A stretch of 64,000 bases of DNA from positions 28,883-92,882 of the forward strand of contig JBAZWU010000011.1 of the NCBI GenBank assembly GCA_041660185.1, given 5' to 3'. Each line of letters opens with the position of its first letter. Positions within the stretch are counted from its first letter, which is position 1. The notes beneath the pieces were generated by a model. The model had not been told where the DNA came from, did no database searches, and saw only the letters and a program-made list of their open reading frames with translations. The position numbers and the translations under genes were made by a program. This document shows, in pieces, positions 1 to 64,000 of the stretch. The stretch is from Elusimicrobiota bacterium. GTDB lineage: Bacteria > Elusimicrobiota > Elusimicrobia > 2-01-FULL-59-12.

Positions 1-124
1 GGAAGCCGTGAAGAGATTTACGCCGGGCGCTGACACGATAAAAGGCGGGTGGAGTGCCTTTTATGCCACACTCGCCACCCGCTCGTTAAGTGCCCGATAG
101 AGACACGACACCTCGGCCTGACAT

Positions 125-658
125 TTAACGGGGATGTGTCCGTGGCGCGGATGCCGATGACTCGTCCTTGATGATGGCAAAGACCCGCCGGTTCATTTGT
201 TTTTCGGATTTGGTGAGATTGGTCGCACGCGCTGTGACCTGGCCGTACCCTTCTGCTTTCAAGCGATCTCCATCAATTCCGTACGCATCAATCAAGTACT
301 GGCGAACGACATTTGCCCGGGCTTGAGCCAGCTCGAAATCCGCCGGCTTCCCACTCACCCCGTCGGAATGTCCGAAAATATCGGCCGTCGTTTTGGGATG
401 GGCCTTCAGGTAATCCGCAAATTCCTTCAGGTCCCCGGCATACTTTTGAGAGAGGCGGGTGCTCCCGGCATCAAAAAGGATCAGGAGCCGTGTCCCATTT
501 CGATCATTCACATTCCAGTTTTCATTCACGGATTGGTTCATGGCGTCAATCTTCGCCGCGCTATCAACGTTGGCATTCCCCCGAAGGTCTTCGCCCCAGA
601 TGCGCGAGGATACCAAGAGTATCAGAACCAGGATTTCAAAGGCGGCATATCGATTCAT
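125..658 (-). CDS. OmpA family protein (OmpA/MotB-type C-terminal peptidoglycan-binding domain), secreted
   Basis: 177-aa ORF with an N-terminal hydrophobic signal-like segment. The C-terminal region (ILFDAGSTRL...ARANVVRQYL...DRLKAEGYGQ...RRVFAIIKD) matches the OmpA_C-like fold pattern. Stop TAA confirmed at 125-127. Confidence 0.8.
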   Translation of the reverse strand: MNRYAAFEILVLILLVSSRIWGEDLRGNANVDSAAKIDAMNQSVNENWNVNDRNGTRLLILFDAGSTRLSQKYAGDLKEFADYLKAHPKTTADIFGHSDGVSGKPADFELAQARANVVRQYLIDAYGIDGDRLKAEGYGQVTARATNLTKSEKQMNRRVFAIIKDESSASAPRTHPR

Positions 659-725
659 ATTTTTTGCCTCTCTTACTCTTCCATTTCGCGTAAATAAAGT
701 TGCAGGGGTGAATGACTATACTGAT

Positions 726-1631
726 TCATGGGGTATCCTCCGATGGACTTGCCATGCGGATTTCTGGTGTTGGCGAGGCTTGAAACAGATGGTCTGACAG
801 GACGAATTTCAGGCCCGCGCCCCAGATGGTTTCCTTATTCTGATAAAACTGGCCCTCGTAACGGGGCCCCATTTTGAACTGAACGAAATACGAGATGCCC
901 CGCCCCTTTGAAAACGCATCGCCGGTTTTAAATCCGATCTGCGAGATCCAAGTCACATCCCAATTGGAGCGCTCCCATGCTTGGACATCGTTGGCCCAGT
1001 AGGAATGCCAAAAGCTTTTCTCGGAGGTGTTGAAATAGAGTTCACTCCCCCCCTGGATGGCCTTGCGGCCGCTCCAATTGGGTTTGGTATGGATAGCTTG
1101 CTGGTATCCACCGTAGAACCGCAGTGCCTTATAGACTTGCACGGATAGAGTCTCCCGCCAGGCCTCCCATGAATTGCTTTGGCCTACCAAATTGTTCTCG
1201 CGCAGGTAATCGTCCCCTAAATGCGAACTGTCGTGGTAGAACATCGAACGCAAGGAAAACCACTTGATGCGCAGATCCAATGGCACATTGCCGTAAAAAT
1301 CGACGACCTGCAAATTGTGTGAGGAAGTCGCATCAAAACGCGTATTAATGGCCCCTCCCACATTCAGCTGCAGAACCCCCACATCATCGAGCGCCCAACG
1401 GTATAGTCCTAAATAGTCGCCGATATCGATCCGGGCAATCGCTGTGTGCGAAACGGGAAAACCGAGTTGAAACCCGAAATGGGGCTCAGCGGGATCGGCT
1501 TGAAGTGGCGAGAAGAGCTCATGGGCGGTTGGAAAACTTTGCGTTTCATATCCGGCTGCAGAGAAACATGGAATCGTAAGTACAAGGGCTAGGAGAACAA
1601 ATCGAAAGTTCCTCAAGCTACTCCTATTCAT
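726..1631 (-). CDS. hypothetical secreted/outer-membrane protein
   Basis: 301-aa ORF with a clear signal peptide (MNRSSLRNFRFVLLALVLTIPCFSAAG). It is rich in aromatic residues (W/Y), consistent with a beta-rich envelope protein. No family recognised. Confidence 0.5.
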   Translation of the reverse strand: MNRSSLRNFRFVLLALVLTIPCFSAAGYETQSFPTAHELFSPLQADPAEPHFGFQLGFPVSHTAIARIDIGDYLGLYRWALDDVGVLQLNVGGAINTRFDATSSHNLQVVDFYGNVPLDLRIKWFSLRSMFYHDSSHLGDDYLRENNLVGQSNSWEAWRETLSVQVYKALRFYGGYQQAIHTKPNWSGRKAIQGGSELYFNTSEKSFWHSYWANDVQAWERSNWDVTWISQIGFKTGDAFSKGRGISYFVQFKMGPRYEGQFYQNKETIWGAGLKFVLSDHLFQASPTPEIRMASPSEDTP

Positions 1632-1901
1632 ACGGGCTTACGTCCTTGAATAATCCGAATCGCCATCACCACCAGGGCAACAACAAGCAAGAGATGGATG
1701 ACCCCTCCCAACGTATAGGAAGTGACGAACCCGAGAACCCAAAGAATCAGCAAAACAACAAAGATTGCCCATAGCATAAAAACCTCTTACATGGGTATAT
1801 AGTAGGAGTAATTGATCCGGCTGTCTATATCGGAAGAGAGCTATTTTTCGCGTCTGTCATCCTATTAGGGGGAAGTGTAAGGGAAACATCCGTAACGCGC
1901 C

Positions 1902-2324
1902 TTAAATTCTTTCGATGCTGTTGACCAGCCGGGGCTCAGGGTAATAGTGCACGGTCACACGATCGCCGGGGCGCAATTCTAAAAAGTTGATTTGTCGATT
2001 ATGATCGGTGATCGGTGTATTGGTATCCAGGAAAAACTCCATAGTTGTTCCTGCGGTGCCAATGACTGTGATCTTTTGCAGGACCACGTCAGAAGCGATG
2101 ATGGTCCCGGTGATTTCATTCGACTGGACGATCGGACTTCCCTGCTTCAGCATTTGACCCTCATCCCGCGGCGTACCATAAGAACCCTCATATCCCGCCT
2201 GGACATAGCCTGAAGAGATCAGGAACAAACTCCCCCACATCATCATCCAGAATATGTTTCGCATGATGGCATTCCTCCTCATCCAGCCGAGAACGACGGC
2301 AGATACTATCCGGTGGGTTTCCAC
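1902..2324 (-). CDS. hypothetical small secreted protein
   Basis: 140-aa ORF with a hydrophobic N-terminus. No recognisable family. Confidence 0.4.
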   Translation of the reverse strand: METHRIVSAVVLGWMRRNAIMRNIFWMMMWGSLFLISSGYVQAGYEGSYGTPRDEGQMLKQGSPIVQSNEITGTIIASDVVLQKITVIGTAGTTMEFFLDTNTPITDHNRQINFLELRPGDRVTVHYYPEPRLVNSIERI

Positions 2325-2393
2325 ATATTATTTTACCATTTGCCGACGATGCAAAGCGGGTTTTACCGGCTCCCGGCGGGGAGGATTCTGCGG

Positions 2394-5300
2394 TTAGCCG
2401 AGTTCGATGGTGACGCGTTCGAGCTTGCCGTCCCGCAGGGCGCGGGCCAGGCTATCGGGAAGGAAATGGACTGGATAACGGGATTCTTCCCCGTTGACTT
2501 GAACCACCGTGAAAGCGACCGGTCGGACCGCGCCCGGACCAAACGTGTCCCGCCGCTTGGGGTTGTGATAGACCACCCAGCTCCGGTTAAACAGCCGGAA
2601 ACCAAAGGACTGCGGCGGAAATCCATCCCGCTCTTTTTCACTAAAAAACCACCGGGGCAGCGTCGGTTCCGGCTGGAAATGAAGCTCGCCGTTCACCCAC
2701 CGGAACGGCCAGCGTCCGAGCCCCATATGGAGCAGCATGCTGATCCACTCCGCGGTGGCGCCGGTCAACCGGGCGACAAATCCCATGCCGTGCACGCGTT
2801 GATCGCTGAAACGGCTGCTGGCGATAAAAGACGAATTTTCCAGAATGGACCGGCCATAGCGGTGAGGGTTCTGAAAGGCAACCAGGCCGTTGCGCAGATC
2901 CGAGAAGAATTCTTTGGCCAGGCCGCTACGCAGCGTTTCCAACAGGAACTTATACGCCATGTGCAGAAAAATCGATTCATTCTCGAGCCAACCCGGTGAA
3001 AAGATCTTATTGCGGCCGATCTCATAGGATTCCTTGTCGAGCGACACATTCAACCGATACATCTTCAATTTGCGATCAAACAACGCCGACGCGCGAACCG
3101 CCTGATAAATTTTGCGGGCCTGCTGCGGGCTGCGCACCACCCGCAATGCATGAACGGGACCTTCCAAAAAAGGACTGATCGGGATTTGTTTAAACGTCAG
3201 CGCCTTGACGTACTCGACGGGTTTCCCGTCATCCGGTACGGCAGTCGCCGGCAGCATCTTGTAGTCGACGACCTCGTTAATAAAATAGGTGGGACAGAGC
3301 CCGCGCTTCATCACCTTGGCCAGTCCGGTATCCAGAACAGAAGCCACCGCTGATAAAAGCGCCTCTATATCGCTGCGGCTCAGGGGCACCTCATTGCCGC
3401 TGACGCCGAAACGCACACGCTCACGAAACTGTTCCCGCAAGGACGCCAGTGTATCCCATGTTTTAAAAAAGTCGCCCGGCTGGACCAGGGTCAGCGCTTC
3501 ACGAACCGCGTGAAGGAACTCCGCCACCTCCTCGGCGATGGCATGGGTTTCATTGTCGTCCAGAAATTCCGCCAGATGCTCCTGAAGAAATCGGACCCAG
3601 CGGCGCAACTCAAAGGCCTCACTGGTGGAGGACCCTATCAGCCCGGGCAACCCATTCAGCGCATCACACCATCCCGGTCTTTCGGCTTCCATTTCGATGC
3701 CGACACCGAAGGGATCCAGCGTCGCCGCTTTGATCCCGATGAGCCCCAGGATCTTGGCCAGAAGGGAGGTCTGGTAGATCCGGCCGGCTCCATACTGGGT
3801 CCGGACTTTAAAGGGATCGTCTTTGCGCTGATGCAACCGTTTGGTCTTCTCAGGATCCCGGACAACCGCACCCATTTGACGGATTTGCCTGTCCACGCGA
3901 CGAACATATTTCTTGTGGCGGGGCTGCACCACATGATCATTGTCGTAATAGGTGAAATCCCGGCGTTCCACCAGAAGCCACCGCAGCCGGTCCGGATAAA
4001 CCGCATAAAAACTCTCAAGAAAATCCAGGTTATAGGTCCAGTGATCCACCCAATAACCCTCTCCGTGCGCGGCATCCTGAATTTTCTCTGCCTGCGCCAG
4101 AATGTCGAGAAAATGCTCCTGAGCCCCCTGCCGGTTATCCTCTTCATGCGTTAAACGTTCGAAAAGCTCCCCGGGGCTGAATGGCTTGGTTAAAAAATGA
4201 CGCCACCCGGGCCGGATCTTTGGCGGGAAACCCGCTTCAACGGCGTCTAACCGCTCCGAAGGGACATAGAATTTTTCAAACTGGATCATGAGCGGGTTAT
4301 AGCCGTCCAGCTGGATCAGGTTAAAGAAGGTTTCGATATTGGTGGAATCGATCCCCTGGTACAGGAACGTCTCAGACCGGCGGTTTTGATTGACATCCCG
4401 ATAATTGCCGGTCCCCTGGGAAAAATAGGTCGGCGACAGCTCAAAGAAGTTATAGTCCCGTTCCATATCCCCATGCTTGCGCGAGTAATAATGAAACACC
4501 TTGGGGCGCCCCGGGCCGGAGATCTGAAAGGGCTGTCCGCCGCGCAGCATATTATCCAGAAACGCCTGACGGCTGTACGCATCCAGAACGGGAAGGGCGG
4601 AATGAACTGAAAAGGTATCCATCAACCGGCGGATCAAGGCGGAGTTCTCCGTTCGCTTCTGCTCGGCGTAGCCGGAGGACGATCGAACCAGATCCTGAAA
4701 ATTTTTCGCCTGTTCCCATCCATCGGCCTGACCGTAGTACGATTGAATCGTCGTGGACTGGCCGGGATGCAGCGTCATGGACGTCAGGCTGAGGGCGCAG
4801 GCAGACATCGATTCGGTCTGCATGAAGCCATTGGCCCTTCGATTCGACTGAAAAGCGATCGGATGCTGAAAACTGGTGTCCGAGCCGAAGACCTGAACCG
4901 GATCGACCAGAAGAGGCAATAGCTTCCCCTGGGACAACGAAAACGCAAAGAATCCCCCATGGATCCAGTGCACTTCAGGCTTGTCGGACGGTTCGGTTTT
5001 CAATTTAAAAAACGGCAGGCGATCGTCCGCATGGGTCACCTGGGCAAACGCCTCCATGGTGCGGGACATGTGCTTGCACAACCATTCATTCAACCCATAG
5101 GGAACGACGTGGGGCAGGCCGTCCAGCCAATCCCCTTTGATCACCCGGCGGCCGATGTTCTCGACATGGACCAAACGCACCAGAACCGGAAGCGTTTCAT
5201 TCGGGACATTGAAATAGGTGACACGGATTCGCAAGCCCAGCGCGGGATTCGTTTCTTCTATTTCAATTTCCTCCGGCCGAATCCTCAAAAGTTGAAGGGG

Positions 5301-5426
5301 TTTTCCCGAAGCCGACATCTGGAAGGGTTCATAGATCACTTTGGACGGATGCGACCGGAAAAAGCTTCGAAAACCCAAGAGAGGCGTCGTGATATACGCC
5401 TTATTGGCGGGATAAAACTCCAGCAT
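2394..5426 (-). CDS. large (1010 aa) glycoside hydrolase/phosphorylase-like protein, family not resolved (six-hairpin GH / GH94- or GH36-like suspected)
   Basis: Long uninterrupted ORF next to a glycogen-debranching-type gene. Aromatic- and acidic-rich segments are typical of carbohydrate-active enzymes. I cannot assign a family by eye. Confidence 0.45.
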   Translation of the reverse strand: MLEFYPANKAYITTPLLGFRSFFRSHPSKVIYEPFQMSASGKPLQLLRIRPEEIEIEETNPALGLRIRVTYFNVPNETLPVLVRLVHVENIGRRVIKGDWLDGLPHVVPYGLNEWLCKHMSRTMEAFAQVTHADDRLPFFKLKTEPSDKPEVHWIHGGFFAFSLSQGKLLPLLVDPVQVFGSDTSFQHPIAFQSNRRANGFMQTESMSACALSLTSMTLHPGQSTTIQSYYGQADGWEQAKNFQDLVRSSSGYAEQKRTENSALIRRLMDTFSVHSALPVLDAYSRQAFLDNMLRGGQPFQISGPGRPKVFHYYSRKHGDMERDYNFFELSPTYFSQGTGNYRDVNQNRRSETFLYQGIDSTNIETFFNLIQLDGYNPLMIQFEKFYVPSERLDAVEAGFPPKIRPGWRHFLTKPFSPGELFERLTHEEDNRQGAQEHFLDILAQAEKIQDAAHGEGYWVDHWTYNLDFLESFYAVYPDRLRWLLVERRDFTYYDNDHVVQPRHKKYVRRVDRQIRQMGAVVRDPEKTKRLHQRKDDPFKVRTQYGAGRIYQTSLLAKILGLIGIKAATLDPFGVGIEMEAERPGWCDALNGLPGLIGSSTSEAFELRRWVRFLQEHLAEFLDDNETHAIAEEVAEFLHAVREALTLVQPGDFFKTWDTLASLREQFRERVRFGVSGNEVPLSRSDIEALLSAVASVLDTGLAKVMKRGLCPTYFINEVVDYKMLPATAVPDDGKPVEYVKALTFKQIPISPFLEGPVHALRVVRSPQQARKIYQAVRASALFDRKLKMYRLNVSLDKESYEIGRNKIFSPGWLENESIFLHMAYKFLLETLRSGLAKEFFSDLRNGLVAFQNPHRYGRSILENSSFIASSRFSDQRVHGMGFVARLTGATAEWISMLLHMGLGRWPFRWVNGELHFQPEPTLPRWFFSEKERDGFPPQSFGFRLFNRSWVVYHNPKRRDTFGPGAVRPVAFTVVQVNGEESRYPVHFLPDSLARALRDGKLERVTIELG

Positions 5427-5666
5427 GGCCCCGCCTTATTACGGATCCCGAAACTGGAAAGGCACTGCCCCCGGTTGGTATAGAAAACCCACATCGGCTT
5501 GCCGTATTCGCCGGCGATTCCCGGCAGAAAGCTGGAAAAGGCGTGAGCCTGATTGTACTGCTCGATAACAAAGGAGTCCTTCTGAAAGGAAAATTTGGCG
5601 GGCATCGTTCGGCTATTGTATCAGAAAGTGTTTCCCAGGCAAAAAGTACCGTTTAGAAATAGCGGG

Positions 5667-7709
5667 TTAACGCGCGGACGAAACGGACGAGGCGTTGCTG
5701 AGTTCGGCGGAGCGGGCAGCGGAAGGGTTTTTCGTCCCGAGTTCTTCACACATCACACGCAGGACTTCGGCCACGGACCAGGCTTGAGCGGTGCAACCAC
5801 GAGGGTCATGCGGCAAATCCCCATCAAAAATCTCTGAAATGGTCCCCAGGCCGCCTTCCCACAAATGCGTCAGGAGAAGCGCCAGGTGAGCCCGCAGGTG
5901 TGACTGGGTTTTGGCGGATTTGCCGTTGACCTTCTGGTAAGCGGTCAGGAACGGCCCGATCAGCCACGCCCAGACCGTTCCCTGGTGGTAAGCCGCGTCC
6001 CGGCTCCGGGGATCCCCGGTATAACGCGACGCATAACGCGGGTCCTTCGGATCAAGCGTGCGGAGCCCGAACGGCGTTAAAAGCCGCTCTTCGATCAGAG
6101 AAACGATGCGGGCGGCACGGTCCGGACTGACGCTTTCGAAAGGAAGGCTCACGGCAAATATCTGATTCGGACGCAGGCTGGTGTCGCGCTGCTCGCCGTT
6201 GATCACGTCGTAGAGATACCCCTCCTCCTCAAACCAGAACTGCCGGTTGATGGAAGTCCAGACTTTCTCGGCAAGCCCCACCCATGTTTTGGCCTGTTCT
6301 TTGTCTCCCAGACGTGTTCCGATTTGATCCATGATCCGAAGGGCGTTATACCAGAGCGCCTGAATTTCAATCGGTTTTCCGGTGCGGGGGGTCACCACCC
6401 AGTCGTTTATTTTGGCGTCCATCCAGGTGAGTTGGAGCCCGGGCTGGCCGGCATAAATCAGCCCATCCACATCCATGTGGATCTGATAATGCGTCCCGTT
6501 CTGGTAGTTCAGGAGAATCCCTTTCATTGCCTCCCACAGATGGTCGCGGACAAAATCAAAATCCCGTGTGTAGCGCAGAAAATGAAAAACCGCCAGAATA
6601 AACCACAAACTGGCATCGGCCGTATTGTATTCGGGGTTTCCGGAGGAGTCCGGAAAACGGTTCGGAACAAGCCCGTGATTCATCACCTGGGCATACGCCT
6701 GCAGGATGTCGCGCGCCGCCTGATAACGTTCCGTGACGAGCAGAAGTCCCGGCAGCGAGATGAAGGTGTCCCGACCCCAGTCTTCAAACCAGGGATAACC
6801 GGCGATGACGCTTTTCCCGGAAGCGCCTTCGGCGTCATCGATCTGTCGTTTCACCAAAAACTGATCGGCCGCCGAAACCAGGTGATGCGTCACATCGTCG
6901 GTCGCTTCCCATCCGGTCAGGAGCGCCCGCCGGCGGGCTCGTTCGGCGTTCAATAAATAGGTAGTATCAAAATAACCATCCCCTTCGGTCGTCGCGATCA
7001 GGACGGCTTCCTGATTTCCGCGCAACCGGTAGTGAAACGCACCAGCAGACCAGCAATCTTCACGGGATTCCAGCCCGCGCTCTTCTTCGCGGACGTAGGA
7101 CACATCCCGGTACCAGTTGAACCCCGGAACAAATTCGTCCGCGTTATTATGAAAGTAAACGGTCGGGACACCGGGATAAGGCTGCAGCACGCACACCCCG
7201 TTCCGTTTTTCAACCTGAGGCTGGAGCGCGCTGTTTTCCTTATGAATGGCGTGAAAATCACGGACCGTCAACAGGGGCTGGACCACGAGCTCCGCGACCA
7301 CACCGTCCTTATGCATGGTATAGGTAAGTATCGTCGTGTTCTGGCCATGGATCATCACCAGCGATTTTTCAAGGATCAGGGAGCCGAGCCGGTAGGTCCA
7401 GATCGGCCACGGGTCGATACGGAATCCGATCAGATTCTGGTCGCCGCGCGGATCCACCACTTTCGGGTACTGATGGCAGGAAAGATAATAACGGGTCCCG
7501 TTCAGAACCACCCACTCTTCCAGACCGTTGACCATCATCATCCGGCCGACCGGTGGGCGGGTGGCGGCCACTAAAAAACCATGGTAGCGGCGGGTGTTGC
7601 AGCAGAGAACGGTCGACGAAGCAAAACCGCCCAGCCCATTGGTTTCCAGCCACTCCTTGGACAGGGCGGTCTCAAAATCGCCGCAGGTATCTTTATCAAA
7701 AGCAATCAT
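5667..7709 (-). CDS. amylo-alpha-1,6-glucosidase / glycogen debranching enzyme family protein (GDE_N + GDE_C)
   Basis: N-terminus 'LETNGLGGFASSTVLCCNTRRYHGFLVAA' matches the GDE N-terminal domain. 'GYPWFEDWGRDTFISLPGLLL' matches the GDE_C catalytic-domain motif. Confidence 0.8.
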   Translation of the reverse strand: MIAFDKDTCGDFETALSKEWLETNGLGGFASSTVLCCNTRRYHGFLVAATRPPVGRMMMVNGLEEWVVLNGTRYYLSCHQYPKVVDPRGDQNLIGFRIDPWPIWTYRLGSLILEKSLVMIHGQNTTILTYTMHKDGVVAELVVQPLLTVRDFHAIHKENSALQPQVEKRNGVCVLQPYPGVPTVYFHNNADEFVPGFNWYRDVSYVREEERGLESREDCWSAGAFHYRLRGNQEAVLIATTEGDGYFDTTYLLNAERARRRALLTGWEATDDVTHHLVSAADQFLVKRQIDDAEGASGKSVIAGYPWFEDWGRDTFISLPGLLLVTERYQAARDILQAYAQVMNHGLVPNRFPDSSGNPEYNTADASLWFILAVFHFLRYTRDFDFVRDHLWEAMKGILLNYQNGTHYQIHMDVDGLIYAGQPGLQLTWMDAKINDWVVTPRTGKPIEIQALWYNALRIMDQIGTRLGDKEQAKTWVGLAEKVWTSINRQFWFEEEGYLYDVINGEQRDTSLRPNQIFAVSLPFESVSPDRAARIVSLIEERLLTPFGLRTLDPKDPRYASRYTGDPRSRDAAYHQGTVWAWLIGPFLTAYQKVNGKSAKTQSHLRAHLALLLTHLWEGGLGTISEIFDGDLPHDPRGCTAQAWSVAEVLRVMCEELGTKNPSAARSAELSNASSVSSAR

Positions 7710-7762
7710 ATCTGTCGTGAAGTTTACAAAAGTTTTTTCAGCGAGGCGATGTAAAGTTTAAA

Positions 7763-8128
7763 TTAACGCAACGTTTTAGCCAGGAGCATGCGCAAGCCCG
7801 CGAGCATCAGAAGGCCTCCGAATAAACGCTGCAGCCAAAGCTCCGAAAGACGGGCGGCCAGTTTTCCACCCAGCCACCCCCCAACGATAAAACCGGCGCA
7901 GATGATAACGGCCGCGCGCAGGTCAACATTTCCATTCTTGTAGTATGTCCAGGCGGCCAGTATTCCGATGGGCGGGATCATCAGGGCCAGCGTCGTGCCC
8001 TGCGCCCGATGCTGGGTAAAGTGAAAGAAATAGGTCAGGGCCGGAACGATCAGGATCCCCCCACCGATGCCGATCAGCCCGCTGGCGATTCCGGCAACAC
8101 CTCCGAGAAGCAGATACAGACTGACCAT
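7763..8128 (-). CDS. TSUP (TauE/SafE, DUF81) family membrane protein, single 4-TM repeat unit (half-size)
   Basis: 121 aa. Sequence 'GIASGLIGIGGGILIVPALTYFF...' is characteristic of the TauE/SafE repeat. It is only half the usual length. Confidence 0.55.
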   Translation of the reverse strand: MVSLYLLLGGVAGIASGLIGIGGGILIVPALTYFFHFTQHRAQGTTLALMIPPIGILAAWTYYKNGNVDLRAAVIICAGFIVGGWLGGKLAARLSELWLQRLFGGLLMLAGLRMLLAKTLR

Positions 8129-8364
8129 GTAATTATTTTACCTATTTGCTGATGGCGAAGGGGGTGTCCCAGCGCAAAACGGTCAAGTTTTTGCTGAATG
8201 AAACCACAGTCGTCATCCCCCGCGGTTGTTGGCGGGGGATCTCTCCGTCAATGATGGATCCTCCGCCAGTGGCTGCGGAGGATGACGACGTGAGTGACCG
8301 CGGGGATGACGTCAAGGGCGGCTTACGCATCGGATTATTTAGGTGAATGAAGTAAAATATAGAT

Positions 8365-9054
8365 ATGAAAGATGACTCCCTTTTACGGCAGACCCTGCAG
8401 GAAACGAAAATCCTGAGATCGCCTAAACACAACCTGGCGACTTTCGGAACGACGACGTTTCATTATGTGCTTTTATCTTCGGTGACCGATCCCTCGGAAA
8501 CCTGCCGCCTTCGCGAAGGCGATGTCACCGCCCAGCGGCCCAAAATCCTCACCCCGGACCTCTGGCAGAAACGGTTCGAAGGCTTCGGCCAAGACCAGGA
8601 CGCCTACCGCCGGCAGATGGAGCGCCTCTACGGAGAAGCCCTGCGCGCGCTGGAATACACGTTCCGCAACGAGATCCGGAGCACCTCGCTGGAAAAAAGC
8701 CGGGTTACCGAACTGATCGAGCGGGTCTCTCAAGCCATGGCACGGGAGGATAAACCCCGCACCGCGCTGCTCCAGGGACCAGATGAGACCTGGGGGCTTT
8801 CCATCATGAAATTCATTATCGACATGAGCCTGCGCTCTTTCCCCGTAAATGTCCGTGAACTGGAGGAACACGGCCTCTTTAACCCCGCCCGGCGCGAAGA
8901 AGAAAAACAGCGACAGGCCATCGAGCGTCTTTTCAAGGAAGCGCGGCAGGACGTATCTCGCCTTCCCTCGTTGGCCGCGTTTCTGAAGCAGTCTGGGCTT
9001 TTTGCGGAATACGAAGACCGGTTTTTTTCGCTGATCCCGAATCAACCCTTATGA
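8365..9054 (+). CDS. hypothetical protein (co-transcribed with PduO-type adenosyltransferase; ATGA overlap)
   Basis: 229-aa ORF. Its stop overlaps the start of the next gene (9051). No family recognised. Confidence 0.45.
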   Translation: MKDDSLLRQTLQETKILRSPKHNLATFGTTTFHYVLLSSVTDPSETCRLREGDVTAQRPKILTPDLWQKRFEGFGQDQDAYRRQMERLYGEALRALEYTFRNEIRSTSLEKSRVTELIERVSQAMAREDKPRTALLQGPDETWGLSIMKFIIDMSLRSFPVNVRELEEHGLFNPARREEEKQRQAIERLFKEARQDVSRLPSLAAFLKQSGLFAEYEDRFFSLIPNQPL

Positions 9055-9824
9055 CGATCTACACCAAAACCGGCGATGACGGCACCACCGGCCTGCTCGG
9101 AAACGCGCGCATCCGCAAAGATACGCCGCGCATACGGGCCTGCGGATCCGTCGATGAAACCAACGCCGCTCTGGGCGTGATTCTGGCCCATCTCACCTCC
9201 GATTCTCAATTTGTCCGCGGATGGATGGAGGCCATCCAGAGCGACCTGTTTATTATCGGCGCCATTCTCGCGACAGCCCCCTCCGACAAGAGCCGCCATG
9301 CGGTCCTGGCCGAATCCCAGATTCAGGCGTTGGAAACGCACATCGACAAAATGGAAAAAGACCTGCCTCCGCTGAAAAACTTTATTCTGCCGCAGGGAAC
9401 ACCGGCGGCAGCTTTCGCGTACCTGGCGCGGGCTGTGGCGCGGCGCGCGGAAAGAGACGTTGTGGCCCTAGCCGTCGGAGAAACGGTCGCGCCAACAGTG
9501 ATTCCCTATTTAAACCGCCTGTCGGATTTTCTGTTTGTTCTGGCGCGCTGGATCAACAACCGGGAAAGCGGGGCCGAAACCGCGTGGATCAATCCGTCCG
9601 GCACGGCCCTCTCCCCCCAGGACATGACAGGGGACCGATTGAACGCCACCCTGCAGAAACTGGAAGCGGAAAAAGAACGGCGCAAAACGCTCTTTGAGAA
9701 GGCGTCGTCGGATATCCAGAAGAAAAAAGAAATTGCGGACAAACTGTTCCAGCAGAATGTTGATCAGATCAATAAAGACGGCGGGAAAGTCGAAAAACCG
9801 CTCCGGGACATGGACCTGGACTAA
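9051..9824 (+). CDS. PduO-type ATP:cob(I)alamin adenosyltransferase with ~70-aa charged C-terminal extension
   Basis: N-terminus 'MTIYTKTGDDGTTGLLGNARIRKDTPRIRACGSVDETNAALGV' is the canonical PduO/MMAB signature. The C-terminal K/E-rich tail is not typical of this family. Confidence 0.85.
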   Translation: MTIYTKTGDDGTTGLLGNARIRKDTPRIRACGSVDETNAALGVILAHLTSDSQFVRGWMEAIQSDLFIIGAILATAPSDKSRHAVLAESQIQALETHIDKMEKDLPPLKNFILPQGTPAAAFAYLARAVARRAERDVVALAVGETVAPTVIPYLNRLSDFLFVLARWINNRESGAETAWINPSGTALSPQDMTGDRLNATLQKLEAEKERRKTLFEKASSDIQKKKEIADKLFQQNVDQINKDGGKVEKPLRDMDLD

Positions 9825-10561
9825 ATTTTTATCGCCTGCGGAGCCGAACCATCCGAGGGGAAAGCCACCAGAGTTTTGGTATTCAACGGGGTCCATGTTT
9901 GAGAGAGCGCGGGCAACGGTTCCGAACAAACGACAACGCGGGGACCCACCTGGGCCGCAAAAAGCGAGTATATTTCCCCGCGCTCATCGGGAGATTCATT
10001 TTTGGCGAGTTGGCCGTCCCCCACATCCCGGTAAGCCCACAACGTCCTTCCGTCACTCATCAGAAAATTCAAAGAACTGAAGACGAGGTTCGAACGATGA
10101 TTCTGGAGCGTGGCTGCCAGCGCCTGGGTCGTATTCAAAGCGCTCGCGACATGCTCGAGCATCCACAACCCGAATCGTTCGCTGTCCGATCCCCCCTGCA
10201 GTCGCGCCTCCTGCAGCGGAAGTTCCGGCGCATTAAAGAGTTCCCCGTCGTGAGCAAAAACCCAGTCCCGGCAATGAAACGGCTGGGTCTTGCCGATCTC
10301 ACGGGTTTCGTCAGGCGATTTTCGAAAATGAGCGATAAGCACCGGGCTCTGCGTTTTCACCGTGCGTTCCACCGCACGGTCAAACGCTTCCCGGTTTTCG
10401 CCCGCGGATTCCGCCTGGCGGCCGAAATACACCGCCCGTCGGGCGCTGTATCCGGAAATGCCCCACCCGTCAGGATTCCCTTCCTGGCAAAGCGAATAGA
10501 AAACGGACAGCACGTCGCGGCCCGGGAGCGGCGCTCCCACAAGGCCCAACAAACGGCTCAT
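9821..10561 (-). CDS. class II glutamine amidotransferase (YafJ/EgtC-like), N-terminal nucleophile position is Ser not Cys
   Basis: 'MSRLLGLVG...DGWGISGY' aligns to class-II GATase 'MCELLGM...DGWGI'. ATG at 10559-10561 is followed by AGC (Ser), verified in the DNA. Confidence 0.7.
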   Translation of the reverse strand: MSRLLGLVGAPLPGRDVLSVFYSLCQEGNPDGWGISGYSARRAVYFGRQAESAGENREAFDRAVERTVKTQSPVLIAHFRKSPDETREIGKTQPFHCRDWVFAHDGELFNAPELPLQEARLQGGSDSERFGLWMLEHVASALNTTQALAATLQNHRSNLVFSSLNFLMSDGRTLWAYRDVGDGQLAKNESPDERGEIYSLFAAQVGPRVVVCSEPLPALSQTWTPLNTKTLVAFPSDGSAPQAIKI

Positions 10562-10656
10562 CTACGATTCCTCCTGTAACTTAAGTAACAGGTGCCTTGT
10601 AATCCGTCAACGGAAAAATACATTGAATTTTCGGGCTATTCTGGGCACCCTTAACC

Positions 10657-11445
10657 ATGCGCACGGTCCTTTGGCTTCCTTTATTGCTGTGCACCACACT
10701 GGCCTGCGGATCAGAACCTCTCCGCCGGCCAGCCCAGATGGTTTCCGACTACCACGGCACGTTTCCAGACGCTTTTACGCAGCAATTCGATCGAGTACGT
10801 CTTCTGACCCGCCAAGCTCAACTGGAAGTGTCTTCGCGGCTGGGGCTCTTTCAATACCAGGAAGGATTCCATTACCCTATCCGCATTCGCTTCGAGGATA
10901 ACGCACCGGCAGGTCTTGAAAATACGCTCGCCTTCGTGCGGCTGATGCAGAACAGCCAGGGAGAGTTCAGTCAGGAACTGGTCGTCAATTTAAACGAAAC
11001 TCGCCAGGGTGCCATGGATTTTGACCAGGTATTTTTTCATGAGATGACACATGCCGTTCTAAACGATGCTGTGGGCGGCGAAGCCAGCCTGAAAATTCCG
11101 CATTGGATTCAGGAAGGACTGGCGCAGTATGTGTCGAACGAGGGCGAACCCCGGCTTCGAAAAGCCACCGCCGGGCTGACCCGGCTGACGGTGCATGTGC
11201 TTCTGTGCGACCTGAACGGTCCTTACAGCAGCCGGGCCTACCCGCAGTATTACCTCGCTATCAAATACCTTTATGAAAAATACACTAGCAACGCGATTCA
11301 AGCTCTCGTACGCATGCTGATTGACGGCAAACCCTGCCGAGAAGCGCTCCAGGAAACGACCGGCGTCCCCTGGGAGCGGTTCCAGCAGGACCTTCACGAC
11401 TACAGCCTGAACACCCTCAAGGACATCGTCGGCCCACGCTATTAA
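10657..11445 (+). CDS. putative secreted zinc metalloprotease (HEXXH motif)
   Basis: Signal peptide 'MRTVLWLPLLLCTTLACG'. 'FFHEMTHAVLND' contains HExxH. Confidence 0.5.
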   Translation: MRTVLWLPLLLCTTLACGSEPLRRPAQMVSDYHGTFPDAFTQQFDRVRLLTRQAQLEVSSRLGLFQYQEGFHYPIRIRFEDNAPAGLENTLAFVRLMQNSQGEFSQELVVNLNETRQGAMDFDQVFFHEMTHAVLNDAVGGEASLKIPHWIQEGLAQYVSNEGEPRLRKATAGLTRLTVHVLLCDLNGPYSSRAYPQYYLAIKYLYEKYTSNAIQALVRMLIDGKPCREALQETTGVPWERFQQDLHDYSLNTLKDIVGPRY

Positions 11446-11676
11446 AAAATACTTTGGCGGCAGACGCCGGAGGACCGCTCACTCCGCTGCGGGACCCCGG
11501 CCAGGAGCTGGCCGTCGCTCGGGGGATCGGCCTCTCGGCCCTCCAAAACAACGGTCGGGACCTCGATGGCTGGCCTCCCCCCCTCACTGATCCCGCAAGT
11601 CGTTCGCTTGTCTCCCGCCGCCTGCCGCCCATGATTCCTGTTGCAACATTACCCAACAGAGGTAGGAGATATAAAC

Positions 11677-11997
11677 TCAGGCAGCTGTTTTGAAGGATGA
11701 GTTCTTGCGGGGTTGGAAGGTCAGGTCAATGCCTAGAGCCGTCAGCAGTTTGGTGACGCTGAACCACTCGGGGTTTCCATTTTTGGAGAGCATGACATAC
11801 AGATGCCGACGATCGAGTTTTACCGTACGAGAAATATGAGACATGCCCGAATGCGCATCAATAACATCCTTCAGCGCAAGCAGGAAAACGCGTTTATCGG
11901 CATCCTGGTAGGCGGCACGAAGGTAGCCGGCCGCCTGAACCGGGTCCTTTAAAGATTCCTGTAATTCCTTTTCATAACTACGGGCGCGCTTCATACG
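11677..11997 (-). CDS. type II antitoxin, HTH 'addiction module antidote protein' family (HigA-like)
   Basis: The likely start is the internal Met 'MKRARSYEKELQESLKDP'. 'LLALKDVIDAHSGMSHISRTVKLDRRHLYVMLSKNGNPEWFSVTKLLTALGIDL' matches the antidote-family HTH pattern. It overlaps the upstream toxin stop by a few bases. Confidence 0.7.
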   Translation of the reverse strand, partial: RMKRARSYEKELQESLKDPVQAAGYLRAAYQDADKRVFLLALKDVIDAHSGMSHISRTVKLDRRHLYVMLSKNGNPEWFSVTKLLTALGIDLTFQPRKNSSFKTAA

Positions 11998-12341
11998 TTT
12001 GATCTCCGAAAATCTTCCCAATAGTTTTTTGCCAGTCCGATGTCTTTCCGGGCCTGAGTACTTTTGTCTCCCCCGCAGAGCAGCACGATGAGCGTGTTGC
12101 GCCATTCAGCAAAATAGACCCGGTAACCGGGCCCAACATAAAACTTCAGTTCCCAAATTCCGTCCCCGACGGCACCGCATCGGCCCATAAGCCCAAGACG
12201 GACGCGCGCCAAACGGGCCCGCAGAGCATCCACAAAGACCGGATGTTTGAGTGAGTCTCTCCATTCCAGAAAAGGGCACGTTCCATCCTCTTTTTCGTAA
12301 TAGATGATTTGTCGCGGTGTCGGTTCCAGGCCATCTTCCTT
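11991..12341 (-). CDS. type II toxin, RelE/ParE superfamily 'addiction module killer' (HigB-like); no canonical in-frame start codon upstream of a GTG at 12233
   Basis: My translation of the minus strand gives '...IIYYEKEDGTCPFLEWRDSLKHPVFVDALRARLARVRLGLMGRCGAVGDGIWELKFYVGPGYRVYFAEWRNTLIVLLCGGDKSTQARKDIGLAKNYW'. This is the typical family sequence. The frame is open back to a stop at 12342-12344, but with no ATG/GTG/TTG before residue V at 12233. Confidence 0.6.
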   Translation of the reverse strand, partial: KEDGLEPTPRQIIYYEKEDGTCPFLEWRDSLKHPVFVDALRARLARVRLGLMGRCGAVGDGIWELKFYVGPGYRVYFAEWRNTLIVLLCGGDKSTQARKDIGLAKNYWEDFRRSNV

Positions 12342-12431
12342 TCAAATTGTGTGTTATAAACGACAACTCGTCAAGTCGTTTCTGTTCTACTAATTTAGAG
12401 CACTGAACCATCCAAATATTCATTTCCTCGG

Positions 12432-12440
12432 TGCTATAAT
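12432..12440 (+). promoter_or_regulatory. extended -10 promoter element (TGcTATAAT) for ssrA
   Basis: 'tgctataat' ends 10 nt upstream of the tmRNA 5' end (GGGGCUGA at 12450). Confidence 0.45.
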
Positions 12441-12449
12441 CACTTTATT

Positions 12450-12816
12450 GGGGCTGAATAGGTTCGACAGGATTGGACGGAGCGGACAGTCGCAGGCCCT
12501 GGTTGGTCGAATCCAGGTAAAAAGTCGGCCAAAACACAACTGGCGAATACGCCCTCGCTGCCTAAACAACAGCGTGCCCTCGGCTTTTAAGCTGAGGCGC
12601 TCTCTCCGGCCCCGCCTGTGGGCGGAGTCAGAGCGTCATCATGCAGGCTAGGATCGGTTCTCTCGCCCTGAAGAGCTGATCCGAAATCCAGCAGGGCTAG
12701 TTCTTACGAAGGCCGTTCTCAGCCTGAGTAAGGTCGAAACCTAAAAGGGGACTAAGCTTGTAGGGACCCCGCTAGGCTAATCTTGGACCCGGGTGCAATT
12801 CCCGGCAGCTCCACCA
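12450..12816 (+). ncRNA. ssrA: tmRNA (SsrA), about 367 nt, predicted tag peptide GQNTTGEYALAA
   Basis: The 5' end 'GGGGCUGAAUAGGUUCGACAGG' pairs with the 3' end '...GGACCCGGGUGCAAUUCCCGGCAGCUCCACCA' (a tRNA-Ala-like acceptor/T-arm with a G3:U pair). The internal ORF 'GUC GGC CAA AAC ACA ACU GGC GAA UAC GCC CUC GCU GCC UAA' (12527-12565) ends in the YALAA* degradation tag. Confidence 0.9.
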
Positions 12817-12825
12817 CTTCAATAG

Positions 12826-12870
12826 AAAAGCCGGCACTTCTTCGTCAGAGGAGGTGTCGGCTTTGCTTTT
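12826..12870. terminator. intrinsic terminator after ssrA (possibly bidirectional with the convergent pilin-like gene)
   Basis: 'aaaagccggcac' (12826-12837), a 17-nt loop, then 'gtgtcggcttt' and 'gctttt'. This is an 11-bp stem with one G-U pair followed by a T tract. The opposite strand also has a T-rich tail. Confidence 0.5.
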
Positions 12871-12897
12871 GGACCAACTTAAAAAGGAGGGTAAATC

Positions 12898-13209
12898 CTA
12901 CCGATGGGGCGGGACGTACGCGGAAGGAATTCTGCTGATGTATTTTTGTACCAGAGAGTTGATATCCGTTGGATACGTTCCTGCGTTGTCGCTGTAATAA
13001 ATGCTGAGGGCGGAACGGAGCGCTCCAAGGTTGCCTTTGGTCACTCCCTCCTGTGCTTTAGAAACCATATCGGCAAACCGCGGAATCGCGATCGCGCAAA
13101 GAATGGAGATGATCGCGACCACGATCATGAGTTCAATTAATGTGAATCCGGACTGGCAGGGTCTCTGACAACCGTGGAATCCATCGAAACGAGTTAGTCT
13201 AATATCCAA
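12898..13209 (-). CDS. prepilin-type N-terminal cleavage/methylation domain protein (type IV pilin / T2SS pseudopilin-like)
   Basis: 'QSGFTLIELMIVVAIISILCAIAIPRF' is the canonical G|FTLIE prepilin motif plus hydrophobic helix. The leader before G is unusually long in this ORF, so the true start may be internal. Confidence 0.7.
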   Translation of the reverse strand: MDIRLTRFDGFHGCQRPCQSGFTLIELMIVVAIISILCAIAIPRFADMVSKAQEGVTKGNLGALRSALSIYYSDNAGTYPTDINSLVQKYISRIPSAYVPPHR

Positions 13210-13544
13210 GCTTTCCCTTTCCGGTCGGGATGACCGCAGTTGACACCGATATGTCCGAATCGAGGATCAGCGGGATCGTTATAGTAAACCCAACCTCCGG
13301 TGTCATCCATAAAGCCGTAATTACCCGCTTCATTAACCACTTGACTGGATGCTATATGACCAGGGTTGGTACGGCAGCGGTTCGGATAAGTGTAGTAGGG
13401 AGGGGTTTCGGGAGCGCAATCATTAAACCGAATGATGCATCCATCCCCCATCCGGATATCGTATTCACAGGCCATCGAACTCCGGCTGAAAAGACCCAGG
13501 AGGCTCAGTACCCCTACAACAAAGACAATCCTGTTTTTATCCAT
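13194..13544 (-). CDS. hypothetical small secreted cysteine-rich protein
   Basis: 116 aa with a signal-like N-terminus and 7 Cys. No family recognised. Confidence 0.4.
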   Translation of the reverse strand: MDKNRIVFVVGVLSLLGLFSRSSMACEYDIRMGDGCIIRFNDCAPETPPYYTYPNRCRTNPGHIASSQVVNEAGNYGFMDDTGGWVYYNDPADPRFGHIGVNCGHPDRKGKAWILD

Positions 13545-13679
13545 GGCCGTGATCCTCCTTCGAAAGGGTTGCTACCTTAATCAACAACTCTACTATTGTA
13601 TACCCCCAAAATAGGAGTCAGTCAACGGGGGTACTGCTTATCGTTACAATCACAAAGTAGCTGTATAAATCAACGTGTT

Positions 13680-14273
13680 TTATCGTCTTACTTTTTCAAG
13701 ATCCGAGGCCTTCATAACTGCTATTACGCCTTTGCGCATTCGATTGTCGCCGCTCCACGGACCGCCGTTTTCATCATAGGGGATCTCCGCAACGGTATCC
13801 GGGGAAACAAGATATCGGGTGCGAGAAGAACGCTGTCCTTTTAAATAGCGAGTGGGAAAGACTTTCTCTTCTATTTCACTGCGAGTCATACCCGGCCGGA
13901 TCTGCGAAGACCAATCATTGTCGGGTGGGTATGAATTCTTAGGATGCCGTCTTTGATAAGCCCCCCATAAACCGCTCAAGATACCGGCCGCCAGCATCGC
14001 GATAAGAATGAGGCGTTGAAGCCATGTGGTGTTCTCCAGAGTCCCCAAAAGCGTCGAATCATCCAGTTTCTCCGGCAAAGGCGTTTCCTCGGAAACGGAA
14101 GGGACGTCTGTAACTTCAGGAGCGGATGGGTTGTCTTCCGATGGCCTGGCAGAAACCATAAATAACCCTATTTTTTGAAGCTCCGCGGCCAACGCGTGAG
14201 TGTCCTCCGCCGCCAGGTTTCCCTGGACAGTCTTCCCCTGCAGATCCATCGCTGTGTAATGAAATTCGGTCAT
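13680..14273 (-). CDS. hypothetical single-TM protein with GspF/PilC N-terminal-like domain
   Basis: N-terminus 'HYTAMDLQGKTVQGNLAAEDTHALAAELQKIGLFMVS' resembles the cytoplasmic N-domain of T2SS/T4P platform proteins. One TM (LILIAMLAAGILSGLWGAY) follows. Confidence 0.45.
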   Translation of the reverse strand: MTEFHYTAMDLQGKTVQGNLAAEDTHALAAELQKIGLFMVSARPSEDNPSAPEVTDVPSVSEETPLPEKLDDSTLLGTLENTTWLQRLILIAMLAAGILSGLWGAYQRRHPKNSYPPDNDWSSQIRPGMTRSEIEEKVFPTRYLKGQRSSRTRYLVSPDTVAEIPYDENGGPWSGDNRMRKGVIAVMKASDLEKVRR

Positions 14274-14343
14274 TCCAAGATCTCCTCGTTAAGATTAGCC
14301 CACATGAGAGATGATGTCAAGGAAACCGCAACAGCACCGCGCT

Positions 14344-14850
14344 CTATTTCAGTTGAGACAAAACAGCCTGCAGTTCGGCGCTGTGCGTGGCTGGGGTGAC
14401 GGAGCGGTTGATGTAGACCAGCCGGCCTGCTTTGTCGATGATAAAGCTCTGGCGGCTGGCGAATAAAAGCCCCCCCGCGCCGTAGGCTTTGGCGATGGAT
14501 TTGTCGGTGTCCGAGAGCAGCAGGAAGGGCAGCCGGTACTTCTCGATGAATTTCCGGTGAGATTCGATGGAGTCGAAGCTGATGCCGAAGACCGTGGCCT
14601 TGAGGGTGCGGAACGCGGCGAAATCGTCACGCAGGCCGCAGGCTTCCTTAGTGCATCCAGGAGTATCGTCTTTGGGGTAAAAGTAGAGGACGATCGGCGC
14701 ACGGTTTAACCACTCTTCCAGATGGACCTGGGAACCATCGCTCGCCGGAGCCGTAAACTCCGGCGCCAGGGATCCCACCTTCAGTTCCGCTGCTCCTGCT
14801 TTTGAAAAAACCATGAGAACCACCCCCAGCACGATCCCGATCTTGCCCAT
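14344..14850 (-). CDS. peroxiredoxin (Bcp/AhpC-TSA family thiol peroxidase), with signal peptide
   Basis: 'APEFTAPASDGSQVHLEEW...IVLYFYPKDDTPGCTKEACGLRD' contains the peroxidatic TPGC-T-E motif of Bcp-type peroxiredoxins. Confidence 0.85.
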   Translation of the reverse strand: MGKIGIVLGVVLMVFSKAGAAELKVGSLAPEFTAPASDGSQVHLEEWLNRAPIVLYFYPKDDTPGCTKEACGLRDDFAAFRTLKATVFGISFDSIESHRKFIEKYRLPFLLLSDTDKSIAKAYGAGGLLFASRQSFIIDKAGRLVYINRSVTPATHSAELQAVLSQLK

Positions 14851-15081
14851 ATTTCAGTTTAGCACTTCAGAAGCTTACGGGGCTCTTATTTCTTATGGCA
14901 TAAAACCTCATCACATTCTCACATTGGGTCACCCCTTTGATTGTTAATCTCTGAAACCTTGGATGTAAGGTAATTTTTCTTCGGGCGGTTTCGGTTTTTT
15001 CTTAAGATCCTCGACGTCTCGAATCAGCAGTCGAATGTCGGTGTCATGCACCGAGACTTTCCCCTCCAGTTTTTCGACCCT

Positions 15082-15411
15082 TCAAGCAACGCTTTGATGC
15101 GCCAGGATGGCATGGCGCAATTTCACGAAGGCCCTCATGATCGCGATGTTCACTTGAACGGCTCGTTCGCTTTGAAGAACGCTCGATAACATGGCAATGC
15201 CTTGTTCAGTAAAGGCAAGCACCCGCTTCGAATATTTCAGAGTGTGCGTTCTTCCAGAGGATATCCCAATTTGGGATATCCTCATAATTTCGTAGCGACT
15301 GAGCTCGAACATAAAGTCCAGAGGGAATCTATCCCGGTTGCGCATGACAGCCCAGTTCAGAATGCGGGGTTCAACTCCATAAAGGTCAGCCAAATCCGAA
15401 TCCAACATCAC
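15082..15411 (-). CDS. ORF6N (KilA-N-related) domain protein, N-terminus possibly truncated
   Basis: 'MLDSDLADLYGVEPRILNWAVMRNRDRFPLDFMFELSRYE...SERAVQVNIAIMRAFVKLR' matches the ORF6N domain pattern. A stop lies immediately upstream of the GTG start, so the usual first ~10 residues of the domain are missing. Confidence 0.65.
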   Translation of the reverse strand: MMLDSDLADLYGVEPRILNWAVMRNRDRFPLDFMFELSRYEIMRISQIGISSGRTHTLKYSKRVLAFTEQGIAMLSSVLQSERAVQVNIAIMRAFVKLRHAILAHQSVA

Positions 15412-15690
15412 CTACTGTCCCCTAATCCGGTAGATGCGGCTCTGCACGTTCGGCGTTTTTGTTGCGAGGGGGTGCTGCCCTGCGCAGGAGCGCGACGTGA
15501 GGCCTGCGGCTTGGGAGCGAGGGCGGGTCAGCCGAGGGCTGTCTGAGGCGCCAGACTTCTGGCGCCGAGTTCCGCAGGCTGCTCGAGCGGACAAGACGGA
15601 GCTGTCAGGCCGGTTGGAGCGCTCTAGCGCAGGGCGGCACACCGAGTGGACAACCGCCACCGCGCCAATTACATCAGGAGATACTGGGAG

Positions 15691-16158
15691 TTATTTCGAG
15701 CTTTTGACGGCAGGATTCGCAATCGACAGACACCACAAAAAGAAGCTGCTGACGATTCCACCGGTCAAGCAACCGGAAATCAGCGCTCCGCCCAGACGAA
15801 ACCAGGTCGGGAACTGATGAAACTGGACCGGGAATTGGATCAGGCTGCCAATCATCTGCGTCAGGGATCCAACGATCGCGCCCAAAGAGAAACACCGTCC
15901 AAAATCATACGGTTGATGGAAGTACGTCGTACGCCGGGCCAGGAAAACCGACACAGCCCACAACAGCCCGCCTCCGACCAACGTCGCGAGCCAATTTGTT
16001 TCAATCATCCAACCCAGCAACACCAACGGATGCGTTTGGGCGAAGAGTGGTATACCTTTTATCCGCAGAAGTATCCAAAGAATGACATGCCCAAGAACGA
16101 AATAGGTCAGCCAAAAAACAAAAGACCAGAATTTCGAAAAGCGCATGTTAAATGGCAA
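15691..16158 (-). CDS. hypothetical membrane protein
   Basis: 155 aa with 4 predicted TM segments. No family recognised. Confidence 0.45.
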   Translation of the reverse strand: MPFNMRFSKFWSFVFWLTYFVLGHVILWILLRIKGIPLFAQTHPLVLLGWMIETNWLATLVGGGLLWAVSVFLARRTTYFHQPYDFGRCFSLGAIVGSLTQMIGSLIQFPVQFHQFPTWFRLGGALISGCLTGGIVSSFFLWCLSIANPAVKSSK

Positions 16159-16663
16159 CCGTTTCTAGTTTAGTGATGTCGGCGCCGAAGACGGGCACCA
16201 TACCGAGGTAAACGGTGCTGTCCCGGTGGATCCAGCTGTGGGTGCCCCGCTCGTCCTGGAAGAGAATCTCATAACCGTCACCGTCCCGGTAATCCGTCTC
16301 CAGAACGATCGCGACATGATTAATGCGGGACCGACTGTCCCGGAAGAAAAGAAGATTTCCCGGCTGCACCATCGCCAGCGGCACGGTCGCTCGGAGGGTT
16401 TTAGCGTGATACGCCCAGCGCCGGGCCGATCCATAGGTCGTATAGCGCTTGCCGGTCATGAGATACAGTCCGTAACGCGCGAACGCCGCGCAGTGACGGT
16501 GCCGCCCGTTATAGGGATTGTTTATCCGAAGAACATCCGGAGAGAGGGCGACCGCATTCACCCCCGGCTTATCCGCCCCGGCGAGCCGCGAAGCGCTGAT
16601 CGTAAAAATAAGCGAGCCACTGAGGAGAATCCGTCCGGCTTTTTGAATGATCGATATTCTCAT
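16148..16663 (-). CDS. NlpC/P60 (C40) family peptidase-like secreted protein
   Basis: Signal peptide. The motifs 'HCAAFARYGLY' (Cys), 'GNLLFF' and 'INHVAIVL' (His) follow the order of NlpC/P60 catalytic residues. Confidence 0.55.
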   Translation of the reverse strand: MRISIIQKAGRILLSGSLIFTISASRLAGADKPGVNAVALSPDVLRINNPYNGRHRHCAAFARYGLYLMTGKRYTTYGSARRWAYHAKTLRATVPLAMVQPGNLLFFRDSRSRINHVAIVLETDYRDGDGYEILFQDERGTHSWIHRDSTVYLGMVPVFGADITKLETVAI

Positions 16664-16679
16664 GGGATTTCGCGCTCCA

Positions 16680-17534
16680 TCATACCAAAGTAAGTTTTGC
16701 CCCTAAACGGACTCTTCGCTTGTTGATCAAAGGACGGATCGCGCCGAGAAGCAGTAAGGCGGCTCCAAACGTACAAACGACGGTGGCCCCTGTGGGCGTA
16801 TCGAAGCCGTAAGACGCGTAGATCCCGATCAGGCTGACCAGCGTCCCCATGGTCCATCCGAAGGCGAGGCGCGGCCCGACGCGGTCAAAGAAGAGCATGG
16901 CCCCAACCGCCGGCACAATTAAGAAAGAAAATACCAGCAGCACCCCGGCGATGGCCACCGACGACGTCACCACAAACCCGAAGGTGCCGTAGAAGAGAAA
17001 ATCCCACAACCGGCCCTGGTATCCCGTCTCCTCGGCGGTGTCGTGATGGGTGGAAATGGCGAGAAACGGCTTGCGCCAGATCCAATGCAGCAGGCCGACG
17101 AAGGCATAGACGACCGCGATTTTGACCACCTCCAAAGGGGTGACCGCCAGCAGATTGCCGACCAGGATGTATTTGATATGTTCGCCGCCTTCCGGAAGAC
17201 GGTCCATCACCAGGACCGCGGCGGCCGCGCTGACCGCGTAGACAATCCCGATAAAGGCCTCCTGCGGCACTTTGCCGCGCTGCATGCGCACGAAGGCAAA
17301 GATGGCGGCACCCAACAGCGTGAAGCCCAGCGATGTGACGTAGGTGGTCTGGCTGTGGAGATCAAATCCCGACAAGAGCGCGATGGTGGCTCCCAGCGAT
17401 GCGATCTGGGCCAGGGACAGATCGACAAAAATAACACCGCGCTCAACCACGTGAAGCCCCAGGTAAGCATGAATACCGGTAAGCACCAGGCAGGCCAGCG
17501 CCGGCCACAAAAGGATCTGGATAATTTCAGGCAT
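16680..17534 (-). CDS. metal ABC transporter permease (ABC-3 family, ZnuB/MntB-like)
   Basis: 284 aa, polytopic. 'LWPALACLVLTGIHAYLGLHVVERGVIFVDLSLAQIASLGA' is typical of ABC-3 permeases. Confidence 0.85.
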   Translation of the reverse strand: MPEIIQILLWPALACLVLTGIHAYLGLHVVERGVIFVDLSLAQIASLGATIALLSGFDLHSQTTYVTSLGFTLLGAAIFAFVRMQRGKVPQEAFIGIVYAVSAAAAVLVMDRLPEGGEHIKYILVGNLLAVTPLEVVKIAVVYAFVGLLHWIWRKPFLAISTHHDTAEETGYQGRLWDFLFYGTFGFVVTSSVAIAGVLLVFSFLIVPAVGAMLFFDRVGPRLAFGWTMGTLVSLIGIYASYGFDTPTGATVVCTFGAALLLLGAIRPLINKRRVRLGAKLTLV

Positions 17535-18478
17535 CAGGATTTACCTCCGAGCGTGTTCTTGATTAGATTCAGATCGTAATCAAAAAGGTCAAAGTACGTT
17601 TTGATCGACTGGACGCCTCCCACCGATGGCGGAAACAGGAGCATCCGGGCGCCGGTATCGGCCACGATCTTCTGCGGGAGCTTCTCGTCGAAATAGGGCT
17701 CGATCAGGAGGAGCGGAATTTTTTCGCGCTTGACTTGATTGATCAAGTTCTGCACGTGGACCGGAGAAGGCGGGATGCCGGGTTTGGGCTCCACATGATT
17801 GACGATGTCCAGCCCGAACGTCTCCGCGAAGTTGGGCCAGGAGTTGTGGTAGGTGATGACCCGGGTCCCCTTGAAGGAATCCGCCAGGCGGTGCCACTCT
17901 ATTTCTTTCTCGGTCAGACGGTTTTCAAAGACCTTCAGATTCTCCGCATACACCGCACGGTTCGCCGGATCGAGTTCACTCAGCTTGCCGGCGATATGCC
18001 GGGCGATCACGCGCCCGTTCTCCGGGTCTGTCCAGTAATGCGGATTGCCAAAGGGATGAACATCCCCCATCGACCGGTCCACCGTGCCGGCGGACTTCTG
18101 CAGAACATCGCAGCCTTCGGAGGCATCCAGAAAACCCGGATTGCCGGGAAGAATTTTCGTATTGCGGGCATTCTGCAGAAGCGGCGGCAGCCATCCGGTT
18201 TCCAATTCCAGCCCCACCACCATCAACAGATCCGCCCGATTCAGTTTGAGAAGGTAACTCGGCTTGGGATCGACAAAATGCGGGTCCTGATACCCCTTGG
18301 CGATCGCTTGAACATCGATATGGTCCCGGCCGATCTCGCTGGCGAGCGCGGCCAGATCCTGGGTTGTAGTCACCACCTGCAGTTTGGCGGAGGCGAGCGA
18401 CGGTCCGAGCGAAAGAGCCAGTAAACAAATGAGTAATCGTTGAATGAATTTCATAATTGTTTCTCCCTTAAAAAGCAT
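17534..18478 (-). CDS. metal ABC transporter substrate-binding protein (ZnuA/TroA family)
   Basis: Signal peptide. 'DPHFVDPKPSYLL...HPFGNPHYWTDPENG' matches the cluster A-I SBP pattern. The likely true start is the internal 'MKFIQRLL'. Confidence 0.85.
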   Translation of the reverse strand: MLFKGETIMKFIQRLLICLLALSLGPSLASAKLQVVTTTQDLAALASEIGRDHIDVQAIAKGYQDPHFVDPKPSYLLKLNRADLLMVVGLELETGWLPPLLQNARNTKILPGNPGFLDASEGCDVLQKSAGTVDRSMGDVHPFGNPHYWTDPENGRVIARHIAGKLSELDPANRAVYAENLKVFENRLTEKEIEWHRLADSFKGTRVITYHNSWPNFAETFGLDIVNHVEPKPGIPPSPVHVQNLINQVKREKIPLLLIEPYFDEKLPQKIVADTGARMLLFPPSVGGVQSIKTYFDLFDYDLNLIKNTLGGKS

Positions 18479-19631
18479 GGGCCCCGTGAGGGCCGATATT
18501 AAAGGTCACGCGCAACAACCCGAGGTCTTCCTTCAACCCGTCGGAGCGGTTCACATGACTGCCCTGCAGGCTCAGATGACTGAACTCCGTCGGGGAGTAC
18601 GTGAGAAAGACGAGGCCCCCGTATTCATGGAGCGAGCTGTCCGTGGGGAACTGCGAATAATCGTAGCGCCCGCCAGCGGCCCAGCGCTGGGCAAACTGAT
18701 ACTGGAGCCAGCTCATGAGTCCGCGGCTGTCTTGGGTGTCGGACGTGCTGTTGTCATGCTTGTTCCAGAGCGCCTCGGTCTGCCAGATCAACGAACGGTA
18801 GATGGCGCGCGCCGGGTTCTTCCAGCGGAACGTGACATCGACCGAGTACAACTGGCTGTGAAGGGTGTTGGACGAATTCAGCGTAACCGGATCGAGCTGC
18901 TGACCGGAAGGGCCGTAGGCATAACTCCCGCCATAGGAAACGTTGGCCGCGTCCGTCAGGTCAAAGTAGCTGTTGAGCCGCGCGGTATAGAGCAGGTCTC
19001 TGCGCTGCGCGCGGTCAAAGGCCGGGCTGTCCGTGACCTCCGGAGGCCTGAGCGCCTCAAAATCCGCGTTGAGGTAAACCCAGGGATTGGGAATCAACCA
19101 GGACAAACCCGCGCCGGTGCCGGCGAGGCCGTCTTCGCCAAGGTAATTGCGCTCGACCAGGGGCCGTGTGGCGAAGGGCGTATCATGCGGATGCGTACGG
19201 TTAAACGGACCAAAATAGGATCTGAATTTCCCGCCGCGCAATCCCAAACCAGCCGGGAGATGAAACCACGTGACATACCCCTCTTCCAGTTCGGCATTGC
19301 CGTCCGAATCGAAGCTCAGAAAGAAATCTCCCCGCGCCCAGGGGTCGACGATGGCTTGAAAGGCGATTTCCGTTTCTTTCAGCTGAAGCGCCGGCTCGGC
19401 GTCATGCCCGGGGTCGTGCGGATGGCCTGCTTCGCTCTGGAACCAGCCGACCACGCTGAGATTGGGGTTCAAGATATTGGAACTCAGGAGAGCGCCGGAC
19501 GTGCCGGCACTCGGCGGAGCAGCGGCTGCTCCGGACGGACTGCTCAGACCGGGCGGCTCAGACGTCTGGGCCGCGGCCAGGGATGGTCCAGCGGCCAACA
19601 GGATGCAGATCACAATAAACTTCCGATTCAT
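18468..19631 (-). CDS. putative outer-membrane beta-barrel (porin-like) protein
   Basis: 387 aa with signal peptide 'MNRKFIVICILLAAGPSLAAA'. It has alternating aromatic beta-strand-like segments and a C-terminal '...GPHGAHAF' (terminal Phe). It is preferred over the long antisense ORF 18444..19820. Confidence 0.55.
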   Translation of the reverse strand: MNRKFIVICILLAAGPSLAAAQTSEPPGLSSPSGAAAAPPSAGTSGALLSSNILNPNLSVVGWFQSEAGHPHDPGHDAEPALQLKETEIAFQAIVDPWARGDFFLSFDSDGNAELEEGYVTWFHLPAGLGLRGGKFRSYFGPFNRTHPHDTPFATRPLVERNYLGEDGLAGTGAGLSWLIPNPWVYLNADFEALRPPEVTDSPAFDRAQRRDLLYTARLNSYFDLTDAANVSYGGSYAYGPSGQQLDPVTLNSSNTLHSQLYSVDVTFRWKNPARAIYRSLIWQTEALWNKHDNSTSDTQDSRGLMSWLQYQFAQRWAAGGRYDYSQFPTDSSLHEYGGLVFLTYSPTEFSHLSLQGSHVNRSDGLKEDLGLLRVTFNIGPHGAHAF

Positions 19632-19688
19632 AAGACCTCCTCATTTCAGAGAGAGATGCTCCGGACATCTAATGGAACAGCTTGTGTC

Positions 19689-19964
19689 TCAGAAGGAGAG
19701 GGCGGGAGGAGAAAGGCCGTGGGAAACGAAAACGAAGTGAACGTACGAAGAAGGGCCATCAATAAACAGGGAATCCGTAATCACAACTCCCGGAACGATC
19801 CGCTGCGCGACATCCGTTAAAGCGGGCGTCTGATGAGCGATTTTACAGACAACACAATTCGTTTCGGATTGGACCGCCGGGTGGCGGTGGCACATCTGCA
19901 GCGCGGAGGATCCGAGGAATACGGAAAGGATCAGCAACGGCAAAACCCGGGCGCACTTTTTCAT
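19689..19964 (-). CDS. hypothetical small secreted protein (CxxH/CxxC-containing)
   Basis: 91 aa with a signal-like N-terminus. Weak call. Confidence 0.3.
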   Translation of the reverse strand: MKKCARVLPLLILSVFLGSSALQMCHRHPAVQSETNCVVCKIAHQTPALTDVAQRIVPGVVITDSLFIDGPSSYVHFVFVSHGLSPPALSF

Positions 19965-19999
19965 TACGGAGGGATAATAGCCCGGATCAGCGGATCAAG

Positions 20000-20371
20000 T
20001 CAACTTTTGGGAGGAAAGAGGAGTTGCCGGACGTTTTTCACGAGGTCGTCCGGATCGAAGGGTTTGTCCATGTAATGGACGACATTGGGAACCAGTTTGA
20101 AAATCTCGCGCGAACTGCCTTTGGCCGTCAGAACTAAAATTGGAATCCGGCGCATCTCCGGGTCTTTGAAAAGCGCTCCGCTCACGCAGAAGCCGTCCAT
20201 CCCGGGCATCATCACATCCAGAATAATCAGGTCGGGCCACTCCTCACGGGCCATCTCAATCCCGGACTGGCCGTCGCGCGCCACGCTCACGGTGTGCCCC
20301 TCCTTCACCAGGAGGAAGCCCAGCATCCTCAGAATATTGGGGTCATCGTCTATGATCAGAATCTTAGCCAT
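20000..20371 (-). CDS. single-domain response regulator (CheY-like receiver)
   Basis: 'MAKILIIDDDPNILRMLGFLL...DLIILDVMMPGMDGF...ILVLTAKG...YMDKPFDPDDL' contains the canonical D-D...D...T...K receiver residues. Confidence 0.85.
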   Translation of the reverse strand: MAKILIIDDDPNILRMLGFLLVKEGHTVSVARDGQSGIEMAREEWPDLIILDVMMPGMDGFCVSGALFKDPEMRRIPILVLTAKGSSREIFKLVPNVVHYMDKPFDPDDLVKNVRQLLFPPKS

Positions 20372-20428
20372 GAGTCACCTCTCCAGCAGAGATACCTTAA
20401 TAATCTTCAGATTTCAATGGGAATATTG

Positions 20429-20545
20429 CAAAGGGAAAGCCCGCTTCTGTGCCCAACTGGACTTGACCGCCACACGTCGGGCGGTCACCCGCCTGGTTTG
20501 TGGCGGGTGAACCAGTAACCTCAACTTTCGTGCCTTGAACGGTGA
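20429..20545. repeat. degenerate partial duplicate of the 3' half of tRNA-Arg (anticodon arm to 3' end) carrying a 42-nt nested-hairpin insertion in the T-loop; att-site-like scar
   Basis: 'aagcccgcttctgtgcccaactggacttga' (20429-20460) is near-identical to 20554-20585. 'gaaccagtaacctcaac' (20509-20525) repeats 20584-20600. The insert 'ccgccacacgtcgggcggtcacccgcctggtttgtggcgg' forms stems CCGCCACA/TGTGGCGG and GGCGG/CCGCC. Confidence 0.6.
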
Positions 20546-20565
20546 CCAAAAGAGAAGCCCGCTAC

Positions 20566-20639
20566 TGTGCCCAACTGGACTTGAACCAGTAACCTCAACC
20601 TTCGCAGGGTTGCGCTCTATCCAATTGAGCTATGGGCAC
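20566..20639 (-). tRNA. tRNA-Arg (anticodon GCG as read; A20 identity element present; 3' CCA not encoded)
   Basis: The minus-strand sequence is GTGCCCATAGCTCAATTGGATAGAGCGCAACCCTGCGAAGGTTGAGGTTACTGGTTCAAGTCCAGTTGGGCACA. It folds with a 7-bp acceptor stem, a GCTC/GAGC D-stem, a CAACC/GGTTG anticodon stem with loop CUGCGAA, and a 5-bp T-stem. Confidence 0.8.
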
Positions 20640-20702
20640 AGAAGCGGGCCGTGTAACGCGAAGTCCTATTGTATCACAACATCGGAATTTGGACTTTGGA
20701 AG

Positions 20703-21392
20703 TCAGGACAGAACGCCGCGGACGAGAAGACCGAGCAGGACCACCGCCAGATTTCCCAACAACACATGAACCCACGTCCACTGCTTCTGACGGTAATAAT
20801 GAACATAAACCAGCGAACCCATCCAGGGGAACGCGAGCAGAAACCAGGCGCCCGGCAAGAGCAGCAGGCCTACGGCGACCAAGCGCTCGCCGATGTCCTG
20901 ATATTTCCACTCAACGAGAATGCGGGAATCCCCCCACAGATCATTTTCCAGGAAGAAGATCAGCACCGACAAGAAATGCGACAGGAGCACGCCGCAGAGC
21001 ACCGGTAAAATCCAGGGCTGTGTGGGGACCACGGGAGTCGCCGGAGAAAAAGCCAGGATCATCGTCACATGGACCACCTGGTCCCAGAGCATAAACCCGG
21101 TGTTGTCCGGGCTTCCGGCTTCCTGAATCGACCAGATCCGCCACTCATCCTCCAGCCAGTGGAAAAGCGTCAGGAGTCCCACGCAGACCCAACCGTCCAA
21201 CCGGAACCAGCGCGTCTGGACCCACGGCCACGACAGGTAGGGCCACACCAGAATCGTCATGACCACAGGGTGCGTCAGGATGTGAATCAGCATCCCGCCG
21301 TAATTCTTCCGTTTCGAGCTCGCGACCTTGTTGGTCTGGAGCGTGAAATCCGAGATGAAATGCGCTAAGACGAGACGCCAGAAAATATCCAT
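20703..21392 (-). CDS. DUF3307-like membrane protein
   Basis: N-terminus 'LAHFISDFTLQT' matches the H-x3-DF-x-LQ signature of DUF3307. The protein is polytopic. Confidence 0.55.
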   Translation of the reverse strand: MDIFWRLVLAHFISDFTLQTNKVASSKRKNYGGMLIHILTHPVVMTILVWPYLSWPWVQTRWFRLDGWVCVGLLTLFHWLEDEWRIWSIQEAGSPDNTGFMLWDQVVHVTMILAFSPATPVVPTQPWILPVLCGVLLSHFLSVLIFFLENDLWGDSRILVEWKYQDIGERLVAVGLLLLPGAWFLLAFPWMGSLVYVHYYRQKQWTWVHVLLGNLAVVLLGLLVRGVLS

Positions 21393-21393
21393 G

Positions 21394-23457
21394 TTATTTT
21401 GTTTTCACTTCGAAAACCCCGTCCCAATTCTCGGCTGGCGGATCGGCACGGAACGCCTCCACACGCTGAATATACGTTTCACACGCCTTATCATGCCCGA
21501 GGATTTTCAGGACTTCAAGGAATTTCAACCGGGCCGGCTCAAACTCCCGCTGGGCAAACAGCTGAATCGCCTCGTGATACAACGGCAGCGCCTGCTGCCA
21601 GAGCGAACTCAACGACCCTTTCTCACCCAGCAGCTCATAGGTGATGACCGGTTTCGCTTTTCCCGGCACACGGATTTTATCTAGGAACCGCACGTCGAAT
21701 TTGTCCTGGACCAGCTCGTAGGTGAATTCGCTGATCATGATGCAAGTCCCGAACGCCTTATTGGCCCCTTCCAAGCGGGACCCCAGGTTGACGTTGTCGC
21801 CCATCACCGTGTAATCGGATTTCTGCTGTGACCCCATGTTACCGACCACCATGACCCCGGAGTTGACGCCGATCCGGATGCTTAGGGGGTTCAGTCCTTC
21901 GGCTTTCAGTTCCTGATTCAACTGGTTCAGGCGCTGAATGCTTTTCAAAGCACACCGGCAGGTCCGCTCGGCATGATCGGGCTGCTTCACCGGAGCGTTC
22001 CAGAACGCCATGATCCCGTCGCCCATGTACTTGTTGAGGTAGCCGTCGTATTCGAAAATGACCTCGGTCATGCTCGAGAGATACCGGTTCAGGAGCACCA
22101 CCAGTTCGTCCGGATTCATGCGCTCGGAAATGGACGTAAACCCGGCGATATCCGAGAAGAACACGCTCATTTCGCGTCGCTCGCCGACCAGTTTCAGCTT
22201 GGACGGATCCGCCATCAAAGCATCCAGGACCTTCGGGGAGACATACTGCCCGAAGGCGGCTTTCACCCAGCGTTTCTCTTTCTCTTCCGTAAAAAATCGA
22301 TACAGGACCATCGCCACATAACCGAAGGCCAGCGCCGCCAAAGGCCCGGCCATGTCAATGACCAGGTGGCGCGACGCAAAAAACCACTGTGCGACTCCCG
22401 CGTACAGCAATCCCAGGCTGACCACAGCCAGGGCGCCGGCACCGGCTGAAAAACGAACCAGGACCAGGCCGCAGAGCAAGGCGAAGACGCCGATCGCCGC
22501 GTAGGTCCACCTCAGGCCGGCCTGACGGAGGCTGTTGTGCCACAGCAGATTATCGATGACGTTCGCGTGGAGTTCGACCCCGGGCATGTTCTTGGACATC
22601 GGCGTCGGGTAGTGATCGTACGTGCCGGTCGCTTCGGCTCCAACGAGCACCGCTTTCCCGGCAAAGGTTTCCGCCGGGATTTTTCCGGAGAGAACCGCCG
22701 CGTAAGAATAATACGGGAAGGTGTGTTCCTTCCCCGCAAAATTGACCGTCAAGTGACCCCGGGCATCCCGCGGGAGCTCGGAGACGAGTTTTTCCGGCGT
22801 TTCGCCGAGATAATAACCGGCTCCGATCAGGGACAACAGATTAAACCGTTGATCCTGATACCGCAACGTCGGAATGGCGTTTCGCAAAACCCCGTCGTCA
22901 TCGATCACCGCGTTGACGAAGCCGGCCTCGCGCATCGCCTGGAGCAGCTGGGGGAAAGGCGGGGTAAATCCAACGATCCGTTCATTCTTCAAATCAAAAT
23001 AGAGGCTATGGACCACCCAGGGGTGGCGCGCCGTGGCCCGGCTGAGCAGCTTGTCTCCTTCTTTATCGGACGTAAACGGTTCGATAAAAAAAACGTCGAA
23101 GAGAAGCGCCTTGGGCGGGGCTTTAGCCAGGGTTTCAATCAAGCGGGCGTGAATCCGGCGCGGCCAGGGCCATTGATGCAGGTCTTTCAGCGAGGCATCG
23201 TCGATCGCGATGATGGCGACATCCGGATGCGGGGTCCGGCAGCGGCGCAGTTGAAAACGGATATCCTGAGTGGCCCACTCCGCCCGCTGCACACGGCGCG
23301 CCAGAAAATAGTCCAATCGCCGCAGCGGCGAAGACGCGCTAGTGTCCAGATCTATAGAGGGATTATTAAAGTAAGCGCCGCGGCGCTGCTCCAGAAACGC
23401 ACAGAGGGCGGCAATGGCCAGGGTGAGGATTAGGCTGATCCAGCTATTTTTCCGCAT
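21394..23457 (-). CDS. CHASE2 sensor domain-containing class III adenylate/guanylate cyclase
   Basis: A periplasmic CHASE2-like N-region is followed by TMs. The cyclase core is 'VFFSDIAGFTSISERMNPDELVVLLNRYLSSMTEVIFEYDGYLNKYMGDGIMAFWNAP'. A TPR-like C-terminal tail follows. Confidence 0.85.
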   Translation of the reverse strand: MRKNSWISLILTLAIAALCAFLEQRRGAYFNNPSIDLDTSASSPLRRLDYFLARRVQRAEWATQDIRFQLRRCRTPHPDVAIIAIDDASLKDLHQWPWPRRIHARLIETLAKAPPKALLFDVFFIEPFTSDKEGDKLLSRATARHPWVVHSLYFDLKNERIVGFTPPFPQLLQAMREAGFVNAVIDDDGVLRNAIPTLRYQDQRFNLLSLIGAGYYLGETPEKLVSELPRDARGHLTVNFAGKEHTFPYYSYAAVLSGKIPAETFAGKAVLVGAEATGTYDHYPTPMSKNMPGVELHANVIDNLLWHNSLRQAGLRWTYAAIGVFALLCGLVLVRFSAGAGALAVVSLGLLYAGVAQWFFASRHLVIDMAGPLAALAFGYVAMVLYRFFTEEKEKRWVKAAFGQYVSPKVLDALMADPSKLKLVGERREMSVFFSDIAGFTSISERMNPDELVVLLNRYLSSMTEVIFEYDGYLNKYMGDGIMAFWNAPVKQPDHAERTCRCALKSIQRLNQLNQELKAEGLNPLSIRIGVNSGVMVVGNMGSQQKSDYTVMGDNVNLGSRLEGANKAFGTCIMISEFTYELVQDKFDVRFLDKIRVPGKAKPVITYELLGEKGSLSSLWQQALPLYHEAIQLFAQREFEPARLKFLEVLKILGHDKACETYIQRVEAFRADPPAENWDGVFEVKTK

Positions 23458-24736
23458 TCAAACGAAGAAGATGCGGTATTAACCGCGATTTTTCAAGGGA
23501 TTCCTGTGTGCCGGCTTTGAGCGATTTCAGCGTCACTTGGCCCTGCCGGAGCTCGTCTTCGCCCAGGATCAAACAGTGCGTGGAGCCGATGCGGTCGGCG
23601 AGCGTCAGCTGAGCGCCCAGTTTCTTATCGAAAAATCCCCCCTCGACAAGGACCTGTCGCTGGGACAGCTCCGGAGAAAGGCGCAACTCCTGCAGGAGAC
23701 GATAGGCTTCCAGCGCCGAGGAGTCGCCCAGCGCCGCGACGAAGATTTTGACGGGAGCCTGGGAAACCGGAAGACTCTGTTTCGTCTGCGTAGCCCGGAT
23801 CGCTTCAATCGCGCGCTCCACTCCCATCGCAAACCCCAGCGCCGGGACATCCGGACCGCCCAGATCTTTGACCAATCGGTCGTAGCGGCCGCCCGCGGCC
23901 AGCGCATCCTGCGCGCCGAGAAGCGTGGTCGTGACTTCGAACACCGTCCGCGTGTAGTAATCCAGTCCCCGCACCAGGCGCGGCACTACCTCGAAGGGGA
24001 CGCGGGTTTGCCGGGCCAGTTCTTGGACTTTTTCAAAATGCGCGCGGCAGTCGGCGCACCAGAACGTGTCAATCGTCGGGACCTCCGCCAGCGCCGGCCC
24101 GTCAATCTTACAGTCGAGAACCCGCAGCGGGTTTCGCTCCAGGCGGTGTTGGCAGTCTTCACAGAGGGTCGCGCGCCGGCCCTGGAGAAAAGCTATGAGC
24201 GCTTTCAGGTACGGCGGCCGGCAGCCGGCGCAGCCCAGGCTGTTGATTTTCAACCGCAGCTCCGAAAGGTCGAACCGCTGAAAAAGGGTGTGGACCAGAA
24301 GCAAAAGTTCGGCATCCGCGGCCGGCCCCGCATGGCCAAAGGTCTCCGCCCCGATCTGCCAGAACTCGCGGTAACGTCCGGCCTGCGGCCGTTCGGCCCG
24401 GAACATCGGCCCGATATAAAACAGCTTGCAGAATGGACTCGACTGAGATAAATGATGTTCGATAAACGCGCGGACAACACCGGCGGTGCCTTCGGGCCGG
24501 AGCGCCAGTTTTCGCCCGCCGCGGTCTTCGAAAACGTACATCTCTTTCTGGACCACATCGGTGGTGTCGCCGAGGGAGCGCTGAAAGAGTTCGACGGATT
24601 CAAAGGTGGGCGTGCGGATCTCGGAGTAGCCGAAGCGCTCGAACAACTGCAGGGCCGCTGATTCCAGCGTTTGGAACATCGCCGCATCAACCGGAAGGAT
24701 ATCTTTGGTGCCGCGGACCGCCTGGTAGTGGACCAT
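23444..24736 (-). CDS. hisS: histidine--tRNA ligase
   Basis: 'AVRGTKDILPVDAAMFQ...EIRTPTFE...RPEGTAGVVRAF' is the class IIa HisRS signature. The start is placed at the internal Met (MVHYQAVRG), because the ORF's first 26 residues look non-native. Confidence 0.9.
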   Translation of the reverse strand: MVHYQAVRGTKDILPVDAAMFQTLESAALQLFERFGYSEIRTPTFESVELFQRSLGDTTDVVQKEMYVFEDRGGRKLALRPEGTAGVVRAFIEHHLSQSSPFCKLFYIGPMFRAERPQAGRYREFWQIGAETFGHAGPAADAELLLLVHTLFQRFDLSELRLKINSLGCAGCRPPYLKALIAFLQGRRATLCEDCQHRLERNPLRVLDCKIDGPALAEVPTIDTFWCADCRAHFEKVQELARQTRVPFEVVPRLVRGLDYYTRTVFEVTTTLLGAQDALAAGGRYDRLVKDLGGPDVPALGFAMGVERAIEAIRATQTKQSLPVSQAPVKIFVAALGDSSALEAYRLLQELRLSPELSQRQVLVEGGFFDKKLGAQLTLADRIGSTHCLILGEDELRQGQVTLKSLKAGTQESLEKSRLIPHLLRLNAEK

Positions 24737-26740
24737 GAGCAGGATTATATGAAACAAAATGACGATGACGGCCTCTATCTCCTGAAGCGCAATCCGCTCT
24801 TCGGGCCGCTGCATGAGGACGTCCTGTCGGAGCTGGTAGGGTCCCTCAAAAAGTTAAGCCTGGCCAAAGGCGCCGTTCTCTTCCGGGAAGGCGATCCCGG
24901 CAGCAGTCTCTACCTCATCAAAAACGGGCGCGTCCGGATCAGTTCGCTCGATGCCCAGAACAAAGAGCAGACCGTCGCCTATGTCGGCTGGGGCGATGCC
25001 GTCGGAGAACTGGCGCTTCTCACGGGCGAGCCCCATGCGTTCAGTGTCACCTGTGACACCTCCTGCGAATTCCTGACGCTGACGAAGTCCGATTTCGACC
25101 GCATCCTTGAGAAATTTCCGCTCGTGGGCATTCAGTTGTCGCGCGCGCTCTCCAAACGGCTGGCGGTTTCATTTCATCCCAAGAAAGACAAACCCAAAAC
25201 ACCCAGACTCTTCGCCCTGGTCCCGGCGCTCCCCCATGAAGCGCAGGTAATTTTCACGATTAATCTGTCGATTCAGCTGGTGGAACAGACGCGCCGGAAA
25301 GTCATCCTGGTTGACCTGAGCCCGCGCAGCGGAGACATCGCCCGGGCCCTGGGCCTCAACGCGCCACCGGCCGCCGAAGAACTCTCCGGGGAAGACGACC
25401 TGATGAATCCGGACACGCTGAGCCAGTGGGTAATTTCCCATGTGTCCGGACTGGACATTCTGTCGCTGCATCCCCGGTTGTTCAAAGAGCAGGTTTTTGA
25501 AGGGCTGCCGGCTTTTTTAGGTCTGCTGAAAGACCAATATGATTTCATTCTGCTTCTGCCGCCCGTCGAAAAAAGCCCCTTAAGCCAGAAAGTGCTGCGG
25601 GAAGTCGACAAGGCGATTCTGATTCTCTGGGACCAGGCGGCGGACATCGTCACCGCGGTGCGGCTGGCGCTGGCGGATAACCTCGAGGGATCTTCCGCCG
25701 TCCTGTCCACAATTTTGCTGCAGCACCCTTCGGCCGCCAATACCACGCCCGCCGATTTCCGGGTCCCCTGGACGGAAACACTCCATCAGCCTTTTCGAGG
25801 AACCGGCTCGCCTTTTCTGTCGGACCTGGAAGCGGCTTCCACGCTGGCGGCGCTCGCCCGGATCGCGCGGGCGCTCGGCGGCTTGCGCGTGGGACTCGCG
25901 ATGGGATCCGGCGCGGCTTATGGCTATGCCCTGATCGGGCTCCTGAGCGTGTTCGAGAGGGAAGGGATTCCCATCGACATGATGGCCGGCTCGTCGATGG
26001 GAGCGTTGCTGGGGAGCTTTTACTGCGCCGGCATTTCTCTGGAGCGCATCCGAGAAATTTCCCGGGGTATCACCAAACGCTGGCTGTTTCAAAATATCAT
26101 CGGGGATCTAACGATCCCCCACTCGGGGCTGCTGGCCGGCCAGACCCTTAACGCCTTCTTAAGGAGCGTCCTGGGAGACATCGAATTCCATCAACTTCCG
26201 ATTCCCTTTGCCGCGATCGCTACGGACATCCGGTCGGGGCATGAAATCGTTCTTCAGGAAGGACGCGTGACGGACGCGGTCCGGGCGTCCACCTCGCTGC
26301 CGATCATTTTCACCCCGGTGCTCCACAAAGGCCGCTTCCTGGTGGACGGCGGTCTTGTGAATCCGGTCCCCACCTCCACGGTCGCCAGCATGGGAGCGGA
26401 CCTTTTGATTTCCGTCAATCTGACGGCCAAACCCTCGGTGCGGCGCGGGATGGGACGCTACCGGCGCAATATCCCGCTGGCGCCGCGCTCGCCCAGCATG
26501 CTGGAAGTGCTTTTCAAGATGATTTACACCATGCAGTACGAGATCGCCCAGGCGCGTACGGAAATCGCACACGTGGTGATCGCGCCGGATATGCGGGATT
26601 TTCTATGGACGGAATTCTATCGTTCGGAGGAAATTCTGAAAATCGGCGAAGCAGCCGCCGAAAGAGCCGTCCCCAAAATCAAAGCCCTCCTGCCGTTCTT
26701 CTCCAACCACTGCTCGTCCCCGCTGCATCTGAAACCGTAG
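24671..26740 (+). CDS. cyclic-nucleotide-binding domain + patatin-like phospholipase fusion protein
   Basis: The N-terminal cNMP-binding domain has 'GDAVGELALLTGEPHAFSV'. The C-terminus has the patatin 'GLAMGSGAAYGYALIG...MAGSSMGALLGSFYCAG' (GxSxG) and 'LVDGGLVNPVP' (DGG). The true start is likely the internal 'MKQNDDDGLYLLK' (~24749). Confidence 0.8.
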   Translation: MEHRRINRKDIFGAADRLVVDHEQDYMKQNDDDGLYLLKRNPLFGPLHEDVLSELVGSLKKLSLAKGAVLFREGDPGSSLYLIKNGRVRISSLDAQNKEQTVAYVGWGDAVGELALLTGEPHAFSVTCDTSCEFLTLTKSDFDRILEKFPLVGIQLSRALSKRLAVSFHPKKDKPKTPRLFALVPALPHEAQVIFTINLSIQLVEQTRRKVILVDLSPRSGDIARALGLNAPPAAEELSGEDDLMNPDTLSQWVISHVSGLDILSLHPRLFKEQVFEGLPAFLGLLKDQYDFILLLPPVEKSPLSQKVLREVDKAILILWDQAADIVTAVRLALADNLEGSSAVLSTILLQHPSAANTTPADFRVPWTETLHQPFRGTGSPFLSDLEAASTLAALARIARALGGLRVGLAMGSGAAYGYALIGLLSVFEREGIPIDMMAGSSMGALLGSFYCAGISLERIREISRGITKRWLFQNIIGDLTIPHSGLLAGQTLNAFLRSVLGDIEFHQLPIPFAAIATDIRSGHEIVLQEGRVTDAVRASTSLPIIFTPVLHKGRFLVDGGLVNPVPTSTVASMGADLLISVNLTAKPSVRRGMGRYRRNIPLAPRSPSMLEVLFKMIYTMQYEIAQARTEIAHVVIAPDMRDFLWTEFYRSEEILKIGEAAAERAVPKIKALLPFFSNHCSSPLHLKP

Positions 26741-26756
26741 GATCAGCTATTCATTA

Positions 26757-26886
26757 CCCTCACCCCAACCCTCTCCCTCAGCAGGGGGAGGGAGTTTCAG
26801 ATTCTCTGCACGTTTCCTTTCCCTCTCCCTGTTGAGGGAGAGGGAAAGCCGGACGGCCGCAGGCCGGACAGGCGCGGGTGAGGGCA
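26757..26886. repeat. ~130-bp composite palindromic repeat (P/G/E-coding 'GEG' element), copy A, intergenic between convergent genes
   Basis: 'ccctcaccccaaccctctccctcagcagggggagggag' ... 'ccctctccctgttgagggagaggg' ... 'gggtgaggg'. It contains nested hairpins with 10-bp perfect stems. The family recurs at 49348, 58021, 58447 and 59307. Confidence 0.8.
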
Positions 26887-26904
26887 TCATCCCCATGAAA
26901 TAAC

Positions 26905-27744
26905 TTAAGTCGTTAGTTTTCGGAGTTCGCCCAGGTTGAGGGCGTCGGAACCGGGAGGTTCCTTCGGGGTTTCCAGGATGACGGCCACCTCAGCCAGACG
27001 GGGATCGGCCAGCAGCGCCCGGAACGCGTCACGGCCGATATGGCCCTGGCCGATATGCTCATGCAAATCCCGGTGGGTCCCTCTTTCCGCTCTTGAATCA
27101 TTCGCGTGAATGACCTTTAAATTCGACAGACCGATGAGCCGATCGACGTCGTCCAGGGTTTGCCGGACCTCGTCCGCGTTTGAAAAGGGGTAACCGCTCC
27201 CCAGCGTATGCGCCGTATCTAGGCATAATCCGATGCGGCTTTTGTTCTCAATGCCTCTAATCATTTCCGCCACCTGCTCAAAACGGTCGCCCATCCGGCG
27301 GCCGCCGCCCGCCATATTCTCGATCAAAATGACGGTTTTCCCCTCCGTCTGAAGGGCCCGGTTGAGCGCGGTGGTCAACCGTTCCAGCCCGTCCGCCGGG
27401 GTGGAGGACTCCGAATAGGAACCGGGATGAATCACCAGGAAGTCCGTCCGGATGCGCTCGCAGGTTTCCAGATCCGTCAGGAGCGCGTGATAACTCATTT
27501 TGTAGAGCGCCTCGTCGGCGGTGCAGAGGTTCGGCAGATAGGGCGTATGAACCACGAGCGGATGAAGATCCAGACGGAGCCGTTCCTTATGAAAACGATC
27601 GGCGTCTTCCTGACTGATCCGCGCGCCGCGCCAGAGCCGCGGGGAGTGGGTGAAGATCTGCAGCGACTCACACCCGAGCTGTTCGGCTTCTTCAAGAGCC
27701 GTCATAAAACTGTCCCGGATAGAACAATGGACACCGAGTCTCAT
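26905..27744 (-). CDS. nfo: endonuclease IV (AP endonuclease family 2)
   Basis: 'MRLGVHCSIRDSFMTALEEAEQLGCESLQIFTHSPRLWRG...HTPYL.NL...ILIENMAGGG' matches the Nfo TIM-barrel pattern. Confidence 0.85.
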   Translation of the reverse strand: MRLGVHCSIRDSFMTALEEAEQLGCESLQIFTHSPRLWRGARISQEDADRFHKERLRLDLHPLVVHTPYLPNLCTADEALYKMSYHALLTDLETCERIRTDFLVIHPGSYSESSTPADGLERLTTALNRALQTEGKTVILIENMAGGGRRMGDRFEQVAEMIRGIENKSRIGLCLDTAHTLGSGYPFSNADEVRQTLDDVDRLIGLSNLKVIHANDSRAERGTHRDLHEHIGQGHIGRDAFRALLADPRLAEVAVILETPKEPPGSDALNLGELRKLTT

Positions 27745-27792
27745 GCCTCTATCATGGCTTGAATCGCGCCGCGGTGCAACCCGAAATTAGTC

Positions 27793-28230
27793 TTGCAATC
27801 GACCACGCCAAAGGTTATTCTCTGTCCACAGATCATGTCGCCCAAACCCAGCACGGCCAAAGGGAATATTCTTGTCGTGGACGACGAAGCGGTCGTCCGG
27901 AACCTGCTCCTGCGGGCGCTGATATCCGTCGGTTTTGAAGTCCGCGCGGCCGAATCAGGCGAAAAAGCGCTGGAAGAAGCCGGCCAGCACCGTTTTGACC
28001 TGGTTCTTCTGGATATCGCCCTGCCGGGCCTCGACGGGCTTCAGGTTTTGCAGCGCCTCCGGGCCTTGTATCCCGAGTGCCTCGTGATCATGCTGACCGC
28101 CAAAGAAGATCTCGAACTGGCCAGAACCGCGATGACCCTCGGCGCTTGCGACTATCTGACCAAACCCATTGAGATCGATACGATCCGCAAAGTGCTCCGG
28201 ACCCACCTCGCTTTTTCGTCTAACCCTTGA
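27793..28230 (+). CDS. single-domain response regulator (CheY-like receiver)
   Basis: 'GNILVVDDEAVVRNLL...DLVLLDIALPGLDGLQV...VIMLTAKEDLE...CDYLTKP'. The true start is probably the internal Met at ~27835. Confidence 0.8.
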   Translation: MQSTTPKVILCPQIMSPKPSTAKGNILVVDDEAVVRNLLLRALISVGFEVRAAESGEKALEEAGQHRFDLVLLDIALPGLDGLQVLQRLRALYPECLVIMLTAKEDLELARTAMTLGACDYLTKPIEIDTIRKVLRTHLAFSSNP

Positions 28231-30233
28231 ATCCTTTGAATCCTTCGACCACCTCATCGGCTCTCCGGGCTCAATTCCTTAAGCTGTTGGAGGAAACATC
28301 CACCTTCTTTTCGCTGGACAGCCAACCGCACGAGCACGACTCCGGCCGCGTGAATCAAATCCGCTCGTCGGCGCTGACGCTGGCCGGCATGGTCGTGCAT
28401 CCCCACTTCGACCGCTTTCTGGTTTATCTTCTGGGATCCACCGCATCCGACGCGGATTATCCTCTGCAGGCAATCCGGATGTTGTGCCTGGTGGCTTATG
28501 TGTCACGCAATGAACACCTGGCCCCGGAGCAGCGCGAAGAACTGCTGACCGCGGCGTTTCTGGCGGATACCGGGTTTCGCCCGGCCTGGCTGGGACATCA
28601 CGGGACACACTCGGAAGTCGCCATTTACCATTTAAGAACTCCAGGCATCCCCTGGATCACCCCCACGCTCGAACGCCTGATTTCCAATCACCATCAACCG
28701 CTCACGGATCCGTCGCCAAACCGAATTCTCTCCTTGGTCGCGCGCTACCTTGGTCTGGTGTACGGCACCGGCCAGGACGATGTCGGCCATGCCGGAGTGC
28801 TGCCGGCCCGCGCCATCGAAACCCTCATCGAAGAAACGGAGCGGGGCGCTCCCGGCCTGAATCTATTCATGAAGACGCTCTCGGCTTTTCCCCTTGGCAG
28901 CTGGGTCCAGCTGAACGCAGGGGTTGCCGCCCTGGTCATCGGCGGAAACCCGAGCAATCCGTTGCGGCCCCGGGTGGGCCTGTATCGGGCGGAACCGTCC
29001 GGAATCGGGCGATGGTTGGAGCATGACTTGGGCAAAGAGATGACGTTGTACATCTCCCGGGAAATCGTGCCTACGCCCGCTCAATTATCACTGGTTAATA
29101 TCCCTGAAATTTTTCTCCCCGGATGGATGGGCGCTTCCAGCGAAGCCTCGCGGGATATCCGTTTGCCCCCTCCGGAAATCGTGAGCGCGGTGGGAGCCGA
29201 AGGGAATGCCGGGCAGACGCTGCCGTCTTCCATCAAAACAATCGACGATTACCGCTCGCACATTCTGGGCCATGGAAAACCCGCCCCGACGGGACCGGCG
29301 CCTGCCGGAGCCCCGCTGGCGGCAACGGGTTCTCATCCGGCAGCCGATTTGACTCTCTCCTCGACTCTTTCAAAGCAGGACGTGCTGAAATTTTACCGGG
29401 ACGAACTGGCCAAACTACGGGCGGAATGGGAACAAAAGCTCTCAGCCGCCGAGCAGGTCAGCAGCAGCCTAAAAGCGCCGCTGATCGACAGCTACCGGCG
29501 GGAGAACCAGCTCATGGCGACGATTCTGGACCGGATCGATTGGATGGACGCCACCGCCGCCAAAACACCGGAACCGCCTTCCGCCTCACTGGTTCTCGAA
29601 GAAGACGCGCACGGAAGCGTGGTTGACCTGGGATTTGAGACTCCGGCGGCCCCTGCGCCAGTCCCACCCAGACAACCGGAGCCGGAACCCATTTTGCCGC
29701 CCGTCAAGGAAATCGCTATTGACGATGAGTTGCCCACCGGTCTGGAAGAACTTCCTGAAGAAACAACGTCCGGCCTGACACGCGTCGAAACCTATTTCAA
29801 CGAACTCCAGCGGCTCGCCGGCCGGGACCGCGCGGTCCTGGCGCAGCTTCGCGAAAGTCTGCTCAGCATCCGGCAGGCGCTGGAAAACGCGTCTAAGGAC
29901 CCGGCCACGGGCTCACTTCTTTCCTTAATTACCCACTGGCTGCAGAAACTGGACGAAACAGACGCCTCTCTGGCGCAAACCGCTGATCGGATCAGCATCC
30001 TGGCGGAAGGATGGCAGGGGTTGGCTCAAAAACTTCGCGCGCTGCTGGAGGAATCCGGAGAAGACGTCCACCGGTCCTGGAAAGAACCCATCCGTCCGAA
30101 GATGGAGAACACACTGAAGAACCTCTGGAAGGAACTCTCCGTCAGGCACCGGCACGTGGCCGCTCACGCGAAGCTCATCAATCAATTTACTGCTGAGGCC
30201 AGACAGATTAGGGTTTCAAAAACGGCAGGCTGA
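28227..30233 (+). CDS. hypothetical large signalling-associated protein (668 aa), co-transcribed with receiver; N-region weakly HD/HD-GYP-like, C-region low-complexity/coiled-coil
   Basis: Its start overlaps the receiver gene stop. The middle is Pro/Ala-rich. There are C-terminal heptad-like segments. No confident family assignment. Confidence 0.4.
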   Translation: MNPLNPSTTSSALRAQFLKLLEETSTFFSLDSQPHEHDSGRVNQIRSSALTLAGMVVHPHFDRFLVYLLGSTASDADYPLQAIRMLCLVAYVSRNEHLAPEQREELLTAAFLADTGFRPAWLGHHGTHSEVAIYHLRTPGIPWITPTLERLISNHHQPLTDPSPNRILSLVARYLGLVYGTGQDDVGHAGVLPARAIETLIEETERGAPGLNLFMKTLSAFPLGSWVQLNAGVAALVIGGNPSNPLRPRVGLYRAEPSGIGRWLEHDLGKEMTLYISREIVPTPAQLSLVNIPEIFLPGWMGASSEASRDIRLPPPEIVSAVGAEGNAGQTLPSSIKTIDDYRSHILGHGKPAPTGPAPAGAPLAATGSHPAADLTLSSTLSKQDVLKFYRDELAKLRAEWEQKLSAAEQVSSSLKAPLIDSYRRENQLMATILDRIDWMDATAAKTPEPPSASLVLEEDAHGSVVDLGFETPAAPAPVPPRQPEPEPILPPVKEIAIDDELPTGLEELPEETTSGLTRVETYFNELQRLAGRDRAVLAQLRESLLSIRQALENASKDPATGSLLSLITHWLQKLDETDASLAQTADRISILAEGWQGLAQKLRALLEESGEDVHRSWKEPIRPKMENTLKNLWKELSVRHRHVAAHAKLINQFTAEARQIRVSKTAG

Positions 30234-31386
30234 GCAGCTGCGCCATCACTGTACGCGACGTTAAGAACGAAACGACATTCTTCGAGTGCCAATCAAAATT
30301 CGCCTGATGCTGCACCAGCTGATTCACCGATGGATGACCGCACGCCCGGACCAGGCCATCCAGCTTTTTATCGCTGAGGCACTCGAATACCTTGCGCACG
30401 ATCCGTCCCAGCCACAGCTCTTTTCGAAGAACGCTTCGCCAGCGGCGGTTATAGGAGGCCAGGGTCCGTTGATCAAAGCGGCCGAGGGCAAACGCCTTCT
30501 CCAAAGTCTGAGCCGCGGCCGTTGCTCCGACCAGCCCGTAATAAATTCCTCCGCCGGTGGTGGGCTTGACCTGGCCCGCCGCATCCCCGACAAGCAGAAC
30601 GCGCTCAGTTGCGCCGCAGGGAACCGCGTCAATCGGCACCGGACGTTTCTGGACCAGCACATTGTCCCGCCAGATCCGGTCTTTCAGCGCAGGACTTAAC
30701 AGCAGGGTTTCCAGACAATGAGCGGCATGCTGGGTGGCGGTCACGCCGATGCGCAGCCGTCCATTTCCGATTGGCACAACCCAGGCAAAAGACCCCGGCG
30801 CCACCTTGCGCCCGATATAAACCTCCGCTTCCTGCACAAAATTCGATTCTACTTCCGTCTGCGCGCAGATCAAATGGCGCTTCGGCGGTTCAAGACCCAG
30901 CTGTGAATGCAGCCGGTATGAAATACCTCCGGCCACCACGACCGCCTGGCAGCGGACGGACTCTGTCTGGCCGGCCCCCCGCTCGACCGCGAGCGTGACG
31001 CTCTCCGGCTCCCGATGAATCTGCGACACCCGGCTTCCGGTCCACAAGGTGACGCCCGCCTGGCAAGCTCTCTCCGCCAGGATCCGGTCGAAACGCGCCC
31101 GGTCCATAATGAATGCTTTTCCGTCAAACCAGTTTGTGCGCACGCGCGTGCCCAGCGGCGAGACAATCCAAGTCGGCGGTAAACTTGATTGGATCGCCTC
31201 ACGGGGCAGATCCGGGAATCGGTCAAAGGCCTCCTGCCCGAGGATGCCGGTACAGTGGCGGGGCTCGCCGACTTGCTCGTGTTCCTCCAGCAGAAGGACA
31301 CGCAAGCCCTGACGGGCCAGAAGAAACGCGGTCCGGCTTCCCGCCGGTCCGGCTCCGATGATGCCTACATCCCAAACAGGACTCAT
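30208..31386 (-). CDS. geranylgeranyl reductase family FAD-dependent oxidoreductase
   Basis: 'VWDVGIIGAGPAGSRTAFLLARQGLRVLLLE' is a Rossmann GxGxxG FAD motif. The architecture is typical of the GGR/ChlP family. The start is placed at 'MSPVWD'. Confidence 0.75.
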   Translation of the reverse strand: MSPVWDVGIIGAGPAGSRTAFLLARQGLRVLLLEEHEQVGEPRHCTGILGQEAFDRFPDLPREAIQSSLPPTWIVSPLGTRVRTNWFDGKAFIMDRARFDRILAERACQAGVTLWTGSRVSQIHREPESVTLAVERGAGQTESVRCQAVVVAGGISYRLHSQLGLEPPKRHLICAQTEVESNFVQEAEVYIGRKVAPGSFAWVVPIGNGRLRIGVTATQHAAHCLETLLLSPALKDRIWRDNVLVQKRPVPIDAVPCGATERVLLVGDAAGQVKPTTGGGIYYGLVGATAAAQTLEKAFALGRFDQRTLASYNRRWRSVLRKELWLGRIVRKVFECLSDKKLDGLVRACGHPSVNQLVQHQANFDWHSKNVVSFLTSRTVMAQLLSLPFLKP

Positions 31387-31442
31387 CCTAAAACCCTCTT
31401 TTGAAGATCGCACATATCGTCACCCCCGAGCACCACCCTAGC

Positions 31443-31568
31443 CGTCATCCCCGGCAGCCACTGGCCGGGGATCCAAACAGTCTTGACGTCAACGTATAGA
31501 TTCCCCGCCAGTACCCGCGGGGAATGACGAATGATTGGCAGCGCCAGAATCCGCGGGGGATGACGTTT
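31443..31568. repeat. tandem double-hairpin repeat, family 'CGTCATTCCCCGCGG...CCGCGGGGAATGACG', copy 1 (intergenic)
   Basis: 'gtcatccccggcagccactggccggggatcc' ... 'ttccccgccagtacccgcggggaatgacg' ... 'ccgcgggggatgacg'. Related copies are at 33432-33490 and 44037-44127. Confidence 0.75.
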
Positions 31569-31570
31569 TA

Positions 31571-33424
31571 TCATCGGGCCACCCCCACGTTTTCCCACCG
31601 GGCGAAGAGTGAATTCCACCCCGAACGCAGGATGAGAGCGATGTCCAGCCAGAGGCTTTGCCGCTTCACGTAAAGCAGGTCATAACGAAATTTATTCCGG
31701 CGCTTGACATCCCGCGCGGCAAAGACCTGCGCGACGCCCGTGAGCCCGGGACGTAAACGGACCCGCTTCTGGTAACCGGGAATTTTTTCCAGGGAGATCT
31801 CGTCTTTGATCCACCCCCGGGCTTCAATCTCACTCGGCATCAGCGCCCGCGGCCCGACAAAACTCATATCGCCTTTGAGAATGTTCCAAAGCTGCGGAAT
31901 CTCATCCATGGCGGTGCGGCGGCACCACTGGCCGACGCGCGTGATGCGGGGATCCCCTCGGTGCGCCTGGCGGCGGTCGTACTCGGGCAACTCCATTCTG
32001 ACCATCGAGCGGAATTTGAGCGCCAGAAAAGGAATCCCGAACCGTCCCACGCGCTCCTGGCGATAAAAAACCGGGCCGCGATCCTCCAGGACGATGGCCA
32101 GAGGAATCACCAGCCAGAAAGGTAGTGAGACCACAAACCCGGCCATGGCCAGAACGATGTCGAGGCACCGCTTGAGCGGGTATTCGCGGAACAATTCCGC
32201 ATCCGAGCGCAAGGTCTGTTCGAGCAACCCGGGAACGGTGGCCAGTAACCGGTCGCGGCTCGCTTCTTTTTCGATATGGGTTCGCGCGGCCTTTCCCATG
32301 GCAGCCACCCGCTCCGGGGCGCTGGCAAGCTCCAGAATCGCCATTTCGAGAAGCTGGGCATTCCCCGGAGACACCACGACACCGGCTTCGGTTTCTTTCA
32401 CCAGACGGCTGAGCGCTGTTTCAGGAGAAGAAACCGCGATCAGGGGCCGGCCGCACGCCATCTGGTTCAGAATCTTGGAGGACAGGCTCAGGTCCGCCAT
32501 CCGGCGCAGCTCCATCACGATTCCCACGTCCGCGCTGGAAAGGACTTCGGCCAGGCGTTCTTTCGGCTGAAGCGGCAGGAGCGTCACATTCGGGAGCGGA
32601 TGCTCGGACAGACGCTTCTCCAGCGCGGCCCGGTAGTTGCCGTCTCCGATAATGACAAAAGCGATCGAAGGGCGGTCCCGCAGCCCAGCGGCCACGTCAA
32701 TCAGTTCATCCAGCCCCTGATGAATCCCGAGACTGCCCGCGTAAAGCACGACAAATTTTCCCTCCAGTTTGTGTTCCCGGCGGAAAGCGGTTTCCCTGGG
32801 CATTGGTCGCATGGTGTGGGTGTCCACCCAATTCGGCAAGAGCGCCAGGGAAGTGGCGGAGATCTCTTTCGTCTGAACACGATCCCGCATGGGAACGCTG
32901 ATGGTGGAGATGAGGTCCGCCCGACGTAAAATCCAGCGCTCGATTGTCGTCAACACCGCCACCAGCCCCCGGCCGCGCAAAAATCCGACGGCCTGGCCGG
33001 CGTCCACCTGCAGGTCTTGAAGATGCAGCCACAGCCGGCTTTTGTTGAACTGCCGGTGGATAGCGGCGGCCAGCCCTACGCCAAAGGGAGGTGAAACCGC
33101 CAACACCACATCGGCGCGGCAGCGAAAGAGCGCGGGCAGGGAGGTGAGCATGAACGACAATTCGCAGAAGAAACGCCCCAGCGCGGTCTGGCGGGACGGG
33201 ACATAGAGCCATCGCCGCCACACATCCGCGGCTCCGACTTTTTCGTGAACCTGCCACCGTCCCCGGTAACCCTCCCGGATGCGCCACTGCGGATAATACG
33301 GCAGCGCGGTCAGAACCTGAACGGTGTGACCGAGTTTGAGAAGGTGTTCGACGAGCTCGGTGTTGTAGTAGGCGATGCCGATCGAATCAGGATAAAAGGA
33401 ATTGGTGTAGAGAAGAATCTTCAT
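31571..33424 (-). CDS. bifunctional fusion: GT4 (group 1) glycosyltransferase + C-terminal polyprenyl-phosphate sugar-phosphate transferase (WbaP/WcaJ-type 'bacterial sugar transferase' domain)
   Basis: The N-terminal part is 'MKILLYTNSFYPDSIGIAYYNTELVEHL' (GT4 fold), ending about '...GRPLIAVSSPETAL'. The C-terminal part is 'VGRFGIPFLALKFRSM...DEIPQLWNILKGDMSFVGPRALMPSEI...RPGLTGVAQV', the sugar transferase catalytic motif. The start is placed at MKILL; the upstream ORF extension reads through a hairpin repeat. Confidence 0.8.
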   Translation of the reverse strand: MKILLYTNSFYPDSIGIAYYNTELVEHLLKLGHTVQVLTALPYYPQWRIREGYRGRWQVHEKVGAADVWRRWLYVPSRQTALGRFFCELSFMLTSLPALFRCRADVVLAVSPPFGVGLAAAIHRQFNKSRLWLHLQDLQVDAGQAVGFLRGRGLVAVLTTIERWILRRADLISTISVPMRDRVQTKEISATSLALLPNWVDTHTMRPMPRETAFRREHKLEGKFVVLYAGSLGIHQGLDELIDVAAGLRDRPSIAFVIIGDGNYRAALEKRLSEHPLPNVTLLPLQPKERLAEVLSSADVGIVMELRRMADLSLSSKILNQMACGRPLIAVSSPETALSRLVKETEAGVVVSPGNAQLLEMAILELASAPERVAAMGKAARTHIEKEASRDRLLATVPGLLEQTLRSDAELFREYPLKRCLDIVLAMAGFVVSLPFWLVIPLAIVLEDRGPVFYRQERVGRFGIPFLALKFRSMVRMELPEYDRRQAHRGDPRITRVGQWCRRTAMDEIPQLWNILKGDMSFVGPRALMPSEIEARGWIKDEISLEKIPGYQKRVRLRPGLTGVAQVFAARDVKRRNKFRYDLLYVKRQSLWLDIALILRSGWNSLFARWENVGVAR

Positions 33425-33431
33425 AAGAACC

Positions 33432-33490
33432 CCGTCATCCTCCGCGACCGCTGGCGGAGGATTCCCCGCCAGAACCCGCGGGGAATGACG
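33432..33490. repeat. double-hairpin repeat (CGTCATTCCCCGCGG family), copy 2, between carbamoyltransferase stop and GT-fusion start
   Basis: 'ccgtcatcctccgcgaccgctggcggaggattccccgccagaacccgcggggaatgacg'. Confidence 0.75.
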
Positions 33491-35219
33491 CGCGAGAGGG
33501 CTTCTCAATCCAGTAATCGCCGAGCACGAGCAGGTCCATCTGCGTGCGCAAAAAGCAGTCGATCGCTTCCTCGGGACGGCACACGATGGGCTCGTCTTCG
33601 TTGAACGACGTATTGAGAACGACCGGAACGCCCGTGAGGCGCTCAAAAGCGCTGATCAGCTCCCAGTAACGCGGGTGCGTCTGACGATGCACCGTCTGGA
33701 CCCTCGCGGTCCCGTCCACATGTGTAATCGCAGGAACGCTGGCACGACGTTCGGGCTTCACGATGTAATTCATGAGCATGAACGGAGACTCGGCAGGCCC
33801 GTCGAACCACTCACGGCATTTTTCCGCCAGCACCGACGGGGCAAACGGCCGGAACGCTTCCCGGTTCTTGATGCGGGCATTCAAAACGCTCTTCATATTC
33901 GCCCGGCGGGGATCGGCCAGAATGCTGCGGCTCCCCAGCGCGCGCGGCCCGGCTTCCATGCGGCCCTGGAACCAGCCCGTAATTTTTCCGTCGGCGATTG
34001 CCTGCGCGGTCCGGCCGCAAATCTCCGGGTCCTTCTGCACCGCCATACCGCGCTCACGAAGCGCCGCTTCAATCTGCGCGTCGGAATACTGAGGACCCCA
34101 ATACACGTGGTCCATATGAAAACGCGGCGGCGGCTCGGCCTGCGTGTAGGCGTGATAAAGCGCCCCGCCCAGCGACGTTCCCCCGTCTCCCGCATCCGGC
34201 TGAATGTATACCTGCTCGAAGGGGGTTTCTGTCTGAATTTTCCCGTTCATCACGCAGTTCAGCGCGACCCCGCCAGCGAAACACAACCGTTTCTCCCCGG
34301 TCTCGCGGTGCAGGGTGTGCAGCAGATGAAAAAAGAGCTCTTCGGTGACCGCCTGGACCGCAAAGGCCAGGTCTTCGTGCTCCGGGTTCAGCGCGGATTT
34401 CGGCATGCGCGCCGGTCCGAGCAATTGGTTAATCTTGGATGAGAAAAGCGGGCCGTAGGACGGTGTTTTTTCCCAGACCTCAGCGACCGATCCGTTCTGG
34501 TGTTGAAAGTAATCCAGATTGAGAGACAAAAGACCGTTGGCGAGCGGATGGATCAGCCGGCGGACCTCGGGAACCCGGCTGGCCCGGCCATAAGCCGCCA
34601 GCCCCATCACTTTCCCCTCATCCCCGTAATGGGTAAAACCAAGATGCTGGCTGATCGCCGTATACAGAAATCCGAGCGAATGCGGGAAATAGACGCGCTT
34701 CAAGATGCGGATCTGGTTGCCTTCGCCCAAGGCGAGAATAGCGCTGACGCCATCGCCCATCCCGTCGATAGTGAGAATCGCCGCCCGGTCAAAGGACGAC
34801 GCGTAGTATGCACTGGCAACATGGGCGACATGATGTTCCACATGCACGATCGGCAGAGAGATTCCGTTAAAGCCCGGAGCGAACGCTTGAACCAGCGCCT
34901 GCCGCACATCCAGGACGTGCCGGCCCTGCGACAGACGGCTGCGCAAGAAGGACGGTGACAGGATTTTCGGATGGGTCACGACGTGAGCGGCTTTCGCCCA
35001 GAAATTGGCTTTTGGATCTTTTGAAACGGTAATGACGGAGAGATCTTTCGGCTGAAGCCCCGCCTCGCTCAGACAATACCGGATGGCTTTCTCCGGAAAA
35101 CCGGCGCAATGCTTGATCCGGTTAAAGCGTTCTTCCGCGGCAAAAGCCATGAGCTTCCCGTCAACAAGCAGGGCCGCCGAAGCATCTCCGTGGTAAGCGT
35201 TTATCCCAAGGATCTTCAT
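33435..35219 (-). CDS. carbamoyltransferase (NodU/CmcH family)
   Basis: 'MKILGINAYHGDASAALLVDGKLMAFAAEERFNRIKHCAGFPEKAIRYCL' is the canonical NodU/CmcH N-terminus. The C-terminal 'YVxD' region is conserved. Confidence 0.85.
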   Translation of the reverse strand: MKILGINAYHGDASAALLVDGKLMAFAAEERFNRIKHCAGFPEKAIRYCLSEAGLQPKDLSVITVSKDPKANFWAKAAHVVTHPKILSPSFLRSRLSQGRHVLDVRQALVQAFAPGFNGISLPIVHVEHHVAHVASAYYASSFDRAAILTIDGMGDGVSAILALGEGNQIRILKRVYFPHSLGFLYTAISQHLGFTHYGDEGKVMGLAAYGRASRVPEVRRLIHPLANGLLSLNLDYFQHQNGSVAEVWEKTPSYGPLFSSKINQLLGPARMPKSALNPEHEDLAFAVQAVTEELFFHLLHTLHRETGEKRLCFAGGVALNCVMNGKIQTETPFEQVYIQPDAGDGGTSLGGALYHAYTQAEPPPRFHMDHVYWGPQYSDAQIEAALRERGMAVQKDPEICGRTAQAIADGKITGWFQGRMEAGPRALGSRSILADPRRANMKSVLNARIKNREAFRPFAPSVLAEKCREWFDGPAESPFMLMNYIVKPERRASVPAITHVDGTARVQTVHRQTHPRYWELISAFERLTGVPVVLNTSFNEDEPIVCRPEEAIDCFLRTQMDLLVLGDYWIEKPSRASFPAGSGGESSASGRGG

Positions 35220-35272
35220 CGCTTGGGATATAACAGGACAACTGTGCGATTTCCAGCGTTTTTTAAACAAAA

Positions 35273-36937
35273 TTGGTATATTTTTACCTGATGATTTGGA
35301 CAAAAAATAGAGTCGGATTTCTCTTTGTCTTTCTGGGTTTACTTCAAGCCTGGGCGAACCGGTTTTACATGAATTCCGACGGGATCTCCTACATCGAGAT
35401 CGCGCAGGCGTACGCCCGGGGTCAGTGGCAGCAAGCCTTCAACACCTATTGGAGTCCGCTGTACTCCTGGATTCTCGCCATTGTGTTCCGGCTCTTTAAG
35501 CCTTCTTTGTTCTGGGAGTTCCCCCTGGTCCATCTGGTTAATTTTCTGATCTACCTGTTTACGCTGGCCGCTTTCAGCTATCTGCTGAAGCAATTTCTCA
35601 GGTGGCAAGGAGTACAAGAACCTTCCTTGCGCCGGGTTTGGATCTGGCTGGGATATTCACTCTTTCTCTGGTGCGCCTTAAGCGCCGTCAGTCTCTATTT
35701 GGTCAGCCCGGATCTGCTGACGGCCGGCATCATTTTCCTGGCCGCGGGACTCTGGATTCGTCTTCAGCAAGGCGAGACCACCTGGACCCTCTTCGGTTTA
35801 TGGGGTGCGGTTTTAGGGATCGGGTATCTGGCCAAAACCTTCATGTTCATTTTCGGTTTCTTGTGGATCGTCGCCGGCGTCGGCTGGGCGGTCTGGAAAC
35901 GGAATTCCAACATCAACCGCTACAGCGCTGCTTTGGCAGGATTTCTCTTCATCGCCGTTCCTTTCGTCGGAGCGATCTCCAAAGCCAAAGGTCAATGGAC
36001 TCTGGGAGAAGCCGCCCCGATCAATTACGCCTTTCATGTTAACCGGGCGCCAATTCTCCCTTTCTGGCGCGGGGATTTTCCGCCGGGCAGCAAGGGAACG
36101 CATCCCCCCCGCTTGATCATGTCCATGCCGCGCGTTTATGCGTACGACCGGGACATCCCCGCTAGTTATCCCATCTGGTATGACCCCTCTTACTGGATGG
36201 AGGGACTGCGGCCCCGCTATGGCCTGATCGATCACTGGCGCTCGCTGCGGATGCGTTTCAACGACGATACCCACCTGCTTTTGTACTCGCAAGGGAGTCT
36301 ATGGGCGGGAGCTCTGATTCTTCTCTGGGGTGCTAAAAGACGGAAACCCGGAGCGATGCTTCTGCTTCCGGGCCTTTTGGGAGTGGCGATCTTTGCGATA
36401 GTTCTGGTGGAACCCCGTTATATCGGTCCCTTTGTCGTTTTAATCTGGTTCGGCGTATTTTCGGGGATGGAAGTCCCGACGGAAGAGATGGCCCGGAAGT
36501 GGTTCGGCTGCGTGGTATGGGCGATGCTTCTCAACCCGCTGGTCTATGTAGGATATGAAACCGCTAACGCGCTCCAAAGAACGGTACGGCAGACGCTGAC
36601 CTTTCCGCACACCCGGAATCATGCGTACTGGCAGGTCGCGCAAGACCTGCACCAGTTGGGACTCAGGGAACACGACCGCGTGGCCTGCATGTTTGAAAAA
36701 GGTTATGGACAATATTGGGCACATCTCGGGGCGTTTCGCTTGGTGGCAGAAATTCCTTTTCCGGACGATGTGTCGCAAGCCCAACCGCCGCTCATGGCCG
36801 CCATCGCCGATGTCCTGCGGCAGGAAGGGATCCGCGCCATCGTGGCATGGCCTCACGCGGTTTCCCCCCACGTTTTAAAAAACCTTGGCGGTTGGCAAGA
36901 GCTGAAAGACGCCCCTTTTGTCGTTTATCTCCTATGA
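35273..36937 (+). CDS. GT-C fold membrane glycosyltransferase (ArnT/PMT-like), paralogue 1
   Basis: Polytopic N-region with 'NSDGISYIEIAQAYARGQWQQAFNTYWSPLYSW' (D-x-x-Y-x-x-A ... W-x-x-P motif of PMT/ArnT family) and a soluble C-domain. About 40% identical by eye to the next gene. Confidence 0.6.
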   Translation: MVYFYLMIWTKNRVGFLFVFLGLLQAWANRFYMNSDGISYIEIAQAYARGQWQQAFNTYWSPLYSWILAIVFRLFKPSLFWEFPLVHLVNFLIYLFTLAAFSYLLKQFLRWQGVQEPSLRRVWIWLGYSLFLWCALSAVSLYLVSPDLLTAGIIFLAAGLWIRLQQGETTWTLFGLWGAVLGIGYLAKTFMFIFGFLWIVAGVGWAVWKRNSNINRYSAALAGFLFIAVPFVGAISKAKGQWTLGEAAPINYAFHVNRAPILPFWRGDFPPGSKGTHPPRLIMSMPRVYAYDRDIPASYPIWYDPSYWMEGLRPRYGLIDHWRSLRMRFNDDTHLLLYSQGSLWAGALILLWGAKRRKPGAMLLLPGLLGVAIFAIVLVEPRYIGPFVVLIWFGVFSGMEVPTEEMARKWFGCVVWAMLLNPLVYVGYETANALQRTVRQTLTFPHTRNHAYWQVAQDLHQLGLREHDRVACMFEKGYGQYWAHLGAFRLVAEIPFPDDVSQAQPPLMAAIADVLRQEGIRAIVAWPHAVSPHVLKNLGGWQELKDAPFVVYLL

Positions 36938-38592
36938 GACTGAATTTTAGACGAACCTTCTGGCTTCTGGCTGTTCCCCTTGGATTTTTCCAAGCCTGGG
37001 CCCTCCGGTTTAACATGGACCCCGACGGGATTTCTTATCTCGAAGTGGCTCAAGCCTATGCGCAAGGCCGATGGAACGACGCCTTCAACGCCTACTGGAG
37101 CCCGCTCTTTTCATGGATCCTGGCGGTCTTCCTGAAAGTGGTACATCCTTCCTCTTACTGGGAATTTCCGCTGATTCACCTGATCATTTTTTTCATTTAC
37201 CTGTTTGTGCTGGCAAGCTTTGACGACCTGCTCCGGCAGTTCCTGGCCTGGCACAAGACCCCCGCCGCCGATGCGGATCCCGGCTGGCACACGCTTCCGG
37301 AAGCGCTCTGGGAATGGATCGGGTACGCTCTGATTCTCTGGTGCACACTCTGGGCCCTGGGCCTGGCGCAAGCCACACCCAACCTGCTGGTGAGCGGATT
37401 TATTTTTCTGTCGGTCGGAATCGCTTTCCGTCTGCAGCGGGAAAATGTCTCCGGATGGCTTTATGTTTTATCGGGAGTCGTCCTTGGATTCGCTTATTTT
37501 GCCAAAGCCTATGCGTTCCTTTTCGGAGTGGCCTGGATCCTGGGGATGACGGGCGCGGCCTTTCTTCAGCGGCGGCCTATTCGACGTTATGCGCTGACCT
37601 TGGCTGTTTTTATTATCGTAACCGGCCCTTATATAGGCCTGTTGTCCCGGACGAAAAAACACTGGACCTTTGGCGACGCTTCATCCATCAATTACGCGGT
37701 CCATGTCAATCAAGCCCTTCCCTTGCCTTTCTGGACCGGGGATTTCCCGCCTGGCAGCGTGGCCAAACGCCTGGTTCGACAAATCATGAACCATCCGACG
37801 ATTTATGAATTTGATCGAGACATTCCTGCCAGTTTTCCCCTCTGGTATGACCCGGCTTACTGGATGGACGGCTTACGGCCCCGTTTTTCTGTCCGGGATC
37901 ACCTGAGCGCCTGGCGCGGGCATCTGAATGAATACACCCGGCTTCTTTTTTATGAACAGATCAGTCTCTGGACCGGAACGTTGATTCTCTTCGGGATGGC
38001 CCGGCGCTGGAAGCGGCTGATCAAACACGGGTGGCCGCTGCTGGTGCCGGCGCTGATCGGCTTTGGCATCTTCGCTCCGGTGCTGATGGCCAACAGCTAC
38101 ATCGCGCCGTTTATTGTTCTCGGCTGGCTGGGGATTCTGGCTGGGTTGGAATTTCCAACCGATGGGGTCACTTCGCGATGGTTGAGGCGCGTCGCGGGCG
38201 TTATGATCGCTGTCCCGCTTCTGCAAGTCGGTTACCGAATCGTCTCAGTTGTGCCGACGCGTTCAACCCCGTTCCACTGGCAGGTGGCGCAGAAGCTGCA
38301 CGAGTTAGGCCTGCGTCCGGGGGACCGGGTGGCGAGCTTTGACACCGGCTTTGGACAGTTCTGGGCGCATATCGGCGGATTTCGCCTGATCGCTGAAATT
38401 ACCGTTCCTGAGGAAGTGACCCTTATTACTCCGTCGAAGATGACGGAAATCGTTGGGGTCTTACGGGCGAAGGGCATTCGCGCATTCGTGGGACGGCAGG
38501 AACTGATTCCAGAAGACAGCCTCGGCGGCTGGCAACAACTTCACAACACACCTTACGCCGTTTACCTGATCAACCCAACTGAGGGGACGTAG
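36934..38592 (+). CDS. GT-C fold membrane glycosyltransferase (ArnT/PMT-like), paralogue 2 (ATGA overlap with paralogue 1)
   Basis: 'MRLNFRRTFWLLAVPLGFFQAWALRFNMDPDGISYLEVAQAYAQGRWNDAFNAYWSPLFSW' parallels paralogue 1. Its ATG at 36934 overlaps the TGA of the upstream gene. Confidence 0.6.
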   Translation: MRLNFRRTFWLLAVPLGFFQAWALRFNMDPDGISYLEVAQAYAQGRWNDAFNAYWSPLFSWILAVFLKVVHPSSYWEFPLIHLIIFFIYLFVLASFDDLLRQFLAWHKTPAADADPGWHTLPEALWEWIGYALILWCTLWALGLAQATPNLLVSGFIFLSVGIAFRLQRENVSGWLYVLSGVVLGFAYFAKAYAFLFGVAWILGMTGAAFLQRRPIRRYALTLAVFIIVTGPYIGLLSRTKKHWTFGDASSINYAVHVNQALPLPFWTGDFPPGSVAKRLVRQIMNHPTIYEFDRDIPASFPLWYDPAYWMDGLRPRFSVRDHLSAWRGHLNEYTRLLFYEQISLWTGTLILFGMARRWKRLIKHGWPLLVPALIGFGIFAPVLMANSYIAPFIVLGWLGILAGLEFPTDGVTSRWLRRVAGVMIAVPLLQVGYRIVSVVPTRSTPFHWQVAQKLHELGLRPGDRVASFDTGFGQFWAHIGGFRLIAEITVPEEVTLITPSKMTEIVGVLRAKGIRAFVGRQELIPEDSLGGWQQLHNTPYAVYLINPTEGT

Positions 38593-38658
38593 TTGCAACT
38601 TTGCATCGACTACGCCTCTCGTTGGCAAAGACAGCTGCAAAGTTGCAACTACGTCCCC
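38583..38658. repeat. REP pair (BIME-like): 23-bp 'GGGGACGTAGTTGCAACTTTGCA' and its inverted copy separated by 30 bp
   Basis: Forward copy 38583-38605, inverted copy 38636-38658. They sit between convergent gene ends. Confidence 0.85.
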
Positions 38659-39158
38659 TCCCCCAGACCCATCAGATCGACCATCGCTTGTTCGACGAGG
38701 CGGATCATGGGTGAGGGTTCTGTGCTGGGGCTTGGCGGCGGAGGATTATGGCTGGCTTTTCGGATCGCTTCCCGTAAATCAAAAATCTCATAGGCGGGGA
38801 TGACCCGCCCTTCATCGGCCAGTGCGCGGATCAACTGAAGCTGATGGTTATTCACATGCTCGCCATAGCGAGCCAGGCGCGGCACCACAATGGGGACTTT
38901 ACCGAGTGAGATCGCCTGCAGAAGCGTCCCGCAGCCGCCGTGACAGATGATGAGCCGGGCCTCCTTCAGGCACTCGAGAAAACGGTCCGCGGAAAGAAAA
39001 GCTTCGGTCCGGCTGTGACGGGGTTGGAAGTTTTCATTATGGCCCGTCTGCATAAAGACCGGCTCGCCTTGAAAGAGCGGGGTACCGGCCAGCGCGTCGA
39101 CCGCTTCCAACAGCCGGGAGAACCCCTGAGTCGCGTTGCCGACGGTCACAAAGATCAT
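38649..39158 (-). CDS. Alg13-like glycosyltransferase subunit (GT28 C-terminal domain; PssE-like)
   Basis: 'MIFVTVGNATQGFSRLLEAVDAL...LIICHGGCGTLLQAISLGKVPIVVPR...HQLQLIRALADEG' matches the Alg13/MurG-C pattern. The start is placed at MIFVTVG; an earlier in-frame Met at ~39260 is possible. Confidence 0.7.
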   Translation of the reverse strand: MIFVTVGNATQGFSRLLEAVDALAGTPLFQGEPVFMQTGHNENFQPRHSRTEAFLSADRFLECLKEARLIICHGGCGTLLQAISLGKVPIVVPRLARYGEHVNNHQLQLIRALADEGRVIPAYEIFDLREAIRKASHNPPPPSPSTEPSPMIRLVEQAMVDLMGLGEGT

Positions 39159-39240
39159 GGTTCGACTCCGTGGTTCGACAGGCTCACCACTCTGAGCGTA
39201 GTCGAAGAGCTCACCATGACCCTGAGCGATTGTCGAAGGG

Positions 39241-39684
39241 TCACAACAACAACCCTCCATAAACGGCTTTGGGAAAGTAACGTCCAAGCGGTTTCCACTG
39301 ATAAAAAAAGCGGTCAGCCAGATAGTACATGACACGGCCCGTGAGTGAAGGCTCCGTCACCTGAGCCGAAATTTCCACAAAGATAACAGGGATACGGAGC
39401 AGTTTGGCAACCAGCGCAAAAGGCACCGCTGGTCCCGCTCCGGTGCTCAACAGAAGTCCGGGCCGTTCCCGGCGGAGGATGCGCCACGCTTCCCACAGAT
39501 TCACCAAAAATAGCCAGTCTCGCTCGGAATGACGGATGAAACAGGTCTTCCCTTCCATGTCCGGCGGCAGTGTGATCCGGTCGTTGATGACAAAGAAGTG
39601 GTCATCCTTCCCGTAGACGGGACGCAGGCGCCTGGCCTCGGTCAAGTGACCGCCGCACGAAGCGATGATGGCAATTTTTTTCAT
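39241..39684 (-). CDS. Alg14-like glycosyltransferase membrane-anchor subunit (PssD-like)
   Basis: 'MKKIAIIASCGGHLTEARRLRP...LLLSTGAGPAVPFALVAKLLRIPVIFVEI' matches the Alg14 pattern. It pairs with the downstream Alg13-like gene. Confidence 0.7.
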   Translation of the reverse strand: MKKIAIIASCGGHLTEARRLRPVYGKDDHFFVINDRITLPPDMEGKTCFIRHSERDWLFLVNLWEAWRILRRERPGLLLSTGAGPAVPFALVAKLLRIPVIFVEISAQVTEPSLTGRVMYYLADRFFYQWKPLGRYFPKAVYGGLLL

Positions 39685-40292
39685 TACTTTTGAGCCGTTA
39701 AGATCATCGACTTCCAAAAATACGGGAAACGTCCCACTCCCCTGAAGCGAAGATTCTTGAAACCTGCCTTTTGCGCCATCTCCGCCAGCGTGCCTTTCGA
39801 GAAGAATTTAATGTGACCGCCGTCCCAATCCACCCCATGGTGCCGGTCCCAGCCACCCAGAACAGCGAGCGCCAGATTTTTCCAGTAGCCGTGGTAGGGT
39901 GTTGAAAGGATCAGGTGCCCGCCTTCCTCGAGCAGCCGGTAGCTCTGCGCGAAAAACGCCTTCGGGTCAAAGAGATGCTCCACGACCTCCAGCGCCACGA
40001 CACCGTCCACAGGGCCCTTCCAGCGCTCGACGATATCCTCGTCGTAAACCGAGGCCACTTCCAAGCGAAGATCCGGGTGGGACTGGCGGGCTCGCTGGAT
40101 TTCCTCCTCAGAAGCGTCGAACCCCTGGACGGTGTGTCCGGCCGCGCTGTAGCAGGCCGCGCCGTAGCCGTCTCCGCATCCGACATCCACTAAACGCAGA
40201 CCCCGGCCACGTGAAATCCGATTCAGAATTTCCAGAATAACCGGGACCAGGTACTGGTCCGCGTAATGATGTTCGGCTCCGTGCTGACTCAT
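39684..40292 (-). CDS. class I SAM-dependent methyltransferase
   Basis: 'LRLVDVGCGDGYGAACYSAAGHTVQGFDASEEEI' is motif I, followed by an acidic residue. Confidence 0.8.
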   Translation of the reverse strand: MSQHGAEHHYADQYLVPVILEILNRISRGRGLRLVDVGCGDGYGAACYSAAGHTVQGFDASEEEIQRARQSHPDLRLEVASVYDEDIVERWKGPVDGVVALEVVEHLFDPKAFFAQSYRLLEEGGHLILSTPYHGYWKNLALAVLGGWDRHHGVDWDGGHIKFFSKGTLAEMAQKAGFKNLRFRGVGRFPYFWKSMILTAQK

Positions 40293-41443
40293 GACGGCTC
40301 TCCTATCCGGCGCAACTGGTGGCTTGTTTGAAGCGTCCGATATCCGTCCATGACCTGTGCGGCCAGACGCTCCCAGCTGAATTCCTGCCGGACCCAGGCG
40401 CGGCCCCGTTCCCCCATGGGACGACGGTCATTGCGGCGCATTTGTTCCATCGCCTCAAAAAGATAGGTCGGATGATTGGAAACCCAGAACCCGCACCGTT
40501 TCTCCTCCAGGCGCGACCAGGGGGTTCCCGTGCTGGCGATGACCGGCACGCCATGCGCCAGGGCTTCGGCGATCACAATCCCGAAGCTTTCCGAGTGAGA
40601 CGGGACCACGGCGGCATCCGCCCGGGCAAACAACTCTCCCTTTTGCGCGGAAGAAACAGCTCCCAGCCACCGCACGCGCCGCCCCACTCCAAGCTCGACA
40701 GCCAATGCCTTCAGTGCGGCGACGTAATCAGACGTACCGTCCCCGGCAATCGTCAGAGTCCAATTCCCTGTTTCCGGACGATCAAACAGGCGGCAAGCTT
40801 GCAGCAGATTCTCCAATCCCTTGATCGGATTAATCCGGCCAAGATAAACCATTCGAAATTGCCCTTCAGCCGGAACATGACCCGGCGCCTCCGGGATCTC
40901 CACGCCGTTGGGAATAACCAGCGACTCTTTCCCGGGGAAACGCGCCAGACTTTGTTTCTTTTCGTCCTCAGAGGTGAAATGGAACAGGAAATCGGCCGGG
41001 AGCATCCAGCGACAGCCGCCTTCCCACGCGCGTTTCAGACCCACATGCCGGGTGTGTTCCCAGCGCTGCAACGCGCCCCGTGGCGACCACAGGACCGGCT
41101 TACGCATGACTTTCGCCAGCGCCAGTGTCGGTATCACCGGGAAGGAATATACCGCCATGAGATGAACCACATCCGCCCAGCGTAGAATTTCCGGCAAGCG
41201 TCCCAGGAGTTCCAGTGAAATTGATTCCGGCGCTAACCGGCGGCAGTAGCGAACGGGGAAACCGGAAACATCCCGGGTCTCCGCCGCTTTCAGCGTATCG
41301 GAGGGACCGTTGGCATTCGTCGTAAGCACGCGGATCCGGCAACCCTGCCGCGACAGCGCCTGGCAGAGCCGGTAAACAGACTGCGTCGGTCCGCCGTAAA
41401 CCGTGGCCGGGAAGAAGGAGGGAACGATGTGCGCCACGTTCAA
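40289..41443 (-). CDS. glycosyltransferase family 4 (group 1)
   Basis: 'MNVAHIVPSFFPATVYGGPTQSVYRLCQALSRQGCRIRVLT' and a C-terminal 'ESFGIVIAEALAHGVPVIAS' (E-x7-E motif region). Confidence 0.85.
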   Translation of the reverse strand: MNVAHIVPSFFPATVYGGPTQSVYRLCQALSRQGCRIRVLTTNANGPSDTLKAAETRDVSGFPVRYCRRLAPESISLELLGRLPEILRWADVVHLMAVYSFPVIPTLALAKVMRKPVLWSPRGALQRWEHTRHVGLKRAWEGGCRWMLPADFLFHFTSEDEKKQSLARFPGKESLVIPNGVEIPEAPGHVPAEGQFRMVYLGRINPIKGLENLLQACRLFDRPETGNWTLTIAGDGTSDYVAALKALAVELGVGRRVRWLGAVSSAQKGELFARADAAVVPSHSESFGIVIAEALAHGVPVIASTGTPWSRLEEKRCGFWVSNHPTYLFEAMEQMRRNDRRPMGERGRAWVRQEFSWERLAAQVMDGYRTLQTSHQLRRIGEPS

Positions 41444-42921
41444 GGGTTGGCCCTCCGTTCGCGCACCCAGCGCAGCGCCACAATGTAAATGATGATGCTC
41501 TGGAGAATGGAACCAAAGGATGGCGCCAACGCCGTCTCGATATTAATCAGGCTGGTGAGAATAACGGCAAAGATGGCGATGCCGCCTTCGCCGGCGTTCT
41601 CATGATTAAACAGACGTTCCATCGTGGCATAGACCATACCCAGAATCCCCATGATGAACAGCACCCCCAGCGCTCCAAAATTGACGTAGCTTTCAACCAG
41701 GTGCGGCATGCCGATGGAGGTTGTCCCGATGCTGGCCGGGTCCTGTAAGCCGTAGGCCACACCAAAAAATTCGTTCGCCACCTGGGCATTCGGCTTCTTG
41801 GGCCAGATGGCCCGCGGGATTAAGGTGTAAATAAAATAGTCGTACGTTTTCCCTAATTGGAACGGAACATGGCGCGGCGTCATGGTCAACACATGGCCGA
41901 ACAGATGAATACAGTCCGTCCGCTGGATGGAACTTCGGGTACTCGATTGAACGCTCCGGCGGCCGTGCAGCAGGTCATTCCAACTGGTCACAGACAGAGT
42001 CGACCAGATCGCGATGCGGTCAAAGATACTGGTACTGGCCATCCCCTGTTTCCAGACCATATTCCGGTATTCCCCTTTTATCGGCTGGATAAAAGCGAAG
42101 AAAAGGACACCGATCATCGCAAAGTGCCAGGGGAACTTCTTCCGTGCCATCCAGTTAACAGACGTCACGATCAGGATCGGATCCAATAGATTTCGCACGT
42201 TGCCCATCGCCATTCCCAGCATGACCAGGATGGCGAAGATGACGACATAAGCCAGCCGCCCCCACCACCGCAGATTTCCCTTCAGAAAGTACCAGTACAA
42301 CAGGCCAAAACCGAGCAGCGACAATTTAATCATGAGACCGTACACGGCAAACAGGCGCGGCGGAATGACGACGCGTTCAGTCAGGCCAAGCCACAAGAGC
42401 GCGCTGCCGGTGATCCCCATCACGGTGGCGAGCGGCTGCGCCCGGACCGCCTCAAGTGTCAGGCGTACCTTAGGGACCAGAAGATTCAGTATGGAAAAAC
42501 GGAAGAACCAGAAACCGCACTCCAGCGCGATGATTCCCGCAAGCGTCAGCCGCAACGCCCTCTCGGTATATCGCGCGGGGACGATCAGGATCCCCCCTCC
42601 CCAGGAGGATTCGACCAAGGGTTCAGCATAGAAGGCGGGCAGGGCGTAACTGGCCGCATAAACCAGACAGATAATCGGGAACACCGGCACGCCCGGCTGA
42701 CGTTTGGCCAGATGAATGACGCTCGGCAAAAGACAAACCAGCACGACCAGATAGGCCAACCCCTGCTGCACGATCGAGACGTCCGGCCGCGTCACGTAAC
42801 GGAGGATCGGGATTAAAATCAAACTCAACAGAAAATAGCCGAACCAGACCTGGAACGCCCGGCCCTCGATGGGCCGCTGGGGCAGGCGGCTAAAACGGAT
42901 GTTGGTCACGGCATTATTCAC
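41440..42921 (-). CDS. polytopic membrane protein, O-antigen/EPS polymerase-like (Wzy-type) candidate
   Basis: 493 aa with more than 10 TM segments and a larger loop. It sits in the glycan locus between a GT and an amidotransferase. Assigned by context only. Confidence 0.45.
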   Translation of the reverse strand: MNNAVTNIRFSRLPQRPIEGRAFQVWFGYFLLSLILIPILRYVTRPDVSIVQQGLAYLVVLVCLLPSVIHLAKRQPGVPVFPIICLVYAASYALPAFYAEPLVESSWGGGILIVPARYTERALRLTLAGIIALECGFWFFRFSILNLLVPKVRLTLEAVRAQPLATVMGITGSALLWLGLTERVVIPPRLFAVYGLMIKLSLLGFGLLYWYFLKGNLRWWGRLAYVVIFAILVMLGMAMGNVRNLLDPILIVTSVNWMARKKFPWHFAMIGVLFFAFIQPIKGEYRNMVWKQGMASTSIFDRIAIWSTLSVTSWNDLLHGRRSVQSSTRSSIQRTDCIHLFGHVLTMTPRHVPFQLGKTYDYFIYTLIPRAIWPKKPNAQVANEFFGVAYGLQDPASIGTTSIGMPHLVESYVNFGALGVLFIMGILGMVYATMERLFNHENAGEGGIAIFAVILTSLINIETALAPSFGSILQSIIIYIVALRWVRERRANP

Positions 42922-45900
42922 AACACTTCTTTCCTTCCGTCCAGAATGGTTTCAAGACGCTGACGAAAACGCTCAACGGAAAACGTTTGTTCCAAGTGTT
43001 CCCGGCCCGCTTCTCCGAACCGGCTGGCCAGTGCCGCGTCTTTCAACAACAACACCAGAGCCGCGACCAGGGACGATCCCTGGCGGGGTTCCACGAGCAG
43101 CCCGGTCACATCATGAACAACCACTTCCGGAACACCACCGGCCCGCGCGCCCACACAGGGCTTGCCATGCGACATCGCTTCCAGAAAAACGATCCCGAAT
43201 CCTTCGCCTTCGCTCGGCAGGGCGAACACATCGCAGGCCTCGTAATAGGATGGAAGATCGGCTCCGGATACACGGCCGGCAAATATAACCTGTTGATTAA
43301 CTCCACAGCGCCGGGCCAAGGCTTCCAGACGGGAACGGTCAGGACCGTCGCCGACCACCACCAGAAAAGCCGCTGGGACGTCCCGCCGGACATCCGAAAG
43401 ACGTTCGATCATCCAGTCGATATTTTTGTAATGTTCCGCATCCGACAGCCGGGAAACAGTCAGAATCATCGGGCCCTCGGGAAGAGACAACTCCCGCCGT
43501 GTTTTCATGACCACGCGGTTGTTAAAAGCAGGATCGATCGTATCCGGAAAAACATCCCCCTGCTCCGGCGATAGCCCATTGCGCGAGAGCATCTGATCGA
43601 GCGTATACCGGCTGACCGCCAGAATCCGTGACATCTTTCGCAAACCCAGACGGCGCAAAAGCGGCAGCTTCTGCCAGACATCTATTCCATGAGCGATCGC
43701 ATAGGACTGGCTGTTCTTTTTTTGCATCCAGACGAGCGGCGAGAAATGCGCATGGCCAAAGAACGCACCGTCCGCTTTTCGTAAGGAACAAACCGCCTGT
43801 TTGAAGAACCTGAGCCGGCTTCCTCCAAAAGAACGCACGTCGGCACCGGCCAGCCGCCGGGCGGTCGGGGCATCATGCAAGACCAGAAACTGCAGCGCCC
43901 ATCCTCGCTCTTTGGCGATGGCGCGCAAGGCCGCCACCAAAGCTCGATTGAAGGTCGTAATACCGCCCAGCGCTCCAAAGAGATCCGTCAGCAAGACAAC
44001 CCATTGCGGTTTGGGGACAAATCGAAAGGTCCTGAAGTCGTCATTCCCCGCGGCCACTGGCGGGGAATCCAAAATTGTCGTACGGCATTGCTGGATCCCC
44101 GGCCAGTTACCGCCGGGGATGACGTCATTTGATCCGCCATAAAATCGAGCCACAATCACCGTGGCCCAGGCGCGGGACCAGTGCAGGCGGCCGGCGCGAA
44201 CCCCGGCCCAGATGGCTTGCACCGCTTTCCGTTCCAGCGGCGTATGCTCCAGCGCCATGGCTTCGAAATCATCCGCTTTTTGACGGAACCACTCGCCGAA
44301 AGGAAACGTGAAACCTTGCTTCGGGCGATCCCACACCTCCCGCGGAAACTCCGGGCCCATCGCTTCGACCAGAAGCCCTTTGGACTGGCTGGACCGCCGG
44401 ACGTCCGGCGGCAGGCGCAGGATTTCCTCAACCAGACGATGGTCTAGAAACGGCACACGCAGCTCCAGCGAATGGGCCATGCTCATCACATCGCTGTCTT
44501 TCAGCAACTGGTTCTGGAGATAGTGATCGAACTCCAAAAGTCGCAGGCGTTCTTCCTCCGGGAAGCGCTTGAGGACGTCGACCCCTTCAGGAACCCAGCG
44601 CGCGCGTTCGGTATCGCGTACGCTTACACCGAGAAGCCCGGCGATGCGTTCCGGCGGAAAAAGAGCTCGGAAAAGACGATACGGAGAGGCCGGATCCATA
44701 TCCCTCAGACACCAGAGCTTGTCCGCAACACCGGGATGGGACGGACGGCTCAGGGATTCCACCAGGCTCAGCAAAGGACCCCGCACACCCGGCGGCACGC
44801 ACGAAATCCCACGCACAGCAGCGCCGATCCACCGGGCGTGATGGAGATGGCGGTATCCCGAAAACAGCTCGTCCCCCCCCAGTCCGGAGAGGACCACTTT
44901 GAGTCCGGCCTCGTGCGCGGCTTTGGACACGACATAGGTATTGATGCCGTCGAGTGTGGGCTGGTCCATCGCCGCCAGCATCCGGGGCAGTTCGTCTTCA
45001 AACGCCTGCCGGCGCACCCGGATTTCCCGGTGGTCTGTGCCGTACTGGCGCGCCACCAGGCGCGCGTAACGCCCCTCATCGTAGGCGGGTTCATCGAAGA
45101 GGACCGACAACGTCGTGACATGCCCCGGCTGAAGACGGCTGGCCAGCGCCGTCAGTGAAGAGGAATCAATGCCTCCGCTGAGGAAAATTCCAAGCGGGAC
45201 ATCGCTGATCAAGTGCCCTTGAACCGCGTCCAGCAGCTGCCGGCGTGTTTCTTCCACGGCTTCCAGACGGGTGACGGGCCGGACGGGTTGATCCAAAACT
45301 CGAGCCAGGTCCCAGTAGTTTGTGGGTTCCACCGGACCGCGGCCCAACGACAGATAATGTCCGGCTGGAAGACTCCAGACCTTTTGAACGGTGGTTAGAG
45401 GAGCAGGGACCGATCCAAGCTCCAAAAATCGCAGGAGGCTCTCGGCGTTTAGCCGGTCGGGGATAAGCCCGCTGGCTTGCATGGCCCGCACCTCGGAGGC
45501 AAAAAGAATTTTCTCGTGGTCTTGATAGTAGTAAAGCGGTTTAATGCCGAAACGGTCACGGGCCAGAAACAGGCGCGGGCCGGAGCGAGCCGACAGATCC
45601 AAGAGCGCGAAAGCGAACATTCCCCGCAGGTGTTCCAGAAGCCCTTCCATCCCCCACGCTTCATATCCGTGCACCAGGACCTCGGTATCGGTGCGCGAAA
45701 CGAAACGATGGCCCGCGGTTTCCAGTTCCCGGCGCAGATCCTGAAAATTGTAGATTTCCCCGTTGAAAACAACCTGAACGGTCTGGTCTTCATTGGCCAT
45801 CGGTTGGCGGCCGGCGGAGGAGGTGTCCAGAATGGAGAGACGGCGGTGGCCCAGGAGCGCCTGCGGATGGCGGAATAACCCCTGATCGTCAGGGCCGCGG

Positions 45901-45992
45901 TGAAGCTGTGCATCCAGCATCCGCTCGACGCCCTGAATCTCCGGCGGCGCTACAACTCCCTGGGTGCGAAAGAGGCCAGCGATGCCGCACAT
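42918..45992 (-). CDS. fusion protein: asparagine synthetase (glutamine-hydrolysing, AsnB/WbpS-like amidotransferase) + GT4 glycosyltransferase
   Basis: The N-terminus 'MCGIAGLFRTQGV' is a class-II GATase Cys2. 'FLSGGIDSS' is a PP-loop. The C-terminal ~380 aa is 'RFVPKPQWVVLLTDLFGALGGITTF...EGFGIVFLEAMSHGKPCVGARAGGVPEVV' (GT4). The inter-domain linker is encoded by a hairpin repeat. Confidence 0.8.
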   Translation of the reverse strand: MCGIAGLFRTQGVVAPPEIQGVERMLDAQLHRGPDDQGLFRHPQALLGHRRLSILDTSSAGRQPMANEDQTVQVVFNGEIYNFQDLRRELETAGHRFVSRTDTEVLVHGYEAWGMEGLLEHLRGMFAFALLDLSARSGPRLFLARDRFGIKPLYYYQDHEKILFASEVRAMQASGLIPDRLNAESLLRFLELGSVPAPLTTVQKVWSLPAGHYLSLGRGPVEPTNYWDLARVLDQPVRPVTRLEAVEETRRQLLDAVQGHLISDVPLGIFLSGGIDSSSLTALASRLQPGHVTTLSVLFDEPAYDEGRYARLVARQYGTDHREIRVRRQAFEDELPRMLAAMDQPTLDGINTYVVSKAAHEAGLKVVLSGLGGDELFSGYRHLHHARWIGAAVRGISCVPPGVRGPLLSLVESLSRPSHPGVADKLWCLRDMDPASPYRLFRALFPPERIAGLLGVSVRDTERARWVPEGVDVLKRFPEEERLRLLEFDHYLQNQLLKDSDVMSMAHSLELRVPFLDHRLVEEILRLPPDVRRSSQSKGLLVEAMGPEFPREVWDRPKQGFTFPFGEWFRQKADDFEAMALEHTPLERKAVQAIWAGVRAGRLHWSRAWATVIVARFYGGSNDVIPGGNWPGIQQCRTTILDSPPVAAGNDDFRTFRFVPKPQWVVLLTDLFGALGGITTFNRALVAALRAIAKERGWALQFLVLHDAPTARRLAGADVRSFGGSRLRFFKQAVCSLRKADGAFFGHAHFSPLVWMQKKNSQSYAIAHGIDVWQKLPLLRRLGLRKMSRILAVSRYTLDQMLSRNGLSPEQGDVFPDTIDPAFNNRVVMKTRRELSLPEGPMILTVSRLSDAEHYKNIDWMIERLSDVRRDVPAAFLVVVGDGPDRSRLEALARRCGVNQQVIFAGRVSGADLPSYYEACDVFALPSEGEGFGIVFLEAMSHGKPCVGARAGGVPEVVVHDVTGLLVEPRQGSSLVAALVLLLKDAALASRFGEAGREHLEQTFSVERFRQRLETILDGRKEVL
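44037..44127. repeat. double-hairpin repeat (CGTCATTCCCCGCGG family), copy 3, located in-frame inside the AsnB-GT4 fusion as the interdomain linker
   Basis: 'gtcattccccgcggccactggcggggaatcc...ccccggccagttaccgccggggatgacg'. It is translated (minus strand) as '...NDVIPGGNWPGIQQCRTTILDSPPVAAGNDD'. Confidence 0.75.
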
Positions 45993-46000
45993 GGGGGGCC

Positions 46001-47899
46001 TTACTCCGGCTTTGGCTTCGGCGCCGGTGGTTCTTCTTCGTAATGCTTGTAGGCGCCGTAGTAGCCGCCGTAGTCCGCCACGTCGGTTTGGACGATATCG
46101 TTGACCACGACCCCTATGATCTTCGCGTTCGAAGAGATCAGCTGGTTATGCGCCCGGCGCAAGACTTCGCGGCCGGTATGGCCGAAACGGTACACGAGTA
46201 CCACGCCGTCAGCCAGCGGCCCCATAATGGAGGAATCCGCGAACAGGAGTGCGGGCGCGCCGTCCATGATGATCAGTGGAAACCGCTGGCGCATGGCCTG
46301 CATCAACTGTTTCAGGCGGTCCGAACTGAAAAGGGAAATCGGATTGGTCGGCAGTTTGCCGGACGTCAACACATGCAGATTCGTGATCCCCGAAAGATTG
46401 ATGGCCTCCCCGAGATGGGCCGTTCCCCTGGCAATCTGCTCCCAGCGGGCGATGGAGGTCTCCCAGTGCGGAGACGAATAAAAATAATTTGTCAGCCCCG
46501 GCTCCGCCGGCAAACCAAAAAGCTTGGATACCATGGGCTTGCGCAGGTCCGCTTCCACCAGAAGCGTCGGCAGGCCGGCCTGGGCCGCTGCAATGGCGAA
46601 ATTGGCGGCGGTGATGCTTTTCCCCTCCCCGTTGATGGCGCTGGTGAACAGATAAATCTGGCTGTGGCCGCTTTGAACATCCTTCATCAGGTTGTTGCGG
46701 AGCAGATGATGAACCTCTGCGTTGGAAGACTGTGGCGGGAAATGAAGGATCAGGCGCGAACGCATTTCGCCCAACGGATCCGGCTTCCGCAAAACAGGTC
46801 CGGCCGGCTTGTTCGACGAGGTCTGCCGCCGCTCAATATGGGAAATGGCCGCCAGCACCGGCAATTGAAGAAACTGCTCGATCTCCTCGGGAGTTACCAT
46901 CGACGTATCAAAGTGCTGGTGGACCAGCACAACGATCAAGGAGATCAACAACCCGATCAGCAACCCCGCGACTAAATTGAATTTCTTGTTCGGTGATTCG
47001 GGGAGGGTCGGCTCAACCGCTTCATAGACGATGGAAATCGGAGCGATCCGTGCGGACTCAATAATATTGGCGTCTTCCAAACGCTTGGCCAGCATCGTAA
47101 AAAGCTCTTCATTCAAACGCACCTCGCGGGTGATCCGTCCGATATCAATTTCCTGATTGGGCAGCTCCTGCACCTGTTTTTCAAGAGTCCGTATTTCAGC
47201 GTTCAGCTGTTTAACCGTCGGGTGAGACCCGGTGTATTTTTGGAGCAGTTCGGTCCGCCGGCCGCGCAGCTCCATCAGCTTCCCGATCAAATAACTCCCG
47301 GCGGATTGAGGGTCAATCCGCTCCCGCAACCGGCGCAGCCGGTCCTCGGAATCACGGAGTTTTTTGGCCACTTCCTTCAGCTGGGATTCCACAAACTGCT
47401 TGGTCCGGTGCTGCTTGGCGGTGAGGTCCTGGCCGACCACCTTCACCGCGGCATGCGCCAGCGCATTGGCCTCCGTCATCGCTTTGACCGGCACGGGCGA
47501 TACGACCGAAAGAGAAACCATCTGGCGTTCGCGATCCTCATACTGGGCGCGGACTCGTCTTTCAAACGTCACGGTCAATTCATCGAGTTGGGTCCGGCCC
47601 AGGCGAACCCCTGGATTCAGACGGGCCAGAGCGTCCTCAAACACCTGCGGCGAAATTAATTGCTCCACATTGAAGGTTGGCTGAGAGGTCACCAGATTGA
47701 TGGCTCCCTCCATCGTGCGGCTGTTGTCCTCCGACATCTGGACATGCAGGTAGGCATCCGCCCGGTAGAGCGGCGTCACCGAAAAGGTGTAGATGGCCAC
47801 CGCGCTGAAAATGACGGCCCAGCAGACAAAAAACTCCTTCCGCCGCCGGCGGACTAAGTGGAGAAAATCCCGGATCGTCAGTTCTTCTTGAAGTTCCAA
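46001..47899 (-). CDS. polysaccharide co-polymerase / tyrosine autokinase (Wzc/GumC-like: Wzz domain + BY-kinase ATPase)
   Basis: An N-terminal TM plus periplasmic coiled-coil region is followed by a second TM. Then comes 'IYLFTSAINGEGKSITAANFAIAAAQAGLPTLLVEADLRKP' (Walker A) and a C-terminal Tyr-rich tail 'YGGYYGAYKHY'. Confidence 0.8.
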   Translation of the reverse strand: MELQEELTIRDFLHLVRRRRKEFFVCWAVIFSAVAIYTFSVTPLYRADAYLHVQMSEDNSRTMEGAINLVTSQPTFNVEQLISPQVFEDALARLNPGVRLGRTQLDELTVTFERRVRAQYEDRERQMVSLSVVSPVPVKAMTEANALAHAAVKVVGQDLTAKQHRTKQFVESQLKEVAKKLRDSEDRLRRLRERIDPQSAGSYLIGKLMELRGRRTELLQKYTGSHPTVKQLNAEIRTLEKQVQELPNQEIDIGRITREVRLNEELFTMLAKRLEDANIIESARIAPISIVYEAVEPTLPESPNKKFNLVAGLLIGLLISLIVVLVHQHFDTSMVTPEEIEQFLQLPVLAAISHIERRQTSSNKPAGPVLRKPDPLGEMRSRLILHFPPQSSNAEVHHLLRNNLMKDVQSGHSQIYLFTSAINGEGKSITAANFAIAAAQAGLPTLLVEADLRKPMVSKLFGLPAEPGLTNYFYSSPHWETSIARWEQIARGTAHLGEAINLSGITNLHVLTSGKLPTNPISLFSSDRLKQLMQAMRQRFPLIIMDGAPALLFADSSIMGPLADGVVLVYRFGHTGREVLRRAHNQLISSNAKIIGVVVNDIVQTDVADYGGYYGAYKHYEEEPPAPKPKPE

Positions 47900-47902
47900 G
47901 CC

Positions 47903-49234
47903 CTATTTCCTCGTCGCTAAGATCACGGTGGCCACCGTCATGAGGATCATGGTAATGGGCGACAACGCGTTGGCAAAGGCGCTGGCGGCCCAGATGGAGC
48001 GCTGCGGCACGTAGACGACGTCTCCCGGTTGAAGCTTGATATTGCCGTCCGAACGGTTTCGCAGCACGCTATTAAAACGGACAACCGTCATGGTCTGATG
48101 GGGAGGCTCTCCCCGGATAATGGTGATGCGCCGCAGATTGGCGCTATCCTGGAAACCATGGCACAGCGAAACCAGGTCCAGCATGCGCATGTCGTGGATA
48201 TAGTCATAGGAACCGGGTCTCATGACTTGCCCGAAGATCGTAATCCCCGTAGTGCCCCGCGGCACTTCGATGATATCGCCGGCTTCCAGAAGGACATCTT
48301 TACTCGTATCGCCGCTCACCAGAGCTTCTTCAGCGTTCACCAGAATCAGCCGCCGCTCAGCCCCGCTGCGCCGCAGGAGACGGATCTGCCGTTTATTGGC
48401 GCTGGGAAGAAAACCGCCGGCCAGCGCGATCAAGTCGAGCAGCCTCATATTCGGTCGTAACGCGTAGGAGTTCGGCGAACCGACCTGGCCTGAAACACCC
48501 ACCTGCTTATTGCTGGATTGTTTAAGAAAGATGTCCACCTTCGGCGAACTGACATAGCGGGACAACTCCTGCGTGATCTTCCGGCTTAACTCATCCGTGG
48601 ACAGGCCGGCCGCCGGGATCGCGCCGATCAGAGGGATGGAGATTTTGCCGTTTTGGTCCACGACCAGATCACGCGACAGCTCTTCGGCCGGACTGACCGC
48701 AAAATACAGGCTGTCTCCGGACTGCACGAGCTGATCGGACTTGATCAGAGCGGCCGGATCCGGCTTGGCTTGAGAAGGCCGACTGTCTCGCGGAACCAGA
48801 TTGCCTTTTTTCTCCACTTCCACCGTTATCTCACGGCCGCTGCGAACCTGCGAAGGCCAGTCCGCGGCCAGGTCGATCACCACCTGCGAAATCGGCGAGG
48901 GTTTGTCCGTCACAAGACTGGCCTGAAGGGAGGCGACCGCGCCTTTGCCCGGCTGCATGCCGGCGAGCTTTTCCGACAACGCGGTGTCGTAGATGACCAG
49001 AAAAACTTTTGGGAGATTCCGGCCTTTCGGGTCTTTCATGGTGACCGGCTGGCAGGAACCCAGACGGTCGCCGCGGATATGAACCACGGTGCTTCGTTCG
49101 CTGTCGGTAATCTCGATCTGGTCAATCATCCCGGCGCGGGAGCGTGCCTGCAGCTCCGGAACCGGCAACAGATCGCACAACAACAAAACGGTCATTGTAA
49201 CCGTGATTGATTTTTTGGCGGTAATCCAATTCAT
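47903..49234 (-). CDS. polysaccharide export protein (Wza/KpsD-like; Poly_export + SLBB domains)
   Basis: Signal peptide. Repeated 'V.V.G.V..PG...L..G.RLLDLIALAGGF' SLBB-type units are present. Confidence 0.75.
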   Translation of the reverse strand: MNWITAKKSITVTMTVLLLCDLLPVPELQARSRAGMIDQIEITDSERSTVVHIRGDRLGSCQPVTMKDPKGRNLPKVFLVIYDTALSEKLAGMQPGKGAVASLQASLVTDKPSPISQVVIDLAADWPSQVRSGREITVEVEKKGNLVPRDSRPSQAKPDPAALIKSDQLVQSGDSLYFAVSPAEELSRDLVVDQNGKISIPLIGAIPAAGLSTDELSRKITQELSRYVSSPKVDIFLKQSSNKQVGVSGQVGSPNSYALRPNMRLLDLIALAGGFLPSANKRQIRLLRRSGAERRLILVNAEEALVSGDTSKDVLLEAGDIIEVPRGTTGITIFGQVMRPGSYDYIHDMRMLDLVSLCHGFQDSANLRRITIIRGEPPHQTMTVVRFNSVLRNRSDGNIKLQPGDVVYVPQRSIWAASAFANALSPITMILMTVATVILATRK

Positions 49235-49347
49235 TTTGACTGGTTCTCCCCTCTTAACGGCCTAGGGGAAGTCTAAGGGGTGCTTTGGGTTTTCGCAAGG
49301 TAAATTTTTCGCAGGAAACCACTAAATCCGCGGGGATTTGAAGTATA

Positions 49348-49436
49348 CCCTCACCCCTACCCTCCCCCTCCGCAGGGGGAGGGAGCACAACCTATCTTCC
49401 CCCTCTCCCTCAGGAGGGAGAGGGCTGGGGTGAGGG
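49348..49436. repeat. P/G/E-coding palindromic 'GEG' repeat, copy B (intergenic, upstream of wza-like gene)
   Basis: 'ccctcacccctaccctccccctccgcagggggagggag...ccccctctccctcaggagggagagggctggggtgaggg'. Confidence 0.8.
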
Positions 49437-49452
49437 CAGAGTTGAGTTATTC

Positions 49453-49926
49453 TTACGGTTTTTGACTATTAGCAGGCGCGCCAAGGACCTTCATCGGGAT
49501 GACTTTCCCCTTGGGGGGCGATTCATCCGGCTGGCTTTTAGTAATAGGAAGGGGGCCATCATCAAAATATCCATCAAACCGGAAGGTGAAACAGGCCAGC
49601 GTCCCGAGCGCCACACCAAGCCCATCGGCCATCAGATCATTGACACTGGGATTGGAATCCACCAAGAACTCTTTGGCGACTCCGACTCCTAATACGCCGG
49701 TGGCGGCGACCCAGGTCGCCGGTAGTCGAGGGACATTCATCAGTCGCAGGGTTTGCGTCCCGATAAACGTCCCCCCTGCGCCCAGCCAAAAATGTTCCTG
49801 GGAATCCGTCCGGGTGAAAACAAATTTTTTCTCCACATACTCAACAGCCCCGGCATTCGTTCCCCAGAATAAGCACACCGCCAGAAAGCAGGACGGCGCG
49901 CCGCGCCGAACGTTCATCAGCGCCAC
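49453..49926 (-). CDS. hypothetical secreted protein
   Basis: 157 aa with a signal peptide. It is Gly/aromatic-rich. No family recognised. Confidence 0.35.
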   Translation of the reverse strand: MALMNVRRGAPSCFLAVCLFWGTNAGAVEYVEKKFVFTRTDSQEHFWLGAGGTFIGTQTLRLMNVPRLPATWVAATGVLGVGVAKEFLVDSNPSVNDLMADGLGVALGTLACFTFRFDGYFDDGPLPITKSQPDESPPKGKVIPMKVLGAPANSQKP

Positions 49927-52166
49927 TCACTCCGAAGAGCGCTCTGGCCGAAATAGTATTCGCAGCGCGGTTTCCAGTCTTCATTGACCGGAGCACCGGC
50001 GCCCATCGACCGGACAACCGCCCGATCCCCGATATACTCGCGAGCCGCCAGAATCCGCTTCTGGTCTTCCCGGCTGAAGGACGACAGGATGGCTTTTTCC
50101 CGCGCCTCGTTTTTGACCATGGGTTGAAGCGAAGCCAGGCAGAAATGGCTGTACGCCCGCATATAAGGGAATACCGAGGCCAGCGTGTAGGGGATCACAC
50201 GGTGTTCGCTGGACCAGACCATCAGAACTCCCTGAGGGGTGAGACGCCGGCTGGCCAGTTCAAAGAATTGGCGGGAGTAGAGGTTGTTGCTGTACACCGT
50301 GCTGTGGTAGATCGGATCCATTTGAATCGCGTCATATTTTTCCGTCTGGCGGATGAGAAAACGCCGGCCGTCGTCCATGACCAGGCGAAGACGATGATCC
50401 GCCAGCGACGACTGGATCAACGGGATCTTGCGGAGATTCGTCATCAAGGTGTGATTGAGCTCGACCACCACCAGTTCTTCGATTTCCCGCGATCGCAGGA
50501 TGATGTCGCACAATTCTCCGGTACCGTACCCGATCAGGAGAATTTTCCGGGGGTTTGGCGTATAGAGCAGGGTTTCAACCGCTTCCTGCATGAAGTCATA
50601 ATTGGGCCGGCCGCCGTGAACCAAACCGTTGATGTAATTGATCAGCCGTTCCCCTTTCGAATAGGTCACCACGACCCCTTCCCGTCCCTCTTCAATGAAG
50701 CAGGTGCCGTAATCGAAGTTGGGGTGAATCGCCCCGTAGAGCGCTTGCCGTCGCGGGAATAGCCCGGCAGCGACCAGGCCGACCATCACCACGGTCAGCA
50801 CCGCTTTCCCATACGGAAGAGCGATCTGGAACCGCCGGTAAAACGGGAAAATAAACACCAGCCCTCCGGCGATGAAAAGCAGGAGGGTATTTTCCGTTCC
50901 CCAGCGCGGCAGAAAATAAAATCCGGTGACAAGCCCCCCCAGCACATTGCCCAGAATGGTCCAGGCGTATACCCCGCCGACCGTTGAAGCCTCCCGGTTG
51001 GGGTCTCTCAGGCTCAACGCCGACACGAGCGGGAAACTGGCGCCCATCAGGACGGTGGGCAGGAAAATAAATAAGAACGGCCACGTCACGATATCCACCG
51101 TCAAATAGAGATCCCGGGCATACTGCATCCAACTCACAAAATGCGGCCAGTGCGCCGGCGGATGCATCATGTACCCGAACGAAATGGCATGCAGCCATTT
51201 AAACGGCCGGATCCCGCTTAAATGGAAAAATCCCGCAAAGGAAACCAGCATGTAACAGGCGATCGCGAGCTGGATACCGAAGAAAAACCGTTCCCGCTGG
51301 GCCGCTTGCGGATGGCGGGCCAGCATCCCGGACATCCAGAAACTGCCCACCGCCAGTCCCACGAGATACACCGCCAGCACCGTGGCAAACGCGTAGGGCG
51401 ATTCTTTGACGATCACCCCCAGCACCCGGTACCAGATAATCTCATACCCGATGGCAGCAAAACCGGTAAAGAAAACCCACAACCGCACCCACCGCATCGG
51501 GAAGGACGAAGACTCTGCGGCGACCGGTTGAGGCGGACGATCCGTCCGGGACCAGCGCCAGCGGCAGACGAGGATCAGAATCGCCATCACTCCGTTGACG
51601 GCGGCCGCGACAGTCAGCGCCGTATCGAGCCCGCCGAAAGTGATCAACCCATAAGCGGCGGTCAGCGACCCGATGGCCGCACCGATCGTATTGATGAAGT
51701 ACAGATGGCTGATGGTTTGGCCAAAATCCGGCAGGAGTGAACCGTATATTTTGGTGAGCATCGGCAAGGTCATCCCCATGAGCGTCGTCGGGATGAGCAA
51801 GAAGAGACTGACGCAGAGAAACGTGACCGGCAGCGAGCAGCCCGCGCTCACGCGTCCGAGCGCGTCCAAAATCTGAAAACTGGCCAGACCAAAGACGCCG
51901 ATCAGAAGTTCAATCCCGGCATACAAAAACATCCGGTCGCGTTTTTTTTCCGCCAGCCGCCCGCCGATCAACGCCCCGAGGCCCAGCCCTCCCATGAAAA
52001 CGGAAATGATCAGGGTAATGGAGACCGAGCCGACGCCGTAATACAGCGTCAGCAGTCTCTGCCAAACCACTTGATAGATGAGAGCGGTAAATCCGGAGAG
52101 GAAAAAAACAGACGTCAACAGTCTGCTCACGGATATCGGCGGCCGCTGAAGGGGTGCGTTGTCCAT
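49917..52166 (-). CDS. fused membrane (MFS-like multi-TM) / spermidine synthase-family (PABS) protein
   Basis: The N-region is polytopic (~12 TM, 'FFLSGFTALIYQVVWQRLL'). The C-region 'ILLIGYGTGELCDIIL...VVVELNHTLM...RLVMDDGRRFL...YDAIQMDP' matches the spermidine synthase/aminopropyltransferase fold. Confidence 0.7.
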   Translation of the reverse strand: MDNAPLQRPPISVSRLLTSVFFLSGFTALIYQVVWQRLLTLYYGVGSVSITLIISVFMGGLGLGALIGGRLAEKKRDRMFLYAGIELLIGVFGLASFQILDALGRVSAGCSLPVTFLCVSLFLLIPTTLMGMTLPMLTKIYGSLLPDFGQTISHLYFINTIGAAIGSLTAAYGLITFGGLDTALTVAAAVNGVMAILILVCRWRWSRTDRPPQPVAAESSSFPMRWVRLWVFFTGFAAIGYEIIWYRVLGVIVKESPYAFATVLAVYLVGLAVGSFWMSGMLARHPQAAQRERFFFGIQLAIACYMLVSFAGFFHLSGIRPFKWLHAISFGYMMHPPAHWPHFVSWMQYARDLYLTVDIVTWPFLFIFLPTVLMGASFPLVSALSLRDPNREASTVGGVYAWTILGNVLGGLVTGFYFLPRWGTENTLLLFIAGGLVFIFPFYRRFQIALPYGKAVLTVVMVGLVAAGLFPRRQALYGAIHPNFDYGTCFIEEGREGVVVTYSKGERLINYINGLVHGGRPNYDFMQEAVETLLYTPNPRKILLIGYGTGELCDIILRSREIEELVVVELNHTLMTNLRKIPLIQSSLADHRLRLVMDDGRRFLIRQTEKYDAIQMDPIYHSTVYSNNLYSRQFFELASRRLTPQGVLMVWSSEHRVIPYTLASVFPYMRAYSHFCLASLQPMVKNEAREKAILSSFSREDQKRILAAREYIGDRAVVRSMGAGAPVNEDWKPRCEYYFGQSALRSEWR

Positions 52167-52209
52167 AAATGAGACTTGGGTAGTTTAGCACAACATAAAA
52201 AACTTTGCT

Positions 52210-53367
52210 TTGATGTCTTTGGCTATGAAATCCCCTCACAAACCGGCGTTCGAGCTTCAACTCCTATGCAAACTCCTGGCTTTGCGGCCAAGCCAGGAGG
52301 AATGTCTTTCAGACCTCCGCGCACCAGGTTTTTGCTGGGATCTATTCCTTCAGTTGGCGGAGTACCACGGGGTGATCGGATTTCTCTACGAGGCCCTGAC
52401 CGAAACCGGCCTGGCCCGGGAAGTTCCACCCAAGCTCCTGGAAGCGCTGCGGCATTCCACTCTGGTTCTCCTGGAAGAGCACCTGCAGCACAGGAGCGCG
52501 ATCCGGAAAACGCTGGAAACCCTGAACGCGGCCGGGTTGGAATTTATCGTTATTAAAGGGTGGTCACACGCCGAATCACTTCATGGGAACCCCTGCGCCC
52601 GTCCCATCACGGACCTGGACCTTCTCGTACACGACACGAAGGCGGCTCAAGCCCTGCTGAAACAACAGAGACTGCCGGACCCATCGATCGTAGACTGGCA
52701 TATCTATCCCACAAACACGTCGGATCTGCCGTCCCGCATGCGGTGCCTGCAGCTCGACATCCAGACGCTCTGGGCGGATTCGCGCCTCGCCACGATCACA
52801 GACACGCCGGCGCGCGTTCTTTCTCCGGCTGACCAGGTCATCGCCCTGGTGATCGACTTCACGATTTCGCATGGGTTCGGGAGGCTACTCCTTTTAAAGG
52901 AGATCCTGCTTCTGGCTGAAAAAGTCGGATGGGATGCGCTGGTGAAGAGGGCTCAACTATTCCAGGCTGACATTTTGCTGTACTTGACCCTCCGCATGGG
53001 AGAGGAACTTCTGCGATTCCCGGTTCCCCTCGATATTTTAAAAATCTTAGGGACTCGCTTAAGGCAAGAAGAACACTGGCTGGAAAAACGGCTGATTCAA
53101 AATCCGCTTTTTACCCCGGCCCGGTATTTCTGTATTCCGATTCTCCTGCCTTCCTGGGCCGATCGCCTGAGTTTTGCCAAAGAACTGCTCTGGCCTCCCC
53201 CCTATTGGTTCGAGCTCCGCAGCGAAAAACCGTCTCTCTGGCGCCACCTCATCCATGACGCGACGCTTATCGGCAAGGCATGCGCCATTTTATGGAACGT
53301 CAGGGGACGTAGTTGCAACTTTGCAAAAGGTGCCGGAAAAAATCCTTTTTTCCCCAAGACCGGGTAA
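52210..53367 (+). CDS. uncharacterised nucleotidyltransferase family protein (PF14907/NTP_transf_5-like), RiPP-cluster accessory type
   Basis: 'LNAAGLEFIVIKGWSHAESLHGNPCARPITDLDLLVHDTKAAQALLKQQ' matches the IKG...R..DIDLLV...D signature of this family. Confidence 0.65.
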   Translation: MMSLAMKSPHKPAFELQLLCKLLALRPSQEECLSDLRAPGFCWDLFLQLAEYHGVIGFLYEALTETGLAREVPPKLLEALRHSTLVLLEEHLQHRSAIRKTLETLNAAGLEFIVIKGWSHAESLHGNPCARPITDLDLLVHDTKAAQALLKQQRLPDPSIVDWHIYPTNTSDLPSRMRCLQLDIQTLWADSRLATITDTPARVLSPADQVIALVIDFTISHGFGRLLLLKEILLLAEKVGWDALVKRAQLFQADILLYLTLRMGEELLRFPVPLDILKILGTRLRQEEHWLEKRLIQNPLFTPARYFCIPILLPSWADRLSFAKELLWPPPYWFELRSEKPSLWRHLIHDATLIGKACAILWNVRGRSCNFAKGAGKNPFFPKTG

Positions 53368-53423
53368 AACAAGAAATATAGGCCATTTCCTGTCTCGTTG
53401 TGCAAAGTTGCAACTACGTCCCC
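53303..53423. repeat. REP pair: forward 23-bp REP (53303-53325) and inverted copy (53401-53423) with 75-bp spacer
   Basis: Exact matches to GGGGACGTAGTTGCAACTTTGCA and its reverse complement. They sit between the nucleotidyltransferase and ABC ATPase genes. Confidence 0.85.
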
Positions 53424-53446
53424 TGACGTTTTATATACTCAAACGT

Positions 53447-54190
53447 GTGACTTGTTCCATCGACGTACGGGGTGTTTCGAAATCGTTTTTCCCGCGGCTC
53501 TCTTTATTAAAACCCTGGCAGCCGAGGCCCCCCGTCCGCGCGCTCAATCACGTGAACCTCCGGGTGGAAACAGGAACGGTTTTCGCCCTGCTGGGCCCGA
53601 ATGGTTCCGGCAAAACGACCCTCCTCAAAATCATCAGCACGCTTCTGATGCCGGATGCCGGGACGCTTCGCGTGCTGGGTCACGTCCTGCCGGGGCAGGA
53701 GGAACGCGTCAAAACGCGAATCAGTTTCGCCATGGGAGACGAGCGAAGTTTCTACTGGCGCCTGACCGCCCGGCAGAACTTGATGTTTTTTGCTGCGCTC
53801 TATGATCTTTCCCCCCGGCAATCCGAACAAAAGATCGCTGAACTGGGTGACGTGTTCAGCCTGAAAGACTACCTTGACCGCCCCTACGAAGAACTCTCAT
53901 CCGGGATCCGGCAGCGCCTGGCGATCGCGCGATCCTTTCTGAACGACGCGGCCCTCCTGCTGGCCGATGAACCCACCCGCAGCCTCGATGCGGCCGCCAG
54001 AAACGCGCTTCACGGACTTCTTCAAAAACTCGTGCGGGAACACGGAAAAACGATTCTCTTCACAACGCATAATTTTGAGGAAGCCCGACGGGTGGCGGAC
54101 ACGGTAGGGATTTTGAATCAGGGCCGGCTTTGTTACTCCGGAAAATGGAAAGACGGCCTGGAGAGTTACCTCAATGCCCCCGCTTCGTAA
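53447..54190 (+). CDS. ABC transporter ATP-binding protein
   Basis: 'LLGPNGSGKTTLLKII' is Walker A, 'LSSGIRQRLAIARSF' the signature, 'LLLADEPTRSLD' Walker B. A GTG start at 53447 is chosen downstream of the REP; the listed ORF starts earlier inside repeat DNA. Confidence 0.85.
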   Translation: MTCSIDVRGVSKSFFPRLSLLKPWQPRPPVRALNHVNLRVETGTVFALLGPNGSGKTTLLKIISTLLMPDAGTLRVLGHVLPGQEERVKTRISFAMGDERSFYWRLTARQNLMFFAALYDLSPRQSEQKIAELGDVFSLKDYLDRPYEELSSGIRQRLAIARSFLNDAALLLADEPTRSLDAAARNALHGLLQKLVREHGKTILFTTHNFEEARRVADTVGILNQGRLCYSGKWKDGLESYLNAPAS

Positions 54191-54989
54191 ACTCTGGGCT
54201 TTTTCCCTCCGGGACTGGCAGCTCGCCCAGACGTATCGCTTTACTTTTTTGTTTGAGGTGGTCCGCACGCTGATCTTGCTGCTCTCGTTTTATTTCATCG
54301 GCAAATTGGTCCGGAGCAGCGGTGTTCACCCATCCCTGGCTGTATACGGAGGCGATTACTTTCGCTTCGTCCTTTTGGGCATCGTGTTCAGCGGCTTCAT
54401 GTCCACCGCTCTGGGCAGCGTGCGGCAGACGATTGAATTTGAACGGGGGCATGGGACATTGGAAGCCATTTTACTGACCCCCACTCCCCTGATCACGCTC
54501 GTGATCAACAAAACCCTGTGGGATCTCGGCATGGTCACAGCCAAGGCCGTCCTGTATCTCCTGGCAGGAGTTTACTTTTTTCGAGTGGATCTCTCGCACG
54601 TTTATTGGACCAGCACGCTGGTGGCCATCGCTTTGACAGTCAGCACCTTTTTTGGTTTAGGGCTGATCTCCGCCGGTATTCATTTACTCATCCGGGAAGA
54701 CAGCCCTTTGGACCTGATTTTGGAAGGAGCCTCGCGCTTCCTGGGAGGCGTTTATTTCCCGGTGGCGGTTCTTCCCGCGCCTCTTCTCGCGCTGTCCCGC
54801 TGGGTGCCGCTCACCTATGCGCTCGACGCGATCCGAAAATCCATGATTCTTGGAGCTTCGCTTCAAACCATCCGGATGGAACTACTGGTGCTGGCAGGGT
54901 GTTCGATCGTTCTGGTTCCGATCGGCGTGATCTGTTTTCAGAGCGCTTTCAAGACCGCCCGACGCAGGGGAATTCTCAGCTTCGAGTAG
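54174..54989 (+). CDS. ABC-2 type transporter permease
   Basis: 271 aa, 6 TM. Overlaps the ATPase stop. The ABC-2 family topology is typical. Confidence 0.75.
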   Translation: MPPLRKLWAFSLRDWQLAQTYRFTFLFEVVRTLILLLSFYFIGKLVRSSGVHPSLAVYGGDYFRFVLLGIVFSGFMSTALGSVRQTIEFERGHGTLEAILLTPTPLITLVINKTLWDLGMVTAKAVLYLLAGVYFFRVDLSHVYWTSTLVAIALTVSTFFGLGLISAGIHLLIREDSPLDLILEGASRFLGGVYFPVAVLPAPLLALSRWVPLTYALDAIRKSMILGASLQTIRMELLVLAGCSIVLVPIGVICFQSAFKTARRRGILSFE

Positions 54990-55745
54990 GGTTTTACAAA
55001 GAAAGGCCATCGGCGCTGAAGGTTCCCCAGCCTGCTGGAAACCCAGGGACCGGTAAAGTCGGAGGGCAGCTTGATTATCCGATTCCACCGTTAAACAAAG
55101 TTCTCTGACCCCTTGTTGGCGTGCCGTCCGTATCAGCTCCCCTAACAACAAAGTCGCGATTCCGCCGCCGCGGACCCAAGCGCGGACAAGCAGGTCTTTG
55201 ATGTTTTCCTTTTGATTCGGCTTGACGACGAGAAAAACATAACCGGCTTTCCAAGAACCGATAAAGGCCTGAAAAACAAAGGCGCCCTCTTCTTCCATCC
55301 GATTAATCCGGACCCGCGAAGCCAAATAAACCCTGAACAACACACGGTATAAATGGAAAGACTGGACCCAGGACAAAACCCGGATTCCCGCCATTTTCAC
55401 TTGTCGCTTCATCCAGGAAGGCCCGTATCGAATGAACAGAAAAAGGAAATACCGTCTCCGAAGATCTTTTTCAAGGAAAATTCGGCTTCCCCGTTTGACC
55501 ATTTCCAAGCGACCGATCAATTGATCTTCGCGGATCCATTCGATCGCTAGCGGAAGCTCATCTCCTGCTACTCCGAAATAATTTGGCCCAGCCGACAATC
55601 GCCTGATGCACCTCAACCGGTGAGCCACCGGGTTATCGTGTTCCGTCTGGCGATAAAGCAGGATGTCTCCAATTTTGAGGGTGGTTGATGATGAGAAGGC
55701 CCGGACAAAAAGCTCATCGCCCGGGCGAAGGAAGGGCTGCATACT
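54882..55745 (-). CDS. fusion: S24/S26-type (signal-peptidase/LexA-like) serine peptidase domain + GNAT N-acetyltransferase domain
   Basis: The N-region 'GGSMQPFLRPGDELFVRA...IGDILLYRQ' matches the GDSMxPTL..GD box of Ser-Lys dyad peptidases. The C-region 'VRGGGIATLLLGELIRTARQQGVRELCLTVESDNQAALRLYRSLGF' is the GNAT acetyl-CoA binding motif. The start is placed at the internal Met; the ORF's first residues are REP-encoded. Confidence 0.55.
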   Translation of the reverse strand, partial: SMQPFLRPGDELFVRAFSSSTTLKIGDILLYRQTEHDNPVAHRLRCIRRLSAGPNYFGVAGDELPLAIEWIREDQLIGRLEMVKRGSRIFLEKDLRRRYFLFLFIRYGPSWMKRQVKMAGIRVLSWVQSFHLYRVLFRVYLASRVRINRMEEEGAFVFQAFIGSWKAGYVFLVVKPNQKENIKDLLVRAWVRGGGIATLLLGELIRTARQQGVRELCLTVESDNQAALRLYRSLGFQQAGEPSAPMAFLCKTLLEAENSPASGGLESALKTDHADRNQNDRTPCQHQ

Positions 55746-55785
55746 GCCACCCTCGGCCCGGCAGAAAAACGAGCCGGGAGCACTA

Positions 55786-55863
55786 GGGGACGTAGTTGCA
55801 ACTTTGCATAAGGTATTCATATGACACAAGATACCTTTGATGCAAAGTTGCAACTACGTCCCC
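55786..55863. repeat. REP pair: forward REP (55786-55808) and inverted copy (55841-55863) around a palindromic 32-bp spacer
   Basis: Exact 23-bp matches. The spacer 'taaggtattcatatgacacaagatacctttga' is itself an inverted repeat. Confidence 0.85.
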
Positions 55864-55887
55864 TGGCGGTCTTTCGCGACATCTCCG

Positions 55888-56091
55888 TCAGGACGTGGTG
55901 GCGCCGGAATCCCGGGCGGTTGTCACGCTTGCCCGCCGGCAACCGTTGGAGGTCCGACATCCCTTTGTTCCTCTGACAGACAAGCTGGTGCCGCTTCGTG
56001 TGCATGTGCTGAGAATGGCCTGCTCCCGGCGGAGCACAACTTGGGTGATTTGCGGGGACTGATACGGCTTTTTTTCAGTTACAGTCGTCAT
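55888..56091 (-). CDS. candidate RiPP precursor peptide (67 aa: leader MTTVTEKKPYQSPQITQVVLRREQAIL; Cys/Ser/Thr/Arg-rich core)
   Basis: The ATG starts immediately after the TAA of the upstream radical SAM gene. A strong SD 'AGAGGGAGAG' lies 5-14 nt upstream. My translation gives MTTVTEKKPYQSPQITQ... as listed. The core has 3 Cys and 18 Ser/Thr. Confidence 0.5.
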   Translation of the reverse strand: MTTVTEKKPYQSPQITQVVLRREQAILSTCTRSGTSLSVRGTKGCRTSNGCRRASVTTARDSGATTS

Positions 56092-57141
56092 TTAGCTCTC
56101 CCTCTGTGCGATAAACATCGCTTTTTTCTCCGCGACTTCCCGAAAATAGGGCATGCAAGGGGCATCAAATGCTTTTTGGTCCAACCAACCATCCATGCTT
56201 CCCCGATCGCAATGAAACGCGATCGGACAGGATGAGCACGCGTAGGCAGGGCCCGGCTTCTGCGCCGCGACAAACTTCACCAACGTTTGCCAGCCTTTTT
56301 CAACCGACCCCGCCGTCACATCATACGACGGATGATGGATGCAGACACAAAGATTCATCCGGCCATGAGGCGTCAAAGCGGCGTTGCTCTTGCCACAAAG
56401 ACAATCGAACAGTTTCCCGGCGGAACCGCATTTCCCCTCCAAGGATCCGCCGGCCTCTTGCATTGGCTTTCCGCTATTTTCACGCCATATCTCGAAAACC
56501 CTGGCAGGCGACAACCGGTACATCAAGGGTTCTTTTGAACCGTCCACTCTGGGATAGATGTCCGTGCCGATCCGATAGGGCAGTTGACGGGACCGGGCGA
56601 AGTCTTTCATGGGCTCCAGTTCGTGTTCATTCAGCGTCATCAAAACGAGTTTCAGCAGGATGGGGATATGCCTTTCTTTCAGCCAATCAACCCCCTCGAC
56701 AAAATGAGCGTAGGAACCGGGGATGCGCGTCACAGATTCATAACTGTCAGCCGTGGCGCCATAAACGGAAATTTCCACCAGATAAGGATCCAACTCCGCC
56801 ATCTGATCCGCCAGCGCCGGCGTGATCAGAGTGGCGTTCGTAGTGATCGTAATCACCATCCCAAGTGAGCGGGCATACCGCATAATCTCACAGGCATCCC
56901 GCCGGGTGAACACCTCTCCTCCGGTGAAACCGATCCACAGGCATCCCTGAGCCGCCATCTCATCTAACAGTCGGTAAACCTGTTCCGTGGTCAGTTCCTG
57001 TTTCGCTTCGTGGGTTGTGTTATAACAGTGCACGCAGCGCAGGTTGCAGCCGTACGTCAGCTCCACCGTGGCCTGAATCCACTGCGGACGGGCCTTGGCG
57101 TCCTCACTCAGCTGATCGATGAATTGATCAAACTCTTTCAT
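56092..57141 (-). CDS. radical SAM/SPASM domain peptide-modifying enzyme (rSAM-1)
   Basis: 'TYGCNLRCVHCY' is CxxxCxxC. The C-terminal Cys-rich SPASM region is 'CGSAGKLFDCLCGKS...CVCIHH...CSSCPIAFHCDRG'. The start is placed at 'MKEFDQ' (14-nt overlap with the kinase gene). Confidence 0.85.
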   Translation of the reverse strand: MKEFDQFIDQLSEDAKARPQWIQATVELTYGCNLRCVHCYNTTHEAKQELTTEQVYRLLDEMAAQGCLWIGFTGGEVFTRRDACEIMRYARSLGMVITITTNATLITPALADQMAELDPYLVEISVYGATADSYESVTRIPGSYAHFVEGVDWLKERHIPILLKLVLMTLNEHELEPMKDFARSRQLPYRIGTDIYPRVDGSKEPLMYRLSPARVFEIWRENSGKPMQEAGGSLEGKCGSAGKLFDCLCGKSNAALTPHGRMNLCVCIHHPSYDVTAGSVEKGWQTLVKFVAAQKPGPAYACSSCPIAFHCDRGSMDGWLDQKAFDAPCMPYFREVAEKKAMFIAQRES

Positions 57142-58012
57142 AAAGATAACGGACGATACGGTTGTCTTGAGTAAAGCGCAGTTCGCCGCTGGGAACATCC
57201 TTGACCAGGCGGGTCGCTGCCTCCACGAGCCGTGCCATGGCTTCCTGATTCCAAAGAGGCAAATACGCTTCCGTGAAAATCGATTTCAATACGGGCTGAG
57301 GCGGCCGCGGGAGAAACTGATTGTCCGTCGCCTGGACCAGAACTGAAAAACGCTTGAGAAGCGCTGCCCCCTTGGAAACCTGCCGAAGCTCGCCGTGCCA
57401 GGGCGTTCCCGCTACGTGCCAGTGTTTTCCCTCCCGCCAGAGAAGAATACGCTCGTCATTCAGCACCTGAGCGGAAGAATGTGTCCGGAAGAGCCTGGAA
57501 ATCGTGGTCTTGCCGGCGCCGGAGTGACCGATGAATGCCAGCCCCTTGCCCGACAGAGAAACCGCTGCCCCATGCAAAATCATCCCTTTCCTCCGAAGCG
57601 CCAGCCAGCCGGTCAGCCACCATTGGATCAAAGGCTCGGCCACATCTCCCAGGTACCACCCCTTCTGGCGAAGCCCGGGTGACCGGTACGTGAGCGGAAT
57701 CAGATGGAGATCGATTTGATCCCACTTCGGGGTGATGAAACACACCTGCCTGGGCAGAAAATGCATTTGTTCCAGAATTTCCAATCGCACTCTGCCCCTC
57801 TCCTGGTAGACGCGCCATTGATTGGGAAGCTCATAAAGGAAGCGGGGCTTCCCATGCGGCTTGGGCGCATCGGTCCGGACCTGGATGGTCACGGTCGGCG
57901 GGAGAGAATTTCTGTCTTCAAAGACACCGCAAAATTCATGCGGCCAATCATGCGGCGGGGTATCCGCGATAAATCGAATGACGGCAGGGCCGATTTTGAT
58001 AGTGAGCTTCAT
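57128..58012 (-). CDS. HPr kinase/phosphorylase C-terminal-domain-like protein (HprK-related kinase)
   Basis: 'GMILHGAAVSLSGKGLAFIGHSGAGKTT' is a P-loop in the HprK-C context. It overlaps the rSAM-2 stop (ATGA) and the rSAM-1 start. Confidence 0.7.
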   Translation of the reverse strand: MKLTIKIGPAVIRFIADTPPHDWPHEFCGVFEDRNSLPPTVTIQVRTDAPKPHGKPRFLYELPNQWRVYQERGRVRLEILEQMHFLPRQVCFITPKWDQIDLHLIPLTYRSPGLRQKGWYLGDVAEPLIQWWLTGWLALRRKGMILHGAAVSLSGKGLAFIGHSGAGKTTISRLFRTHSSAQVLNDERILLWREGKHWHVAGTPWHGELRQVSKGAALLKRFSVLVQATDNQFLPRPPQPVLKSIFTEAYLPLWNQEAMARLVEAATRLVKDVPSGELRFTQDNRIVRYLYERV

Positions 58013-59274
58013 GACGATGCCCCCTCACCCCTACCCTCCCCCTCAACAGGGGGAGGGAGCGTAAGATTTTTCGCGGATGTATCCCCTCTCCCTGCTGAGG
58101 GAGAGGGGCTGGGGGTGAAGGTCAAGATGCTGGCAGTTTGCCGAGCTTTCGCTACTTCACAGAAATAAGGGACCGGCGCTTCCATGGACCCTGCCTCATG
58201 GATCGCCATCACGGGATTTTTGTCGCAGAACAGATGGGAGGAACAACTCCGGCACGCCGACTCCCCGGTGTAGCGGGCCTGATTGATTTCCTCGGCTGAG
58301 CGCTGGAACGCCTCGGAAACAGGGATCGTTTTCAGATCATACGACGGCCAGGTGGTGAACGTGCAGGGGCGAAACACACCGTACGGACTGACCGTCAATT
58401 GATTGGTCCCGCATCCGCAGCGAAAGAGCCGGTCATCCGGGGGGGGACCCTCACCCCAACCCTCCCCCTCAACAGGGGGAGGGAGTATGAAATCTGCGGG
58501 GGATCCCCCCTCTCCCTGTTGAGGGAGAGGGCAAGCAGGACGACCGCTAGGTCGGACAGGCGCGGGTGAGGGTTTACACTCCTCTGCCACCTCCAGTTCA
58601 GCCACCTCGGCTCCAGATAACCGGTACTGCGTGGAGGAAAGGTCCCCGTTCAAACGCGGGTAAATCGTGGGATAGAGACTGAAATCCACCCCCAATCCTT
58701 CCACGTACGCTCTGATCTCGCCCAATTCCTGACGATTAACGGTCATGGCCTTGGTTTTGATCGCCACCGACAAACGCCGGTCCAGTAACCGGCGGATCCC
58801 TGCCTGAAAACACGCGTAGGAACCCGGCACCTGGGTCACCCGCTCAAAGGTCTCGGCACGAACGCCATGCAAACTCACCTCCAACTGAAAGGGAGGGTCC
58901 TTGGCGAGAAAATCCGCGATCTCGTCCGTGATCGTTGTCCCGTTGGTGAATAACGCGATCAGGAATCCTCTCTCCTTGGCCGCACGATATATATCCTTGA
59001 ATCGCGGATGAAGTACCGCTTCTCCTCCGGTGAGGGTAAGCCAGAGCACGCCGGCGGAGGCCAGGTCGTCAAGAATCCGGATCATTCCCGGCAGCGGCAA
59101 TTCCCGCGACAACGCCGTCGGGGTGTTAAAGGGGTCTGTAAAACAATGGACGCAATGGAGATTACATCGGTAAGTCAGTTCCAACTGTGCCTTGAGAGGA
59201 CTCCGATTTTCGACGCTCCGGGAAAAGACCCGGGCGCTGAACACACTGTACATTTCTTCTTGAAACTTGCTCAT
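58009..59274 (-). CDS. radical SAM/SPASM domain enzyme (rSAM-2) carrying in-frame repeat-encoded P/G/E-rich linker and C-terminal tail
   Basis: 'TYRCNLHCVHCF' is the rSAM motif. SPASM 'CGCGTN...CTFTT...CRSCSSHLFCDK'. The segment 'PLPQQGEGGSPADFILPPPVEGEGWGEGPPP' between the rSAM and SPASM domains and the tail 'LPPPVEGEGRGEGASS' are encoded by the palindromic repeats at 58447-58572 and 58021-58120. Confidence 0.8.
   Translation of the reverse strand: MSKFQEEMYSVFSARVFSRSVENRSPLKAQLELTYRCNLHCVHCFTDPFNTPTALSRELPLPGMIRILDDLASAGVLWLTLTGGEAVLHPRFKDIYRAAKERGFLIALFTNGTTITDEIADFLAKDPPFQLEVSLHGVRAETFERVTQVPGSYACFQAGIRRLLDRRLSVAIKTKAMTVNRQELGEIRAYVEGLGVDFSLYPTIYPRLNGDLSSTQYRLSGAEVAELEVAEECKPSPAPVRPSGRPACPLPQQGEGGSPADFILPPPVEGEGWGEGPPPDDRLFRCGCGTNQLTVSPYGVFRPCTFTTWPSYDLKTIPVSEAFQRSAEEINQARYTGESACRSCSSHLFCDKNPVMAIHEAGSMEAPVPYFCEVAKARQTASILTFTPSPSPSAGRGDTSAKNLTLPPPVEGEGRGEGASS
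58021..58120. repeat. P/G/E-coding palindromic 'GEG' repeat, copy C (overlapping rSAM-2 3' end / HprK-like start)
   Basis: 'cccctcacccctaccctccccctcaacagggggagggag...cccctctccctgctgagggagaggggctgggggtgaagg'. Confidence 0.8.
58447..58572. repeat. P/G/E-coding palindromic 'GEG' repeat, copy D (long variant), inserted in-frame inside rSAM-2
   Basis: 'ccctcaccccaaccctccccctcaacagggggagggag...cccccctctccctgttgagggagagggcaagcaggacgaccgctaggtcggacaggcgcgggtgaggg'. It shares its tail with copy A (26757-26886). Confidence 0.8.
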
Positions 59275-59306
59275 TTCCTAAACCCTCTAACGAACACATC
59301 TACGGA

Positions 59307-59396
59307 ACCCTCATCCGGCCTGCGGCCACCTTCCCTCTCAACAGGGGGAAGGACATTCTCCCTCTCCCTGTTGAGGGAGAGGGGACGGGGGTGAGG
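59307..59396. repeat. P/G/E-coding palindromic 'GEG' repeat, copy E (intergenic between rSAM-3 and rSAM-2)
   Basis: 'ccttccctctcaacagggggaagga...ccctctccctgttgagggagaggggacgggggtgaggg'. Confidence 0.8.
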
Positions 59397-59397
59397 G

Positions 59398-61575
59398 TTA
59401 AATGGTTTGGACAGCACCGATCGCCCGAAGTTCCGACAAATACGTCGCGACGTCCTGTTCGGCAACAGCGGAATCCACTGTAAATGCTTTTCCCAGCAAC
59501 GCTGTCAGTTCCCGGCCCGTACGCCGGCCGTCAATCTGTTCCCACAGGAAAGCGCCGACCTCATTCAACGTATAAAGAGATGGCTCCTGATTCGGCTGCC
59601 GGTTCGCGGGAACCAGAACCATCTCCCCCGCCACCCGGCGGGCCACCATCGTCGGGCACTTTTGAAACCGAAAATCCAGCTGTTCTGTTGAAGCCGCCAT
59701 GATCGTTCCTCCGCTTTTTTTCAGGTTCTGTATGATGCTGTTCCAGTTCTGTCGGGCGGCCGGCCACTCCGGGTCCAACTCCATCAAGCGCTCGTATTCC
59801 CGCAGGGCCGGTTCCCACTGTTTGAGAAATTCTTCCTTGTAAGCGGGCGTAGCATACAACGTTCGATAAGAGGGGTCCAGGGAAATCATCCGCTCCCAGG
59901 CTTCCCGGGCCGACGGGACATCGTTCCGCCCGAGGGCTTCGCAGACTTGCTCATAAACGCGCGCCGCCGAGCCGGCAGGCGGTTGATCCTCGACGAGAGC
60001 AGCGGGATCCAGCAGCGCGCGCTGAATGAGATCGCCGAAATATTTGTACCGCAGCGGCGTGTATCCTTTATTGACCGAGTACGAAAGGGTCACAAAGTCC
60101 GTCGGCAGCTCAACGGCCCGGAGACGCCGGAGAAAGTGACTCGGCTGCAGCCAGGGACCGGCGTAGTCGCTGTCAAAATACGGAAACAATCCAGTCCCGT
60201 CGATGTGGCGAGTCAGGAGATAATCCACATCGATGTCCAGGAGAACCGGTTTTATAAAGCGGGGCAGCGACTCCAGCCGGCACACCGTCAACGGGCATCC
60301 CATCAATAGGAGATGAATCCCTGTCTCGGAAACCCGTAAAGGGCCTGCCGAATCCGGTCTCGCATGAATCATTTCGTTAATCCATTGAATGAGTTTCTGC
60401 CGTTGGTCAGGGGTTTCCCAAAAACCATCAGGGATGACCCAATAAAGCTCGCGGATGAAGCCTTCCCGGATGGCTGGATAAAGGAAATTACCACTGTCCA
60501 TCGCTTTATGCGGAGGATGGTCATCGATCCAGAAAAAATCCAGATGACCGTCCAGATGAATCAGGGTTCGGCCCTGGACTCCAGCGTCTTTCCAGAGGGT
60601 GTAGGCCGTCTCATGATCTTCCATCAGATGGATCGACTTCGAAGGAATCGGATCAGCCGCCGCCAGGGATTTCTTTCGGGGGCAGGGAAAGCTCGGCAGC
60701 GCTTTGTAAAACCCTTCCAGAAAGGAGCCTCGTCTCAAGTCGTAGCTGGCCCGCCGGTTGTTGGAACACAGCTGAAGCTGCCCGTACGCATCGATGTGGA
60801 ATTTGTAGCGTCCCCCCTGACAGGGGAAGTCATCGGGGTATGTGGCGTGGCCGTCACGCTCCCGCTCCGCCCAGAGCTGAGGGTCCTGACGCTCGATGGC
60901 CGCCAGGTCTTTGTCGGACAACTGGAATCGCAGAGGGGCTCCACTGCCGGTCAGATCATCGAGCAGGTGTTCTCCAAACTGAAAAGACACGCCGGGACCG
61001 AAGTCGTCCACATAACGTTTGATCGCCAAAATCTCGTCCCGGTTCAGCGTCGTCCCCACTGTTTTCAACGTCACCGGGATCTGCCGTTCCATCAAAAGCC
61101 GAACCGCCTCCACATTCAGGGGACGTAGTTGCAACTTTGCACAAACAGCATCAGAGATCGCATGAAGGCTGATTTCCACCCGCACGGGAGGCATCCTGGC
61201 CCATTGATCGGCGATCTCGCGCGTGATGAGCGTTCCATTGGAGAAAACCGTAATGAGAAATCCAAAACGGTGAGCGGTTTCATAAATCTCCATGAAATCA
61301 GGCCGGCACAGCGGCTCCCCGCCGGTGAACGTGACTTCCAGGCAACCCGCGGCCTGGATCTCATGGAGAATGCGAAGGATGTCAGCGGTAGGAAGCTCCT
61401 GACGGATCCGCTCCGGCGTATTGAAACAATCCGTATAGCACATGGCACACGTCAGATTGCACCGGCAGGTGAGTTCCCACTGGCCGACCAAAGGAGCGCG
61501 ACCCTGGAGAGAACGGGCCAAGACTTGATCGCCGAAAACCTGCGATGAGCGGGTCGGGAAAGCGGGGATGGCCAT
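59398..61575 (-). CDS. multidomain protein: radical SAM (twitch/SPASM-like) domain + ~300-aa uncharacterised domain + TPR-like segment + C-terminal PqqD-like (RRE) domain (rSAM-3)
   Basis: 'LTCRCNLTCAMCY' is the rSAM cluster motif. The middle has a 'HLDGHLDFFWIDD' metal-site-like motif. The C-terminus 'LYTLNEVGAFLWEQIDGRRTGRELTALLGKAFTVDSAVAEQDVATYLSELRAIGAV' matches the PqqD fold pattern. The start is placed at 'MAIPAF'; the listed ORF starts within a REP. Confidence 0.75.
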   Translation of the reverse strand: MAIPAFPTRSSQVFGDQVLARSLQGRAPLVGQWELTCRCNLTCAMCYTDCFNTPERIRQELPTADILRILHEIQAAGCLEVTFTGGEPLCRPDFMEIYETAHRFGFLITVFSNGTLITREIADQWARMPPVRVEISLHAISDAVCAKLQLRPLNVEAVRLLMERQIPVTLKTVGTTLNRDEILAIKRYVDDFGPGVSFQFGEHLLDDLTGSGAPLRFQLSDKDLAAIERQDPQLWAERERDGHATYPDDFPCQGGRYKFHIDAYGQLQLCSNNRRASYDLRRGSFLEGFYKALPSFPCPRKKSLAAADPIPSKSIHLMEDHETAYTLWKDAGVQGRTLIHLDGHLDFFWIDDHPPHKAMDSGNFLYPAIREGFIRELYWVIPDGFWETPDQRQKLIQWINEMIHARPDSAGPLRVSETGIHLLLMGCPLTVCRLESLPRFIKPVLLDIDVDYLLTRHIDGTGLFPYFDSDYAGPWLQPSHFLRRLRAVELPTDFVTLSYSVNKGYTPLRYKYFGDLIQRALLDPAALVEDQPPAGSAARVYEQVCEALGRNDVPSAREAWERMISLDPSYRTLYATPAYKEEFLKQWEPALREYERLMELDPEWPAARQNWNSIIQNLKKSGGTIMAASTEQLDFRFQKCPTMVARRVAGEMVLVPANRQPNQEPSLYTLNEVGAFLWEQIDGRRTGRELTALLGKAFTVDSAVAEQDVATYLSELRAIGAVQTI
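61119..61141. repeat. single REP copy lying in-frame inside the rSAM-3 coding sequence (encodes ...AKLQLRPL...)
   Basis: Exact 23-bp 'ggggacgtagttgcaactttgca'. Protein length around it appears normal for the rSAM fold. Confidence 0.8.
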
Positions 61576-61592
61576 GCCGTTATCGTAGGACG

Positions 61593-62621
61593 TCAGGGGA
61601 CGTAGTTGCAACTTTGCATATTGAGTCTTTCCTTAAGCTCAAACCGATGGGCCAGGCGCTGACCTCGTTCAAATGCCCTGCTGGCGGTGCTCGTTGATAG
61701 AACGAGTTGCTTCCCCATCCCGGTGACAGATTGCTTAAACCAGACTACTCCGGCATATACCGCCATGGCCTTCGCATCTGACAGCGCGCGCCGCTGACCC
61801 GTTTCGGAAAAGTAATGGGGGTCTTCTCCGGTCAGATCGGCAATAAGATCCAATACCTTTTCAAAATTGATTGATTTTGGAATGGGCGTTTCATCACAAC
61901 CGTCTTTCGCCTTGCGCAGGGTTTCTTCCACAAAAGCACTGTCCCCCAGCAAACGTAGGTCGTACGCGTAGGCTTCACCGCTTCTGATGGCCTGCAGAGC
62001 AGGACCTCCCCCTCCCCAACTACGAATAAGTCCGCCTCCTTCTAACTGGTCCTGTCGTTTCTGACTCCAAGCCTCCATTACAAATAATTCGTAGTTTGCC
62101 CGCGCCTGGCGCAAAGTCGGGCCAAAACGTTCAAGAACTTTCCCGGCAACCTGCCAGGGCCTGTCTAAGGTACCCATCAGAGCCGAGTGGCTTGTCCAAG
62201 GATAGACAGCCAGTTCAGAAGGCGATCGGACAATTCCCGCGCGCACTGGGTTAAGAGCGATATAACGTATCAGCTCCAGAAAATAGGGATCCTCCTGACA
62301 GATGATGTCCTTGTATCGGTTTTGAAACAAATGACCGGCGCGCTGATAGCGCAGGTTAAATGAGACGGCATACCCAGTCAAAAGCTTTTGCATGACCCGA
62401 GAAATGCGCGTGGAAGCCGTCTGGAGCAACAGGTGCAGGTGATTAGGCATGAGCGCCCAGGCGTAACAGAGGGTTTTCGTTTCTTGGAGGATGCGACCTA
62501 ACCGGTCGGCGAATTCGGAGTAATCTCGATTTGATCTAAAAATAGAGCGTTTTTCAATTCCCCTCGCGATTACGTGATGAAAGAGTCCAGGGAAGTCGAT
62601 ACGAGGTAAACGTGGCATCAC
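61593..62621 (-). mobile_element. REP-associated tyrosine transposase (RAYT; IS200/IS605-family Y1 HUH transposase) with ~190-aa C-terminal extension, flanked by inverted REPs (61596-61618 and 62665-62687)
   Basis: 'MPRLPRIDFPGLFHHVIARGIEKRSIFRSNRDYSEFADRL...YAWALMPNHLHLLLQT' contains the HuH motif (HLH) and the Y1 architecture. The REP at its 3' end encodes the C-terminal '...MQSCNYVP'. An inverted REP with 1 mismatch lies 44 bp upstream of the start. Confidence 0.75.
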
Positions 62622-62697
62622 TTACTTAGATAAAGTTTTTGGCGATATATTCGAGGGGGTGCTATGAAAAGTTGCAACTACGTCCCCTGACGTTGGT

Positions 62698-63900
62698 TTA
62701 GCGCATCAGGTTCAGGACGTATTGCTGGCCTTCTTCGAATTGACCGCGATGAACAGGGTTTAAATCCCGGATAAATAGTTCCGCCTGCCATTGTTCAAAA
62801 ATCACGAAGTCAAACACCCGGTTCATGCCGCATTCGATCCCTGTCCCGCGAAAAAGACCGGCCTGCAGGGAAGCCGGGAACCGCTCCAACTGCCGGGGGA
62901 ACCGGGCAGAGCAACGCATGTCGGTTCTCCACAAGTCGTACAAAAACCCTCCGACTCCTTCGAGAAAGGGGTCCCGCTGCGAAGCCGCCAGATGACTGAC
63001 CCGCTCGTCCAACCAGGGGGCCATGCGGGCGAAGCTCGGATCCATGCTGTACCAATAGCGGGCCGACAATCGGCCGGCTGTCCTCAAAAATGAATGGGCC
63101 CTGGGATCATCCGGCAGAGAAGGAATGGCCCGCCGCAATTTGATCAAGTGTTCGGACCGCAGAGGAAATTCCTTCCCTTCCCCAAATGACAACCCCAGGA
63201 ATGCCTGCTCCGAGCAGCGAGGTGAAATTCGATCAAAGACCCGGCCTGTCTCCAAAGCCCTTTTTGGAACCCAGGCGTCCCGCCGCAAGACCGGCTCAGC
63301 CAGAGAGAAGCAGAGATAGTTTTTCCACATGTCCGGCGCCTTCTCCGCCTCTTCGATCAAAATCGCCTCGCCATGGGGCTGAGGATTGTTCCACGCAACG
63401 AACTGCGTGACCGCGGCGGTTAACTCGGCGGCGTCTTCCGGCCCCAGACGTCCGATCAGGCGCTCGTAGTAGCGCCGGCAGGCTTCGCTGGAGGAAGCAA
63501 AAACCGCCGGCAGATACTGGTACGTGTATCCCTTGGCCGTCAGGCAGCGCCCGATGCTGGCTGTCGAGAAAAATGAAATGCTGGACAGGATGCCGCCGCT
63601 GATCAACAAACCCACGACCCACTTTGCGTTCAAACAACTCATCGCCCAGGCCGCCGCCAGGAAGATAAACGGCAGCGCGGGGATCCGGTACCGCATAATA
63701 TCCAACTCCGGACTCGCCGACTGCAGCACGACAACAAAAATAAATAGAGTCAGGACACTCAACCGGATGAGGGGAGGAACAGCTTTTTTCACCCGCCAGA
63801 CCGATAAGGCGGTCATCCCCCCAAACAAAACGCTATAGAGAGCATCCACCCAAAGACGCTGTCGGGAAGGCCACTCTTCGCTGGCAAACGATTTAGCCAA
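62698..63900 (-). CDS. hypothetical membrane-anchored protein
   Basis: 400 aa. N-terminal TMs ('LSVLTLFIFVVVLQ', 'ALPFIFLAAAWAM', 'VVGLLISGGILSSISFF') are followed by a large soluble domain. No family recognised. Confidence 0.4.
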   Translation of the reverse strand: MAKSFASEEWPSRQRLWVDALYSVLFGGMTALSVWRVKKAVPPLIRLSVLTLFIFVVVLQSASPELDIMRYRIPALPFIFLAAAWAMSCLNAKWVVGLLISGGILSSISFFSTASIGRCLTAKGYTYQYLPAVFASSSEACRRYYERLIGRLGPEDAAELTAAVTQFVAWNNPQPHGEAILIEEAEKAPDMWKNYLCFSLAEPVLRRDAWVPKRALETGRVFDRISPRCSEQAFLGLSFGEGKEFPLRSEHLIKLRRAIPSLPDDPRAHSFLRTAGRLSARYWYSMDPSFARMAPWLDERVSHLAASQRDPFLEGVGGFLYDLWRTDMRCSARFPRQLERFPASLQAGLFRGTGIECGMNRVFDFVIFEQWQAELFIRDLNPVHRGQFEEGQQYVLNLMR

Positions 63901-64000
63901 CCGGTAAATACCGCTCTGGCGAAGGTGCGTGAACCCATCAAGAAAATAGTGTCCGCTGAAAAAGGACCAGAGAGACCCTGATTCGCCGATAAATAACCCG

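Follow-up and report, generated by a model that had tools for sequence, protein, structure and literature searches.

A duplicated tRNA-Arg(GCG) 3' half with a palindromic insert, and nested tRNA-Arg copies in related Elusimicrobiota

Integrative elements reportedly use tRNA genes as att sites, with attL and attR forming direct repeats of the 3' part of the gene, and the identity block of such sites is said to run from the anticodon loop to past the 3' end. Tyrosine integrases prefer anticodon- and T-loop positions. Small palindromic elements of Rickettsia are inserted into RNA and protein genes, and the intron-containing, split, and permuted tRNA genes of archaea are interrupted at the D, anticodon, and T loops and possess GC-rich leader/trailer helices; to our knowledge, a G34 tRNA-Arg(GCG) is the archaeal norm. 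REPINs consist of two inverted REPs, and REP, REPIN, and BIME sequences are mobilized by RAYT transposases (PMC3337134, PMC3116915). Regarding arginine decoding, CGU, CGC, and CGA are read in most bacteria by an inosine-modified tRNA-Arg(ICG), and the Mollicutes lacking TadA decode CGN without I34 (PMC3711424). Below, we compare with these systems a locus in the window, i.e., the whole 64-kb stretch of DNA that was analyzed from an Elusimicrobiota bacterium, in which an intact tRNA-Arg gene is followed by a duplicated 3' half.

ARAGORN detected one tRNA in the 64-kb window, a tRNA-Arg with the anticodon GCG and no encoded CCA (20565-20640, minus strand), which Rfam RF00005 matched at 20566-20639 (minus strand) with 71.3 bits (gathering score, 29). 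The earlier note had described a canonical minus-strand tRNA-Arg with the loop CUGCGAA, and both its fold and its isotype and anticodon were borne out by these programs. Direct reading gave CTGCGAA as the anticodon loop and revealed the Arg identity elements C35, G36, A20, and the discriminator A73, with A20 being carried in the D loop AATTGGATA. The corresponding loci of relatives were fetched via alignment of DUF3307 homologues (71 genome and 80 metagenome loci), and 12 further loci were added by exact protein look-up; these relatives are metagenome assemblies, with L007/L163 coming from a complete chromosome. A tRNA-Arg beside the DUF3307 gene was common across the phylum Elusimicrobiota, and the tRNA sequence in the window was identical to that of two relatives (L077 and L153), neither of which has the duplicate. 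The closer relatives exhibited the GCG anticodon in 31/31 distinct loci, and in the more distant Elusimicrobiota the same syntenic site is occupied by ACG-type orthologues (21 distinct loci). Because all 31 loci of the closer relatives carry GCG, the anticodon is not a misreading, and it constitutes a clade-wide A34-to-G34 change; the GCG that had been reported as unusual as read is real, and its oddity belongs to the clade and not to this read. The window ORFs contain CGT 177, CGC 359, CGA 94, and CGG 437 times, and since CGA is in use, another tRNA must read it. No TadA-like deaminase motif was found within the 64-kb window. A whole bacterial clade with a G34 tRNA-Arg(GCG), where A34 edited to inosine is the near-universal bacterial norm, would bear on whether TadA is dispensable outside the Mollicutes.

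The presence of a duplicated tRNA-Arg 3' half downstream of the intact gene was confirmed. This distal copy spans from C35 of the anticodon loop to approximately 20 nt past the tRNA 3' end, and, once the insert described below is removed, it is identical to the proximal copy at 56/61 positions (5 mismatches). The second, diverged copy of the segment from the anticodon arm to the 3' end that the earlier note had proposed is hence homologous on alignment; its extent was given correctly as to the 3' half and incompletely otherwise, since about 20 nt of the 3' trailer were also copied. The repeat finder recovered the duplication as two direct-repeat blocks, 20429-20466 versus 20547-20584 at 89% and 20508-20530 versus 20582-20604 at 96%. 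The first part of the distal copy, CGAAAGTTGAGGTTACTGGTTCA (20508..20530, minus strand), reaches from C35 to the 5' side of the T loop, with 22/23 positions identical to 20582-20604 and a G39-to-A change in the anticodon stem. The second part (20448..20466, minus strand) comprises the 3' side of the T loop, the T stem, and the acceptor 3' strand to A73, and is 20/20 identical to the tRNA 3' end; the copy as a whole has 1 mismatch in 43 tRNA-derived nucleotides. Homology between the two copies ends about 20 nt past the 3' end, and beyond this point 1981/2000 shuffles score as well as the real tails. The copies are separated by a 16-nt spacer, GTCACCGTTCAAGGCA (20531..20546, minus strand), which is not homologous to the DNA after the distal copy. 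A reading of this spacer as a third degenerate copy was rejected, as it shares with the T loop only the 7-mer GTTCAAG, a match that is not significant (p about 0.06-0.12), and a simple tandem duplication was rejected on account of the non-homologous spacer and the unlike tails of the units. When the window region and the L007 nest (described below) were scanned against Rfam by E-value, only tRNA and sub-threshold noise came up.

The distal copy is young, because it holds a single mismatch in 43 nt while the flanking DNA is unalignable with that of L077 and L153, and this youth contradicts the old excision or decayed island that had been suggested for the site. In the nearest relatives, the neighboring protein is about 71% identical and the flanking DNA cannot be aligned with the window; no relative whose neighboring protein is more than 72% identical to that of the window was found, and the ancestral state just before the event is consequently not visible. 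A second assembly (Logan L001, SRR18595301), which may rest on the same reads, is identical to the window over the whole intergenic region.

The intact gene is embedded in a pair of complementary arms. Direct sequence reading located a candidate extended -10-like promoter, TGTGATACAAT (20668..20678, minus strand), some 18 nt before the leader arm; a consensus scan called no full sigma-70 promoter at the window tRNA. Among the relatives, the motif T[AG][CGT]AAT occurs within 45 nt upstream in 20/31 distinct GCG-type loci versus 4/21 ACG-type loci, and a TGnTACAAT-like motif is found upstream of the tRNA units in the sub-clade whose tRNA-Arg starts with GTGCCC and has no encoded CCA, which is also the sub-clade covered by the arm statistics given below. 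The 5' leader arm of the window, GCCCGCTTCT (20640..20649, minus strand), extends the acceptor stem and forms, together with the acceptor strand, the inverted repeats I1 and I2. In I1, leader plus acceptor strand are complementary to the distal acceptor/trailer (20439-20455) at 17/17 positions, and complementarity with the proximal acceptor/trailer (20557-20573) reaches 16/17; for the leader arm itself, this corresponds to 10/10 positions paired with the distal trailer arm and 9/10 with the proximal one. The proximal trailer (20547..20566, minus strand) consists of the arm AGTAGCGGGC, which pairs with the leader with one T.T mismatch, and the T-rich tail TTCTCTTTTG, and the distal trailer (20429..20448, minus strand) consists of the arm AGAAGCGGGC, the perfect leader partner, and the T-rich tail TTTCCCTTTG. 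In the MFE structure of the 236-nt region, the leader and the 5' acceptor strand are paired with the distal arm (z = -6.3).

This layout of an arm plus a T-run is shared by the relatives, a run of at least 4 T being present in 14/21 GTGCC-type loci. Throughout the GTGCCC sub-clade, the acceptor stem is lengthened by complementarity between the 8-23 nt that precede the tRNA and those that follow it. Although the arm sequences of 17 units are all different, with some pairs being G.U, each leader pairs with its own trailer at 9.2/10 positions on average, whereas the cross-locus average is 6.6/10; the leader/trailer stems of the tRNA units in this clade covary. The ACG-type and CCA-encoding genes showed pairing at 2-8 of 12 positions. 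This layout was also seen in a tRNA-Ala of L009, the only other tRNA encountered in the sub-clade, where the extension measures 10 bp and the T-run is T7. A standard terminator scan made no call on the proximal trailer because the "loop" would be the entire tRNA; the whole pre-tRNA may act as a terminator-like hairpin.

The T loop of the distal copy is interrupted by a 41-nt double-hairpin insert (20467..20507) composed of CCGCCACAAACCAGGCGG followed by the inverted CCGCCACACGTCGGGCGG, i.e., two CCGCCACA-type palindromes (CCGCCACA...GGCGG) in inverted orientation relative to each other, in a REPIN/BIME-like arrangement. The insert has a terminal inverted repeat of 8 bp, and a TCA lies on either side of it (20508-20510 and 20464-20466), which brings the extra length in the loop to 44 nt (41 nt plus the duplicated TCA). 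Its fold consists of two neighboring 6-8-bp hairpins (DNA dG -15.8 kcal/mol, z = -2.7). The T-loop insertion that had been described as a 42-nt nested hairpin therefore exists, with its two hairpins placed side by side in inverted orientation instead of nested. The 40-mer quoted earlier (20467-20506) is unique in the window, with none expected by chance, and further copies of the insert were absent from the 64 kb even when 3 mismatches were allowed, so that any mobility of the insert in this genome would be hypothetical. A relative of the insert was found outside the window, in another genome: hairpin A is 20/21 identical to positions 5061-5081 of L007 (E = 5e-4 for the roughly 1 Mb of loci searched). 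Beside this match, the hairpin B of L007 has a loop identical at 6/8 positions and one compensatory stem pair with respect to the window, and the L007 doublet, too, is located within a pseudo-tRNA-Arg loop. Hairpin doublets with CCGCCAC, often accompanied by GTAG, were found scattered through L005 and, in L163, at about 6 sites in 20 kb; the GTAG tetranucleotide is absent beside the window palindrome and present in the hairpins of L005 and L007 (GTAGTGGCGG / CCGCCACTAC). No exact match to hairpin A was found in viral contigs.

Partial tRNA-Arg copies were detected in six lineages among roughly 45 loci. The fragment-bearing lineages are scattered, and for every one of them there are closer relatives in which the gene is single and clean; the copying events are therefore recurrent. 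In L092, whose tRNA is close to that of the window, the outer copy is split by an intact unit at C35/G36, which is the start point of the window duplicate; the inserted unit has a perfect 23-bp leader/trailer repeat, and the MFE fold of the locus is a perfect nest (z = -9.95). In L076, an intact unit lies within the T loop of the outer copy, and L007, located on the complete 2.7-Mb chromosome, exhibits three nested levels, at the D loop and the T loop. Alongside these tRNA-in-tRNA nests, 5' fragments upstream of the intact gene were also seen in relatives. L005 and L101 retain a 3' remnant only, as in the window; in L005, the remnant and the intact gene belong to different tRNA-Arg types joined at the T loop, which shows an outright replacement of the resident tRNA by a different tRNA-Arg type. 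Inner copies are almost identical to the outer ones, suggesting that their sources are local. All of the junctions (7/7) fall in loops, 6/7 of them in anticodon or T loops, and in 3/4 nests the inserted unit is promoterless and corresponds approximately to the primary transcript that would be expected. An orphan tRNA fragment was observed in L162, beside which a PHROGs search for a prophage returned nothing useful.

We tentatively favor, with somewhat less than an even chance of its being correct, the reading of the distal segment as a dead tRNA-Arg 3'-half remnant produced by unit turnover at a recombination-prone locus, i.e., a collapsed nest. The unit of this clade is a long hairpin comprising a putative promoter, a 10-nt leader arm, the tRNA, a complementary trailer arm, and a T-run. 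A copy of it would enter the anticodon loop of the resident gene at C35/G36, giving a nest made of the 5' half, the leader-tRNA-trailer unit, and the 3' half. The two directly repeated 5' halves may then recombine with the loss of one. What remained would be a single intact tRNA and, behind a short spacer, the older 3' half together with its trailer; this redundant 3' half would later gain the 41-nt palindromic doublet (REPIN/MITE-like) in its T loop. We infer this order of events, the collapse step, and an agent placing units into loops, the nest and its collapse by analogy because the window retains no 5' fragment. Such an agent might be a site-specific recombinase that acts in trans, with 6/7 junctions in loops of the kind that tyrosine integrases prefer. 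The perfect leader–distal but imperfect leader–proximal pairing could mean that the proximal half came from outside.

A classical att scar, as put forward in the earlier note, would require that the attP of an element corresponded to the tRNA-Arg 3' half, with a crossover in the anticodon loop, and that nearly all of the element was subsequently deleted, leaving 16 bp; the intact gene would then be attL and the distal copy, as the original 3' end, attR. The repeat geometry fits this origin, beginning in the anticodon loop at C35 and reaching 20 nt past the 3' end, and so does a leader whose complementarity is perfect with the distal trailer and 9/10 with the proximal one, as expected if the distal copy were the native end. 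The replacement of the resident tRNA in L005, with its T-loop junction, and the genomic context point in the same direction: the set HisRS, CHASE2 cyclase, DUF3307, tRNA-Arg is conserved, everything downstream differs among relatives, and the tRNA-Arg is a synteny breakpoint in nearly every one of them. In several relatives the tRNA-Arg adjoins the tmRNA, and in the window the two lie 7.7 kb apart, separated by a window-specific segment past which the shared genes resume (Peptidase_MA_2, GATase_4, Cob_adeno_trans). Against an att scar, this 7.7-kb segment was rejected as an island with att repeats, as its far end has no tRNA or tmRNA fragment or bounding repeat. The downstream genes of the relatives (MFS and others) were not found elsewhere in the window. 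The DNA between the copies is limited to the 16-nt spacer, and since precise excision leaves no scar, an att pair 16 bp apart needs a near-complete internal deletion of the element. The absence of a nearby integrase had been recognized from the start, and neither integrase, transposase, nor RAYT was found by Pfam in the 47 window ORFs or in 30 downstream ORFs of relatives (best 25 of 41 families), nor was an integrase found in the precomputed Pfam matches of L153-L163 (10 loci); in viral contigs, where exact matches only were considered, the 3'-half patterns of the window and of the L007 type gave 0 hits. The youth of the copy also speaks against this origin, and the 5' fragments and the nests of L092, L076, and L007 are left unexplained by it, since 5' fragments and nests cannot arise when an integrase replaces the 3' end. 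We therefore regard the att scar as partly supported but unlikely, albeit with an appreciable chance, its repeat geometry being the part that stood.

Replication error alone, in which the 3' half was duplicated with a short filler by backward template switching, through slippage or microhomology, and the palindrome arrived later, would account well for the scale of tens of bases and the near-identical copies, and the very stable secondary structure of the region (z = -6.3) is favorable to it. Template switching at quasi-palindromes yields perfect or extended palindromes, such that leader/trailer palindromes like the 23-bp repeat of L092 are expected under this explanation. It nevertheless seems decidedly unlikely, as the 16-nt non-homologous spacer excludes simple tandem duplication, direct reading revealed no microhomology at the junction, and both the reuse of C35/G36 in L092 and the placement of 7/7 junctions in loops argue for a targeted process. 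The distal arm and hairpins could alternatively have been kept as a functional RNA feature, serving either as a reserve terminator or as another distant pairing partner for the leader, with an effect on pre-tRNA processing or on read-through into the response-regulator gene downstream of the distal copy (20000-20371, minus strand). The perfect 17-bp leader–distal complementarity used by the MFE fold, the T-rich tail after the distal arm, an apparently compensatory change (leader G/trailer T in L077 versus leader T/distal A in the window), and the compensatory pair in hairpin B between the window and L007 are in line with a function; a single such pair is weak evidence, however, and the distal copy is confined to this genome, being absent from L077 and L153 despite their identical tRNA, contains the stem-breaking G39-to-A change, and matched nothing in the terminator scan or Rfam, so that we consider a retained function very improbable. 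The remnant probably has no function, save perhaps as an incidental second terminator arm. An assembly artefact joining two strain variants of the tRNA locus would be conceivable for a metagenome-assembled genome, in which repeats invite misassembly; given the identical sequence in the second assembly, a spacer and diverged trailers unlike a collapsed bubble, and the analogous structures in a complete chromosome (L007/L163) and several independent samples, its probability is minimal.

Alongside the favored unit turnover with nest collapse, a bolder proposal is that the tRNA-Arg(GCG) hairpin unit is a self-inserting module that lands in the loops of its own gene (C35/G36, T, and D), with nests up to three deep collapsing to remnants, which we deem decidedly unlikely. 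Self-insertion could be RNA-mediated, a route made possible by the 3/4 inserted units that lack a promoter and roughly match the primary transcript, or could target folded single-stranded DNA; the CCGCCAC palindromes would likewise enter these loops. If true, the module would represent a previously undescribed mode of turnover for an essential tRNA gene. Taken alone, the feature in the window is a harmless pseudogene fragment with a palindromic repeat. The wider interest would lie in the recurrent nests, in the leader/trailer hairpins with their covariation, and in the clade with G34, as drawn from metagenome assemblies and inference: an essential tRNA gene repeatedly copied into its own loops would, given a defined mechanism, be a new kind of structure-targeted insertion and a warning not to take each tRNA 3' fragment for an island boundary, and giant terminator-like tRNA hairpins with covarying arms raise questions for RNase P and 3' processing.

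Comparison with the described systems places the locus close to several of them without a full match to any. As in tRNA att sites, a repeat of the 3' part runs from the anticodon loop past the 3' end, and the displaced fragment lies downstream of the intact gene; unlike those sites, the window has 16 bp between the repeats, no cargo, and no integrase found either here or beside the tRNA of relatives, and the relatives display 5' fragments, fully nested copies, and a D-loop junction. The insert resembles REP/REPIN/BIME sequences and MITEs in its two short GC-rich inverted palindromes forming a longer hairpin, its 8-bp terminal inverted repeat, its 3-bp flanking duplication, and the related doublets dispersed in the intergenic DNA of L005 and L007/L163. 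It differs from REP/REPIN in its 41-nt length, its occurrence once in 64 kb, the lack of GTAG, the absence of RAYT or transposase in the window, and its position inside tRNA-derived sequence rather than in plain intergenic DNA. Rickettsia palindromic elements are likewise small palindromic elements within structured-RNA gene sequence, but their host is a working gene, whereas here it is a redundant pseudogene fragment, and there is no sequence relationship. With archaeal split and permuted tRNAs this clade shares interruptions at the D, anticodon, and T loops, complementary leader/trailer helices, and G34; the host is nonetheless a bacterium (tmRNA present, ARAGORN), an intact gene is always present, and the "intron" of the nests is a whole tRNA unit. 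Finally, like the Mollicutes, the clade departs from the near-universal bacterial tRNA-Arg(ACG) edited to ICG, and while in Mollicutes TadA was lost or altered and other anticodons were kept, this free-living Elusimicrobiota clade has G34 in place of A34.

Among relatives of the window's genome, represented here by loci fetched mostly through homologues of the neighbouring DUF3307 protein (L001 to L163), the anticodon of the tRNA-Arg beside the DUF3307 gene was GCG in all 31 distinct loci from the closer relatives (L003-L010, L073-L100, L153-L161), whereas 21 distinct loci from more distant Elusimicrobiota (among L012-L072 and L103-L147) carried ACG at the same position, a distribution which points to G34 having replaced A34 (inosine) in decoding by this tRNA-Arg across the whole clade. 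Close relatives differed in whether the tRNA points the same way as the conserved DUF3307 gene, as observed when L077, L153, L154, L005, L076, L078, L081, L087 and L100 were compared with the window. In L153, a relic AAGCCCGCTGC hairpin, matching the leader arm of both L077 and the window, was retained next to the DUF3307 stop codon.

In the window, a 7.7-kb segment (12817-20430) parts the tRNA-Arg from the tmRNA gene, a pair that is adjacent in several relatives, and the genes common to the window and its relatives start again past the tmRNA. This segment encodes a response regulator, an unknown 387-aa protein, ZnuA, an ABC-3 permease, a CHAP/NlpC protein, an ORF6N protein, AhpC and a pilin-like protein; neither an integrase nor bounding repeats were found. 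For the tmRNA (12450-12816, plus strand), the tag predicted, GEYALAA, is unusually short; in relatives the tags span lengths of 8 (GEPLALAA) to about 27 residues (e.g., GNRLNAMRSFMPNMMPMHMPLAA). Directly adjoining the tmRNA gene lies a small two-gene module (11680-12423, minus strand) containing an addiction-module antidote domain (dnstrm_HI1420). The tmRNA of L101 and L162 adjoins an orphan tRNA-Arg 3' fragment (L101 4136-4178, minus strand, equivalent to about 11136-11178 of L162), which extends from the anticodon loop onward and has a TATAAT-like motif ahead of it. Within 10 kb of this fragment there was no intact tRNA-Arg, and the row of large ORFs following it gave no Pfam or PHROG match.

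In L005 (3197-3265), a tRNA-Arg(GCG) gene of the GCGC type, intact and with encoded CCA, adjoins the final 18 nt of a tRNA-Arg of the GTGCC type (starting GTGCCC and lacking encoded CCA), the two being linked at the T-loop position by a CCGCCAC hairpin doublet, a REPIN-like palindrome pair. This junction of an intact gene of one type with the 3' end of the other therefore represents the replacement of one tRNA-Arg gene type by another.

Leader 20640-20649 of the window tRNA-Arg is complementary to trailer 20557-20566, and such complementarity recurred in about 17 relatives (e.g., L003, L077, L087, and L092) as well as in the tRNA-Ala of L009 (3360-3450). The arm sequences differ from genome to genome, some pairs being G.U; the CCA-encoding and ACG-type tRNA genes have no complementary arms. 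Since this pairing adds 8-23 bp to the acceptor stem and a T-run follows, the pre-tRNA as a whole resembles a giant terminator hairpin.

Older tRNA-Arg copies were also found to harbor an intact tRNA-Arg unit inside their anticodon, T or D loop, in L092 (1077-1331), in L076 (4135-4322, minus strand) and, three levels deep, in the complete-chromosome locus L007 (4996-5380, equivalent to 10996-11380 of L163). Downstream of this last nest, a DUF1016/YhcG PDDEXK-nuclease gene cassette occurs three times in tandem (L163 14158-18179; 95-98% identical), and L163 has several other short dispersed repeats (11357-11441 and 13327-13411; 6394-6452 and 10891-10949). In the outer, interrupted copies of L076 (about 4280-4301, minus strand) and L007 (5275-5297 and 5050-5108), an 8-bp stem with tetraloop, NNNNCCAG-NNNN-CTGGNNNN, stands in place of the anticodon arm. 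Compensatory pairs distinguish three versions of this stem, which might be explained as a REP-like replacement or as a conserved shell.

Follow-up and report, generated by a model that had tools for sequence, protein, structure and literature searches.

The closest described relative of the sequences analysed here is the intrastrand triplex motif TMECO, defined as CCCTCNCCC-N3-6-GGGNGAGGG-N3-GGGNGAGGG (Holder et al. 2015, PMC4666352) and earlier named BoxC and PIT element; that paper credits the earlier work to Bergler and to Hoyne/Maher. Using the strict motif, 3610 copies were counted in 262 proteobacterial genomes. E. coli K-12 carries 23 of them, always intergenic and including five inverted pairs, and the motif is associated there with local sequence variability (PMC4666352). 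No transposase is known for E. coli BoxC, the motif was found not to be associated with phages, and tests of PIT elements in E. coli detected neither promoter nor terminator activity, nor a stable triplex in vivo (PMC4666352).

Similar sequences have been reported in other settings. HPG1 and HPG2 of E. coli are G-quadruplex/hairpin/duplex switch motifs near 3' UTRs (Kaplan et al. 2016, PMC5100583), and these loci appear to be TMECO loci under another name, judging from their numbers (16+7 = 23 vs 23) and their G-runs (GGGAGAGGG-N3-GGGTGAGGG). The genome of Enterobacter sp. 638 contains 100 copies of a core hairpin CCCTCTCCCxx(x)GGGAGAGGG, frequently duplicated or triplicated and located at gene 3' ends (PMC2869309). 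Rickettsia palindromic elements, of ~100-150 bp, insert in frame into unrelated genes and leave the host protein intact (PMC10969869).

We analysed a window of 64 kb from an Elusimicrobiota MAG, and all copy counts given for it cover this window. A sequence-only reading had described five copies of a composite palindromic repeat in the window and called the family novel. Judged by their sequence, the five are members of the BoxC/PIT/TMECO repeat class, so the family is a known one and not new.

Five elements share a nested palindromic architecture

All five copies located by the sequence-only reading were present; the end it gave for copy A (26886) lies 2 nt beyond ours (26884). The elements and the parts of copy A are as follows.

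26757-26884, plus strand: copy A, three-hairpin version, left end CCCTCACCCC
26769-26792: hairpin 1 of copy A
26821-26844: hairpin 2 of copy A, separated from hairpin 1 by a 28-nt spacer
26855-26865: small third hairpin of copy A, GGCCGCAGGCC
26876-26884: right end of copy A, GGGTGAGGG
49348-49436, plus strand: copy B, minimal two-unit element with two exact TMECO motifs on opposite strands
58020-58121 (core 58022-58121), plus strand: copy C, in a radical-SAM ORF of the minus strand
58447-58572 (core 58448-58572), plus strand: copy D, three-hairpin version, in the radical-SAM/SPASM ORF
59308-59397, minus strand: copy E, three-hairpin version, inverted, with a degenerate first hairpin CCTTCCCTCT...AGGGGGAAGG

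Each copy has outer inverted ends, CCCTCACCCC...GGGGTGAGGG, which enclose two hairpins with 10-bp stems, CCCTCYCCCT-4 nt-AGGGGGAGGG (hairpin 1) and CCCTCTCCCT-4 nt-AGGGAGAGGG (hairpin 2), separated by a variable spacer of 7-28 nt. The pattern CCCTCYCCCT-N3-6-AGGGRGAGGG occurred nine times in the window, every time within the five elements, and not once in 100 dinucleotide-preserving shuffles. The nested hairpins within bracketing inverted ends that had been described earlier are real. A and D carry a small third hairpin before the right end (GGCCGCAGGCC and GACCGCTAGGTC, respectively), whose stem shows one compensatory change, GGCC...GGCC in A vs GACC...GGTC in D. The extended tail previously reported as common to A and D is real. 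Alignment of the reverse complement of E showed the same module at the opposite end of that copy, a feature missed before, indicating that E is inverted relative to A and D.

End to end, the elements measure 128 (A), 89 (B), 100 (C), 125 (D) and 90 nt (E), with boundaries uncertain by 1-2 nt; the idea that only the intragenic copies have lengths divisible by three was rejected. Mean column identity between copies was 61% with flanks included, the hairpin stems being 92-93% identical and the spacers diverged. B, C and D have the left hairpin CCCTCCCCC and the right hairpin CCCTCTCCC in common.

Folding of the single copies, which had been proposed as a check, gave predicted energies of -52 to -90 kcal/mol on both strands, far more stable than shuffles for every copy (z = -4.5 to -8.1). 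Hairpin 1 is in addition complementary to hairpin 2, and this extends to the loops (CAAC/GTTG); the minimum-energy structure is accordingly predicted to be a single long nested hairpin. All five elements carry canonical G4 motifs, and 6 of the 7 such motifs in the window fall within them.

The elements resemble a MITE in having terminal inverted repeats, CCCTCACCCC/GGGGTGAGGG, at both ends. Target-site duplications, a further check suggested earlier, were found at none of the five copies, the flanks of which have no direct repeat in common (three-nt flanks: A, TTA/CAT; B, ATA/CAG; C, GCC/TCA; D, GGA/TTT; E, GAA/TTA). No Rfam family matched the elements at the gathering threshold, and the only Rfam matches in the window were a tmRNA gene (12450-12816, plus strand, 138.8 bits) and one tRNA gene (20566-20639, minus strand). 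The window-specific pattern CCCTCACCCCNACCCTCYCCCTCNNCAGGGGGAGGG had no match in the metagenome contigs scanned.

The elements match the published BoxC/PIT/TMECO definition

The novelty claimed for the family did not survive comparison with the published TMECO definition (PMC4666352), which has five exact matches in the window and none in 100 shuffles.

26757-26792, minus strand: left half of copy A
49348-49383, minus strand: left half of copy B
49401-49436, plus strand: right half of copy B
58022-58057, minus strand: left half of copy C
58448-58483, minus strand: left half of copy D

A strict fit to the motif is seen at just five half-sites out of ten, which weighs against class membership. 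In the remaining five the second loop is longer or the stem is degenerate: the right half of A and of D contains the inserted third hairpin, while C deviates in its right half and E in both halves. The lldD-trmL spacer of E. coli K-12 contains an element with the same two-unit inverted layout as in the window, CCCTCACCC-TAA-CCCTCTCCC-TCA-GGGAGAGGG-59 nt-CCCTCGCCCC-TCC-GGGGAGAGGG-CCG-GGGTGAGGG, which begins 12 nt past the lldD stop.

Besides the exact pattern, the window elements share with the class their multi-copy, dispersed occurrence and their inverted pairs on opposite strands within ~100 bp. The lldD-trmL pair likewise has CCCTCACCC outside and the hairpin inside, and neither a transposase nor target-site duplications are known for the class. 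The window elements differ from the published ones in their host, Elusimicrobiota as opposed to the 262 proteobacterial genomes in which the 2015 survey reported the strict motif; in a third hairpin that may follow hairpin 2, before the right end; and in local density, which is much higher at 5 per 64 kb in the window against 23 per 4.6 Mb in E. coli K-12. Two of the five copies lie within an ORF and would be translated, whereas 23 of 23 copies in E. coli K-12 are intergenic, and this counts against the class assignment.

Like HPG1/HPG2, the window elements sit near gene 3' ends and hold most of the canonical G4 motifs of their surroundings, the G4 being predicted from the letters alone; intragenic copies are not described for HPG1/HPG2 (PMC5100583). 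The Enterobacter sp. 638 repeats have the same core hairpin as the window elements but were described only as presumed termination hairpins, and neither outer inverted ends nor intragenic copies were reported for them (PMC2869309). GC-rich short motifs common to several phyla could reflect convergence rather than homology.

Elements lie directly past stop codons or inside genes

Copies A, B and E fall between genes, and all copies except A lie within a co-directional gene array. Copy A is placed between the convergent stops of a patatin/cNMP-domain gene (26740) and nfo (26905). Copy B lies 16 nt past the stop of a small ORF (49453-49926, minus strand) and 113 nt upstream of the start of a polysaccharide-export gene (47903-49234, minus strand), and copy E, which follows the TAA stop (59398-59400) of a radical-SAM/PqqD fusion gene without a gap, stops 33 nt short of the start codon (59274) of the radical-SAM gene that contains C and D. 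Three of the five copies are found 0-18 nt past stop codons, and three (C, D and E) lie in or adjoin a radical-SAM gene, as had been noted before. No element has a T-tail, terminator-like sites were absent at C, D and E, and the flanks of A and B, read directly, contain no T-run; a role as intrinsic (Rho-independent) terminators was rejected for this reason.

C, D and E lie among the genes of a minus-strand, peptide-maturase-like cluster at 52210-62621, in which all NCBIfam matches to named maturases were far below the cutoffs. The genes in and near it include the following.

52210-53367, plus strand: nucleotidyltransferase gene, near the cluster
54882-55853, minus strand: GNAT acetyltransferase
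56092-57198, minus strand: radical-SAM/SPASM gene
57128-58012, minus strand: ScmC-family protein (PF27840)
58009-59274, minus strand: radical-SAM/SPASM maturase-like gene, 421 aa, holding D and C in frame
59398-61611, minus strand: radical-SAM/SPASM gene with a C-terminal PqqD fusion

Elsewhere in the window, the large adjacent ORFs 35273-36937 and 36715-38592 (plus strand) are apparently tandem paralogues, their DNA being 71-74% identical between 35333-35478 and 36979-37124 and between 36116-36216 and 37783-37883.

Copies C and D lie in frame in a radical-SAM/SPASM gene

Copy D makes up exactly 42 codons of the 421-aa host gene, in frame and stop-free (residues 235-276, PSPAPVRPSGRPACPLPQQGEGGSPADFILPPPVEGEGWGEG). 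It is located in a length-variable linker, between the radical-SAM core and the conserved PPDDRLFRCGCG at the start of SPASM. Copy C is read through as a 34-residue C-terminal tail, TPSPSPSAGRGDTSAKNLTLPPPVEGEGRGEG, after which the ORF ends; its TGA and the ATG of the following gene overlap (ATGA). The net insert was a multiple of three in both cases, 126 nt for D and 102 nt for C if the latter spans 58020-58121. The Pro/Gly/Glu-rich peptide that had been read from coding frames holds for these two copies, in the frame of the radical-SAM gene. Translational bypassing of D was also considered and is superfluous because D is open and in frame.

A homologue search returned 653 hits, the best 120 of which were listed and the closest 13 aligned. 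With the exception of an identical Elusimicrobiota MAG protein, the best 120 of the 653 homologues were 340-402 aa long, and the nearest was 58% identical to the host protein. Neither the 42-aa insert nor the C-terminal tail was present in any of the 13 aligned closest homologues, and the columns invariant among the 14 aligned sequences were all kept in the host protein, including CxxxCxxC and the SPASM cysteines. AlphaFold gave a pLDDT of ~90 in the radical-SAM core; residues 235-289 and 387-421 scored below 50 and had no secondary structure, so in this model D and C look like tolerated disordered segments of the host protein. Removal of 58020-58121 would give ...ILTSS*, with the same stop and a homologue-like C-terminus. 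No empty-site allele was found, and the one observation that suggests mobility of the elements is their absence from homologues that are distant (<=58% identical). An independent Logan assembly (run SRR18595301) reproduced the window from 54032 to 58477 exactly, copy C included, and its contig breaks inside copy D.

The motif is distributed across phyla and in viral contigs

When one genome per GTDB species was scanned for two hairpins in a strict pattern, 22 loci were found, spread over about 8 phyla or classes, with hosts among Peribacteria (CPR), Fimbriimonas, Sphingomonas, Devosia, Polyangia, Thermomicrobiales and Chloroflexota and in another Elusimicrobia MAG. The outer CCCTCACCCC/GGGGTGAGGG ends were found in most of these loci, and the third hairpin of the window was also present in the other Elusimicrobia MAG. 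A scan of JGI metagenomes added 16 further loci. Among IMG/VR viral contigs, at least 120 stretches matched the published TMECO pattern, a number far above chance for 25 specified bases (a rough estimate that assumes uniform composition), and prophages with flanking host sequence may account for some of these contigs. The abundance in IMG/VR (loci L042-L121) contrasts with the statement that the E. coli motif is not associated with phages.

Among 51 adjacent hairpin pairs, 19 had loops of exact complementarity and others departed from it by one mismatch; identical loops, as in tandem arrays, were seen in a further 11. Loops differed between elements. These results indicate that inverted doublets and tandem arrays both exist. 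Direct tandem arrays of three or four units with identical loops were seen in some genomes, including Peribacteria, at the following loci.

L008, 3268-3395: tandem array
L019, 6129-6254: tandem array
L030, 14199-14348: tandem array
L035, 42-162: tandem array
L037, 12529-12678: tandem array

In-frame copies occur in other proteins

Copies in frame were also found in genes of other hosts. A Chloroflexota DUF5682 gene has a single Pfam match (E 1e-134) that spans its in-frame insert, and a Peribacteria Wzy_C gene reads through several copies. In a tandem-ABC protein, the copy lies in the linker between two ATPase domains; a PDB search with this protein gave single-domain alignments only, in which the linker insertion is not visible. 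Three related metagenome contigs carry an in-frame copy in the central region of HsdS, between the two target-recognition domains, and phage structural genes contain copies as well.

L033, 4861-6291, minus strand: HsdS gene with in-frame copy
L038, 668-2179, plus strand: HsdS gene with in-frame copy
L040, 331-1791, plus strand: HsdS gene with in-frame copy
L063, 4723-6795, minus strand: phage portal-MuF fusion with in-frame copy
L077, 6569-12574, plus strand: phage MuF_C protein of 2001 aa with three in-frame copies

The HsdS contigs are nearly identical in the element and its flanks and differ in the target-recognition domains on both sides, and the element may lie at a recombination joint for domain shuffling. 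The 42-44-aa insert peptides, which are short and low-complexity as queries, showed no shared words when searched, and an insert peptide had no hit at E<=0.001 among 1.8 billion representatives. Within the limited literature searched, no published description of in-frame BoxC-type copies was found.

Rickettsia palindromic elements offer a parallel, since there too a palindromic element in frame adds a peptide at a tolerant site. They have no sequence relationship to the window elements, most of which are intergenic, and they are confined to one genus, whereas BoxC-like elements occur in many phyla and in phages.

A RAYT-like gene and other repeat families in the window

REPs are short palindromic units arranged as inverted doublets, which form a longer hairpin, lie after genes and leave no target-site duplication; a GTAG tag is typical of them. 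REP and REPIN repeats have reportedly been linked to a RAYT transposase by Nunvar in 2010, Bertels and Rainey in 2011 and Ton-Hoang in 2012. The window contains a RAYT-like ORF of 342 aa, in which only residues ~11-136 match transposase (NCBIfam NF047646, 62.8 bits, E 3e-17; Pfam Y1_Tnp, 38.7 bits), flanked in inverted orientation by copies of a 24-bp repeat, GGGGACGTAGTTGCAACTTTGCA. It is the one transposase gene of the window, and together with these repeats it has the classic layout of a RAYT and its cognate REP.

61593-62621, minus strand: RAYT-like ORF
61595-61624: REP copy flanking the RAYT-like ORF
62665-62688: REP copy flanking the RAYT-like ORF, inverted relative to the other

This repeat is a different sequence from the five elements, in keeping with the earlier view of a dispersed, composite, MITE/REP-like family distinct from the short REP of the window. 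Nine copies of this 24-bp REP family, which contains GTAG, occur in the window, and several form inverted pairs 50-120 bp apart. Besides the two sites that flank the RAYT-like ORF, they lie at the following positions.

38582-38659: 24-bp REP family
53302-53424: 24-bp REP family
55785-55864: 24-bp REP family
61118-61147: 24-bp REP family, in frame within the radical-SAM/PqqD fusion ORF 59398-61611 (minus strand), reading ...CAKLQLRPLN...

With this last copy, a second repeat family would also be translated within the radical-SAM cluster. Inverted pairs of GTCATCCCCGSN8-10SCGGGGAT(C) make up a third palindromic family, at the following positions.

8203-8287: third palindromic family
31435-31565: third palindromic family
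33425-33490: third palindromic family
44031-44124: third palindromic family, within the 1024-aa ORF 42918-45992 (minus strand); this pair may be another in-frame intragenic repeat

Discussion

The best explanation of the five elements as a whole, to which we give a probability of about 0.75, is that they are interspersed palindromic repeats of the BoxC/PIT/TMECO class, selfish and tolerated either after stop codons or in frame. One unit would consist of CCCTCACCC, ~3 nt and a hairpin with a 9-10-bp stem (CCCTCNCCC-loop-GGGNGAGGG), and an element of two inverted units separated by a variable spacer, in some cases with one more small hairpin. Two inverted units make the whole element a nested palindrome with G-quadruplex- or triplex-prone G-runs on both strands. 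Such elements would be non-coding, non-autonomous and essentially selfish structured DNA, presumably copied as whole two-unit elements, as suggested by the CCCTCCCCC left and CCCTCTCCC right hairpins shared by B, C and D, and leaving no target-site duplication. Single-strand hairpin-dependent transposition and template switching are candidate mechanisms; the lack of target-site duplications, the hairpin ends and whole-element copying would be compatible with either. The elements would persist where they do little harm, for example in the short gap directly past a stop codon. An element there would add a very stable stem-loop to the transcript; any regulatory role of such a stem-loop at the RNA level is conjectural. 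Inside genes they would persist when the frame is kept, no stop is introduced and the site is a disordered linker or tail, and there the element would become a Pro/Gly/Glu-rich peptide, as with Rickettsia palindromic elements.

Stable stem-loops in such places might instead mean that the elements are selected cis-acting regulators, acting either as intercistronic RNA stem-loops that stabilise the message upstream or delay ribosomes at stops, or as G-quadruplex/hairpin switches in the DNA. The three copies 0-18 nt past stops, the co-directional array around B, C, D and E, the very stable stems predicted on both strands, and the conservation of stems over spacers together with the compensatory change in the third hairpin all agree with regulation, as do the G4-hairpin switch proposed for the E. 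coli motif (PMC5100583) and the 3'-end location and presumed termination role in Enterobacter sp. 638 (PMC2869309). We nevertheless consider selected regulation rather unlikely, because C, D and E have no T-tail or terminator-like site, PIT in E. coli lacks promoter, terminator and in-vivo triplex activity (PMC4666352), the neighbouring genes are functionally unrelated, and it is difficult to fit one regulatory role to copies that lie within coding sequence and within structural genes of phages. Still less probable is that the elements are REPINs mobilised in trans by the RAYT encoded at 61593-62621 (minus strand). Two inverted palindromic units that form one long hairpin, the location past genes and the lack of target-site duplications are indeed REPIN-like, and the RAYT-like gene is only 2.2 kb from copy E. 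However, the repeat that flanks it is GGGGACGTAGTTGCAACTTTGCA and not a BoxC-like unit; that repeat carries the GTAG tag, whereas GTAG and CGTC are both absent from the five copies; and the RAYT score of 62.8 is below the curated NCBIfam cutoff of 80. Moreover, a tblastn search of the other retrieved loci with the window RAYT yielded no homologue close to a BoxC-like element, no transposase is known for E. coli BoxC (PMC4666352), and the window elements are conserved across phyla whereas REPINs are usually lineage-specific. It is the different flanking repeat and the lack of a RAYT near other loci that place this model low and led us to reject the RAYT as the best explanation of mobilisation.

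Two further readings can be set aside almost entirely. The similarity might reflect a genuine coding module, a Pro/Gly/Glu-rich peptide domain repeated in several proteins, as C and D are open in one frame and have LPPPVEGEG[RW]GEG in common; but three copies (A, B and E) lie between genes, stops interrupt most frames when the copies are translated in all six, conservation tracks base-pairing and not codons, and the segment is missing from the 13 aligned closest homologues and predicted to be disordered. Equally improbable is an assembly artefact, with the copies arising as chimeric joins or duplicated k-mers. The Logan contig does break inside D, as assemblers do at repeats. Against this, the copies differ in spacer, loops and modules, C and its flanks were reproduced exactly by an independent assembly, the reading frames are kept across D and C, and the architecture is also found in genomes of isolates, among them E. 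coli K-12 and Sphingomonas. Since the copies differ and the independent assembly agrees, they are not assembly duplicates. The sequence-only reading had itself raised the prospect of assembly duplicates with no copies elsewhere, and this did not hold, the same architecture being found in many other genomes. Membership in the BoxC/PIT/TMECO class is our preferred reading.

For this class, the window brings no new family: publications since the 1990s have given it at least four names. What is newly added is another phylum and an extra hairpin module. The range of the motif is wider than the published proteobacterial and cyanobacterial one, as it includes Elusimicrobiota, Chloroflexota, CPR Peribacteria, Armatimonadota and viral contigs. 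This sharpens an old question, as a unit of ~36 nt is near-identical across phyla without a known enzyme. The in-gene copies are the sole unusual feature; together with the wide distribution they extend the literature and do not overturn it. With these copies, 'always intergenic' holds for E. coli only. Peptides such as LPPPVEGEGWGEG, if detected, would prove translation of the in-frame copies. Annotators should expect Pro/Gly/Glu-rich pseudo-linkers of BoxC origin in real proteins, and spurious small ORFs reading PSPxxGRG or GEGxGEG elsewhere.

A broader and more tentative suggestion, which we hold to be possible but doubtful, is that the BoxC class is a pan-bacterial, phage-borne counterpart of Rickettsia palindromic elements, a structured repeat with conservation reaching from E. 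coli to CPR bacteria, that has entered repeatedly in frame at domain junctions and provides disordered Pro/Gly/Glu-rich linkers and possibly recombination points. The radical-SAM-SPASM linker, the ABC-ABC linker, the central region of HsdS and the portal-MuF junction are examples of such sites. If this were true, the copying mechanism would be new, as no known transposase fits.

Follow-up and report, generated by a model that had tools for sequence, protein, structure and literature searches.

A CGTC-tagged REP dimer encodes the linker of an AsnB-GT4 fusion protein in Elusimicrobiota

How does a small palindromic repeat come to form part of an enzyme? Such repeats are usually seen as extragenic clutter or as RNA-level regulators. 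In the window studied here, a 64-kb stretch of DNA from an Elusimicrobiota metagenome-assembled genome (MAG), a double hairpin lies inside a 1024-aa open reading frame (ORF), between an AsnB-like amidotransferase and a GT4 glycosyltransferase. The locus raises the question of whether the repeat joined two genes that were once separate or arrived in a gene that was already fused.

Two enzymes in one reading frame

The AsnB-GT4 ORF (42918..45992, minus strand; ORF list, Pfam, NCBIfam, and AlphaFold2) is uninterrupted over 1024 aa in the ORF list, and its product is the same sequence as MFA5976305.1 at NCBI (P0001 in our set). It consists of an AsnB-like glutamine amidotransferase (residues 1-620), a linker (621-662), and a GT4 glycosyltransferase (663-1024), with Pfam matches at residues 34-610 (GATase/Asn_synthase) and 676-998 (GT4). 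The protein begins with MCGIAG and has both an N-terminal Cys2 Ntn amidotransferase domain and an Asn_synthase domain. The AsnB half passes TIGR01536 in NCBIfam (437 bits, cut-off 267). Membership in TIGR03108, the XrtA/PEP-CTERM amidotransferase, was considered and rejected: its score of 441 bits is below the cut-off of 817, which places the fused protein outside that equivalog. The GT4 half has 362 intact codons, retains its conserved motifs, and gives a high-confidence model.

The AlphaFold2 model of the fusion has a mean pLDDT of 92.3, with confident AsnB and GT4 domains. The sole internal low-confidence stretch is residues 621-660, where successive 10-residue blocks average 58, 42, 30, and 33. 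The model thus predicts that the repeat-encoded linker is a disordered tether between two folded domains, and we infer that the fusion protein is produced and active.

Aligned with split and fused homologues, the whole interdomain linker spans 42 residues (S621-P662; 44007..44132, minus strand): a 3-residue flank, the repeat-coded residues (roughly 29 of the ~42), and a 12-residue unique flank, DFRTFRFVPKPQ. The repeat itself, recognized by pattern match and fold, is an 86-nt head-to-head dimer of CGTC-tagged REP hairpins at 44039..44124. Its units, 44039-44071 (plus strand) and 44092-44124 (minus strand), are separated by a 20-nt spacer; the dimers as such carry no strand assignment. The core, CGTCAT...ATGACG, begins at the third position of codon 623 and ends at the first of codon 652, and its minus-strand translation is VIPGGNWPGIQQCRTTILDSPPVAAGND. 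The region has a fold of -56 kcal/mol (z = -5.1 against shuffles). Unit 44039-44069 is an exact fit to the 31-nt pattern of the family, and in its 33-nt form it has the same sequence as a unit of locus L010 in a sister MAG.

The first-pass annotation of this DNA had described a continuous 1024-aa ORF with the double hairpin inside it and in frame, and had translated the linker repeat as SNDVIPGGNWPGIQQCRTTILDSPPVAAGNDD; the ORF list and the position of the core (44039-44124) bear out the former, and the translation is correct. Its placement of the repeat between the AsnB-like and GT4 domains also holds, but the GT4 domain, which it had begun at RFVPKP, starts at about QWVVLL (residue 663) in alignment with relatives.

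A divergent family of CGTC REPs

Statistics for the repeat family rest on 30 distinct units, each included for having at least 8 of 9 stem pairs. Stems are paired at 240/240 positions, a figure that is partly circular because the units were chosen for at least 8 of 9 pairs, and compensatory pair changes occur at 7/8 positions. Pairs were counted by script; the MAFFT alignment misregistered the 32-nt class. The terminal tag is CGTC in 26/30 units (including 8/8 in the window) and TGTC in 4/30. Stems are 9 bp long, or 8 bp in a second hairpin type, with A-T at position 1 and T-A at position 2 in 27/30 units each, and the untagged end carries a CCA tail in 23/30 units and CTA in 4/30. Loops measure ~8 nt in the shared unit, against 6-9 nt for the second type, and a single unit (L020 1948-1976) has one of 4 nt. 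Units are 31-33 nt long and form head-to-head dimers of 58-125 nt at 4/4 window loci and at most MAG loci. The exact unit is confined to two Elusimicrobiota MAGs, on 12 contigs, 11 of them in one MAG. Rfam holds no family matching the repeats. The dimers are bounded by inverted repeats, CGTCAT...ATGACG, but these are the REP tags, and the flanks have no consistent duplication.

These repeats resemble the CGTC REPs of Di Nocera et al. (2013, BMC Genomics 14:522) in their tag, G+C-rich 9-bp stem, CCA tail, and variable spacers. As far as the portions of PMC3733652 used here describe them, CGTC REPs have a CGTC tag (variants TGTC/CCTC), an 8-9 bp stem with A/T at the first two positions, a loop of 4-5 nt, and a CCA tail, and occur scattered over the genome, mostly as head-to-head dimers. 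They lie mainly between unidirectional or convergent ORFs, near 3' ends, and, unlike GTAG REPs with their RAYTs, have no transposase of their own alongside. Our copies likewise sit near ORF 3' ends, with some inside genes, and share the reported bias to genes for DNA repair and tRNA-related functions, represented in our set by MutS, MnmA, and a CCA/poly(A) polymerase-family gene. The differences, within the same portions of that source, are a loop of ~8 nt (6-9 nt in the second type) where CGTC-1 to CGTC-4 have 4-5 nt, hosts in the Elusimicrobiota, and a dimer joining a pair of genes that used to be separate. Loops of other lengths do occur in some CGTC-1 and CGTC-3 sets, and CGTC REPs are found in five phyla, mostly in Alphaproteobacteria, with Elusimicrobia unnamed there. 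The repeat therefore fits most features of a CGTC-tagged REP; its sequence would place it in a divergent subfamily, none of CGTC-1 to CGTC-4 as that source describes them, because its loop is longer. The first-pass annotation had not placed the repeat in this known class, to which RPE-type elements also belong.

Coding by such elements has precedents. The consulted part of PMC3733652 records REP dimers that lie within genes and contribute 20-30 aa, and it also identifies RPE-4 and RPE-6, two Rickettsia palindromic elements (RPEs), as CGTC REPs. Like RPEs (Ogata et al. 2000, Science 290:347, as relayed in parts of PMC10969869 and PMC3733652), the present repeats are in-frame palindromes in unrelated genes whose ORFs are kept. 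RPE-1-type elements are ~150 bp long, encode a conserved peptide, and have an obligate intracellular alphaproteobacterium as host, whereas our units are 31-33 nt and their coding copies use several reading frames (SSFPAGSGGES... or VIPGGNWPGIQ...). ERIC, BOX, RUP, BRE, and Anabaena MITEs also insert within ORFs or extend their 3' or 5' ends (Delihas 2011, PMC3184786; PMC10969869). Those MITEs mostly bear TIRs and target-site duplications, unlike the REP-type hairpin dimer here, which has no demonstrable duplication, and the MITE/ORF cases described alter one gene, where here two are joined (PMC3184786, PMC10969869). The bridging of two genes is likewise undescribed for RPEs in what PMC10969869 and PMC3733652 offered. 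A literature search of limited coverage found no relevant report of neighbouring bacterial genes joined by a REP or MITE, which does not prove that none exists. The repeat-coded linker is a clear new example of a behaviour already known for such repeats, and the kind of element is not new.

Copies at gene boundaries and inside genes

The window has four head-to-head REP dimer loci, three units of which fit the 28-base-specified 31-nt pattern exactly. Two of these loci had been called intergenic sister copies in the first-pass annotation. Both exist, but the one at 33433-33490 is not purely intergenic, for it supplies the 3' codons and stop of a carbamoyltransferase gene, and a further copy at 8211-8287 had been missed.

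The 33433..33490 dimer (58 nt) lies at the junction of the carbamoyltransferase and GT4-Bac_transf genes. It encodes the carbamoyltransferase tail SRASFPAGSGGESSASGRGG, that is, the last 20 codons and the TGA stop at 33437-33435. The carbamoyltransferase ORF (33435..35303, minus strand) ends inside the repeat; the Pfam domains stop at residue 601 of its 622-residue product. This is a typical 3' extension, as in small-repeat and MITE cases (PMC3184786, PMC10969869). In relatives the junction is an ATGA overlap, which the copy has split here. The GT4-Bac_transf gene (31571..33424, minus strand; Pfam and conserved N-terminus) has a probable true start at ATG 33424, downstream of the repeat, where the conserved MKILLYTNSFYPD begins; L005 and L006 have MKI(V/L)(F/L)YTNSFYPD. 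As the earlier annotation remarked, ORF 31571..33646 is extended upstream through a repeat copy (33433-33490); judging from the conserved start, this ORF-finder extension to 33646 is probably not translated.

The other two window loci were found by pattern match. One (31443..31565) is an intergenic dimer at 31443-31529 with a partial third unit at 31535-31565; it lies 5 nt past the GT4-Bac_transf TGA (31571-31573) and upstream of an FAD-oxidoreductase gene (start 31413). The other is a 77-nt head-to-head dimer (8211..8287) between a TauE-like gene (7763-8128, minus strand) and an ORF at 8365-9054 (plus strand).

In-frame copies of the repeat also occur in the sister MAG, within MutS, MnmA, and a CCA-adding/poly(A) polymerase-family gene. 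Domains I-V of MutS remain in one frame around repeat-coded residues 428-464, and, relative to solved structures, both MnmA and the head domain of the poly(A) polymerase are longer by ~18-19 residues. This repeat family inserts in frame in intact genes, so the linker copy could have entered an already fused gene. Core length modulo 3 was considered as a means of separating the two orders of events and was rejected: in-gene cores of 86, 65, and 68 nt are all 2 modulo 3 (an 87-nt core is 0 modulo 3), so core length does not predict the net inserted length.

Stop codons abut copies or lie within 5 nt of them at L015, L016, and window positions 31565/31571. Stop codons from repeat termini are reported for GTAG REPs in the available part of PMC3733652, and here the CGTC terminus ATGACG gives TGA. 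As a targeting signal, however, stop codons abutting the CGTC tag were rejected, at 4/38 against ~1.8 expected (not significant).

Separate genes in the nearest relatives

The nearest AsnB relatives are seven stand-alone proteins of 58-61% identity, which form a clade with the window AsnB at a bootstrap of 200/200 in a neighbor-joining (NJ) tree. The next sister in that tree is also stand-alone, and fused proteins fall in seven separate clades. We read gene order on the contigs of three of the seven (L002, L005, and L006), and it matches the window minus strand: Poly_export-Wzz-AsnB-GT4-Wzy-GT4-MT-Alg14-GT28C-carbamoyltransferase-GT4/Bac_transf. The first-pass annotation had proposed comparison with orthologous loci, and in all three AsnB and GT4 are separate genes with an 11-nt overlap, and the junction has no repeat; two loci from more remote relatives are likewise split. 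P0122 and P0123 come from bulk metagenome assemblies rather than from the repeat-bearing MAGs. By these comparisons the AsnB-GT4 fusion here is derived from separate genes, since its nearest relatives are stand-alone, syntenic, and split.

Fused homologues do occur elsewhere, in Acidobacteriota, Nitrospirae-type, and other MAGs (P0002-P0011, P0027, P0033, P0104, and others), with the same domains in the same order. Their linkers, 0 to ~50 aa long, are variable, unconserved, and repeat-free, and they occupy six other clades of the AsnB tree. P0002, the Terriglobales group, and the Nitrospirae-type group, all without a repeat in the linker, share 44-52% identity with the window in the AsnB half. 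P0002 has a GT4 gene and then a methyltransferase gene downstream, a comparable locus, but its overall context differs. A conserved fusion with a non-repeat linker was what the earlier annotation had set against its own proposal; such proteins exist, but being more distant (44-52% versus 58-61%) and in separate clades, they are, on sequence grounds, independent fusions and not orthologues of the window fusion. The GT4 tree, in which the window has a long branch, was set aside as uninformative: the sister of the window was stand-alone in 48/60 bootstraps, and the GT4 genes of L002, L005, and L006 were part of it in only 12/60.

A protein search of 5.8 billion clusters found no relative above 61% identity (AsnB) or 50% (GT4). 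With the nearest relatives only 58-61% identical, many changes along the branch are unsampled. A search of JGI metagenomes for a repeat-less allele with the pattern TTTTATGG-N{17,47}-AATGGGTNGTNYTNYTNAC gave 10 matches, all by chance and without AsnB or GT4 homology.

Did the repeat join the two genes?

At the junction, the relatives have 9 nt where the window has 131 nt, a net gain of 122 nt. Both this gain and the 86-nt core are 2 modulo 3, which is what a gene in the +1 frame requires to be brought into frame. The repeat lies within a few residues of the ancestral stop/start site of five split relatives. Comparison of junction sequences with relatives identifies a relic of the GT4 start codon (44138..44140, minus strand; the ATG in TTTT-ATG-G), which today lies on the upstream side of the repeat, in a frame other than that of GT4. 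It is preceded by an Arg codon, CGA here and AGG or AGA in the split relatives, where that codon forms a Shine-Dalgarno-like GAGG. Downstream of the repeat, the first in-frame start codon is a TTG within the GT4 beta-1 strand itself, so GT4 expression depends on the fusion. The 45 nt of non-repeat junction sequence, a point against the repeat as the cause, have no counterpart in relatives. For the 12-nt and 33-nt non-repeat linker flanks, sequence comparison with the window and the examined loci gave only chance-level matches as a source, and the 12-residue flank has no counterpart among GT4 N-termini (best score 21 versus 24 for shuffled controls).

With moderate confidence, we favour the reading that a REP dimer at the gene boundary caused the fusion. 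Ancestrally, the AsnB-like amidotransferase and GT4 genes of an exopolysaccharide (EPS) locus would have been separate and translationally coupled, with the GT4 start codon within the last AsnB codons and GT4 in the +1 frame. A dimer with an 86-nt core, 2 modulo 3, would then have arrived at the boundary. A one-step insertion in the overlap would part GT4 from its own ATG, and the same insertion would move the AsnB stop out of the AsnB frame and bring the GT4 body into it. Ribosomes could read through the repeat because about half of the frames through these G+C-rich repeats lack stops (51/108 frames through doublets are open), yielding a single 1024-aa protein with a tether of ~42 residues. 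The fusion was probably tolerated since both enzymes already cooperate: their genes stand side by side and coupled in relatives, and independent fusions have occurred in at least six other lineages. We infer both that the repeat was in place when the two genes fused, or earlier, and that the change of frame took a single step. The 33433-33490 copy, with its upstream ORF reading into the repeat and the ATGA-overlapped pair that it split, is a parallel that supports a repeat at the boundary. Of the first-pass proposal of repeat-mediated fusion, then, formerly separate genes and a repeat at their boundary are supported by the relatives and by this parallel, and the repeat as cause is an interpretation. 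Only tentatively would we go further and suggest that a single-step REP insertion created the bifunctional enzyme and that REPs, as selfish repeats that serve as stop-free disordered linkers, offer a general route to domain fusion in repeat-rich lineages such as these Elusimicrobiota.

A different order of events is conceivable, though we think it rather unlikely: the genes may have fused by frameshift or stop loss, with a short linker (~SNDDFRTFRFVPKPQ), and the dimer may have been inserted in frame later into this permissive linker, much as the family enters loops of other proteins. The in-gene copies in the sister-MAG MutS, CCA/poly(A) polymerase-family gene, and MnmA, compared with solved homologues, show that such insertions happen, as do the intragenic dimers of 20-30 aa on record in the cited portion of PMC3733652, and other lineages have repeat-free fusions with linkers of 0-50 aa. 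The 12-residue flank after the repeat, which lacks a start codon, also suits this order. So does an AATGACG direct repeat that borders the linker copy and overlaps the repeat's own terminus; read from the sequence, removal of 84 nt at these direct repeats would give an open junction with an in-frame 14-residue linker. Exact excision of the 86-nt core would leave AsnB without a nearby stop codon. On the other side, a late insertion requires two independent events at one ~45-nt target, and the copy lies no more than a few residues from where the ancestral stop and start were. The 86-nt core alone gives the exact frame shift needed, and the three other window copies are all at gene boundaries, one of them having split an overlapping pair.

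It is improbable that the fusion is an artefact, in which a 1-nt assembly error at a hairpin-rich, homopolymer-containing repeat hides a stop, or that GT4 is a decaying, unexpressed remnant. The sequence does rest on one MAG contig, of which public data contain no second copy, and an out-of-frame TGA adjoins the element (TCAAATGA directly followed by CGTCAT), as real stops do at L015 and L016; one extra A would bring it in frame. However, a stop there would leave GT4 without a usable start, the first being the TTG inside beta-1, while the GT4 half is intact, with its 362 codons, motifs, and confident model. Stop triplets show no enrichment next to the tag, the contig, at 94.7 kb, is long, and the NCBI annotation has a single protein. 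We give very little credence to an ancestral fusion, orthologous to those of Acidobacteria and Nitrospirae, with a merely repeat-like linker and with the split relatives as secondary fissions. Fused AsnB-GT4 proteins are indeed found in several phyla, and the GT4 half is marginally closest to the fused P0002 (49% identity versus 43-46% for split relatives). Yet the window AsnB sits inside a clade of otherwise stand-alone genes at 200/200, fused proteins form seven separate clades, the linkers of other fusions are dissimilar, and the genomic context of P0002 is unlike that of the window. The exact pattern match and the identity with the L010 unit mark the linker as a repeat copy, not a resemblance.

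One repeat family, two coding outcomes

Within one operon, the same repeat family has had two coding outcomes: a C-terminal tail with a new stop in the carbamoyltransferase and an enzyme-joining tether in AsnB-GT4. This extends RPE-like behaviour to the poorly studied Elusimicrobiota, whose sister genome has the repeat in core housekeeping genes, and provides a concrete, testable case of how repeats could drive gene fusion. If true, single-step fusion by a REP would add a route beside deletion and stop-codon mutation. The existence of at least six other independent AsnB-GT4 fusions argues for joint action of the two enzymes in exopolysaccharide synthesis, which helps assign a function to this AsnB paralogue. 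For annotation, the window holds a warning of both kinds: repeat read-through can falsely lengthen an ORF, as at 31571..33646, or yield a real fusion.

An in-frame repeat between AsnB and GT4

The first-pass annotation placed a hairpin repeat in frame between an asparagine-synthase-like glutamine amidotransferase (AsnB) and a glycosyltransferase (GT4), and this is borne out. The ORF at 42918..45992 (-) is uninterrupted and encodes 1024 aa; its Pfam glutamine-amidotransferase and Asn_synthase domains cover residues 34-610, and its GT4 domains 676-998. NCBI annotates it as a single protein (MFA5976305.1, 100% identical, from an Elusimicrobiota metagenome-assembled genome [MAG]). The fused protein passes NCBIfam TIGR01536 (asparagine synthase; 437 bits, cut-off 267); its closest specific model, the XrtA/PEP-CTERM exopolysaccharide amidotransferase, scores below its own cut-off. 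An 86-nt composite palindrome, CGTCAT...ATGACG (44039-44124), sits between the two halves; it is a head-to-head REP dimer that extends from the last base of codon 623 through the first of codon 652, and its translation, VIPGGNWPGIQQCRTTILDSPPVAAGND, is the peptide reported in the annotation. For the repeat region, the folding energy is -56 kcal/mol (z = -5.1 relative to dinucleotide shuffles). In an AlphaFold2 model built with a 100-sequence alignment, mean pLDDT is 92.3 and the domains on both sides are confident; the sole internal low-confidence stretch is residues 621-660 (10-residue block means 58, 42, 30, and 33). The model fits a linker of ~42 residues that may act as a flexible tether.

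Both other copies listed earlier are present, at 31443-31529 and 33433-33490, and we found a fourth in the window, at 8211-8287. The 31443-31529 dimer is followed by a partial third unit (31535-31565), in which only the 3' arm is recognizable and whose end and the GT4/Bac_transf TGA stop are 5 nt apart; this suggests decay or local rearrangement of the REP cluster.

Probable origin of the fusion from separate genes

Whole-protein searches recovered AsnB-GT4 fusion proteins from several phyla. The closest AsnB matches, however, are stand-alone proteins (P0012-P0018; 617-624 aa, 58-61% identity) whose C-termini, ...ARFYGK* or ...ARFYGGAS*, fall at the exact point where the repeat starts in the window. 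We compared gene order in three of their contigs (L002, L005, and L006). Their order, Poly_export-Wzz-AsnB-GT4-Wzy-GT4-methyltransferase-Alg14-GT28C-carbamoyltransferase-GT4/Bac_transf, matches the window minus strand gene by gene, and AsnB and GT4 are two genes with an 11-nt overlap, the GT4 ATG lying within TTTT-ATG-G and the AsnB stop two codons further on. Two more distant loci are likewise split, one by a 19-nt spacer and the other with an ATGA overlap. In a neighbor-joining tree of 120 AsnB domains, the window and seven stand-alone genes form one group in 200/200 bootstraps, followed by a further stand-alone sister; the fused proteins split into 7 separate clades. The GT4 tree is poorly supported, with the window as a long branch and a stand-alone sister in 48/60 bootstraps; the closest GT4 homologs are all stand-alone. 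Altogether, the fusion in the window is very probably derived from split genes, and we conclude that it arose independently of other AsnB-GT4 fusions. Fused orthologs with a non-repeat linker, which the annotation had named as counterevidence, were looked for; fused proteins without the repeat do exist, but they do not really speak against its proposal because they are non-orthologous fusions.

These other fusions (P0002-P0011 and P0027-P0114 among the protein hits; L008) make up six clades besides that of the window, e.g., a Terriglobales/Acidobacteriia group and a Nitrospirae-type group, and their linkers are unrelated, ranging from 0 to ~50 aa. Because AsnB and GT4 are coupled neighbors in relatives and have fused repeatedly elsewhere across this range of linkers, it is plausible that the two enzymes tolerate the fused state. 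Their repeated fusion is also a Rosetta-stone signal that the EPS-locus AsnB paralog works with the adjacent GT4.

Order of events at the junction

The distance from TTTTATGG to AATGGGTTGT is 9 nt in the relatives versus 131 nt in the window, the latter made up of the 86-nt core with 12 nt before it and 33 nt after it. In the relatives, GT4 is read in frame +1 with respect to AsnB; the core is 2 modulo 3, and the rest of the net gain, 36 nt, is 0 modulo 3. An insertion of 2 modulo 3 length in the overlap would cut GT4 off from its own ATG, put the AsnB stop out of frame with its gene, and bring GT4 into the AsnB frame, all at once. The former GT4 ATG persists at 44140-44138, 5' of the repeat, where it is out of frame, and the Arg codon ahead of it, which in relatives is part of a Shine-Dalgarno-like GAGG, is CGA in the window. 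Downstream of the repeat, no in-frame start codon precedes the GT4 beta-1 strand, and the earliest one is a TTG within it, so GT4 in the window has no obvious translation start of its own.

The annotation had proposed that the repeat itself joined two formerly separate genes. Synteny and the AsnB tree support the separateness in relatives; as to cause, we lean slightly toward a repeat that was in place at or before the fusion, with fusion by read-through. It is less likely, though a serious alternative, that the repeat landed in the linker of an older AsnB-GT4 fusion. In favor of this alternative, a direct repeat, AATGACG, lies on both sides of the 44039-44124 copy, and deletion of 84 nt gives an open, in-frame linker of 14 residues. 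The family is also able to enter intact genes in frame, and with in-gene cores of 86, 65, and 68 nt, net insertion length is not fixed by core length. If exactly the core is removed, AsnB in the window has no stop codon nearby. The junction's 45 nt of non-repeat flank have no counterpart in the sequences compared, GT4 N-termini included, and neither a closer relative nor a repeat-less allele was found in protein database searches and a metagenome scan. An artefact, in the form of a 1-nt assembly error, or a dead gene is improbable; undoing such an error would leave GT4 without a start codon.

A divergent subfamily of CGTC-tagged REPs

Each unit consists of CGTC, a 9-bp stem, a loop of ~8 nt, the returning stem, and CCA, and units in the window are always paired face to face with the CGTC tags outward. 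From the window and from related MAGs, we compiled 30 distinct units, selected for at least 8/9 pairs. The tag is CGTC in 26 and TGTC in 4, and 23 end in CCA. Stem positions pair in 240/240 cases versus 29-60% with the partner shifted by 1-2 nt, a contrast that is partly circular given the selection; the compensatory double changes, with 2 or 3 distinct Watson-Crick pair types at 7 of 8 stem positions, are free of this circularity.

As described by Di Nocera et al. (2013; PMC3733652), the CGTC-tagged REP superfamily has a CGTC/TGTC tag, an 8-9 bp stem opening with A/T pairs, and a CCA tail, occurs mainly as head-to-head dimers without a dedicated transposase, and includes Rickettsia RPE-4 and RPE-6. 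The Elusimicrobiota repeat is alike in tag, stem, CCA tail, and dimer arrangement, and differs from that description in one defining feature, its ~8-nt loop (4-5 nt in four CGTC families). Because this loop length lies outside the definition, we treat the repeat as a divergent subfamily. No Rfam model matched it, and a scan of one genome per species for the exact 31-nt pattern of the unit hit only two Elusimicrobiota MAGs (11 contigs of JBGPLV01 and one contig of JBBSDO01). In the literature searched, which had limited coverage, we found no description of Elusimicrobia members of this family.

Repeats within and between genes

In the sister MAG JBGPLV01, the shared unit is partnered by a second hairpin type, CGTCATCCCCGA...TCGGGGATCC. 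Dimers there lie mostly tight between genes, some immediately 3' of a stop codon (loci L015 and L016), and others lie in frame within genes, three of them conserved: MutS (L009:1-2540 (-), residues 428-464, flanked by domains I-V in a single reading frame), a CCA-adding/poly(A) polymerase-family enzyme (L013:6471-8000 (-), in its head domain at residues 112-147), MnmA (L017:2255-3451 (-), residues 341-369), and an unannotated 402-aa ORF (L020:6793-8000 (+), residues 219-251). These copies are mostly translated as SSFPA(G/A/V)(S/A)GGES..., and in alignments to solved structures, the repeat peptides account for ~18-19 extra residues in the polymerase-family enzyme and MnmA. About half of the frames through dimers (51/108) are stop-free. 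Intragenic REP dimers are described as encoding 20-30 aa, often in repair and tRNA genes (PMC3733652), and the JBGPLV01 in-gene copies behave as these and RPEs do; no report of RPE-like behavior in Elusimicrobia was found within the limited literature searched.

A second, independent junction in the window shows the same kind of event as that between AsnB and GT4, with the alternative outcome, set by frame. Where the carbamoyltransferase and GT4/Bac_transf genes of relatives share an ATGA overlap, the window has a 58-nt dimer (33433-33490). The carbamoyltransferase ORF extends into it, gaining the tail SRASFPAGSGGESSASGRGG, and stops at a TGA within the repeat terminus GGATGACG; the final 20 codons of the gene and its stop are thus repeat-supplied. 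GT4/Bac_transf retains its conserved ATG at 33424, 8 nt beyond the repeat. The upstream part of ORF 31571..33646, which had been noted to run through a repeat copy, does so as an ORF-finder extension, since this ATG lies after the repeat.

In-frame REP, RPE, and MITE insertions, as well as ORF-end extensions derived from repeats, are already established according to the accounts in PMC3733652, PMC3184786, and PMC10969869. We found no description of a REP dimer joining two adjacent genes in the literature searched, again of limited coverage; the repeat-bridged AsnB-GT4 is an instructive twist on known in-frame repeat behavior.

Other features of the window

A second hairpin family, unrelated in sequence to CGTC REPs, occurs at 26757-26860, 49341-49443, 58020-58123, 58448-58547, and 59328-59399, with CCCTCACCCC..CCCTCCCCCTC-loop-AGGGGGAGGGAG paired with CCCTCTCCCTG-loop-AGGGAGAGGG. 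A third repeat family consists of inverted pairs, AGGGGACGTAGTTGCAACTTTGCA / TGCAAAGTTGCAACTACGTCCCCT (38572-38659, 53291-53435, 55778-55871, 61116-61152, 61590-61625, and 62663-62698), with arms of up to 61 nt (53291-53435). One such pair adjoins two plus-strand ORFs (35273-36937 and 36715-38592; 554 and 625 aa, without a Pfam match) that break the conserved minus-strand EPS order between GT28C and carbamoyltransferase and are absent there in L002, L005, and L006. These ORFs have two diverged internal segments in common (146 nt, 71% identity; 101 nt, 74% identity). The window also carries a full-length tmRNA gene at 12450-12816 (+; Rfam, 138.8 bits) and a tRNA gene at 20566-20639 (-).
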